DNA of 63,961 bases, filler included, from Collodictyon triciliatum (Eukaryota), in the NCBI GenBank assembly GCA_043381765.1. It is 3 parts of 3 records of this genome, joined end to end, with 100 filler letters (N's around TTAATTAATTAA, not from the genome) between each part and the next. Parts side by side here need not be neighbours in the genome. Positions count along the whole stretch, not along the records: positions 25,941 to 44,905 come from JBHJMP010001320.1; 2 more parts are not named here. One strand, 5' to 3'. Every line of letters starts with the position of its first letter. The first letter of the stretch is position 1. The translations under genes were made by a program, and so were the position numbers. This document shows positions 1 through 63,961 of this stretch, one piece after another. Below the pieces are notes generated by a model that made no database searches, was not told where the DNA came from, and worked only from the letters and a program-made list of their open reading frames with translations.

Positions 1-73
1 TTTTGCCTTTTTTTTCTAACATGCATACGATAAAGAAAATAAATACTAAAATTATTGGATTATATATACTCTG

Positions 74-74
<1 letters not shown>

Positions 75-171
<97 letters not shown>
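75..171. repeat. (GAAA)n microsatellite in a GDH intron
   Basis: Perfect tetranucleotide run; it explains the KKER ORF at 55-387. Confidence 0.97.
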
Positions 172-172
<1 letters not shown>

Positions 173-176
173 GAAC

Positions 177-3100
177 CTTCATCTGGGCCGAGAAACAGAA
201 TTTCTGGTGTGCCATAATAGTCTACGATATCCCCTGTGGGAAGAAGCTGGTTTGGGATGTAGAAGAGAGAGAAAGAAAAAAGGTAGTTTTATTGACAAAT
301 CCTAACAATGAACATATTAGTGATTTTTTTTATGTTCAATCATTCTCCTTTCTGCATTCCTTTCCACTTTCCACTTTTCTTCATTAATTCACGATTTAGC
401 AAGAAAGTAGCAGCAAACAGCTGGGTTAGTCGAATTTACCAAGTCAAGAATAGAGTCGATGTACTTGTGGAAAGCAGTAACACCCTTATCCTGGTGTTCC
501 AGGGATAAAATTCTTCGAAATGGAATGAGGAAGGGGAGGGGAACTACTTTAGATACAAATAAAAATTATACCAAAAGAATATGGACAAATTTTGTAAACC
601 GAGTATAATTCAAACATGGTTCCTTTCGAACCACCCTCAGGAATGTCCTTGTTCTTTTTCTGCTGGGTATGAGCGAGATTGTAATTTTCGTGGAAGACAT
701 TGCTGACATTCGAAGAGAATTGCTAATAGCATATTGCCTTAATTTTTATTTAAAAAATACACGTTGCAAAATTGTGGGGAAATTTTCATTTTTAGACTAT
801 TATATGTAAAAGCAAAAACTTGTGCAGTGGCGGATCTAATAATTCGGATCCCTCCGCGAGCAACATCATCGAATCGGACTAAAAAAAAAATGAAGGCGTT
901 GATGGTATATTATTTGGACACAAGTGGAAAAAAAATTGAGGAAAGTAATCACAAATTTGTTGACTTAGCTTATGTTACACATTTGAGTTACTAGGAAACT
1001 ATTGATGGTTTCTTATACCATGAAATCCGCGGAATTCAGATCCAACTATAAAAAAGACTGCAAAGGGCCTTGCTGGGAACTCTTGCAAACTTAGAAACGC
1101 TAAATATTGATTACGTATATTTTTTTTTTAAAAATTATGTAAGTAGTTCTGGATGTAAGAAAAAGGATTATATTCATCACGCTATAATGCATAAATTAAG
1201 GAAAAAGTCACCAGGATTAAGTCTGAAAGATAGGGCCGTTTTGGATTGTTTGAAAAAGTTGGTCTTCAAAATGTGCTTATTGAATAGCAGTATAGAGGAC
1301 AACACCTGAAAGCTGAATTCTGGAGATATTTTCATGTTTAGTTAAAAGTATTCACAGAACATTTCAAATTTTTTCGAGTCTCATAGAAGGTAATCTCAAA
1401 CTAAAGACTCACCATTGACAACAAGGCGCTTGTATTTCGCCAGAATTGATTGCGCTTTTTGGTCATCGAATTCCCTTTTGCTGTCCTGATGGCGCTCAAA
1501 AAATTCGACATACCTGTTTCAATAATACATGATGTTCTGTATTTGCTTTCCTTTTACATTGAAATTAAATACGGAAATAATTGGTATGGAGCGCTCTGAT
1601 TATAAGAAAATATATTTGAATTTTGGAAAGTACATGTCATGGATGGCCTCCGGATATGAGAGGAGCACTTCTTTTACACGGTCTGTTGTATTTGAGAGGA
1701 AAATGTTTATATGACGTGTATTGATTTAGATTTTGTTAGCCACTCACCTTCACTGAATGCATCGTCTCGCAGACGGACACGAAGCTTTGATAAAAGCCCT
1801 GTGGCTTGATTATCCCTCTTAAGAACTGATAGCACCTCGGAATACTCGGCATCGAAACTAAATACATTAAGTTATAATTTATATATGGAGAGACGGTGTA
1901 TGTAGTTGATATAATTTTATTTTCTTTTATAAACGAAAAGTTTTTATATCCCGACACCATACTAAAAGAGCAAATAAATAATATGCACTACCTATTCAAA
2001 AACTGATGAACGAATTTCCATGCGCAGTAAGCATAAGACACTTCAGAAGCACTGAGCTTTTCTCCCAGAAATAACTCTGTGAGAGATGTTCGAGGTAGAA
2101 TATAGACCATTCCTATCTAAGATGTATAAGTTTAACACTAACGGCATAATTCGTTTCGAGTAAACTAAAATTAAAAACTTAAAAATAGAGTATCTCTAGA
2201 CTAAATGAAAATTTTCCAAATTTTTTTTGTTTGTTTATAGATTCTGTATTGCACCTCTTTTTGCAGAGCCGAACTGCGCTCAGATAGCATTCTGAAATGT
2301 TTTATTTTATTTAATATAATGATATGTTAATGTCAATTGTACCCCATTTTACTGATATACTTTACAAAAGCTTGGAGATGATATACTGCCTTACATTTCG
2401 GGTCTGTCGATAATTTTTTTTTCAAAAACACACATTATTAAACACATACGATTTAACATCGATGCCTTCTGTTTGGAGGAGCTTGATGTAAATACTGTAG
2501 ATAACGTATCCGTTGGAAAACCTCTCAACATATTTTCGTGCCGAGTAGAACCCATAGTAGTGGATCCTTTTTGTCAGAGGCAGCTTTAGTTAGCAAAATA
2601 ATATTGGTAGCTCCTTCATATGAGGCTTTCATGTTTACATACAAGACTGAAATGCCGGAAAAGAAGCTGTGAGTTGTCCCATGTCGATATGCGACGACAA
2701 TTCGAGTTTCCTCATCTTCATAATTTATATTCACTCTAGAGACAGGTCCAAGTTGCTTGCTCTTTCAATTCAAAAGAAAAGCTTTAGTGAAACCGATTTA
2801 ATGTAAAATTTGATGGAATGTGCTCAATAAATCATATGTCATACTGCTTCTGCAAGAAGATCAGAGAAGAGAGACTTTGTTGCCTCTGTAGCTCTGTAAT
2901 AATAGCAAAAATAAGCAAATTGTTAAAAATGTTCACAAAGTACTAGCATTGAGCAAATCTTACCGTATATATAAATGAAATATGTATATTGCAAGTTTAC
3001 CTCGACAAAAACCCAATATCGGTGATTTTCTCCAAGTTCGTCTCGGTTGGGTCAAGAGAATGGTTTTCGGGATATTGGGGCACCTATGATTCTCATTTAT

Positions 3101-4335
3101 CAATTTGCATTCTGGAAGGTTTCTTAACTGCTCTATGATAATAATGGCTATCCCTTTTAAAAAAAAACATATTGGCTACATGATCTTAATAAATATTTTT
3201 ACTACCTGAATAAAATAGAAGCGGAGGTGCATGTTGGATGCTGGGGAGACCGGTCCTATTGTACGATATACTTGCATTCTGTACCCATTCTTGTTTGGTG
3301 CGAATGAAACATCTCGCTTAGCAGTGCTTTTTTTTAATGCCAAAAAAGATAGAGCATTATGGTAGTTAATTTTATGAAAAATAATGAAAAAGGACCTTTA
3401 CAAAATTTTACATTATCAATCATAAAGTGAAGATAATGAATACATGCATGTAATTATACACACAAAAAAAAATATGGCAGATAGATAGGGGGGAGTAATG
3501 CCATGTGATTGTATTAATCATACTATCCTTCACCGAGATAATTAAGCTCGATTCGGTACTCGACAGCCTGGGAAGGGGCATTGAGCAGACCAGGGAAACT
3601 GGGAACCACGTAGAGAGCATCGTCTGCGTGTTCTGTTTGGATGCGTAGATTGAACTGGTCTCCGGCAGTGTGCGCAAGCACCTTTGCAGAGTATATCGAC
3701 AGGATGTGGGAGGCGATGTCTTGGTCGGATACTGTCTTGAAGTAGTAATCGTCCAGCCCGAGAGAGCTACAGCGATTTTGTGCGATAAGTTCAAGTTCCT
3801 CTTGTTTGATTTACGAATTATCATACTTTATTGTTATTGTGAGTATTAGAAGTATTATCAGTGGTAGTTCAGACGCATAGCAACAAGCATATACTTAAAG
3901 AACCAGTCAGTTTCGCCTTTGATGCGGGACGGGTGGATTTGGCCGCGCTCTTCAAGTAGGCGTCGAACAGAGCCCATACGGGCGGTGTACTGGACGGTTT
4001 CTTCTGCCTGCGGGGATTAGTTGAAAGTTGATGGTTCGGTTTGTTTAACTTCAGAGGGAGAAGAATAAAAAAAAAAAAAAAAGAACGAGAAAGAAGGAAA
4101 AGAGAGAGGTATAGTCGTAATTAAACAATATACTACAAGCACATACTTTAACACACTTTTTTGAGAAAATGTGCTTAGCTAGACACATTATTCGAACATC
4201 ATTTACCTTAGACTCGAAAGCAACAAGATCGTGTCTGCGGACAAAGTGTGGATTGTGTCTCAGAGGAGGGGATCCTATCTCGGGGACGTCGCTCGCACGC
4301 TGCGTGGTGATCACGATGGGGGTCGACTCGCTCAT
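177..4335 (-). CDS. GDH2: NAD-specific glutamate dehydrogenase (large GDH2 type), multi-exon, 3' part runs off the left window edge
   Basis: Manually spliced GT-AG exons give WFFNSLGLDDYYF, FNKHILKTNFFKQSKTALSFRLNP, VGSEFRGFHVRFDDVARGGIRIIRS, ENYNLAHTQQKKNKDIPEGGSKG, AFHKYIDSILDL and EILFLGPDE, all typical of GDH2. Start codon at 4335 is tentative. Confidence 0.93.
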
Positions 4336-4789
4336 TGCAATATTGGCTTTTGGGAGGGAATGTCGTCACATAGAAATTCTTAAGGATAATCATGAGGCAG
4401 TACTTGTGTCTTTTGATTTTGTGTTTGTGTCGTGCTTGGCTTTGTTTTATTCTGTTTGGCTATGTCTTTTGTTTTTGTTCAGATATTTAGTGTCTTTTGG
4501 TTTGTGCTTGTGTCTTGTGTAAAGGATCGAAGTTGACATGGATCGCTTCTGTGACGAATCGGCGTGAGTTTGGTCTCTCCACATCTGGAAACGGCCACAA
4601 GTCTGGGATGTAGTCATTTCCCAAAATCCGCTGAAAGATTTTCTCTGAACAGTATTTCATTTTCGCCTTTTTAGGTATGTCTTTTTTGATTGTCTTTTTT
4701 TTTTTCTTTCACTATTTTCGAGTCAGTTCTGTTTATGTTAGTATGTATTCTTGAACTATCCTCTTGTCGCTCCTGTTGCCCAGACTCTG

Positions 4790-6819
4790 TCATTGTTCCT
4801 GACAGCCATGCGGGACATTTTCCAGCTCTTCTCTTTGTATTGACTGAATTCCAGAAAGATAGATTGTCTTCAAATGCACACAGCCATGGAATATTTCTTG
4901 GACTCCAGCGTTGGTTATCTTAACAAGCAAGGAGGGACATGGTCAAAATCATAATGAATATTGGATGTACTTTCTTATCAAACCCGATTAAGAAGAGAAA
5001 GCTCTATAATTTTACTGAGTATTATGTTTCAATTGTAACATTAAAAGCTCAAGTTCGTAGTACAATGAGTAGCATTACTTGGAGACAATTGCACAAATCT
5101 AGCGTCAACAACTTTTTGCAGTGCTCAGCTAGTTTTACCATGGATGCATTCGAAATATTTCGTAAACCCCTCAAATGAAGAGTTTGGAGAGTCTTACAAT
5201 TACGTGCCAGCTACGTACCAAGTTAGTGCCGTCAGCCAAAAGTTGGGGTTATGTATTAAAAGATCATATACAAGCACAATGATATGCAAAATAGAGATGA
5301 GATAGGCCATATTATTGGTTAAATCTTTTCATTCTTTGTGTCACCATTTCTCTAAGTATTCTGTAATTAAATTTTACATCAATAAGTCCGGTATCCGTTA
5401 TATCCTTGCAACCACTCAAATGAAGTGTGTGTAGTCTATTGGAATTAACCCCAAGGTCTCTTATCTACCACGATGATTAATATCCACAAGGAAAAAGGGA
5501 AAGTAATGAAAATAACCAGGAAAAAAACTAATAAAGACCCCAGTGAATTACGGTCATGGGAAATATTACCATTGCATCATTGATTGGTTTACAGCCCCGC
5601 AAATCCAAGTGTGTGAAGGACCCGCGTTGAACCACTAGACGCAAACTTTCCTCCGTAAGCTTCTGACATGCCCCTATGTCAAGGTTTGTAATCTCCTTGC
5701 AGCTGATGAATGATGATGAATGATGATGAATGTAGTTGAATTAATATTTGTTGAGAAATATATTTAGGTAATTTAGGTTTAGAATTTGCTAAGAATATTA
5801 GAGGATGTATCTCTACCTGTACAAAAGTCTAAGGAGAGATACATCCGTGATGTTACACCAGCCTAGTCCGATGGTTCGGAGGTTACGACAGTTATCTGCA
5901 AGAATTAAGACTGATAGGTCCGTAACTTTGTTGCATTTTTTCAATCCTATAGCCTAAATATATCACGACGGTGACAAAATTGTGATATTAGATTCAATTA
6001 TATCGTAGTGGATATCTTAATTATACAGCAAAAATCAAAGTACAATGCACGATTGAATTTCGAGCTCAGCTGAAGTGAAAAATAATAATAGTGTTCTAAA
6101 AAGAAAGAAAGAAAGAAAGAAAGAATAACAGTCAGACTTGAAGCCTTAAACAACTTTGAGCAACCAAGGAAATGGAATGGTCTGTTATTGCTGAACAACG
6201 TTTCAAATCCAAGGTCTATCCGTTACATAAATATAGAGTGAATGTGTTAATAGTCCGGTATGTTTTGAAATCAGAGTTACACAGGAATCCAAGTATTTTT
6301 TTATTGAATAATGGAGTTATAGAATGGAAGACGGAAAAAGAAAGACAACTTAATGATAAAAAAAGGAAAGGAAAGGAAAGGAGAATGGATATGAAAAGAG
6401 GCTGCAGTCCGATATTCAGATTGATTTGCACAAACTATATTTGTGTCTGTAATTTTTATATCATTTACAATTAGGTTAGTGCAGCGGGTAAGTAGAGAAA
6501 CGGACGCATCTGTTACAAATTTGCAGTCGCACAATTCCAAATTCATCAGGTTTGGACAGTTCAAGGCAATCTGTGATAGGACAAAGGTGTTCTTGGTATA
6601 CCATTACAGTAAATATTTATAATTTCAGTATAGATAGAAAAGAGAAATATCATATTATCGTGAAAAATACGTTATACACCGCGCTATCTCCTATATGTGT
6701 ACATCCTCTCAATAGAATTGTATGTAATTCTTTGCAATGCTTAGCTAGTTGTGCAACTGATTCATCGGAGATTTTGTCGCATTCCATGAAATTTACCTTT
6801 GATGGATTATCAAAAAAAA

Positions 6820-6851
<32 letters not shown>

Positions 6852-8189
6852 AAAAAAAAAAAAAANTGGATTATCAAAAAAAAAAAAAAAGAAACGAAAG
6901 AAGGTAAAGAAAAAGAAAAAAAGGAAGAAAAGGAAGAAAAAGAAAAAAAAGAAAAAAGAAAAAAGAAAAAAGAAAAGGAAGAAAAGGAAGAAAAGGAAGA
7001 AAAGGAAGAAATGGAAGAAATGGGAGAAATGGAAGAAATGGAAGAAATGGGAGAAATGGAAGAAATGGAAGAAATGGGAGAAATGGGAGAAATGGAAGAA
7101 ACGGGAGAAAAGGAATAAAAAGGAAGGAAAAGAAAGGGGAAATCAATGTAGGACCAAATTCTATCATTAGTAAATAACCATTGCAAAATTATGGTGATTT
7201 CTGGGAACCCATTAATGGAGAAAAAAGTGGGATTTATGTAGCGATTTTTATACCTTTTGTAGATTGGGGCAATTGAGCCCAAGCTCATAAATGGCCAACC
7301 CTTGGACTAGAGAGCACTTACTGATGTTTATTGTCTGCAACAATTTGCACCCGCGAGCAAACTCTTGAATAACCTCTGTTGTGACGGAGGTGCATCCGCT
7401 CAGGTTTAGCTTCATAATTTGGGAGCACAATCGTGCAACGGTGATAAGGCTATCGTTGTTAAGCTTTTCGCAGTGGCACATACGCAAGACTTGAAGGTTG
7501 GTGAAAGCGGACAAAGAGCGCACATTCAACACACTACACCAGCCGATGTTGATCCTCTCGATAGGGGCCGAGGCAGCAGCAAGTGCATTCAGAGTGTTGT
7601 CGGTAATCCTTTTGCAGCCGTAGAGATTGAGAGTGCGCAGCGTCCTGATTTTTGCAATCTCCGCCCCAGAACCATCGGTTATTTCCTTGCAGCGGGTCAG
7701 ATGCAGAGACTCAAGGCTGGGACAGAGTTCGGCGATGTTGCTCAGGCCAGAGTCTGTGATACGGCACGAGTAGAGATCGAGGGAGCGCATCTGCAGTCCG
7801 CGCGAAAGGATCGGCCGAAGAGCGTCGTCCGTCATGCGGCGGTGGAACGGTGAAAGGTCCAGCGAGCGCCAGAAGCAGGGATGCAGGGCGATCACGCGCC
7901 AGCGGCGACAAACAAGCATGACCGACTGCAGCAGTTCGCGCCACTCGAGGAAGCGGAAGGTCAGCGCAGTCAGCTCGTCGGGCAGATCGGCGAGGCACAG
8001 CTCTTGTGCCGTGTCCATCGCCTCGCGCGAGCCCTCTGCGTCTTTTGACTCGCCGCCCGGTGTTGCGCTCACATCCCTTCGGGCCTCGCTCTTTGCGTGG
8101 TGGGGTCCGAAGTCTGCGCGGAAGGCCAACAGGGTTGTTTGAAAGTCCTCCTTCTCTGACCCGCTGTCCGAAGAGCTTGCGTCGTCCAT
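4790..8189 (-). CDS. F-box and cysteine-containing LRR protein (FBXL2/20-like), 9 exons
   Basis: F-box LADLPDELTALTFRFLEWRELLQSVMLVCRRWR, followed by many LxxLxLxxCxxITD repeats across GT-AG exons. Last exon reads ITNAGVQEIFHGC...QEQ*. Confidence 0.9.
6811..7115. repeat. Intronic poly-A and 9-bp (GAAAAGGAA/GAAATGGAA/GAAATGGGA)n low-complexity tract
   Basis: Lies in F-box intron 1, between the donor at ~7253 and the acceptor at ~6797. Confidence 0.9.
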
Positions 8190-8712
8190 CCCCGCCTTCT
8201 TTTCCTAGGAACAAAGAAGGGGAGAAACAAATAGATAAGTAAATTAGGATCCCAAGCCCCTTCGCATTGAGTACAAAATGAAAAGATGGACTCCAGCGAA
8301 AGGAATCTGCCATTGCCTGGCCGTGTGATCGAGTGCAGACCGCTATTCCATGACCATAGGTGGGGAATGGCGCATGGGAAGACACACCTCCATTCCGATT
8401 TACATGCAACCTAAATTGTCTCTATATTTATAAATTGAATTGTCAAATAGATTATTTTGCAGGAAAAAATCAATTAGTTTATATATTCCATATATAGAAA
8501 TACAACTTTGTATCAAGCTGTGCTCAGAGACTACAAAAAGCGCCGTCCAGCTATTTTATGTCTGCCCAGCAAAGGCCGACGCAAGAAGGCAAGTGGTTCG
8601 AAGGGAGAAGAGAGAGAGAGAGAGAGAGAGAGTGTGTGTGTGTGTGTTATTGACTAGGAAAGTCGGTTCTAACACGGGTTGCTTCGATTCGAGAATCGTG
8701 ATTTGTTGGCCG

Positions 8713-12054
<3,342 letters not shown>

Positions 12055-12384
12055 GAGAAATGCCGTGAGCTAAAATCTCACTCATCTATGCAGAGTTGGC
12101 ACGCTCTGTCAGATACACAACATAAACCGGGGTTCTCCACAAGCAAAACCTTGCCATCGTGCAGCATTTGGATGCACCTTTGGTCGCCGTAGAGACATGG
12201 GGGAGATGGTTCATTTGTGTAGAGGGCCTTCCAGCTCGCATAGGGTGTGTAATGGAGGTGTTCTGTACGACGCAAGAGGATTCGTTTAGGGATTGTGATG
12301 CAGACTGGGTTCTCTGCCAGAGTCAAAAAGGGGGGAGACAGCCCCACACAAGTGTTTTTGGACCATGGCGAGACTGTCCGTCGT

Positions 12385-14560
<2,176 letters not shown>

Positions 14561-14805
14561 CGTTCGTGGAGATTAGGACTTTGTATCTGAATCAAGGAAC
14601 AGATGGGGAATGAGGATAAACTGCTTTAGTATTATCTTGGAGTCAAAAGGAGAAATAAAATGGAAGAGGGACGATCTACACGAATATCTGGCAAGTTGGA
14701 AAAGAGACATGGAAATGCTAGTCACGGGATGGTTCATTTGCCCAGCTCGTACAAAACAAAATCGAGCAAAAAGACAAGACAAAAAAAGGCAGAAAAGTAG
14801 ATAAA

Positions 14806-15050
14806 TAAACAAACAAACAAACAAACAAACAAAATAAACAAAATAAACAAAATAAACAAACAAACAAACAAACAAACAAACAAACAAACAAACAAACAAA
14901 ACAAAACAAAAGAAAAAAGAAAAATAAACAAAACAAACAAATAAACAAACAAACAAACAAACAAACAAACAAACAAACAAACAAACAAACAAACAAACAA
15001 ACAAACAAACAAACAAACAAACAAACAAACAAACAACAAACAAAACAACA
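14806..15050. repeat. (AAAC)n microsatellite between divergent CDK5 and CELF
   Basis: Long tetranucleotide run; source of the FVCL ORFs. Confidence 0.95.
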
Positions 15051-15646
15051 AAATTGAATGGATCATGATCAGTGAGGCTTTTTTGGTTTGGTGAGTGTGG
15101 GAGTGGATGACGACCAGAGGACGGAGGTGGCCCGCAAATCCCGATCGATTCCAGAAAAGACCAGGCGAATTCAGGCACTGTTTTGTTTTTGTGTTTGACG
15201 AGATTGCAAGCCCTCCTCCTGCTCCGCCCAAGGACAGATGCTATCGCCTGGGTGCCTGATCCTCAACAAACACCACAGCACTATCCACACACACGCACAC
15301 ACGAACACACGGACAAATCTGGAAAATATTCAATGGACTATTCAAATTACAACAGCCCGCAAAAGGACATATTTTCCAGAAAAGGATCAAAGGCAGAGGC
15401 CACTCCGGCATCAAATCAAGCTGCTTTCTTTCGATCAAAGCCCACATCACGCTCGGAAAGGACAGACGGAGACCAGTTGCAACAAGAGTTGCCGAGAGAC
15501 TTCCCCTGCGACTGTACTGCACTGCACACAGTCGCCACTCCCACACGACTCCCCTTGATGGCTGATACATCCTTCCGCTCTGGTAACCTTTTCTCTCTTT
15601 TATCGACACCGCCTGAGCTCAGTCACAGAAGGAGACCCGAGTAAAC

Positions 15647-18446
<2,800 letters not shown>

Positions 18447-19060
18447 CGACGATGCTAGCGAAGGGTACAGAAAGGGATGCCACACTTTATCCGACAAAGA
18501 CATAACACGCCATAGCTGATTAACATGAACGCGCTTAATAGTGAGCTAGGAAGAAAAAATAAATAAATACGTCACACATTTTCGCATAGTTTTAAAAAGA
18601 AAAAGGAATTATGAAATCGGTGGATTGGTGCACACATGTGCCAAGCATGCAAGGCGCATTTGTGTCGCCTACATCCCCGTTAATGGGCCTAACTCTCCAT
18701 TAACAACCCCATTGAGTAGAGGCTTGCATAGCTCTGTTGATTGGGGCCGCTCACGATAAACCGCCTGGTCTGCCTTTATGATTTATGCCCACTCTTTCTG
18801 GCTCTTGAATTAAATGGAAGCATGAGGTTGCAGTATGAAAGACCCATGGCAGTGGCTTGCGTAGAGAAGAGGCCAGAGTACGTCAAGGTCGATGCCTTCA
18901 TAGAGCGGAGAACGAGGGGTTGGTCCGTTTTCGAATAAAAGAAAATGAGCGATTTGAAAGAAAAGAAACGAGGGTGCTGAGTTCTGACAAAATGAAGCGC
19001 GTTGCTGTTCACAAAAGGGTGTGCAGTTGGAAGGACAAGGACAGAGTTGTGTTGCAGGAA

Positions 19061-21834
19061 CTAGGCATCTCCAAGCTTTTTGTCGATGTAGTCGATGATT
19101 CGGACTGCCTTGGGCCTGGCGTCTGCATCCTGGTTCCACGATGCCTGAATAAGCTTACGGAGGATGGGGTGGACGGTGGCGGGGATGGGCAGGCGGTATC
19201 CCTGATGTTTGTAGAGGAAGCAATCGTGAGAAATATTTGGGATGACTTCGCTACAGCACGGGGTATTTCAACGAGACGAAAAGGGCGAAAATATACCTTC
19301 ACATTTTGTGAATGGGAGTGATATTCATCATGGTAACGAGATTTATTTGATTTTTTTCTACTGTCTGTGTCAGTTTGGAAGGTGGAGTAGGAGGTGAATG
19401 GACAATAAATGGAAGAAGAAAAAGAAGGGAACCCCCTACCTTGTATGCTACTTCTTGGATGACGGCAAACTCGTCCATACCATAGTACGGAATTTGGCAG
19501 GACGCGATTTCGTAAAGCAAGACAGCAAAGCTGTAAATGTCTACGGCTTCGTCGTACGGCTTTCCAAGCATAATCTCAGGGGCCATCCAAAACCTCGTTC
19601 CAGCGCGTGTCATCACTGCTTTAGACGCCGCAGCTTTGGTTCGAGCTAGTCCAAAATCGACAAGCTTCAGGCGACCACCTGGTCCATCAATTAGGACATT
19701 CCCACTTTTGATGTCGCGATGGATAACCTTTTTGGAATGCAAGAAAGCCAGTCCACGAGCAACATCGCGAGCCATGTGCAACGCCTAAACGGATAAACTT
19801 GCTGAGCATCGCGTAGTTGGGCTTGATTTAATTTTTATGCCAAGAAATAATGGGTTCCCAGCATTATAAACTCAAAAAAAGTGGCACATGTGTGTCAATT
19901 ATAATGTTCAATCATTCGAAATATATCAAGCTAGAGAGCGATTGAAAACAGCGATGTGTCTTCGATTGTATATCTTGTTCTTGATTTAATCAATTTTCGT
20001 TTCAATGTGGGGTTTATTAGAGAAAAAAACGAGGTAATATAACATTTATCCTTTCATAACTAGCTTCTTACACTGGAAAGGTCGGCCTTGTACTTTCTGT
20101 TATGTATCAAATCCCACAGGTTTCCGGATAGGAGTTCCGTAATGATTGCAAGGTTTGGTGGATGGAGTGAGGCACCGAGAAACTGGACTATGTTTGGATG
20201 TCTTAGGCTCCTATGCAAATATTTGAGAAAACATTCAATGATTTCAGAGTCAAAGATTGAACATACAACAGAAAATGAATCTCTATCATTTAGCATGTCA
20301 TTATTTTTCTTCTTTTTTTTCTTCTTTCTTTTAAAACCAAATTTTTACTTCAAAAGTTCTACTTCGAGCTTGAATACTCTTAATTCCTCTTCCGGAAGAC
20401 TCATTCCGAACTTGATTACTTTGACAGCGACGGGCAAGCCTTGCCACTTGCACTTGAATACACTACCAAATGACCCTTCTCCCAGCAACTGGCCAAAGTG
20501 AGGTTTCTGTACATGCCGGAAAACAAATTAATGGATGAGATTGAACGGGAAAGCATTGCAGTGAATAAAATTTAGGTACATCAGAAGTACTAAAATCGCA
20601 AAATATATATGTAGCTAGAAAGAGATATTATTTCAACAGCACGAATTGAACGTCAACATCCCTTCAAATGATATCGAGATTGATTGACTCACGAGCTCTG
20701 CAAAATCCACTTCAAGAAGCCCTTCATCCAAGTTCAGATTCCCGAACGCTTGGTCTAAGCTCTGTACAGGTGGGTCCGGCTGGGCGGGCGGAGCAATTAC
20801 TTTGTATTGAGGAGGATCTGATTTGTAGGCTGGGTTTGGTTCGTCTACCTGGTCGTCAAGGGTTTGATCTGGTTCCGATGAATGACATTAGCATCTCTTG
20901 ATTGCTTCCTTACCGATCAAGATTTTTAGTAAACAAGAAAACTTTTAAAAGTATGACATAGAGACTTCGCCTATGGAAGCAGAGTATGCGTGAGACCAAA
21001 TAATGCATGCACTTGAGAGGCAAGTATCAATTAATGGCCACCTGTTGCGGTTGTTGTAGTTGAAAGATCAGCCAGACGGGCAACTTGGGGGTTGTGTTGC
21101 TGAACCGGAGAATCTTTCTTTACATTCTGTAATTCTTTTACTGGAGCAGCTAGAGGTGACGAGTTTGTGGTTGTCTCCTTTAGGGGTACGGGTGTTGGGG
21201 AGACAGGCTCTTCCTTCTTCTGCTGAGTAGCTGAGGGTTGAACTGGCTGATACTGACCAGAGCTGGCTATACTTATACAATCCAGGTTCGTTTGATAACA
21301 ACTAACTCCAGAAAGGCCGCCTAGCATTTATCATGGCGGTGTTGAAAGTAAAAAGAAAAAAGAAAAAAGTGACTCGTACTTTGCTTTCGGAAGGATGGTG
21401 CGATGGCAGAGCTTTTTGTGGGAATCCCTTTTAGAACTTCGGCTTTTCCAAGCGCATAGTCGGCGTACTTTTTCAGAACCGCCTTTGCATTCGAGTTACG
21501 CTCCTCAGCTGGAGCAGATTGGAGCATTTAGGCGAGGCGGAGAACAGAGAAATATGATCGAAAAACAGTCGACTAGAGAGAAGAAATGAGGCGCGCTTGT
21601 CCCAAAGAAAGTGGGATATATCTCTGGTTGATCGCACCCGGATAGTATTGCTGGTGAGAAGAAGAGAGCGTGCGAACCTTTTGCTGCCTGCAAATAGTAA
21701 TCCCCACTTTGGATGTATGCTTCGACCGCAGAGGATGTTTGTCCGGCTGCCTCTTCCTCCTCGGCCTTTCTCTGGAAGATCTTTGCCTGTTGGATGAAAG
21801 TCCTTGCGGTGATTGAAAACGGAGCTGAATCCAT
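19061..21834 (-). CDS. Tyrosine-kinase-like (Raf/MLK-type) kinase with an N-terminal MIT-like helical domain
   Basis: N-terminus QAKIFQRKAEEEEAAGQTSSAVEAYIQSGDYYLQAAK...KYADYALGKAEVLK is MIT-like. Kinase motifs LGEGSFGSV, VAVK, HRDIKSGN, DFG, GTRFWMAPE; ends IDKKLGDA*. Confidence 0.88.
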
Positions 21835-21989
21835 GGCCCTATGTGTCTGGTATTTGGTATTTGTTCCAAGGCAGTCTCAAAAGAAGGAGCTCTATGAAGC
21901 AGCTGTGGCGAGTGTCGCGTTAGGTCTTTGGCGAAAGAAAATGCAATGGAAAAATACCGATTTAAAAAATAAAAAAAGCCCGACAGCAA

Positions 21990-22011
21990 CTTTGGATCGA
22001 ATGAAGGAAAA
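21990..22011 (+). mobile_element. Decayed micro-retroinsertion, family A
   Basis: ctttggatcgaatgaaggaaaa lies between imperfect ~33-42 bp direct repeats (ggaaaa(a)tacNgatNtaaaaa...gccc(g)acagcaac) at 21949-21990 and 22006-22038. Confidence 0.6.
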
Positions 22012-23170
22012 TACGGATCTAAAAAGGCCCACAGCAACCCGCCTGAAAGGTCGACATGGAGGGGACATTTGCTTTTTTTTTTTTTTTTTGACTTCCGATT
22101 ATTTGTATTTGTGTGATGATCTCTTTACTGTGGCAACTTTTTCATTCTTAAGCTGTTTTTTTCTTCTACGTAAGAACTTTTTGTTTGTTGATATTTTCTG
22201 CTCGTCTCCTTGCTTTTGCTCGTCTTTTGCTTGTTGCTGGGATAAACCAAACCGACACCTACCGAGAGTTTCCAGTGAAGATCGACGGAAAATTGATAGG
22301 TTGGTTGTGCTTTGAGAGCCGAGAAGTTGTGTGGAATTTTCCCTTATTAAGATATAAGATGGCATCTAAATCACCATAAGTGTCGAACAAAGCTGTGAGA
22401 AGTCACCTTCAATTGCTGGGCTATCAAATTTTTATATTTCAAATACAATAACTATTTATTAATACAATAATGAGTATAAGAACAGATGCTGCTTAATTTC
22501 TAATTTTTTTATGCATATATTGATATATTCCAAAAGTATGATTCCATAACAAATTTAAAATCTTGACCGCTTTAGTCACTAGCCGTTGGCTTCAGAGAAT
22601 CTTCGTTGAAGCCCTTTGTTACAAATGTGGAAGAACAAGCAGCGCGGCCCGATTCCTTGCACATCCACCACAAGCCTGCTATATATTGGAGAGTATACCA
22701 TGCGCTTGGATGAATCAGATCTGATGGGGCTCTAAACCAATCGGAAACACTGCCAAGGACACAGGACCGCACCAAGAGGCTGGCCGATCCGCGACCCGTG
22801 TGGCGTGTGATCTGAACCCCCAGGACAGGTGCATAGAGAGTGAAAGACGCCGCACAGGGCAGTTAGGACGCACACTTTCCCCACGCGGTTCCTGATGGTA
22901 GGGAGTCACCTGCAGCTGAGGGATCAATCATTCGCCCTTTGGGGTTGTGCCTTGGGGCAAAGCAAAAAGGAATCAGTGGCAAAGGTCTCCTGGACCGTGA
23001 CCCAACTTCTGGTCACCTGTCGAAATCCCTCTGTGCTGCTTTTCATGATCCTAACCAAACAAACACCTTTCCCTCTAGGTTCCATAGATAATCTATACAT
23101 ATTTACTGTCCATAAAGCCCCGAGTATCAGAATGCTGAAGTTGTATGGAAAGCGAAGCCACGAAATCGAA

Positions 23171-24459
23171 ATGGATCTTGGTGCACAGTCTCTCCGATCT
23201 TCCCCATCAGCGCACAGCCGAAGTGCCTTTCGCCCAGATATGCACGATGAGGACATGACTGTCGTGAAAAGGGTAAGAATTCAGGAACTACAAGTTCTAT
23301 TAGGAGAAGGTCTTTCCTGCTCAAGCATGTTTGTCTGAATCACCCTCCACAACCCCCAGGGAAAATATACAGTAGAAAGCAGCCCCTCCCGAGGCTCCAA
23401 CCCTTCATCCTTCCCACCAGCCTCAACCCCAACCCGAACCGAGTTTGATGTACAAAGCCTTCTCCCACCGCACCTGCGGAAGGCCAAACAAGTTTCATTA
23501 CACAATTTCTCTGCAGTACAAGCAGAAACGTCCGATCCGGAAATTGATCGAGATAACACAGATCGTGAAGCCCACCAAGCAGAGCTTTCCTCACAAACGT
23601 CTCAAGGTTCGTTGTCTCTGACTTGTGTAGCGCACACTTATATGACTTGTTACTTCAAAACTTTTCCGTATGCAGACTGGCTTTTCACATAAAGTTTTCT
23701 TTTCTTTTCATTATTTTTCACTGCACTCCATTATTTGGCCCATTCTTATACTGTCTGATACTATAAACTTCCTTCCTTCAAGAATATATGGATGTATGTC
23801 TCCTACTTTGTATGTTATGATTCAGAGAGAATAAATGCTCAACAGGCACCCTAATAACGCACCTCCCCCATTCCCTCTCTTTTTTTTTTTCTATTTTAAT
23901 TTTAGCAGGTGGGCTCTCTGACGGAGAGAGATCAGAAGACCCGAGACCCAGGAGCCAAGGACGCAGCCGCAGGCCATCGAAGGTTGCCAGCCCTGCCACC
24001 TCGGCCATGCGGTTGTTTACAGAGGAGCAAGTGCGGGAAATGATACAGGCTGCTGTGTGCGAAAGGGAAAGCCAGCTGAGGGTGGAGTACGACCGGATTC
24101 TGTCCGAAAGATTGGCCGAACAGTACAGGAGCTTTGTCCGCTTCAACGAAGATTATATATCTCGCCAGTACAAGAGCAGGTACAATAACTCCCGATGGCT
24201 CTTCTTGCTACCCCAACACAGATATCGAAAGGCCCACTCGTGATTGTATTTCCATCTCCCCTTTTTTTTTGCCCGTTGTTGTACCGGGCATCTGGGGGAT
24301 GCAGAGATGCTCCACCGGGAGTGGTTGGTGCACCCGCAAGGGCGCCACTCTGGCCGAGAGAAGCCATGTCCCCTGCATCTCTTTCGACCCACACACTCAT
24401 ACTCATACTCATACTCACGACGTGTCATAACCTGCAGCGAGCTCAGCTACCTATCCTAA
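23171..24459 (+). CDS. akirin: Akirin-like protein, 4 exons
   Basis: C-terminal LFTEEQVREMIQAAVCERESQLRVEYDRILSERLAEQYRSFVRFNEDYISRQY and terminal SYLS* match the akirin consensus. Confidence 0.88.
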
Positions 24460-24619
24460 GCGGGGACGGGGCCGGCAGGGAGGGGGCTTATTTGCAGCAG
24501 GACAGCCGCCGCCGCCCGCAAGACTCTGAGACGCTGGAATAAAAGGAAGGGGGCAGGAGGGGCCCGATTGCGTGTATGCGCATGTGTATGAGTGTGGGTG
24601 TAGGTGTGGGGCGAGGGGA

Positions 24620-25712
24620 TCAGCCGGCCCAGTGGAGGGTACGGTACGCGACGGTGTCGGTGTCGGGGGCGGGGATGGCGAAGACGGCAGCCTTTGCCAC
24701 GGCGACGGCGGTGCGTGCGTGCTGGACGAGGCGCAGGACATCGAGCGGGGCGTCGCACGGCACAACAACGACCACGAAGCGCGCGTGGCACACCCGCGGG
24801 TCGCCCGCGTAGACCAGGAAGTCGCCCCCGAACTTGAGGCCGCACGAGACGTGGAGGCCCCGCCGCCACAGGTCGAGGAAGACGCGGGTGCGGCCGGTGG
24901 GGGCGGCGCAGGGGGCGCAGGGCGTGGAGGGCGCGGGCGGGCGGAGGGGCGGCGGGCAGGCGAGGCGCGTGGGGATGTAGGGCAGCGGCGGGCGGGCGGC
25001 AGGTGCCGGCGGGGTGGGCGGCGGGTGGTGCCGGCGGGCGCGGTCCTGGGCGGCGCGGCGGTGTGCCTCTGCGGCGTGGCGGTGCGCAAGCGTGTCCCGG
25101 GCGGCGGCTGAGGCGGCGGCAAGGGCGGGGGTCGGCCGGGCGGGCGGGGCGCAGGGGCGGGGCTGCAGGAAGCCTGTGGCGGGCACAGCGGGTCAGAGGC
25201 GTGGTGTGGCGCGGTGTGGCGTGGCGTGGCGTGGCGTGGTCAGGTCAGGCCACAAGGGCAGGACAGCGCACCCACCTTCCCGCACCCCCGCGTGGATCTG
25301 CTCCGGCGTCAGCAGCAGCGGCAGGCTCAGGCTGGCAGTCTGGTTCGGGTGCAGCGGCATGGACCCCATCCACGGCGCAGCCAGGCGGTGGCGCCACACC
25401 AGGCTCAGCGCGTCTGTGGCGGGGGAGGGGCGCGTTAGTACGTCGGCCACACAGCCACAGCCACAGCCACAGCCACAGCCACAGCCACAGCCACTCACCT
25501 TGCGCGTCCATGACAAGGCCCGCCTCCCCGCTGACACACACGGCCACCGCTTCACCGTGCGTGCACAGGCGCACGTCGTCCCCGCTGTCCGCCCCGTCCG
25601 GAGGCGTGTCGTGTGCGCTGTCCTGCATCTGCGGCGCTTGTGCGGCGTCTCGCGCTCTGTCCGCCTCGGTGGGTGTGGCCTGCGCCCGCGGGTCGGTCTG
25701 TGTTGGAAACAT
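24620..25712 (-). CDS. TSEN34: tRNA-splicing endonuclease subunit Sen34, 3 exons
   Basis: LSLPLLLTPEQ and VFLDLWRRGLHVSCGLKFGGDFLVYAGDPRVCHA...VAK with catalytic Y/H/K. Intron 1 has a GTGAGT donor and a TACTAAC branch site. Start could be 25757. Confidence 0.9.
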
Positions 25713-25840
25713 AATCGGAGTGGCGGAATTTGAAGCAGCAATGAACAAGGACGACATAACAAATAGCCCAGCGGGAAAGAAAAAAGAAAAAGAAAAAGAA
25801 AAAGAAAAAAAGCAAAAGAAAAAAAGAAAAAAAGAAAAAA

Positions 25841-25940
25841 NNNNNNNNNNNNNNNNNNNNNNNNNNNNNNNNNNNNNNNNNNNNTTAATTAATTAANNNN
25901 NNNNNNNNNNNNNNNNNNNNNNNNNNNNNNNNNNNNNNNN
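25841..25940. other. Artificial contig linker N44-TTAATTAATTAA-N44
   Basis: Six-frame-stop spacer inside Ns; an identical 100-bp structure occurs at 44906-45005. Confidence 0.95.
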
Positions 25941-26032
25941 ACAAAAACAAAAACAAAAACAAAAACAAAAACAAAAACAAAAACAAAAACAAAAACAAAA
26001 ACAAAAACAAAAACAAAAACAAAAACAAAAAC
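25941..26032. repeat. (CAAAAA)n microsatellite
   Basis: Hexanucleotide run at the contig edge. Confidence 0.9.
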
Positions 26033-26141
26033 AAGATAATAAGAATTGATGAAAAAGAAATAAAAGACTGGCAACCCATCGAAGCAAAAGCAAGCCCCAA
26101 CCCACAGAACCCTCCTCCTCAACAGACCAACACCGCCAACG

Positions 26142-28091
26142 ATGAGCAAAAGCAGCACAACAGAAGCGGCACCAGATCCACAGAGCCACGTGCCAGGATA
26201 CGGCGGCTTCCTCCCCGAGTGGCAGCACACAATCGGGTCGTCCCTGCCGCGCCACAGCCGGGGACTCTACTCGCCGGATCGCCGCCCGGGGACGCAGCCG
26301 GCCACCCGCCACAGCCACAGCCACAGCCACACGCGCTTCCGCCTGCCAGCGGGGACCCAGGGCGCCACACAGCCGGGAGAGACACCGGAGGAGGCGGAGG
26401 CGGAGGCGGGGACGAGCCATCTGCCGGGGTACGCGGGGCACGTGCGGTCGCGGCCGGAGGCGGTGGGTGCGACGTTCGGGCGGATGACGCAGCAGCAGTG
26501 CCACCCGCAGGCGCAGGGCATGGCGACGTCCGCGCAGCAGACACACAACGCCGCCGCCCTGGGCGAGCCGGGGGCACACTTCCTTGCGGCCGCGGCACAG
26601 CGAACGTCCCAACCGGCGACGCAGCTGCTGACGCCCACGGAGCCGCCTCTGCCGCTGCCGTTGTCGTCCGGCCCCCAGCAGGCGACGTATGCGCGGGCGG
26701 CAGAGACCACGTCGGGGGCGGCGCATTCCAGGGCGGCGCTGGGCGAGTGGCACCGCGACACGCAGGCGACGTATGCGCGACACCCCGTGGGCGCGGCGCG
26801 GGCGGGCGGGACGATTGCGGACGCGCTGACATACGCGTCGCCAGGGGGTGATGATGGGGACGGGGCGGCTGCGACCGGGACACTGGCGCCCGCAGACCCT
26901 GCCGACGCGGCGTTCCGGCCACACCTGCGCCACACGCACGTGCCGGGGTACGGGGGCCACGTGGCGGGGACGCGGGACGTGCTGGGGCGGTCCTTCCCGG
27001 CGGCTGCGCACGGGCGCTTCCACGGGCCGTCGCTCGACACGACGCTGGCGCAGTTCCTCAGCGCAGACGCCCTGGGCGAGTACCACCGCGCCACAGACCC
27101 CGACCCCGCCGCCCGCGTGCGCTCGTGCATCCCGCCGCCCGCGTCGCCTCCGCCCTCCCGCCCGCACTCGCCCGCAAGTCTGGCCCGCCGCGTCAAGATG
27201 GGGTACGCCGGACACGTCCCCGGGTGGCGCGACGTCGTGCAGGAGCCCTTCGGCCGCTTCGCCCACCCGCACGCAGCCTTCGCCCCGGGCGACATCGCCA
27301 GCATGCAGAATCTCGGCCACTCCCTGCACGCCGTGCACCTCGACGCGGAGGACTCCCACACGCTGACGTACACGGAGCGCGACGCCGGATGCATCCCCAC
27401 CACCGCTGACGACGACAACACGGTCGCCGTCGCCCTCCCTCCGCAGCGCCTCGCCCCAGGCAAAGTCGCCCACGTGCAGCAGCATCCGGCCCACCACTAT
27501 CGCCCGGCCACCCCGCCAAACGGCACAGACGCAGACGCAGATGCAGACGCAGATGCAGATGCAGGCCACGTCCCTCATCCCCGCCGCACAGGCGTCCCCT
27601 TCCACGGCCACGCGCCCGTCCCGCTGTCCTTCCAGCAGACCCGCCGCACGCTCTCTGCATCGGCATCTGCATCGCCATCGCTTACGCACCGCACCAACCA
27701 TATCCCTGGATATGCTGGACACATCCCCGAGGTCCGCGAGGCGGTGGCCGAGACATTTGGCGTGGCGACAGAGGCCATTTATGTGGACGCCCTCACAAAC
27801 CCTGCGCATGCCCTCACGCACGGCACACGCACCACTGCTGGCGCCTACTTCTCCAAGGACGTACTCGGTGAGTATCTCCGCAGCACAAATCCCGGCAGCA
27901 CCTCCGTTGCTCAGATGAGAACGCGCACGATGATAGAGACTGGCGAGTCGCAGCCTGTGTCAAATTCCTCAGACATTCGGCATGCTCGCCCCCGAAATCA
28001 GTTTCAGGCTGCGGGTTCCATCCAGCGGAAGGATTCATCAGAGACCCTGTCCCGTGCTGCACTCTCGCCGCCACCTCCGTTTCCTGTCTGA
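26142..28091 (+). CDS. FAM166/CIMIP2-like ciliary microtubule inner protein with repeated PGYxG[HF]xP motifs, apparently single exon
   Basis: HVPGYGGFLP, HLPGYAGHV, HVPGYGGHVAG, KMGYAGHVPG and HIPGYAGHIP, several followed by TFG/SF, in a 649-aa ORF. Confidence 0.75.
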   Translation: MSKSSTTEAAPDPQSHVPGYGGFLPEWQHTIGSSLPRHSRGLYSPDRRPGTQPATRHSHSHSHTRFRLPAGTQGATQPGETPEEAEAEAGTSHLPGYAGHVRSRPEAVGATFGRMTQQQCHPQAQGMATSAQQTHNAAALGEPGAHFLAAAAQRTSQPATQLLTPTEPPLPLPLSSGPQQATYARAAETTSGAAHSRAALGEWHRDTQATYARHPVGAARAGGTIADALTYASPGGDDGDGAAATGTLAPADPADAAFRPHLRHTHVPGYGGHVAGTRDVLGRSFPAAAHGRFHGPSLDTTLAQFLSADALGEYHRATDPDPAARVRSCIPPPASPPPSRPHSPASLARRVKMGYAGHVPGWRDVVQEPFGRFAHPHAAFAPGDIASMQNLGHSLHAVHLDAEDSHTLTYTERDAGCIPTTADDDNTVAVALPPQRLAPGKVAHVQQHPAHHYRPATPPNGTDADADADADADAGHVPHPRRTGVPFHGHAPVPLSFQQTRRTLSASASASPSLTHRTNHIPGYAGHIPEVREAVAETFGVATEAIYVDALTNPAHALTHGTRTTAGAYFSKDVLGEYLRSTNPGSTSVAQMRTRTMIETGESQPVSNSSDIRHARPRNQFQAAGSIQRKDSSETLSRAALSPPPPFPV

Positions 28092-28839
28092 TGGGATACC
28101 CTTCTTTTCCTTTCTTTTTTCCTTTCCCCCTCCCTCCCGCTTTCATTAGCCAACTAGAGGGAAGGGAATCAAACATAGTGCAGGTAACAAGACGATTTTT
28201 TCTTGGGAATTATGACACGCACATCAAAGAGAACGTCCAACTGGTTTTGTGGTGGTTTGATTAAAAAAAAAAAAAAAAAAAGGAATGGAACGATAAATAG
28301 TTGATATGTCTACCCAGAAAAAAAGAAGTTGGAGTACCTCATTTTCTTCCCCAAATGAGTTGATTTTTGCCCCAGATAAAGCCAGTTATCACCACCATTG
28401 CTTTGTTTGCTCCCAATGTGCTCTTCTCTGTCCTGTCACAATGTACCATCCTCTTTTCCCAACCCTATTCCCCCCACTTCAGTTCACCTCTCCTTTACAA
28501 TCCTCCTCCTCTCTTCATTTGTCTTCACCTCCACAAAGAAACCAACGAATAAACAGAAGACAAACGAAAATCGAGAATATTTAAACGCACACAAGGGCAG
28601 ATGGTGCAGACTTATCGGCAATTTTATGGCATACATTGCGAGAGTCTGGTTCAAGCAAGTTTGTTTTGTTTTCTTTCTTTCTTTCTTTAAAGAAGGCCAA
28701 ACAACAAGTAGTAGAAGAATTAATGTCTGTCAATCACTGCTAATGTGAGATGCAACAGTTTTGGAAGAAGCTTTTCCCAGCACTGTCTCCCTTCTTGGGT
28801 TTGAACTCCTTTTCCTTTTCCTCCTTTTTCTTATTGTTG

Positions 28840-29700
28840 TTAAACGAGGGCCTTCCGAACAAGGGGAATTCCTTCCTGCATCAACGAGCGGGCCTCTCGG
28901 ACAGAGTCGTACTGGAACCGCATTGTGGCCCATCGGTCGTACGCCTCTTCACTGTGGGAGCGCATATATCGCTGGAACTCGTCGGCTGTTTGGCTTGAAA
29001 CACCTTCGCTTATCATGGTGGATGTGAGTTGTACAATACCGCCCTACATATAAACCCAAGAAAAAAAATCACTTGCGGTAAGCAATAGTATTTTTTTATT
29101 ACTGTTTTTCTTCCTTTTTGATTTCTTTCCATACATTTTTATGAAAATAAGAAACTAGATTAAAACATTAATATTACTCATCCTATTTCTTTTATAATAA
29201 TTATTATCACACGAGGGCTCATTAAATAGGATGTTTTACGCGATTTGCTTCAGACTCAAATCCTTGGGATTTCAATTGGGCTCTCATGACATAATCTTGC
29301 TCGTTCATCGCGCGAAGAAGACCCTTTAAAATAAAATAAAATCATAAAATACAACGGCATAATACCCACAATTTAGGGACAACAGTTATTATCTCATGCT
29401 TGCTGTATATAAAATCTCTGCCATTTGTCACATTAATATAATGTTAAATTTTGGAGTAGGAAATCACTTTGAATCGAATAAACGGGAAAAAATCGAAGAA
29501 GAAAATGTATTTCAATATCTTAATTATAATTCAGTAACTTCTTGACTTACATCCGTTTGAGTCACAAAGTAGTAAGGTGTGGCAATAGGGACGTATGTTT
29601 GGATTTTGATAGAATACTTTCCCAGGTAGTAAAGGGCATAAGCCACGGTTTGAAGGAGTATTGTAAGGACAAACTGAAGAGATGCTATGACATCAAACTA

Positions 29701-29799
<99 letters not shown>

Positions 29800-32056
29800 G
29801 AAAGAGAAAAGAGTAAAGACAATATATTATGCACAATAATTGAAAGTATCAGCTGACCAATCTAATTATGTAGCGTTATAAGCTTATAATATAATGAGGG
29901 GAATCAGAAAAAAAAATCAACAAAATAATTTATCATCTATATATCAGTTCAAACTGAATATCCGTCGTTTGAGGGGAAAATACAGTACGACTCGGTTGTT
30001 CCGCAGTTATAATTCGACATAAATTCTCCAGCCAAGTCAGCAAGGAGTACCGCAAGAGGTATAGGAAGCATGAGAATGAGAAAAAGGTAATGAACGTTGT
30101 TGATGATATTTGAAACAACAATTTCGATCTATGGTTAAAAGAAATCAATAAAAATACAGACATTCGGTCCATGACAAAAAAANNNNNNNNNNNNNNNNNN
30201 NNNNNNNNNNNNNNNNNNNNNNNNNNNNNNNNNNNNNNNNNNNNNNNNNNNNNNNNNNNNNNNNNNNNNNNNNNNNNNNNNNNNNNNNNNNNNNNNNNNN
30301 NNNNNNNNNNNNNNNNNNNNNNNNNNNNNNNNNNNNNNNNNNNNNNNNNNNNNNNNNNNNNNNNNNNNNNNNNNNNNNNNNNNNNNNNNNNNNNNNNNNN
30401 NNNNNNNNGGATAAATCAACTAGTGGATTGTAAAATAATCTTTGATTTCAAACCAGCTAAACAAACGAAAGCAGCATGGAAGGCAATCAGGATGACCATT
30501 GTCGCAAAGAAGGAAGCTGCGTAACACCCGATGGAGATTAGGACAGCGGGGTAGACTGGAAGGGAAAGAATACCTAAAGGAAGAGCGAGGACAGCATACG
30601 CAAAGTATGCGCATATCTTATCCATGTACCGTTCAAAGGTATACAATGTACTCCTGATCTCGTAAGTCCACTAAATATTTATGATGAAATAAACACTACA
30701 TTTAACATGAGAAATTATATTATATGCATATTAATAAGACAGTTAATGTGTTAAAGTAATTGGCATTTGAATTGATACTTATAGAACATATTTAAAAGAA
30801 CTTTGAATCGAATAAGGGAAAAAAAGAATATATTTACAAGAACTCTTTTCTCGGCCCGGTACTGAACAATGTTGAAGATGACAATTAAAAGATGAGGAAT
30901 CAAGCGAGAGGAGTACTGAACCGATAAAGTCAGCTTAAAGTCCTGTTTTAATTTTGATTGTAAATTTTCTCATACCAAAAGGTATGACTAGAGAACTAAA
31001 TTTACCAACGATACCCTTACTAACAATACTTTTAACAAGAAAAGTATATCTATCTTAAAAAAATAAAAGGAATAATAAAAAAGATAATCATGACAAACAT
31101 ACAAATAAACAAAAAAAAAAGATGAAGAAAGGACAAAAAAGTCAGAAAAATTATTATGATGAAAATTGGCCATTTATCTTTCAGTGAAGGTTACTCTTAC
31201 GTCTCTATCCCACATTGCTGGAAACCCCATACGAGTATCAAATACAAGTAGCAGAATCGCAAGTGTGGACAGAAATGAATTCATGTTAAGAATACAGTTG
31301 TTCAAAATCCTAATTGAAAATTACTTCAGATGATTCAATATCGAACACAATATATTTGCATCGATTGATATTAGCTAGATTCATCTTTGTCTACATCGAC
31401 TATGGTTACAAATCTCATAAAAAAGATGCCTACCTGTCAAACCGAACAAATCCGAAAACCTTACTGACGGTTCCCTTTCTCTCAAAGAATGGAAGATTGG
31501 TCATAAACTCATCTTTTGATTTTTCTAAGAGCATCTGTCTAAAAGTAAGGATTCAAGTTTATGACTGAATTAAGAGAACCAAACTTAATTTCAAAAAAAA
31601 AAAGTCACACAAATCGCTCTACTTATATTGAAATATAATTAATCAATAACTATAAAAGTGGTGGCATTAAAGTAATTCCTAGGAAGAATTACGATAAAGA
31701 ATAAGACAAACACTATGAGCAATCTATACTCAGTTACTAAATACGTACTGCTGGTATTGAGGCCAACCGAGACCGTCGATGACCACATAGACAGTCAAGA
31801 ACATAAAAAACAGCTGCGCAATTTCGGCATCTGCAAGACCCTACCACATGTAATATTGCTATTTACTTATCATAGATTACATAGTCTAAAGGGTTTGATG
31901 GTTAAAACATATGGAATCAAAATAATAATAACAAAGAACAAAAGAAACGGGCTTGGTTTTGAACCATACGATCTTGCCACAGCCTTTGTCCGCAAAGTCC
32001 TCGGAAAAAAAGTCGTACAGCGGGTTGTAGTCCTTATTATCCACACAGAGTGCCAT
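28840..32056 (-). CDS. Multi-exon multi-pass membrane protein of unknown function (an intron spans the N gap 30183-30408)
   Basis: Series of GT-AG exons from MALCVDNKDYNPLYDFF through hydrophobic segments (AYFAYAVLALPLGILSLPVYPAVLISIG; LFLILMLPIPLAVLL) to EGIPLVRKALV*. Some junctions are ambiguous. Confidence 0.65.
29466..29492 (+). mobile_element. Micro-retroinsertion, family A (intronic)
   Basis: actttgaatcgaataaacgggaaaaaa; any flanking duplication is only weakly discernible. Confidence 0.6.
29701..29797. repeat. (AAT)n microsatellite, intronic
   Basis: Perfect run. Confidence 0.95.
30801..30824 (+). mobile_element. Micro-retroinsertion, family A, with 18-bp TSD
   Basis: agaacatatttaaaagaa|ctttgaatcgaataagggaaaaaa|agaatatatttacaagaa (2 mismatches between the repeats). 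Confidence 0.8.
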
Positions 32057-32249
32057 ATTCCTAGTACAGCGGAGGTTACACAACTAGACCATGCGCACCA
32101 TAACTCTCTGCTGAGGGACTGAGTCAGGCGTGTAGTCAAGCGCAACACTTTCTGATTTGTGGGTTCGTTTTTCTTGGCAGGTTATTTTCCTTCAGTTTCT
32201 GCTTTATCATACCATTATAAGATAGAGTGTACTTGCTCAAATTATGGTA

Positions 32250-32942
32250 TGAGTGAGCCAATTTATGCTTTTCTGCAACCAAAAATTCTCAAAGCGCTGC
32301 ATCGTCAGTTCTGCGCAGAGTCGACCTCTCCAGAATGCACAATGTGCCATAGCGGAGACGACTCTATCGAACACACATTTGTGAAGTGCTCTCTTGCTCA
32401 AAAAGTCACATAATCCACCCACAAGATGCTCTCTGGGCTTGATTATGCTCCCAACCGACTCAGCGCGTCTGACATCCTATTTGGCCCACAATACCAAATG
32501 ACCCACGACTCTAGAATACTCTGGACAGTCACAAGGGGACATATACTGGTGGTTCTTATGGAGTATGTGCATTCTCTCTCTAATGATTTACCCGAACTAG
32601 AAACCTATGTATCCAGGCTTGAAAGCCTCGCGCAATACAGCTTCCTGAACAGCCTGCTGAAACATACCCGCATTCTTCGCTACTCTGACCGCAAGCGAAG
32701 AGAGATGTGTGAGTGTGTTGTAATATATTTCCCACAGCATATCCAACCCCTGTTACCCACGCAGCCAATCAACCAGTTGGGTCGCCCATCTGACCAACCC
32801 GCTACCACTGATTTCTTTCCAGTGCTAGCCTCTCCACGGTAGTGTCTTCTCTTACTCACGTTTGCTCTCTCCCATGCGCTCCCATCCCGCCCCTTTGTTT
32901 GGCATAACCTCGCTGCACTTTGAATCGAATAAAGCAAAAAAA
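32250..32942 (+). mobile_element. 5'-truncated, decayed non-LTR (L1/Tx1-like) retrotransposon 3' end, family A
   Basis: zf-RVT-like CTMCHSGDDSIEHTFVKC..AQKV, an in-frame TAA at 32411-32413, the same frame continuing to 32842, then a 3' UTR ending ctttgaatcgaataaagcaaaaaaa. Confidence 0.75.
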
Positions 32943-33490
32943 TCATGGGAAAAAATGCTGCAAATTTTACATAACGATTATGAAATTTATAGCTATATGT
33001 CATCATAAATTATTAATTGGATGCAAAGATGACTTGATTGATAAATTCTGTATATTTTATCCCTCTTGCTGCCTTGAATCATAGGATTGTATTGCCTGAG
33101 TATAATGTATTGTTCAATACCTCCTGCGGCCTTGAAAATTTCAAATAAAATACGTCACCTCAGATACATGACGCACACAAGTGACGCACAGACCTACCTG
33201 AGCCCATATAAATAATAAATTCCACACGAAAACAATTTCTCAGAAGTTTCATCGGCCTGTGCTATACTTAAAGTCTCTCCTGTCAAAGTTCAGACAGACA
33301 TCATGTGCCACTCCTCTGAATCTAAATTGTTGGTCGGTCAATGAGGTAGTCAGCCTCTGCGCACATAGCCGCACTGTTCTTTCGGACACCGCGCTCTTCT
33401 ATCAGTGTTACATATAAAATACCATTTTTAAAAGAGATAAAACATATGTCTATATGTACTATACAGGACGCAACTACAACGCACGATTCT

Positions 33491-33526
33491 TTTTTTTTTT
33501 TTTATTCTTCCTTTCAACTTTTGTGC
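33491..33526 (-). mobile_element. Micro-retroinsertion, family B, with perfect 15-bp TSD
   Basis: acaacgcacgattct at 33476-33490 and 33527-33541 flanks the reverse complement of gcacaaaagttgaaaggaagaat(A)13. Confidence 0.82.
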
Positions 33527-33593
33527 ACAACGCACGATTCTATTAATTCAGCCCCAGGACTCGAACAAACCGTCTCTGCTCACCTTTGTCACG

Positions 33594-35657
33594 ATGGCGG
33601 ATGAGCCTACGGAAATGGAATTGCTGCGAAGAATTCCAGGGATTCCTGACATAGCCACACTGAAGTGCTCCACAGAGCTGGACTTTCGTTGGAAAAACTT
33701 AACATATGTTCCTCAAGAACTGTTTGTGTCGGATCGTTTACAATTCTTAGACTTATCTTGTAATTGGATTATTTCTTTACCTCCAGAAATATCGTGCTTG
33801 ATTAGTCTCAAGATACTAAGACTAAGTGAAAATCGGCTGATATCACTCCCACCGGAGATATCATGCTTAATTGGTCTCAGCATACTTGATGCTTATGGAA
33901 ATAGACTGGCATCAATCCCACCAGAAATATCGAGTATGACCGATCTCAAAGCTCTCAATTTTGGTGGCAATAGACTACTGTCAGTGCCGCTAGAAATAAG
34001 ATTATTGACTGGGGTCACCAATCTTTGTGTTGGCGAAAATAAGCTGACTTCGCTACCGCCAGAAATATCGTGTTTGGTCAGCCTTGAAAAGCTCGATATA
34101 AGCGGAAATGAAATTTCTTCTCTACCAGCAGAAATTACATGTTTAACTGACCTCTATGTCCTCTGGATTTGTCGTAATAAGATGTCATTTTTACCACCAG
34201 AAATACCACGCTTAACTAGACTTGGATCTTTGTCCATATCTGGCAATCCGGTATGATTGATTTTTTTTTATTTTGTAATGCATGAAAAAAAAAAGAACGA
34301 GGCTAATATCGATACATGCAGATGGAAGAGCTTCCAGTGCAAATCACCGCACTCACAAATCTGAGCTGTATCCATATCGAGGACTCTGGAAAAGTAAATA
34401 TCAAAAGAGTGCCGCGTGGGTTTACAAATCTTCCGTGCTGGAAAAACTTAAGACAACAGAGCTATCATCATTTTCGTGCTCTGCAGATCTACGATTCTGT
34501 AAGCGAGAGAACCACGTACAACAGCGCCCACCACCCGCAACCTTACATTCCCAATATTAACAAACACCTCTCCCATACAGGTTCCGATAAGTCCAAATTG
34601 TGAGCCCGTGACAGGTGACTATGCTGACGTGATGAGTGTCGACTTAGCTGCTCACCCAGTCATCGGTGAAGGTGGCGTCGGCACAGTGCACATGGTGCGG
34701 CTGCATAAGGGGACTGTGGCTGTCAAGGTGCTGAAGATGAAAGCACAGCCGGGTACAATCGAATACAGCGAGCTAACACGGGAGTTTAAGTTGATGGTGA
34801 AACTGCGCCATGCAAATGTCCTCAGCCTCTTCGCATACGGCTGCAAGGACCAGGCAGTCTTCTACATCATGGAGTATGCCAACGGCAGGAGCATTTGGGA
34901 CATTCTCATGGCCTCCGGTACGGCGCTTTCATTCACCAAGTGCATTCAATATGCCATCCAAATCAATGCAGGTTTGAAGTACCTTCACACTCGCACTCCA
35001 CCCGTTGAGCACCGTGACTTGAAGCCCGAGAATATTCTGCTATGCCATGACGTGGCCAAAATATGCGACTTTGGCATCTCCTCTGCCCGTGAAGCCGTCT
35101 ACTGCGCAACTGGATTCCAAGGATTACTTCACTACATCGCGCCAGAATACTTTGACACAGAGAAGCACCACAGTATCATGAGCGACGTGTACTCATTTGG
35201 CCTTGTCATCTGGACAATGCTCTCTGGGCAGCGGCCGTACGAAGGGCTTACCACAGACCAGATTTCCACACAGAAAGTTCAGCAAAAGCTCCCTATAATC
35301 CCACCCATGACTCCCAAAAAGATGGCCGCCCTGCTGAGCCAGTGCTGGGCCCTCGAGCCCCGAAACCGCCCGTCTGCAGCTGACTTGGAGTCGAGGCTTA
35401 TTGGAGTAAAAGCAAGCCCAGGGCCTGCTATTATTGAGGTGATATTGGTAAAGGAAATGGCAACTACTGAGCTGGTTGCCTATCTGAGGGGTAAGAACGT
35501 GGTGCCTGGCTTTGTGTCTGCAATCAGCGAACACAAGGTAAATGGTGAGAATTTTCTGGAGATGGATGAGATTACCATTATGTCTGCTCCCTTTTCTCTA
35601 CCAAAATTCCAGGCAAGAGGCATTCTGCTGCTTATCGAAGAGGCAAAGCGCGCTTGA
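33594..35657 (+). CDS. LRR - TKL kinase - SAM domain protein, 3 exons
   Basis: LPPEIxxLxxLxxLxLxxN repeats, introns at ~34251-34321 and ~34499-34580, kinase motifs IGEGGVG/VAVK/HRDLKPEN/DFG/YIAPE, and a C-terminal SAM-like ELVAYLRG...ISEHKVNGENFLEM. Confidence 0.9.
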
Positions 35658-35829
35658 CATGTGTGGGCCTGCAGATTTCGCTTCAAGTATAGTTCAAAAT
35701 TCTGATTTTTCTGCCTTAGCTCTCAACCAATAATGAAACATATACTCTTATTTTCTTTTTAAGAAACACCAAATCCAATGAAATAAAGAAAATATAAAAT
35801 ATATGGATGATATGAAAACAAATATTTTC

Positions 35830-35965
35830 GCAGGATGCAATTCCTGATTACCAACTACTTCTCCGCCACCCGGCCACCAAGTAACGTCGATGCAAACGAT
35901 GGCTAGCGAACCAAAGCCAATATCTCCACCATCCTGCACAAAATTGAAAGGAAGAATAAAAAAAA
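35830..35965 (+). mobile_element. 5'-truncated retroelement, family B (~135 bp), with imperfect TSD
   Basis: Ends gcacaaaattgaaaggaagaat(A)8, like 33491-33526. Flanked by tatgaaaacaaatattttc and tagggaaaactaatatttc. Encodes RRMQFLITNYFS...DG*. Confidence 0.7.
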
Positions 35966-37027
35966 TAGGGAAAACTAATATTTCTATGAAAATTTTTCTT
36001 CTTATGGTATTATTTGGTAGGGTCAGAAAAAGGAAAATTATAACCAGAGCCGTTCTTAACACTTCAACGGGATAGATTCCCACTGATATCGAATACCTCG
36101 ATACATATATATTAAAACACCCTATTCTTTCTATTGCTATGGGTCAACACGATAGAAGTTTGGACACACCTTTGTACTAACTGAGAGTATGTGGATTGCA
36201 TAAGTGTCACACTTGAAGACAATAAAACGAAGCGAAGAAAATGAAATAAAGCAAGAAAAAGTAAAGGAAAACTTAGTAAAATGTGGATTTATATATCATA
36301 TTTTTTTAATCAATAGATCAAAACATAAAATTTTGGTTAATCGCACAGAAACCAGCGGCCATCAATCACTTCCAATATCGTTACTCTCGAATCTATCCAG
36401 ACACTCCTCAACAATCCCTGCGGAAACCATCTAAAAGAATGTTCCAGAAATTAGACTGTAAGAAGGACGGTCTACCCAACCTTTCGTTCTCAAAAAGGCT
36501 CTGTTTGAGTATAATGTGAGCAGCTACAAGGCTCAGAAATGAGGAAAAACTCTTCAAGCACTGTTCATGGGAACATCCCAAGTTGTGAAAGTAATCTTTC
36601 TCACCTGCCAAAAAAACTCCAAAAAATGAAGAAAAGAAAAAGAAGCTCAGGTGAGATTAAAACATACACAAATCAACTTAAAAATAAAGACGATCTATCT
36701 TTATATTTTGGAGCATCTTGTTTAAGACATCTACAAGGAGTTTCACTTGGAGCAGAATCTACCACTTCCTCTCCACAGACGGTTCAAATGCGTACTATTA
36801 AGAGAGTGACAATATTTCATTCTGAGCTTTCCAATCACAATTCCATTCTGTTTTGTATAGATTAAGCTAGTGACTATGAATGGTGAGGAAGACATAAAGA
36901 CTGGAGGGCGAAGAACAACTCCAAGTCGATAGAACACAAATGAACCAATTTGAGAGCTGGCTTAATGCAACTTGTGACGGGTTAATTGATTTTTATTGAC
37001 CTGTCAAAAAAAAACTCTCTTTATACT

Positions 37028-37179
37028 CATATCAAACCCTTGTTGCGCACACATCTGACCAAATTCTTTTTCCTTTATTTGATTCTAGGGATGCCCGCCT
37101 GACCAACTTGCTATCACTGATTTCTTTCCAGTGGAGGCGTGCTTCAACAGCTCAGTCTGTTGTTAATTAAAAAAAAAAA
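37028..37179 (+). mobile_element. Diverged 3' fragment related to family A
   Basis: catatcaaacccttgttg and gggatgcccgcctgaccaacttgctatcactgatttctttccagtg align with 32738-32824; the ORF ends TAA, then TT and an A11 run. Confidence 0.7.
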
Positions 37180-37855
37180 TCTTCTCGGTGGCAACTTTGC
37201 ATCAACATCATTTTTCACACCGTTGTATTACTTCTGCACCTTGTATGAATTAACTATCGGTACATCTAATTAGCTAAGATGAAAAAACTTCTGTCCTGTA
37301 CCCTGCAGCATCGACAGACAAACTGATGAAGCCAAAGCCAGTTACCTCATCTCCGCACCCTTGCAAACCCCAAAAATCTGCTGACAGTCCCAATTGGGTA
37401 TTTCCACATATACACCAACGGTTTCTCATGCCTTTTTGCTCCCAACGAGACAAAACCAGTTCTCGTTCTCAACGCCATTCATTTAGTCATCCACTGGTCG
37501 TTCTTTTCTCGATTACTGATGGCGCGACGGCTTGTATAAACAACAAACCTTGTTCAAAGCCCAACCGTGAAGATGGCGAGGCTGCAGACAAGGGCGCACT
37601 CCTTTTACACCGATTATAACCGCAGCCTCCATGACTGGGTGACAAAGCCTCATGCTTCCCTGTTTGTGTCCTTGTGAATTACTTTCTCTGCATGAGACAA
37701 GCTTGCCATCGCGCAGCCTCGCAAGAAGATTGATCAATCACAATAGACGCAAAACAGGGTTAAATTATCTTTGCTCAACAAAGCACTCAATCGACTCATC
37801 CCAGCACACAAGGGTCGCCTGCAGAGACTCTGAAAGAGAAAGGAAAAAGAAAATA

Positions 37856-39781
37856 ATGAACTATGTCCTCGGGTACTCAGACGTGAAAGGCTTGGAAGTC
37901 GGTGTGCCAAAAGACTGGAGTCAACCCCCAAAGTTCCGCGTCCTCCGCACTAAAGGCGAGCTTGAGAAGCTGGGCTTCTGTGCCTATGCAACAGGTACGC
38001 ACGATATCGTACGAAATCAAAAATAAAAATAAAACCAGAAAAAAAAACTACATTATCCCGCAAATGAAACATGCATTCATAAATCCACCTGATAATATTA
38101 TACCGGAAGGCATTCCCACAACTCTACTTTCGCTTTAGTGGCCCTACTTAGCAATATATCACTGACAGATCGATAAAACTCCCACTTTTTTATATCTAGT
38201 ATGGTTTAGCCTCTGGACTGTTTTTTCCCTCTCATTAGTTACATTAGACTAAATCCTTTTTCCTTTCAATTGGCCCGCTCAAAACTTTATCAACCAAGAG
38301 CCTGCTGATGAAGAGAGAATCCACCGGAAACGAATAGGCATTCCGCAATTAAAAAGTACTGCCGTCGAGCACGGAGAAGGGAAACGGCATATCATAAGCG
38401 AAAACACAAAATACTCGTATGGGCAATATGTTCTCATTTACGAGTACGAATCCATTTATAATAGCAAGAATCAATATATGATTAGGATTCATAATGTGCA
38501 TTAGGTGTGGGATGGATTGGAATTCTCGGAGGCGATACCTATCTCCCTTACGACCACTCCAAGAACCAGAAAAGAGCACCATTAAAGTCTTTCCAGAGAT
38601 GTCAGGTCCTTCTGATTTTCCTTCTCTTGTTTCCTTCAAAAGTTACTCATTATTCATTTTCAAATGTACGATTATCATCATCCATCGTAGCCATACAAAA
38701 AGAATTCAAAATTCATTCAAAAAAGATATCTGGAATGATTAGGATACGAGTCATTGAGAATTTCAGATGATTCGAATCTTCACAGTCACCCGGAAAGAAG
38801 GCACCATAACCCAGAGTCCAAATCCTTATACTCTATTAAGGCAAAACCTGACCCAACCTTCGAACAGAATATGGGCCGAAAATCTAGAGGTTAGGCGAAT
38901 CCTACGAAGAAGAAAGAAAGAAAAAATACACCAACATTTCATGTTCCAAGAAAGCTTACTATTTTTTTTAAAAACATACAAACAAACAAATATTTTCATA
39001 GTGAACGAATCCGATATGAGAAATGGCTTTGAAGTTCACTCTCCTGGAGATAAACCATATATTACATCAGAAGAATCAGCAGGATTTTATAACGATAGCA
39101 CCACGCCATCAATTATTTGGAGGCAAACATTTTAGTTTCAAAACAAACACCCAATCCTATTCTTTGAGAATATATAACAAAAAAATTGATATGTCATCAC
39201 ATCATTGTCAATATACGATATGATGAAGAGCATGTGATGATATTGGTAACATACCTGATTTTAAACCGAATATATACCATAGTTACATCTCATACTTTTT
39301 TACATAGACTCCAAGGCCAACAGTTTCTTGCAAACAAAAGTTCTGCGCGAAAAGGAGCAGACGTGTATGCAGTTTTTTTTATTTTTAATTTATTTCTTTC
39401 TTTATTTCTTTATCGTTTAGCGAATCTAATTGAAGCAACAATAAAATCGAGCATATATTAAAACTGCATATACATGTACCTTTTAAAGACATGGAACATG
39501 AGGTATTCAAACACGATAATCGTCGCCGGTTTAGGGACAACCTTGGAGGACTTACAAGGATTGACCGTGAGATGCAGCGTATAGACATCCAGGATGTTTG
39601 TGGGTTGGAAGAGTGGACACAAAAGAGGCTCTTATCTCTGCCAAAGGCATCCACAGAGGCATCTTCAAATGCCGTTCCTTTGGTTTTACTGGCCAATCCA
39701 AAGAAAGAAACCGGGCTGAGAAACCAACCACAAGCATCCTCTACTTTACCGAAGCTCAACCAAGCAAAATCCAGCAAATAG
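37856..39781 (+). CDS. SPATS1 (SASRP1 family)-like centrosomal/ciliary protein, multi-exon
   Basis: RNGFEVHSPGDKPYITSEESAGFYN and IDIQDVCGLEEW resemble the SASRP1 motifs RNG...PGD.PY..E.S.GF and EI.EV..LD.W (recalled, not searched). Confidence 0.65.
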
Positions 39782-39891
39782 TTCCTGGTCTGTGAGCTGA
39801 CAGCAATATTTTTCTTTCATAAACAGTTACAATAAAGAAGCCATTTATCGAATTTTGAAGAATAACTTGTGTTTTCATACCTCTTTTCGTT

Positions 39892-40505
39892 CTATTCATT
39901 TGGTACCCAGATGTGGGTAATGGAATTAAGAATGGCATGCGTCTTTATTTATTCATGTCTGGAAGATATGTTTTCGTGAACTCATCGTTTTGAGGAAACA
40001 AAATCAAAAGAAAAGGAGAGCCGTGCAACAAATGGATATTCCGCGAGAGAACAGGAAGAACTTCCTTCATAACTTCCATTTGAGGAGTGTCGTCAGCGAT
40101 AGTCAATCCGGGTATGACGCAGTGCGGTATGCGGCATTGGGCCTTTGCATGCACTAGCAGCTTGATTGTATCGTTTGTTGGAACATGCTCGAGGACGGTC
40201 GAAACGGCATACAAAGGCTTTGGAAGCCACGACAGCTGTTGATGTATAAAGTTGTAGAGTGCAATATTGATTGGAAAAATTGATTTTTTTTTGAACGAAT
40301 GAAACCCAGACAGCCATTATATTCGGCTTCGGGTGGATGCTAGTCTTTCTCTTTTCATCTATGTGCACATATTGGGTAGCTATAAATGTATTACCTTGTC
40401 CAAGAGATGGAGGAGATTGCAGGTGATTCCGTAGACCGGCCGCTGCACAACAGGACAAGATAGGTCACGAGACCACGCGTCGATAACAAACGAAAAAATA
40501 GACAT
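39892..40505 (-). CDS. Small hypothetical protein (~110 aa, 3 exons)
   Basis: MSIFSFVIDAWSRDLSCP...LLDK|LSWLPKPLYAVSTVLEHVPTND...MKE|THAILNSITHIWVPNE* with in-frame GT-AG junctions; the last exon is uncertain. Confidence 0.5.
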
Positions 40506-40760
40506 AAGCGGCTCCCACAGCCGATTCAGACTCGTCCGTTCTATCGAGTTTGAAATAGTAATCAATTTTTTGTTCTTTATTAGATTGGCCTAAAACCTCA
40601 ATATGCCCGATTCTTTTATTAAATCTAAATTTCGATATTCTTCAACATGTGTCACAGCTTATCTCTCAAACTAACCAAAATAAATAAGTAATTGCAATAT
40701 TTTGAGTACTTGGACATAGCACTTTCGTTGAGTGGGTTTATGGGCTACGATGATAAGCTT

Positions 40761-43682
<2,922 letters not shown>

Positions 43683-43813
43683 AGTTCACACCCACCCACA
43701 CACAACCGCGGAGGAAAAAAAGGGGGGTCCTGTATGGTTTGTTTAGATGAACGATCATGCTAACCGTAAAAATCGTGGCTTCCGTGGTTTGGCAACGAAG
43801 ATTTTGCCCCGTA

Positions 43814-44018
43814 GAAAGAAAGAAAAAGAAAAAAGAAAAAAGAAAAAAGAAAAAAGAAAAAAGAAAAAAGAAAAAAGAAAGAAAAAAGAAAGAAAAAAAG
43901 AAAGAAAAAAGAAAAAAAGAAAAAAGAAAAAAAGAAAAAAGAAAAAAAGAAAAAAGAAAAAGAAAAAGAAAAAGAAAAAGAAAAAGAAAAAGAAAAAAGA
44001 AGAAAGAGAAAAAGAAAA
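43814..44018. repeat. A/G-rich (AAAAAG)-type tract
   Basis: Low-complexity purine run; source of the poly-K/F ORFs. Confidence 0.9.
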
Positions 44019-44337
44019 GGATACGCTCAGACAATTAGTCTTTTCATTTTCTGTTAAGCGATTCAAAAGAAAAAAGCCTCAGTTGCTTCAAAGTTGGATA
44101 CTGCTCACTTGTAGCGACAAGAGAGCAAAACAGAAAGGAAATAGTCATAGCCGTATGTTCATCTTTTCCTCAGCTTTTAATTGGCACCGCGCACGACACA
44201 GCGAGATTCTGCGGCTGGGAAAGAGGGAAAGAGGGAAAGAGGGAAAGAGGGAAAGAGGGAAAGAGGGAAAGAAAAAAAAGAAAAAAAAGAAAAAAAAAAG
44301 AAAGGAAGAGTGCTTCACGAGTGTTGTTGCAGAAGCC

Positions 44338-44734
44338 TCAGTTCTTGTAAGGCTTTGTCGCCCACGCAGCATAGTTGACTGACAAGTCGAGCGGGTCGAA
44401 TGTGAAGGAGCTGGTGAGTGGATTGTAGTGGATTCCCAAGAGGCCCTGTTTGCGAGGACAGATATTAGTGTTGCTGATCTCGCCCTGCGCAAAACACCCT
44501 TTCTGTGGATGCTGCCCGAGACCAGGAAAGCAACGTAGCAATAGAAGGAAAGAAGAAAAAAGAAAAAAATATAAATAAGAACATCCAAACATCAGCAGGA
44601 TATATGCATCATGGAGGGTATCAAAGCTGGATACTGCAAGTATGAAAGGAGGGAAACCTTTAATTGGAGACCGTTCTGGTCGAGAAGATAATGCAGCTCC
44701 TCAGGGCGAATGAATCTTCTCCAGTCGTGAGAGT
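44338..44734 (-). CDS. COQ3: Ubiquinone biosynthesis O-methyltransferase, last two exons (5' part lost at the contig end)
   Basis: SHDWRRFIRPEEL...LK|GLLGIHYNPLTSSFTFDPLDLSVNYAAWATK matches the COQ3/UbiG C-terminus. Confidence 0.85.
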
Positions 44735-44799
44735 CTATTGTATGATTAAGTTACTATCAATTTTGAGTATGACTATTGGCCTTTATTTTCGTTTCTTTG

Positions 44800-44905
44800 A
44801 AGACAAAAGACAAAAGACAAAAGACAAAAGACAAAAGACAAAAGACAAAAGACAAAAGACAAAAGACAAAAGACAAAAGACAAAAGACAAAAGACAAAAG
44901 ACAAA
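44800..44905. repeat. (AAGACAA)n 7-mer tandem repeat
   Basis: Intronic in COQ3; runs into the gap. Confidence 0.92.
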
Positions 44906-45005
44906 NNNNNNNNNNNNNNNNNNNNNNNNNNNNNNNNNNNNNNNNNNNNTTAATTAATTAANNNNNNNNNNNNNNNNNNNNNNNNNNNNNNNNNNNNNNN
45001 NNNNN
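44906..45005. other. Artificial contig linker N-TTAATTAATTAA-N
   Basis: Same spacer as 25841-25940. Confidence 0.95.
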
Positions 45006-45060
<55 letters not shown>

Positions 45061-45343
45061 AAAAAAAAACAAAAAAAAAACAAAAAACAAAAAAAACAAA
45101 CAAAAAGCAATAACCATATACACTCCCGTCTTGCTCATTATTCCAAAGTATATTAACCCGTAGACAGAGGTCCCTATATTTAAATGATTTACCTGCAAAT
45201 CAACCCGTGATGCAAAACACGCTTTCAATCGATTCTTTCTGCCATGAAAAATCGAACCCTCTCTCATTCTAAAGCATTAAAATATCTAAAAATGAACAAT
45301 TGAACTCGATAATCGATCATCTAGAATATAACAGTATCATCAG

Positions 45344-46006
45344 AGGCAGATCGGTTCAAATCGCTGTATAGGAATACCCTTGATCACTACGAGGAGGACC
45401 TCGCAGGTATTCACTTATTTGCTTTTATGTTTATTTGTCTCCTTGAACCCTAACTGTGACGGTGTTATGGAGCAATATATTATCTTGACCTCTGGAGAAT
45501 AGTAAATATTTTGATTTTTTTTTTCACGTGAAAGACGGGATTCTGTATAATAGATCTAATTCAATAACACTTTCAAGTTGCTGTAACTCAGGAAGTTGAA
45601 AAGTATAATACGCGATTAACAGAAATGGAGAAAGAAAAAAAGTCAGCTGTTTTTAAGATGAACCTATTGAAGGTAGATTTTTTTTTTCAAATAGCAACAT
45701 AATGAAAAAAGAAATTCCTTCCAACTTGAATTAAGATGTAAAAAGGATGTGTGTAATTGTTATGAAAATTTGTATCATTAAAAATTTAATCGATTTTTTT
45801 TTTAAAAAAAATACTTTGGACAGTAAAAACAAAAACAATAAAACAACTAGAAATATATAACCATAAAATGTAATCTCTATTTTTACGCATGTTGCCATTC
45901 GCAGGAAGATATTGAGACGATGAAGCAACAAATGGATTCCATGGTGCCTTACCAGACCTACGACGAGGTGGACAAAATCTATTTTCAAGATTGTATCCTA
46001 TTTTGA

Positions 46007-46100
<94 letters not shown>

Positions 46101-49100
46101 TGAATTGGTATAACTCATATGCGCAATAGGCCAAAAGGAACATATCTCTGTTGAAATTTGAACTCGTCATCATGAAAGAGCAGATGGAGAATTTGAGAAA
46201 AATACAAAATAACTTGATCAACAAAGCCATCAGGGTAATATCTTGAATACACCAACGCAAACTGCTTGACTTAACTCTCTTAATGATTTTATAATGTCAT
46301 GATATGTGAGTCATAGTAGCAAAAAACCAATAAGTATATATTTTTTAAACCCTATATATTCGAAAGTAGGAGCTAAAGAAAAGAGAAAGAAAATGTCAAG
46401 TCAACAAACAAGCCTACACAGAAGAGCTAGGGAGACGTACCCCGAGGCCTGATTGGCAGAGCATATTCCCAGAGTACATGAATTTGCATATAAATCTGCT
46501 GCACTGTACACTTTCTGAAAAATTAAGGGAATTTCAAACTATTTTTTTCGAAAGTTAAAAAATACAAGGAAATAATCAGAATATTGTAAAATAATCCAAA
46601 TAAAATAGATAAACAATCCTATAATCTAAAATGACAACAGAATAAATAAACAAATTAAAAATTACAGGAGTATAACGTTGGCTTATTTTTTATCATCCAT
46701 TCATTTTCATCTACTCATTTAATATTTAAACCATGCAATCATACGGACAACTATTTAATTCTAATTTATTGTCATCATGGCTCCCTTTAGTTACGATACT
46801 GTCGTAGAATTTAAGTCTATTGACCTTACAACAGAAGGATCCACCGTTGGGAAGGTTATTTGTTTGATACCTTTGCAAAGGGCATATAATGAATAATATT
46901 TCTTCTCATCGGTGTAAATATGCAATGATCTTCTGAAAGTATTCAATTATGAAATATTTCATACTTTAAGGTTTTGCTGCTAAAGGAGGAACTTATCAGA
47001 GTTAATGAAGAACTCGAACAGTACAAGGTTAATATTAATTAATTAAAATTCAAAAAGAAAAGCAACCATAATCCGTTAAATAAAATCATCATTACCAAAT
47101 AAATGATAGTCAATATCCACCGTACATCTGGAGAAGGAAAAAGAGGTAGTCGAAACACCGACCGGTGATAAGTTCTTTACGGGGCTTGGGGTTGGACCAG
47201 AAGTACCAAAATACCTTCGAATAAGTGGGAAAGTGAGTTTCTAATAATTTTTGAATCAAATGCAATACTACAAATTTAATCATATGTTCCTTTTTTTTTT
47301 TTTTTAGTAGTTTTTTTCTTTATAGATACCATGTAAATAAAAGAAATCCCACACATTAGTGATCCAAATACACACATGACCCTATTGTTGATGATATTTT
47401 ACACATGGACATACATTCAGAAAAATCTCATCATCTATATCAAATATGCAGATAAAGAATAGAAAGTTGGCAAAGAGAGATACCGAAATGATAATTAAGG
47501 ATGTTTGGAGGGAGCGCTCACAAACTCTGAAAGGCGGCGGGACCAAAGTATCTACATATTCTCAAGAAATAACAAAATACATACATTTTCTACTCTGTAT
47601 AAATCACACTTCGCCCCATTACCACACATACACCTTGCTATCTCTCATCACTAATATGTTTTCACTTTGAATACCCTTAATAACAAGCAGAAAATTCGCC
47701 TACAAGATTTTCTATACCAATATCTCCAAAATCATTATGGATTACATAACGTCATTGTAGAATGGGCATACAATCTCATAGATGCACTGGAAAGGTTTTT
47801 TCGGTTATTCTTTTATTTATAAATACCAAGATATAATAACTAATTATTTTTTTTTTTTTTAAAAAAAAGTGATGATATTCACTTACAGAATGCCAATTCC
47901 AAATTAGGTTCAAATACGATGGTGACTGTGAGCTATTTCTTCGCACGCTTCAAGGAGAGCTATCTGATGATGTTTGCCCTATATATTCAATAAATGGTCA
48001 TTATCATGCAATTAAAGTATTGAAATGGAAAAAAAAACGGATTATTTTTATGGTCTATGGCAGGCTCACGACGACCAGATGACCATGGTGGAAAATTTGA
48101 GACAAATATACATAAAGTATTATCTCATAATAATTATGTCCACTAGTGTATTTGTAATTTATATTTCGATTTCGTTTATAGTTCAGAATGCCCCTTTCTT
48201 TTTCTTCTGAGGAGAAAAAGAAACTAATTTGCAATATAATCAGGCAAGATGTTACTGCAAACGGCAAGGAGACTGGAAAGCTATCCAGAAAGGATGTTTT
48301 ATCACTGCTTGGGAAGTGTGCCTTTCTTTCAAATTTCAATACACTCAAGTTTGCATATGTCAAAACACAAAGGCGAATATGCTTCCATTTTGAAGATTTA
48401 TTTATTGTTTCTATAAGTCCAAAACACCGATAAATATTTACTAAATATATTCATTCTGAACAATATGGAATTACAAATAAGCAACTTTGAACTGAAACAC
48501 AATTTACAATTCGCATGCCGTAGGTATTTCACATTAAAGACGCCGGAGCGATTGAATCTTATACGTGGGGTTAGTGTATTGTACATTCCGATAAAATGAC
48601 ACTGATAATTCTGGCAAATGGATGCGTGCTTTTGGAGAATAATTCATCTTATGACACATATTGTCTGCTTACAGTCCCTTCTCCACGACCAACCAGGAGC
48701 CACTATTCTGTATCAAAAGGTGACGGTCATGCAAACTCGATGCATTTTTTTTTCGATCTCTTCTTTTTTCTTATTTTTTTCGCCACTATAAATCAACATA
48801 TGCGATGATAGTGAGGCATGAATGAATGTAACATGCACTGTGTAGCTTTTTGAGGAGGATAGAGATGGAAATCAAGGGATGTTTGTCGAGACTATTCGAA
48901 GCCAGCATCTAGAGGAGATTTTGGAGTTCAATGATAGTATAGAGGTTAATATGCATTCTTTGACTCTCTTAATAGTTACCATACACAAAATCTTTATCAG
49001 ATAGTTCAATTCATAGGAGTCGAAGATATGAAAAAAAAATTCCGTCGTGATCTAAATTATTTTATTTATCCACATAAAATAAGGCTGGGCTTTCCAAACT

Positions 49101-49877
49101 TGCAGAGGAGAACCCTGCGCCAAAAACATCTGATTTGATAAGGTTGCATTTCCTATCATTTTGTGTGGGGATAATCAAATTCCTTACTAGTTTATTCTGT
49201 CTTGAAAGTTTTCTAGTGAAAGACAGATACGTTCACATCTTACTATTACGAATATTTGCGGACGCTAATACGATGATTTTCACAATACCGTGTGTCTACG
49301 GCAGAATGATGTCAGAAATAGATCCCCACAAACCGCCTGCCGATATTAAAGGATGGGTTGCCACTGTCCTTTCACTCCAAACAATTCCTGAAGACGGGGA
49401 TGCGATAGACGTTAACTCATTGAGAAAAGTATGCCATAATGAACTTTTATAATGAACCCCCTATTTGCTGATAATAAGGACAACATGACTTGGTTTTTTT
49501 GAATGGATGCTACTTAGATTCTTTTTCATATAGCTGATTATCCTTATTTAGGGTAATTTATTTATTTTGCTTGAAAAAAAAATTCAACAATGCGTAGTAG
49601 GATATGCCTTACTTTTTAATAACCGATATATACGTAGGGATTTCGCCCAGTTTTGTTCAAACGCACGAGTTTTCCAAAAACACATATAGAGATGAAGAAG
49701 CGTGAAATTGCAAAGTTGCTCGAAAAATCAACTGCGCCTGTAACAACCAACGAGAGCACAGCGCGGGCAATCACGCCGTGCGGAGGAAATCGCCTGGACT
49801 TTGACTCGTCGGCCTACGACCCGTCCCTAATAGACCATATCTTTGATGACATTTTGAATACAAAAGAGAACAACTAG
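45344..49877 (+). CDS. TSNAXIP1: Translin-associated factor X-interacting protein 1-like, many exons, probably 5'-partial
   Basis: TPRPDW, FFTGLGVGPEVPKYLRISGKIKNRKLAKRDTEMIIKDVW, EWAYNLIDALERFKYDGDCELFL, LFEEDRDGNQGMFVETIRSQ. Confidence 0.85.
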
Positions 49878-50821
49878 TGAAGGCGCTCTGCCTAGGGATC
49901 GAGTATTGATTGTTGTCTCTGGCATCCACACGCCCTGAGGGACAGCGAGAATACAACGCCTTTAATCCTGCTGGTGTTTCGCAGGACCAAAGCAATACAT
50001 ATAGCTCGCTTGTAAAAGTCATTCTCGACCAGGCAGACCTGTCACAATCTTAACATCCAAACGAATCCCAGGAAAACTTCTGATTTGTTAGTATATCTAT
50101 TAGTTTGTGGTCATAGTGTGACTCTGGGGCAAAGACCGGCTCGCCGCGGATTAATTATAAAATGACATTACAAATCCAAGACATAACAGCAAGTTTGTTC
50201 AAATGGTAAGGCGTCTGTGTCTTTTTGCTGAATGTTTTATGTGATTTAGGCGGATAAGCGGGTATTCTCCCCAACCTGACGCCATGCAGACAGCTCGATG
50301 TCGTAAAATCTCGATGCCCGGATCAACACTTGCTATCCCTCGGTCATGTGGGCGCATTGAGTTTTCGGTTGTATTCATACTTACTGTCTGCAGCCTGATG
50401 ATTGTTTTTCGTTGAGGGTTTCCCTTCGTCGGCCCTGCTTCGTTGTTTGCTACTAGGTAGCATGAGAATGATTGTTGCTTGGAATCACCATGGCACAATC
50501 TGTCAAACACTGGTGCGAAGCTGTTGGCTCTGTGAGTGGGGAAGGCGTTGCCGCTGTAATTTAAAAGGAGGAGGTAGTCTAATGACAGGCTTGAGTCGCC
50601 AGAGCTACCTCGTGGCACAGAACCGCACAGAGGCCGACATCATCGGTGGATACCACGAGCTCGAATACAAAGCCCACAGGTGAATACAATTTTTTTTTTT
50701 TTAAGAGATCTGGGTGATATTTTAGCGACCAGAGGGCTGGTGAAACAGAGTTTGGACACTTTTTTTTTTTAAAAAAAGCCTCGTGCAAATGCTGCAGATT
50801 TGCAAAGGGGAAGGGACAAAA

Positions 50822-50864
<43 letters not shown>

Positions 50865-51027
50865 ATGAAAAGGATGACGACGAAAGACACGATATACCCG
50901 GGTGACAGACGATAGATGCGTATGTAGCAGCCACAAAAGAGGGCTGAGGTGACCCCTTTAGTCGGTTGGAGAAGATGAAGAGAGAGAGAGAAGGAAAATA
51001 TGAGATGGAGGGAGAACAGCAAATGGG

Positions 51028-52516
51028 TTATATCCCCACAAGAAACTTTTTCCGAGGCATGAACCCACCGTAGGTACATGCCCGGCGTGTGTCCAAATAG
51101 TCATCAACCGTATGATTTCCCTGCGAAGTTGCTGCAGGGGTAAATTGGGGCTGTTCATTATGTGTTTGGGGGCGTCCAACAAGGGGCTGTGAGGCTGAGC
51201 GCGATGAGCCTGCACTTCTTTGTCCTCGAGACCCTGGACGTGAGCCATTCTCCTGGTCTGCACCAGTGCGCTCCGACTCCAGTACTTGATTTGCGCGCTG
51301 GTGGTATTTCTCGGCGAGATCTAGTATAGTTCATATTAGGATTTATGTATATATTTCGAAGGACGACAAGACGCTTGGCAACGGGGATAAGAGTGTACGC
51401 CTATCACAATGAATAAATGAAATGTTACCTTGGTCTGCCTGGTCGGCTTCGGTAGGATTCAATGGGGTCGACAGGGATTGGTTCATCGAAGCTCTGAGCC
51501 GATAATGGGGGTCTTGTTTTCTGATGTGGTGCTCCTCATTCTGATACTCGCATTTTATGACGCTGTGTGTGTAAACCAAACCAGGAATGTAGCCCTATAT
51601 ATTGGATTTATTATAAAAGATTCAAGGTTTTGCGAGTGAGATTCAATTATTATTATTATTGGTATTCCGCAACTTGAATCATGGCGGACTTCAGACAGTA
51701 TTTGTGGCGAGTCGCGAGGAGGTTCGGCGTGAGATCATTCATATGAAACTTTATATTTTCTTTTTGTTAACATTCATACTTGGTAGCCCATGATTTTTGC
51801 CCGTGGAGCACTTGAACGAACAGTTGTGGTCCCCACCCCACCAGATGTTGTTCGGTTAAGAGTCTCTGCTGAGCGAAGATTGCGTCGATCGCTCAGGTTC
51901 ATTTCATCGTGAAGGAGACCACCAAACGCTGGGTATGGTTCATATGAAATACAATACGAGAGGTAATACGATAATGGTCAGCAGTATGCGATATTGCCTA
52001 AGCAAACAGGAGAGTTGCAAATAAATGGGAAGAGGACATTCCTGACTTTGGATTAAGCCACGCCTTCTTTTCAATGGTGGGAGTTTTTGCCACTCATGGT
52101 TACCTGGCTGGGTGGAGCGGAGACTGGCCTGTGTTTGGGTCGTCGGTCTCTCCTCAAACTCATATTGGGCGAAGTCGGACGTGTTGACTGGATCAGGGTG
52201 ACGGGATTAAGTTCAAGAACAGAGAAGAACAGAGAAGAACAGAGAAGAACAGAGAAGAACAGAGAAGAAAAAGAACAGAACAGAAAAGAAAAGAAAAGAA
52301 AAGGTTGGGTTGACCATGTAAACTGCTGATAAAACAGCATATAACTGCGCCAGTATCACGCAAGCAGCAGTGGCAGAGAATCATACCGGCCATCGCATGG
52401 GTCAGCCCTGGCACATAACCTCCGTATCCGGAGATTCGGTGGTGTTGATACTGCGCGTTCGCCTGGGGCGATTTACCACGGCCGGGTTTCTCAACACTGG
52501 TTGCAGTCTCGTTCAT
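51028..52516 (-). CDS. Second FAM166-like GYxG[YF]xP-repeat ciliary protein, 5 exons
   Basis: RISGYGGYVPGL, KIMGYQ|GYIPGL (motif restored by splicing) and C-terminal TYGGFMPRKKFLVGI*. Confidence 0.7.
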
Positions 52517-52795
52517 GTCTGGTTCGTGGGCGTTGCGTCTGCGTGGGATCGGGTCTGGGCGAGTGTCAAACTTTGTCAGCGCAACGCAGTGCGAGTGAGT
52601 CTTCCCAGCGTGACGCTCGTCTCTCGGCTTCTCTGATAATCGCTTGCTTCTTCTCTGATGCTTTGATGCAAGGAAACAACGCTTTTTCCTGCACCCATTT
52701 AAGGCTGGTCGCAATCGTCCAAAAAAGGAATCTAAAGTCAGTTGTAACGAATATTGTATTTTATAATACATATTATCGGGTCGAAAGTTAAGAAA

Positions 52796-52868
52796 GCCCG
52801 TCTAGCTCAGTCGGTAGAGCGTGAGGCTCTTAACCTCACGGTTGTGGGTTCGAGCCCCACGGTGGGCG
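52796..52868 (+). tRNA. tRNA-Lys(CTT), intronless
   Basis: GCCCGTC-TA-GCTCAGTCGGTAGAGC-G-TGAGG-CTCTTAA-CCTCA-CGGTT-GTGGG-TTCGAGC-CCCAC-GGTGGGC-G folds as a full cloverleaf with A/B boxes; a T-run follows. Confidence 0.97.
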
Positions 52869-53326
52869 ATGAGTTTTGTGCTCACGCCATTTTCACTATA
52901 TTTCTCTTACATTGCCCGAAGGTGCGCGCAACTCCAGAGTTTTAAAAATATTTTTCTCAAATATAGCTAATTCATCGACTATGTCATAGTCATAAGCTAA
53001 ATAAAATATATTCCAGAATAGAATTAAGGGTTTTTTCTTTTCTTTCACGCAAGGGCTGTTTTTGTTCACCAGTGTGCTTATCTTGCGGCTGTGAAGACAC
53101 CGAAGGCACGAGCGATCAGAAAAGGGACCGATAACATAGCTGCAGCAAACCGCACAGAAGCAAAGCCGCGGCTTTAGACACTGGCGCTGTTGACTCATAT
53201 ATGTTTCGTTGGTTTTTTTTTTTGGTTTCTATACCGTGCATTCTCTGGGTTTACACACCATAAAACCTGACTCCTGGGTTTGTTTCGGCCACCGCAAACC
53301 AGGAAGGACTCCCAAGTTTTGAAGTC

Positions 53327-57215
<3,889 letters not shown>

Positions 57216-57758
57216 ATAGTCAAACATAACGTAACAAAATAAAATAAGGAGCAGGGAAATGACGCGAAAACGGAGGTGTTTCTATCAACCAATATGCGCG
57301 ATATCATTTTTGTACAATGTTTCGGGTGAGAGTTTTATTTCAAAGAGTCTGGATGATTCAGACAATGTCCCCTGAAATGATGATGAGAACCACAAGACTA
57401 AAGAGACTAGGCCAGAAAGTGAACGAGCAGATGCAGAAGAAGGGCGATTAGGTAAACAGAATGTTTCAATCGCGGGTAGATTCATAAAACACACAAGGAA
57501 ATGAAAGAAACCCACACATGAGAAGGAAGTTTTTAGGGAGACATGAGTAAATGACGCTAAGTTGCGTCGGACGAGATTTGCTGTGCCCTTAATTGAGCTA
57601 TGTGCGCTTAAGCAGGAGAAAGAGAAAAAGAAAGGCAAATATAAAGCAACCAATCCGCGATAGCCTTAGGAATAAAAATATACAGCAGACACAAAAAAAG
57701 ATTCTACATATTGTTCGCTGCTGTGCATTACTTGGAAACTGAAGAGTCATCAGCGAGA

Positions 57759-58957
57759 CTAGTTTTTTTCTTTCTTGCGACCACTCGGGGAGCGGTGGCG
57801 CTTTGTATTTTTTGCAAAGTGGTACTGGGTGAACTTTGTACGGGGCATTGATGACTGATTATCGGAAGACTGTGCACTGGCCCCAACAACATCGTCTGAG
57901 AAGCATTAACAAAATAAATTAATAAATAAAAATGGCCGGGTGGTGAAGAGTTGGTGTATTTTCATATTATTTTTTTTATACATTTTTATAATTATTTTCA
58001 AACTTATCACATAAATACATAGCTTTGTTTAGTACTACTGATGCTCACCTGATTCATAGCGTTTGATATCATGATTGAGGATGCGCTTGCGGGTCATGTG
58101 AATCGGCTGCAAGCTCAGTTGTTGCTGGGGCGATTCAGGCTGCTTCTCAGATGCTGACGATGTATAAAGAAAACATAATGACTTCAGCGCAAGATTTATT
58201 GCAGGTTGCAGATGTTCAGAAACTCATATGTAAATACAAGATAAGATATGTAGGAATAATAAAATGAAGAAAATAAATCCCACGAGAGGTCGATTCCTTC
58301 GAGGAAGAGCTGCGTGTGGAGTCGAATGGCATGGGCGGAATGTTTGAGAGTTGGTATCTGCTTTGGCCCCAACGGCGGAAAGGCCGAGCCGCAGGTATTG
58401 GCGCAGGAACTTCGGCGGTTGAGAGCGGAGCTGCCGAGACGGATAAGCTGGAAGCATTGAGAGCAGCGCCTTTTGTGTAGAAGCGTTTGCGCAGAGGCGG
58501 ATTCAGTGGGATGGTTATATGTGCTTGCAATGGCGTCTGTGATATGGGCGGGGGGTTCTGTGCTGGCTGGGAAATCGATGCTGTGTCTGCAAGTGCAAAC
58601 CCGTTTGGTTGTTTGAAGTGCGTTGTGTCTGGAGCGTTTACTTGTTGCATGTCTGTGTGAAGGTGATAGTGGGATGTGATGAGTATAAAAAAACAAAAAC
58701 AAAAACAAAAACAAAAACAAAAACAAAAACAAAAACAAAAACAAAAACAAAAACAAAAACAAAAACAAAAACATAGTAAACATGTCAGTCTGGGTTTACC
58801 CTTTTTGTCATGCAATGCGTGTGTGAATATGTATGAATGAAAGAGAAGGCTTCTTACAGGTTATCTGGGACACCAAGGCAGAGAATGGTGGGAGAAGCGG
58901 TTCTGAAGCAGCATGGGTTGAGTGCAGTGACAGCAGGCTTTGGATATGCGGCAGCAT
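57759..58957 (-). CDS. Hypothetical low-complexity S/P/Q-rich protein, 4 exons
   Basis: GC-richer blocks bounded by AG/GT splice in frame to a basic C-terminus KRHRSPSGRKKEKN*; start is uncertain. Confidence 0.5.
58690..58772. repeat. (CAAAAA)n microsatellite
   Basis: Hexamer run, intronic. Confidence 0.9.
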
Positions 58958-59114
58958 GGTGGAGGGACTGTGCGAAGGGAAAGAGGGGCTGAGTTAATAT
59001 AGATATGTTTAAAGTAGCCTCAACATTGGTAGCTTTAAGCCGATGGTCTTTTGTTCGACTTTGGTCTTAGTGAAGAACGATAGTTCTGTGACCATCATGG
59101 CGCATTTCCTGCTG

Positions 59115-59225
59115 AGAGAGAAAGAGAAAGAGAAAGAGAAAGAGAAAGAGAAAGAGAAAGAGAAAGAGAAAGAGAAAGAGAAAGAGAAAGAGAAAGAGAA
59201 AGAGAAAGAGAAAGAGAAAGAGAAA
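59115..59225. repeat. (AGAGAA)n microsatellite
   Basis: Hexamer run. Confidence 0.9.
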
Positions 59226-60154
59226 CGATCGAGGACGAAGCAGAGGCGGCTGCCTTGTGCTTGAATATGTGCTGACTTGCTTCGGTGCAATTGAATCACT
59301 GCCTCCACATTCTGATTATACCTCGATAATTTATTTTTGATAAAATCCTATGAAAACTCTTCTGGCCAGACGAAGTTATATACCAAGGAAAAAGGCTCGA
59401 TGGATGAACTTTTGTGCTTGCGGCCACGAATGAGGGACACCGCCTGAATCCGGTGCCGTGGCCAGAAAGTCTGTCGACGGCAGAAAACGTTCGGAAACTG
59501 CCACGCACACGACGCACGACTCCACCAGCAAAGACACTCGCACATAAAGTTGACCAACAAGCCCGCTTGGCAGATGGGTGCACCAATCAAGAAGGCCACC
59601 ACACCCGGATGTGATGCAACCCTCGCAATCACACGCACCACTCCATCACAACCTCATCACAGCACCCATTTCTGATGCTTCCGCTTGTCGGCGCGCTTCA
59701 TGACATTTTCCAAATGTTTCTTGCAAACGAGACCGCCACTCTTCTATTTTCGGAGAGACATCATAAATATGGTAAAGAAGTTCGGCTGATTCAGGAAAGG
59801 TATCAAATATGGAAAACTGGTACAATTCCAGAGGAAGAAACAAAAGTACGGTCATAATAATACCGTATTTACTGTACAAAATATATGTGGAATAAAGGGT
59901 GCAGCTTTGGTTATATCGTGCCAATCAAACGGCAGCAGCTTTCCAAACGCCGTTATCCTCTTTTCGTCTGCGCTGTGATTGTTTATGATTTTTATTTTTT
60001 TGGGTATGACTTGTTTATCATCTCCCCCAAGTGGATTGTCTTGGTTCATATTTTTTTCAGACGAGGGTGGGTTTTAAAAGATGAGTGTTGTCAGAAAAGC
60101 TGGGCTTAAAAAAAAAAAAAAAAAAAAAAAAGTTTTAACATTAACCAAACCAAA

Positions 60155-60186
<32 letters not shown>

Positions 60187-60312
60187 AAAAAAAAGAAAAA
60201 AAAAAGAAAAATATATAGTGTAACATAGGGATTTTCTATTGCTTATTTTTTAAATAAATTTTTAGTATTTTTTTAAAATTTTTTTTAGGTAAACATAATG
60301 CAAGGAATAAAA

Positions 60313-63300
60313 TCATGAGATCACGCACTCTTTTGTCCTAAGCCTACCAAGAGTAGATTCAGCGTCTATGTTTCCTTGAGCAGCAGCCATCTCATAAAAT
60401 CTGACTGCATCCTTCATGTTGGCGTTCGCGATGTGCCCATTCTCATTGAGCAGACCCATCAAATACTGGCAGCGACTTCCGCCTCGGTCAGCCCCAGCAC
60501 GAACCCAAAAGTTGCATTGGTCTAAATCTCGTTCTGTGTTGACACCTGTGTAGTAGTATTCAGCCATATCGGCATGTGCTTCCCAGTCGCCTTGTTGGGC
60601 GGCCAGGAGAACCCACGCATACGACTCGGCAGGCTGAATCCCGTTCAGTCGCCGGCCACGCTGTAACAATCCGACCATTCGTTGCGCCCGTGCGTGACCT
60701 TTCTCGGCTGATTTATGATAATATTGAAGAGCCTCTGTTAGATTTTTCTTTCGTCTCAAATACTCCGCATACAAAAACTGGCCGTGGACAAAGTCGTTAC
60801 TTGCTGTCTGCAAGTAGTAGAACGACGCCTCTGTCCAATCCTGGTCGATGATACAAAGAAAGTCTCCGTAAATGCACTTGACCATATCACTTCTCGTACG
60901 TTTGGCAGGGTGCGCGCGCTCTTCCTGCATAAGACTCTTCAAATAAGAGCGCGTAGTAATTGTATTTCCTCTCGAGCGAGAGTGGGTGCAGAGCTGTAAA
61001 AAGTAGCGGTCGGCCTCCTGCTTGAGAGGGACCTGGGCCACTTGCGGCTTCCACATATATAGTAGCCTCAGCGCCAAAACACTGGAGAGAAAGTCTGGCG
61101 ACAGGTCGACACTCTTGCAAAAAAGAGCGTGTGATTGGGCATATTCTCCGTGAACCATCTTTTCCAGACCAAGCAGAAACAGATCCGCACAAGAGAGCCC
61201 GGCACAAATCTCTTGTATATTCAATATCGATTTTGTAGTAGATATAAAGTCGAGAATCGAAGAAAATTCCAGTTGTGTTGGGCTTAGTTCTATCAGAGGA
61301 GAGCTCTTTTCTGTGAGCGTCTTGTCGCATTCCTCATCACTTTCATCTCGACATGAGATTTTCAGAACATCAGCACAGTCTTCGTCCCGTTCAATAACTT
61401 CTACAGCAAGTGATGAAGTTTGACGAGCCCCTTGGTATCGCCTTTCATCCTTACGATACACAGACGGAGTTTTCATGGGCGTGTATTTTCGCGCCTCTTT
61501 ATCACGCGAAGGTAATTTATTGGATTTTGTTCTTTGTGGACTTTGAGTGCGGCTGGGTAATTCTGACTGGTTTTGTGCTCCAAGCTCATAAAGTGGGTAT
61601 ATTTCAGCTCGGTTTGAATATTCGGCCTTGAAATTACTTTCTTCAAACAAGTGTTTTTTCATGCTATTTCGCTGGCGAGATTTCGAGATTGTTTCAATGT
61701 AATCAGCTCGTTCATCCAGATCTGCATCTTCTGCGAACAGTGACTGAGAGACTTCTGCTGAGTCATTTCCTTCGGTTTGATTTTCTGTGCGCATGTGACT
61801 GTCGCTCACTATGGATGATGGAGGAATCATGGTTCCTGCCTCCTTTGATTTCAGTCTCTCTTTTCGTAATAATCGGGATAATTGGTTGCATTTTACTCGA
61901 AGTTGAGCATTCTCCAAAAAGACGCGTTGCAGGACTGAGTAGACGTGCGAGCTCTCTTGTGAGCCAACGGTGTGCGCAGATCTGTCACCCATGAGCATTG
62001 TGTCCGCAAATGTAGTTGAATAAGATCTGCGCATATGATGTTCATCTGTGGCGAATTCGTTCACACCTAGTTCCCTCGCAGGGTACCCAGTCTTGTGGGT
62101 AATTAGAGATGGAATATTTTCGCCAGGACTCATAGGGGGAACACATTCATCCCCAGAGGCGGGCTTGTGTGTGGGTGAAAGCCCCACAGATTGGTCGCCA
62201 GGAAATTTCTGATTGTCCGATACTTCATCCTCACTGATTTTAGGCGAGCTGAATTCATTTGAGGTCTCCTGCTGCCTGCTATGGGGGCCATTCTGAATAA
62301 CCTGGATTGGGATCGGATTGGAAAGGATGAAATCCTGATGGTCAATGCTAATTTGCATCGCGCGATTCTGCGATTTGAATGAAAGGCGAGTGTTTTCATC
62401 CTCGATTTGTGCTGAATCAGCAAGCAAGCCCATGTCAGCCAATATCCCAGTGTACTTTTTCCATTCTGCAACCAGGGCGAATTTTATGTCAAATAATCCG
62501 GGGCGTTTCTGGACATCTCTTTCCCAGCATGATTCGATTATCGCAGCCAATCGAATCGGAGTACGCGGTGGAATTGGTGGTGTCCGTCGAGTTACAAGCT
62601 GTCCGCTAAGCATTTCCCAAAACACAAGTCCAAGGGAGTAGATGTCACTCTTTTCTCCTTGGTGTCCATTTACGTAGCATTCGGGTGCGCTCCAGAAGGT
62701 GCTTCCACAAGGAGTCGGTGCCACAGGATCCGTTACCGAGCGAGATCTAGGGGTCGAAGATTTTTTGCCAAGTCCTGAAGAAAGAGGGGGTGCATAGTCT
62801 ACCATAGAATCAGGTATAGGACCAGAGGAGCCAAAATCCCCAAGTTTGCAAAGACGATTGAACAGCAAGATGTTGTGTGTTTTAACATCTCTGTGAGCTA
62901 TGGGAGGATTCTGGTGATAATACAGATAATACAAGGCCTCTACGATGTCGAAGGCATACCCGAAAAACATGTCCATAGGGAGGCCTGAGTTTGCAAACTT
63001 ACTTTGCACGAGGTCGTGAAGAGAGCCGTCGTGGGCATATTCCATGACTAACGAGACCCCGGCGGCATCTTCACATATTCCATGAATTTTGATGATATTG
63101 GGGTGGTCAAGAGAATGCAAAATGATGGATTCCTTCAATATTGTATCGCTTGTGGTGGGCGTGTGGTTGTGATACTGATGAAAGTCTTGGTCAAAGTCCT
63201 CCTGACTTCCACCAAGCCCGGCCCGATGACGCAACCTCCCGACTGGTTTCCTTCCTGGCTCTTGTGGGGACGGAGGGCAGATCTTGCCGGGCACAGGAGG

Positions 63301-63657
63301 GACAACTTGCGTTGTGGGATGGAAGGATGCAGAAAAGAGGGCTGGGCTCAAAGTTCGCGGCTTTTTAACTGCCACATGTTGGCCGTTCAAAAGGCCTTTC
63401 CACACCGATGCAAACACACCGGCACCGATCTCTTTGGTCTCCATCAAGCAATCACGGCGAATGCGAGGAACTTTCTTGGGGTCTGGAATGCCAGAAGCGA
63501 CCAGGGAGAACTTTGAATGAGCCGAGTTGTGCTGCTTAGTGTTGGTCTGTTGCTTCATGTCTTTCGAGTCGGGTGAAGAAGCGTAACGGGACAGGAAGCT
63601 GGACGGCGAAGATGGCGGAGAGAATGGGCGGCGTTGCGGAGAATCTTTCCCCTCCAT
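60313..63657 (-). CDS. Intronless TKL-type kinase with C-terminal SEL1-like repeats (1114 aa)
   Basis: IGAGVFASV, VAVKK, HRDVKTHN, DFG, WSAPE. C-terminal SEL1 repeats ALQYYHKSAEKGHARAQ, YYTGVNTERDLDQ, AVRFYEMAAAQGNIDA. Confidence 0.92.
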   Translation of the reverse strand: MEGKDSPQRRPFSPPSSPSSFLSRYASSPDSKDMKQQTNTKQHNSAHSKFSLVASGIPDPKKVPRIRRDCLMETKEIGAGVFASVWKGLLNGQHVAVKKPRTLSPALFSASFHPTTQVVPPVPGKICPPSPQEPGRKPVGRLRHRAGLGGSQEDFDQDFHQYHNHTPTTSDTILKESIILHSLDHPNIIKIHGICEDAAGVSLVMEYAHDGSLHDLVQSKFANSGLPMDMFFGYAFDIVEALYYLYYHQNPPIAHRDVKTHNILLFNRLCKLGDFGSSGPIPDSMVDYAPPLSSGLGKKSSTPRSRSVTDPVAPTPCGSTFWSAPECYVNGHQGEKSDIYSLGLVFWEMLSGQLVTRRTPPIPPRTPIRLAAIIESCWERDVQKRPGLFDIKFALVAEWKKYTGILADMGLLADSAQIEDENTRLSFKSQNRAMQISIDHQDFILSNPIPIQVIQNGPHSRQQETSNEFSSPKISEDEVSDNQKFPGDQSVGLSPTHKPASGDECVPPMSPGENIPSLITHKTGYPARELGVNEFATDEHHMRRSYSTTFADTMLMGDRSAHTVGSQESSHVYSVLQRVFLENAQLRVKCNQLSRLLRKERLKSKEAGTMIPPSSIVSDSHMRTENQTEGNDSAEVSQSLFAEDADLDERADYIETISKSRQRNSMKKHLFEESNFKAEYSNRAEIYPLYELGAQNQSELPSRTQSPQRTKSNKLPSRDKEARKYTPMKTPSVYRKDERRYQGARQTSSLAVEVIERDEDCADVLKISCRDESDEECDKTLTEKSSPLIELSPTQLEFSSILDFISTTKSILNIQEICAGLSCADLFLLGLEKMVHGEYAQSHALFCKSVDLSPDFLSSVLALRLLYMWKPQVAQVPLKQEADRYFLQLCTHSRSRGNTITTRSYLKSLMQEERAHPAKRTRSDMVKCIYGDFLCIIDQDWTEASFYYLQTASNDFVHGQFLYAEYLRRKKNLTEALQYYHKSAEKGHARAQRMVGLLQRGRRLNGIQPAESYAWVLLAAQQGDWEAHADMAEYYYTGVNTERDLDQCNFWVRAGADRGGSRCQYLMGLLNENGHIANANMKDAVRFYEMAAAQGNIDAESTLGRLRTKECVIS

Positions 63658-63867
63658 GCGTACTTGTTCTTTCTTTCTCTTTCTCTCTCTTTTCCTCCCT
63701 TTTGTTTCTAGACCTTTTGGTTTTCTGGGTGCAGGGACGGAACTATCATTAGTCTTCCTGGCAAGCCCACGATCCCTTCGGTTTGGTGGTGGTAGAGGTC
63801 ATTTGAGGTGGTGTGTCCAGCCAGAAAAGAAAGGAAAAAGAAGGGAAAAAAAGGAAAAGGAAAAGGG

Positions 63868-63961
63868 AAAGAGAAAGAGAAAGAGAAAGAGAAAGAGAAA
63901 GAGAAAGAGAAAGAGAAAGAGAAAGAGAAAGAGAAAGAGAAAGAGAAAGAGAAAGAGAAAG
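63868..63961. repeat. (AGAGAA)n microsatellite at the window end
   Basis: Hexamer run. Confidence 0.9.

Follow-up and report, generated by a model that had tools for sequence, protein, structure and literature searches.

Does a family of LINE retroelements in Collodictyon triciliatum hook onto the replication clamp PCNA by the tail of its ORF2 protein (ORF2p)? The question is raised by three short peptides encoded in a 63,961-nt stretch of its genome (assembly GCA_043381765.1; hereafter the window), which the first-pass annotation placed in frame, 7–14 codons ahead of stop codons, and took for PCNA-interacting (PIP) boxes at retroelement 3′ ends. Our translation agrees with that placement. 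QPATTDFF lies at 32795–32818 (+ strand) in a piece termed A1, 7 codons from a TAG (32840–32842); QFLITNYF lies at 35838–35861 (+) in piece B, 14 codons from a TAG (35904–35906) and with R at +4; and QLAITDFF lies at 37104–37127 (+) in piece A2, 12 codons from a TAA (37164–37166). Judging from sequence comparison and homology, we conclude that the family probably does hook onto PCNA by its tail; the earlier interpretation of the tail as a PCNA tether is plausible and partly supported.

Retroelement 3′ ends in the window

Copy A1 (32303–32932, + strand), recognised by tblastn, zf-RVT and whole-length HMM matches, is what remains of an L1-like LINE at its 3′ side, 5′-truncated and decayed. It retains the last part of the zf-RVT zinc knuckle, some 140 C-terminal codons, the tail and a 3′ UTR of about 90 nt that contains AATAAA (32918–32923), followed by an A-run (32926–32932), and its reading frame is broken by an in-frame TAA at 32411–32413. 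Relatives from outside the window align by tblastn over 32303/32315–32839 (E value down to 2.9e-56), the whole-length HMM matches at E values of 1.5e-25 and 5.5e-11, and the stretch at 32156–32413, being part of an incomplete copy, matches the C-terminal part of Pfam zf-RVT below the cut-off (E value 3.5e-5, 24.8 bits against 27.5).

Copy A2 (37019–37179, + strand), about 150 bp from an A1-family 3′ end, was identified by its alignment with A1 and by a tail HMM (described below), and terminates in a run of 11 A (37169–37179). The two share 85 % identity over 46 nt, and the homology continues upstream, where A2 carries an insertion of 22 nt; from this alignment, A1 and A2 are 5′-truncated, decayed copies of one element. 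After FFPV, A2 differs from A1 by a 2-nt indel, so that its distance of 12 codons to the stop does not reflect the native end. A 12/13 repeat flanking A2 (37006–37018 and 37170–37182; A-rich) is ambiguous, as it overlaps the A-run, and no flanking direct repeat was found at A1. The open frames around the motifs of B and A2 are short (31 and 25 codons, respectively), with stops close upstream.

The annotation's view that these pieces are retroelement 3′ ends was borne out by the partial zf-RVT match of A1, the zf-RVT domains of its relatives, the A-runs of A2 and B, and the repeat at B. The zf-RVT domain scored above the Pfam cut-off in all seven of the longer relatives scanned, and CX2CX8HX4C, the cysteine motif that PMC5381506 describes in non-mammalian L1, recurs in A1 and in 8 of the 13 relatives. 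Marks of target-primed insertion comprise the A-runs (11 nt in A2, 8 nt in B and 7 nt in A1), the absence of 5′ parts in all three copies and a 13/14 direct repeat at B. A1, A2 and B are dead relics, functionless in this window.

Pfam scans of 151 window ORFs (11 + 140 of the 261 window ORFs of at least 75 aa) found neither a reverse transcriptase (RT; RVT_1) nor an endonuclease (EN) domain, and none was found in any relative. The apurinic-type endonuclease domain is expected to go unseen, since the copies are 3′ fragments. Searches for longer relatives at 444–2000 and 605–2000 aa returned none, the longest being 345 aa, which is weak evidence. With neither an RT domain nor a relative above 345 aa, the tie to an RT-encoding ORF is made through the domain family and is not direct. 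A PDB sequence search gave no ORF2p match, and Foldseek with a low-confidence model of the relative P0009 (mean pLDDT 49) gave 0 matches at E ≤ 0.001, human L1 ORF2p appearing only at rank 8 (E value 0.27, probability 0.80).

A Pogo/Tigger transposase was also considered as the source of the proteins and rejected, as neither the relatives nor the scanned window ORFs have a DDE_1 or HTH Pfam match. Between the remnants, and not part of the elements, lies a host gene for a leucine-rich-repeat protein kinase (33594–35657, + strand; Pfam LRR_4/LRR_8 and Pkinase, the latter at E value 2.9e-47), with an intron near 34250–34321.

Conservation of the tail among relatives

A phmmer search with the A1 ORF against 1.84 billion representative sequences returned 6 matches and a profile search 12, for a total of 13 distinct proteins. 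These relatives are protein fragments from contigs of at most 1.8 kb, and several (76–84 % identical to A1) may derive from the same genome or from a sister genome, so the sample amounts to a few paralogous lineages. The tail is covered in 8 of the 13, and Q-x-x-I-T-[DN]-F-F is carried by 6 of these 8: QTAITDFF in P0005 and P0010, QTVITDFF in P0009, QLAITDFF in P0007 and P0014, and QSVITNFF in P0008. It is absent from P0012, which reads QNFPSQYF, and from P0006, which diverges after 'IQT'. Accordingly, the canonical PIP sequence Q-x-x-[I/L/M]-x-x-[F/Y]-[F/Y] describes A2 (with TD), B and 6 of 8 outside tails, and does not describe P0012, P0006 or A1, which has T at position 4. Since P0007 and P0014, the nearest relatives of A1, read QLAITDFF at the same site, the degenerate A1 motif is a decayed copy. 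Intact copies lacking the motif in frame, named in the annotation as evidence that would count against it, were not what we saw: longer outside copies hold the motif in the frame of the zf-RVT ORF. Among the canonical outside tails, 5 of 6 place the motif 7 or 9 residues ahead of the protein end, a distance that runs to the predicted end of each relative, the true stop being known through A1's own.

P0009, P0008 and P0007 are 34–45 % identical overall. Five of the eight motif columns are the same in all three, against 1 of 19 flank columns upstream and 0 of 7 downstream. An HMM built from the six outside tails only and run against 2,840 window ORFs ranked A1 (E value 2.1e-17), A2 (1.7e-7) and B (0.0021, 15.2 bits) as its top three, with the next-best window ORF at E value 0.13.

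A 142-bp insert with a divergent motif

Copy B (35828–35969, + strand) was delimited by this tail HMM, its GC contrast and a flanking repeat. It codes RRMQFLITNYFSATRPPSNVDANDG, followed by the TAG stop, a 3′ UTR of about 50 nt, an A8 run (35958–35965) and TAGG. It is bounded exactly by a candidate target-site duplication, with left copy GAAAACAAATATTT (35814–35827, +) and right copy GAAAACTAATATTT (35970–35983, +), which match at 13 of 14 positions and lie 156 nt apart. Its GC content is 0.46, compared with 0.25 and 0.31 in the flanks.

The motif could have arisen by accident in a single element family and never have been under selection, with B no retroelement at all but a fortuitous match in AT-rich intergenic sequence. 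A 13/14 repeat arises somewhere in the 401-nt region in 5 % of simulations, before any constraint on position, and no homology was detected upstream of B's motif, either by tblastn with the outside relatives or by the whole-length HMM. BLASTP aligned B with P0008 (10/22 identities, E value 1e-4 in a single comparison) and not with P0005; P0008 reached B by tblastn against the window only at E value 0.69, and the whole-length HMM only at 3.4. The retroelement status of B thus depends on the profile model used. Furthermore, the loose pattern Q..[ILM]..[FY][FY] occurs at chance frequency, with 11 matches in six frames against 9.9 expected and 5 against 5.1 within 15 codons of a stop (expectations from 200 local second-order Markov simulations), and by itself carries no meaning. 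The narrow pattern Q..IT[DN][FY]F, drawn up after the matches were known, has 3 matches (35838, 37104 and 47827) against 0.005 expected per window, a count reached in 0 of 200 simulations; the third, QDIITNYF, sits in AT-rich sequence of low complexity and is rejected by the tail HMM (E value 11), indicating that narrow matches can arise in such DNA. The rarity of the narrow pattern nonetheless argues against an accident, as do the retention of motif columns but not flanks across lineages as diverged as P0007–P0009, the continuation of the B alignment past the motif into RPPSN, and a B that is exactly repeat-bounded, ends in an A-run and is 15–21 GC points richer than its surroundings. We therefore regard an accidental origin as quite unlikely.

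The annotation described two families, A and B, that lack obvious nucleotide similarity and yet both keep the motif. The lack of similarity holds, as B and A2 share just 13 of 24 motif bases (hand count), and the motif is present in both; the convergence that this suggests, however, is not supported, because the alignment of B with outside tails beyond the motif speaks for common descent. For the I, the T and the final F that they have in common, B and A2 differ in their codons (ATT/ATC, ACC/ACT and TTC/TTT, respectively), which suggests that the peptide, and not the nucleotides, has been conserved.

These codons also bear on a reading in which what has been conserved is a nucleic-acid signal of the 3′ end, for instance an RNA hairpin read by the element's own RT, and the peptide is a by-product. 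In stringent LINEs, recognition structures lie within the final 100 nt of the element. The TDFFPV codons of A1 and A2 give CACUG-9 nt-CAGUG, which forms a hairpin of 5–6 bp in minimum-energy folds and lies within the last 100 nt ahead of the 3′ end. As A1 and A2 are identical over the stem, covariation argues neither way. The fold z-scores are weak, though (−1.98, −0.72 and −1.62), B has the same peptide from different codons without the hairpin, and CAGUG cannot be encoded at that place by the 'FFSI' of P0008, making a hairpin signal highly improbable.

A candidate PCNA-docking tail

For the working copies of this family, we consider it reasonably probable that they are poly(A)-type non-LTR elements with an L1-like ORF2 C-terminus, whose tail PIP box, 7–9 residues before the C-terminus, tethers the protein to PCNA. 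The motifs, their homology, their place at retroelement 3′ ends and their retention between diverged flanks are observed; RT and EN encoded in the same ORF, PCNA binding by the tail and the purpose of such binding are inferred. ORF2p would end in a short, probably disordered tail bearing a high-affinity box of the p21/pogo/Cdt1 type, Q-x-x-I-T-[D/N]-[F/Y]-F. Its Gln would enter the Q-pocket of PCNA, while the Ile and both aromatic residues, arranged in a one-turn helix, would fill the hydrophobic pocket. Docked in this way, the tail would tether ORF2p to PCNA at the target-primed reverse-transcription (TPRT) intermediate or at a replication fork, doing what internal contacts do in human L1 ORF2p. 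An AlphaFold2 model of P0009 (8-row alignment, mean pLDDT 49) has a folded core at residues 172–318 (block pLDDT 56–85) and a tail at 319–345 with pLDDT below 50, in which a short helix (328–335) covers the motif (329–336).

The tail motif differs by one residue from QTSITDFF, the engineered consensus PCNA peptide p21-08 described in PMC4615156, and the pogo-derived PL peptide in Table 1 of that paper has ITD[FY]F, like the tail motif. In PIP boxes, TD is said to be uncommon and to confer high affinity (PMC3973308; PMC8191301). According to PMC8191301, strong PCNA binders have basic residues beside the motif, and native peptides bind PCNA far more weakly than the same boxes placed in p21 flanks; the LINE tails here mostly have no basic residues beside the motif.

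A real short linear motif need not serve integration tethering: it could be a PIP degron through which CRL4-Cdt2 destroys ORF2p on chromatin-bound PCNA, or a PIP-like motif that a different partner recognises. TD is reported mostly from CRL4-Cdt2 substrates, and the degron signature Q/N-x-x-psi-T-D-theta-theta-x-x-x-R/K (PMC3973308) is matched in full by P0009 (QTVITDFFAVPR) and P0010 (QTAITDFFAVIR); B combines its R at +4 with TN, and the +4 residue of P0005 is H. Of the 6 canonical outside tails, 5 have TD, as do A1 and A2, but just 2 have R or K at +4: R at +4 is confined to P0009, P0010 and B, with P or T in A-type tails, A in A2 and P in P0008. The lineage as a whole thus does not carry the degron combination of TD with R/K at +4, and we judge these alternative functions unlikely. 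Since a degron needs prior PCNA binding, this possibility refines the PCNA-tether reading and does not replace it.

The two could also be combined. The tail box of this L1-like lineage might be of p21/Cdt1 grade and, in some sublineages, form a complete degron with TD and R at +4. The element would then out-compete host factors for PCNA at forks or the nicked target, reach 3′ ends there and be destroyed on the clamp through CRL4-Cdt2, which would act as a built-in single-use switch; together with the human L1 wrist contact discussed below, PCNA on the C-terminal side of ORF2p would then be a general, repeatedly reinvented requirement of TPRT. We offer this as speculation with a slim chance of being correct.

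Comparison with known clamp-binding elements

The predicted arrangement resembles human and vertebrate LINE-1 ORF2p in being a non-LTR ORF2 protein with a PCNA-binding element, and it shares its zinc-knuckle spacing with non-mammalian L1 (PMC5381506). The annotation had set the human L1 PIP box between EN and RT, a position that is in print (PMC5371812, PMC10830420, PMC5381506); the working contact, however, has been moved by a 2025 study to a non-canonical 'PUB' surface in the wrist domain (PMC7617806). The canonical L1 box is described as a requirement for retrotransposition that all vertebrate L1 possess (PMC5371812, PMC10830420, PMC5381506), and is placed by PMC10830420 at residues 404–419, as a helix packed on the palm and fingers. 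Unlike L1, the box here is of the TD type and sits at the extreme C-terminus, past the zinc knuckle, in a tail modelled at low confidence.

A PIP box near the C-terminal end is also described for the Pogo, Tigger and Lemi1 transposases (PMC5371812, PMC4231638), and the pogo box QKKITDYF (PMC8191301, Table 1) has I-T-D-aromatic-F in common with ours; what the pogo motif does is described as unclear (PMC5371812). Pogo is a DDE cut-and-paste element, whereas the proteins here have zf-RVT without DDE or HTH and are encoded by copies with A-runs at their ends. The PIP degrons of p21, Cdt1 and Set8 share the Q-x-x-psi-T-D-theta-theta core and, in P0009 and P0010, R at +4; those boxes belong to regulators of the host cell cycle and have basic flanks, in contrast to most tails here, which have neither the +4 base nor basic flanks. 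In bacteria, Tn7 TnsE and IS families dock on the beta sliding clamp through a short motif of the Q-x-x-L-x-F type (PMC5371812), although this involves another domain of life, another clamp, and DNA transposition rather than reverse transcription. The annotation knew of no described LINE with a tail PIP box, and we likewise found none in the literature, with most subscription journals and Repbase outside the scope of the search.

Implications

PCNA is described as one of very few host factors that aid L1 by direct contact (PMC5478143), and both its site and its role on ORF2p are under current revision (PMC7617806). If the tail does bind as proposed, a LINE lineage with a separable, high-affinity PIP box on a flexible tail would give independent support, from evolution, to the view that this insertion mechanism repeatedly requires clamp recruitment. 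It would also offer an experimental handle, as eight residues could be removed or mutated to probe PCNA dependence while leaving the polymerase fold undisturbed.

Sequence and chance level of the terminal motifs

The window has a GC content of ~40 % and is eukaryotic in appearance, with spliced genes present. The three peptides read by the first-pass annotation as PCNA-binding (PIP) boxes near the ends of retroelement ORFs were located where it had placed them, all on the plus strand: QPATTDFF in copy A1 (32795–32818; in frame, TAG seven codons on), QFLITNYF in the B insert (35838–35861; in frame, TAG 14 codons on) and QLAITDFF in copy A2 (37104–37127; in frame, TAA 12 codons on, with an 11-A run directly after). 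The open frame around the B motif comprises only 31 codons and that around the A2 motif only 25, while the frame of the A1 motif is interrupted by a TAA at 32411–32413.

The textbook PIP pattern is not above chance in the window. In simulations preserving local trinucleotide statistics (n=200), the loose form Q..[ILM]..[FY][FY] occurred 9.9 times on average in the six frames (11 observed) and 5.1 times within 15 codons of a stop (5 observed). A narrow form, Q..IT[DN][FY]F, was observed three times against 0.005 expected, and none of the 200 simulations reached three; this form was formulated only once the matches were known, and a profile from outside sequences alone provides a better test. 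A further PIP-like peptide, QLTLDSFF (52721–52744, minus strand), lies close to where an open frame of 202 codons without a Pfam match begins, and a tRNA-Lys(CTT) gene (52796–52868, plus strand) is adjacent; the peptide is probably meaningless, as the loose pattern occurs at chance rate.

Copies A1 and A2

A1 (32303–32932) and A2 (37019–37179), two decayed 3′ ends of one L1-like LINE, share 85 % identity over 46 nt (32779–32824 and 37088–37133), and can be aligned further upstream, as far as ~37026; within this stretch A2 carries 22 inserted nt. Past the codons for FFPV, an indel of 2 nt separates the copies and explains why the apparent stop of A2 differs from that of A1. The final 28 positions of the Pfam domain zf-RVT (‘zinc-binding in reverse transcriptase’) align with an ORF at 32156–32413 that is in frame with the A1 tail ORF (E value 3.5e-5, 24.8 bits, below the 27.5 cut-off), and the A1 sequence CTMCHSGDDSIEHTFVKC conforms to CX2CX8HX4C, a spacing reported for L1 families outside mammals (PMC5381506). 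Using outside relatives as tblastn queries, the 5′ edge of A1 was placed at 32303–32315; at the other end, ~90 nt of 3′ UTR follow the stop, with an AATAAA and a run of seven A. Both A copies also carry a small inverted repeat, CACTG-9 nt-CAGTG, in their TDFFPV codons (32805–32824 and 37114–37133, plus strand); folding yields only weak z-scores of −1.98 and −0.72, and no such repeat is present in B.

Outside relatives retain the motif

A phmmer search with the 142-codon A1 ORF against 1.84 billion cluster representatives returned six matches, and a profile search of a 5.8-billion set returned 12, giving 13 distinct proteins of 45–345 aa, from contigs of at most 1.8 kb. All seven relatives scanned passed the zf-RVT cut-off, and the tail, the C-terminal end after the zinc knuckle, is covered by eight of the 13. 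Six of these fragments have canonical tails, reading QTAITDFF (P0005 and P0010), QTVITDFF (P0009), QLAITDFF (P0007 and P0014) or QSVITNFF (P0008), and five of these six have their C terminus 7 or 9 residues past the motif, the end of P0007 coinciding with the A1 stop. In P0012 (QNFPSQYF), the Q and the aromatic pair are kept and the hydrophobic position is lost, while P0006 has lost the motif beyond ‘IQT’, probably through a frameshift. The closest relatives of A1 (76–84 % identity) carry QLAITDFF, so its QPATTDFF reflects the decay of a dead copy. The initial observation is real, and stronger than could have been known from the window, since outside relatives keep the motif. The ESM Atlas yielded only zf-RVT clusters (Streptophyta, Oomycota and Mucoromycota) and, with zf-RVT excluded, scores of at most 0.80, which added nothing.

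Conservation is concentrated in the motif. Among P0009, P0008 and P0007 (overall identity 34–45 %), five of eight motif columns are identical, compared with one of 19 upstream and none of seven downstream, and B and A2 differ in their codons for three residues they have in common, I, T and the last F. This pattern is the signature of a short linear motif under protein-level selection.

A tail profile gives B a probable link to the A family

A 37-column HMM of the six canonical outside tails, built without any sequence from the window, was searched against the 2,840 window ORFs of at least 12 codons. It matched A1 (E value 2.1e-17), A2 (E value 1.7e-7) and B (15.2 bits, E value 0.0021), and none of the remaining ORFs scored better than E 0.13. 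A candidate fourth copy on the minus strand (19934–20187, E values 0.13–0.3) proved to be an intron and an out-of-frame exon of a kinase gene. The remaining narrow-pattern match, QDIITNYF (47827–47850, plus strand), precedes a T-run, a TAA and an 8-A run; it fails the tail HMM (E value 11), lies in low-complexity, AT-rich DNA, and could be due to chance or be another very short relic.

The HMM alignment of B, QFLITNYFSATRPPSN against iQtaITDFFaVlrpppn, extends past the motif. BLASTP of B returned 10/22 identities with P0008 (E value 1e-4, single comparison) and no match with P0005; a whole-length HMM gave only an E value of 3.4 on B, and no homology was found upstream of its motif. The residues shared beyond the motif argue that the A and B tails were inherited from a common ancestor rather than acquired by convergence.

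B itself has the features of an insertion. The sequence GAAAACAAATATTT (35814–35827) is repeated as GAAAACTAATATTT (35970–35983) with exactly 142 bp between them, which start three codons before the Q and end in A8-TAGG; among simulated regions of 401 nt, 5 % contain an equally good repeat pair somewhere. The GC content of the insert is 46 %, compared with 25 % and 31 % in its flanks. We also considered B as a host exon, for which a GTAAAT donor at 35539 and a CAG at 35831–35833 are present; splicing at these sites would read another frame (DAIPDYQ...), and this explanation was rejected. B is taken as what remains of a related element flanked by a target-site duplication, a reading that is probable but not proven.

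Genomic surroundings

The three LINE stubs flank an LRR-kinase gene and share one orientation. Protein-kinase genes are abundant in the window (60313–63798, minus; 33594–35657, plus; 19302–20800, minus; 12815–14417, minus) and include a 1161-codon intronless kinase with Sel1 repeats. A GC island spans 24500–28000, with 62–76 % GC in 500-nt windows and a dip to 40 % at 25500–25999, against ~40 % for the window; it contains N runs at 25841–25884 and 25897–25940, an ORF with a tRNA-intron endonuclease domain (24623–25192, minus) and an ORF with a CMI2B-like ciliary motif (26064–28088, plus). Further N runs, read as assembly gaps, lie at 30183–30408, 44906–45005 and 6866, and some of the long ‘inverted repeats’ returned by the repeat tool are N runs.

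Predicted structure of the tail

An AlphaFold2 model of P0009, the 345-aa relative, from an eight-row alignment was poor overall (mean pLDDT 49), with a moderately confident core that runs from the zinc knuckle to residue 318 and a tail (319–345) with pLDDT below 50. Within the tail, the sole predicted secondary structure is one helix (328–335) over the motif at 329–336, which fits a PIP box and proves nothing. Foldseek of this model against the PDB returned no matches at E ≤ 0.001, so the human L1 ORF2p chains at ranks 8 and 20 (E ~0.3) are unusable as evidence and were not counted. A PDB sequence search returned nothing meaningful (best E value 0.35).

Relation to known PIP boxes and mobile elements

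The PIP consensus is given in a review (PMC5371812), according to which clamp binding by a transposon protein was first found for the pogo transposase, whose motif is conserved in Tigger and Lemi1; its example among retrotransposons is human L1 ORF2p. The pogo motif is located at the C-terminal end, according to PMC4231638. Table 1 of PMC4615156 lists p21 (QTSMTDFY), the engineered consensus p21-08 (QTSITDFF) and the pogo-ligase peptide (QKKITDYF); the P0005, P0009 and P0010 tails are each one residue off p21-08. In PMC3973308, TD is described as conferring high affinity and as rare among PCNA partners, and the degron signature has R/K at +4; the P0009 and P0010 tails contain this signature in full. 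The flanks of the PIP box matter a great deal according to PMC8191301, and the basic flanks of the strong binders there are mostly missing from the LINE tails here.

The canonical box of L1, reported from all vertebrate L1, is located between EN and RT (PMC5381506); in the structure it forms a helix that packs against the palm and fingers, and R2 is without the box (PMC10830420). A 2025 study assigns the working PCNA contact of L1 ORF2p to a non-canonical ‘PUB’ surface of the wrist domain, backed by pull-down and mutations (PMC7617806). In contrast to L1, the canonical box here is terminal, after the zinc knuckle. No paper describing a LINE whose PIP box is C-terminal was found in a literature without most subscription journals or Repbase reports, which makes this negative weak.

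The first-pass annotation had further proposed that these LINEs tether to PCNA through the tail. Retention of the motif in outside relatives favours this proposal; against it, a scan of 151 window ORFs detected neither an RT nor an endonuclease domain, and searches with two profiles returned no relative longer than 345 aa, an empty result that is weak evidence. The best interpretation, on balance moderately likely, is that the ORF2p tail acts as a tether to PCNA. Such a tether combines two known themes, the L1–PCNA contact and the terminal PIP box of pogo, and is no new category; with a terminal box after the zinc knuckle, the clamp would also lie C-terminal to the polymerase.
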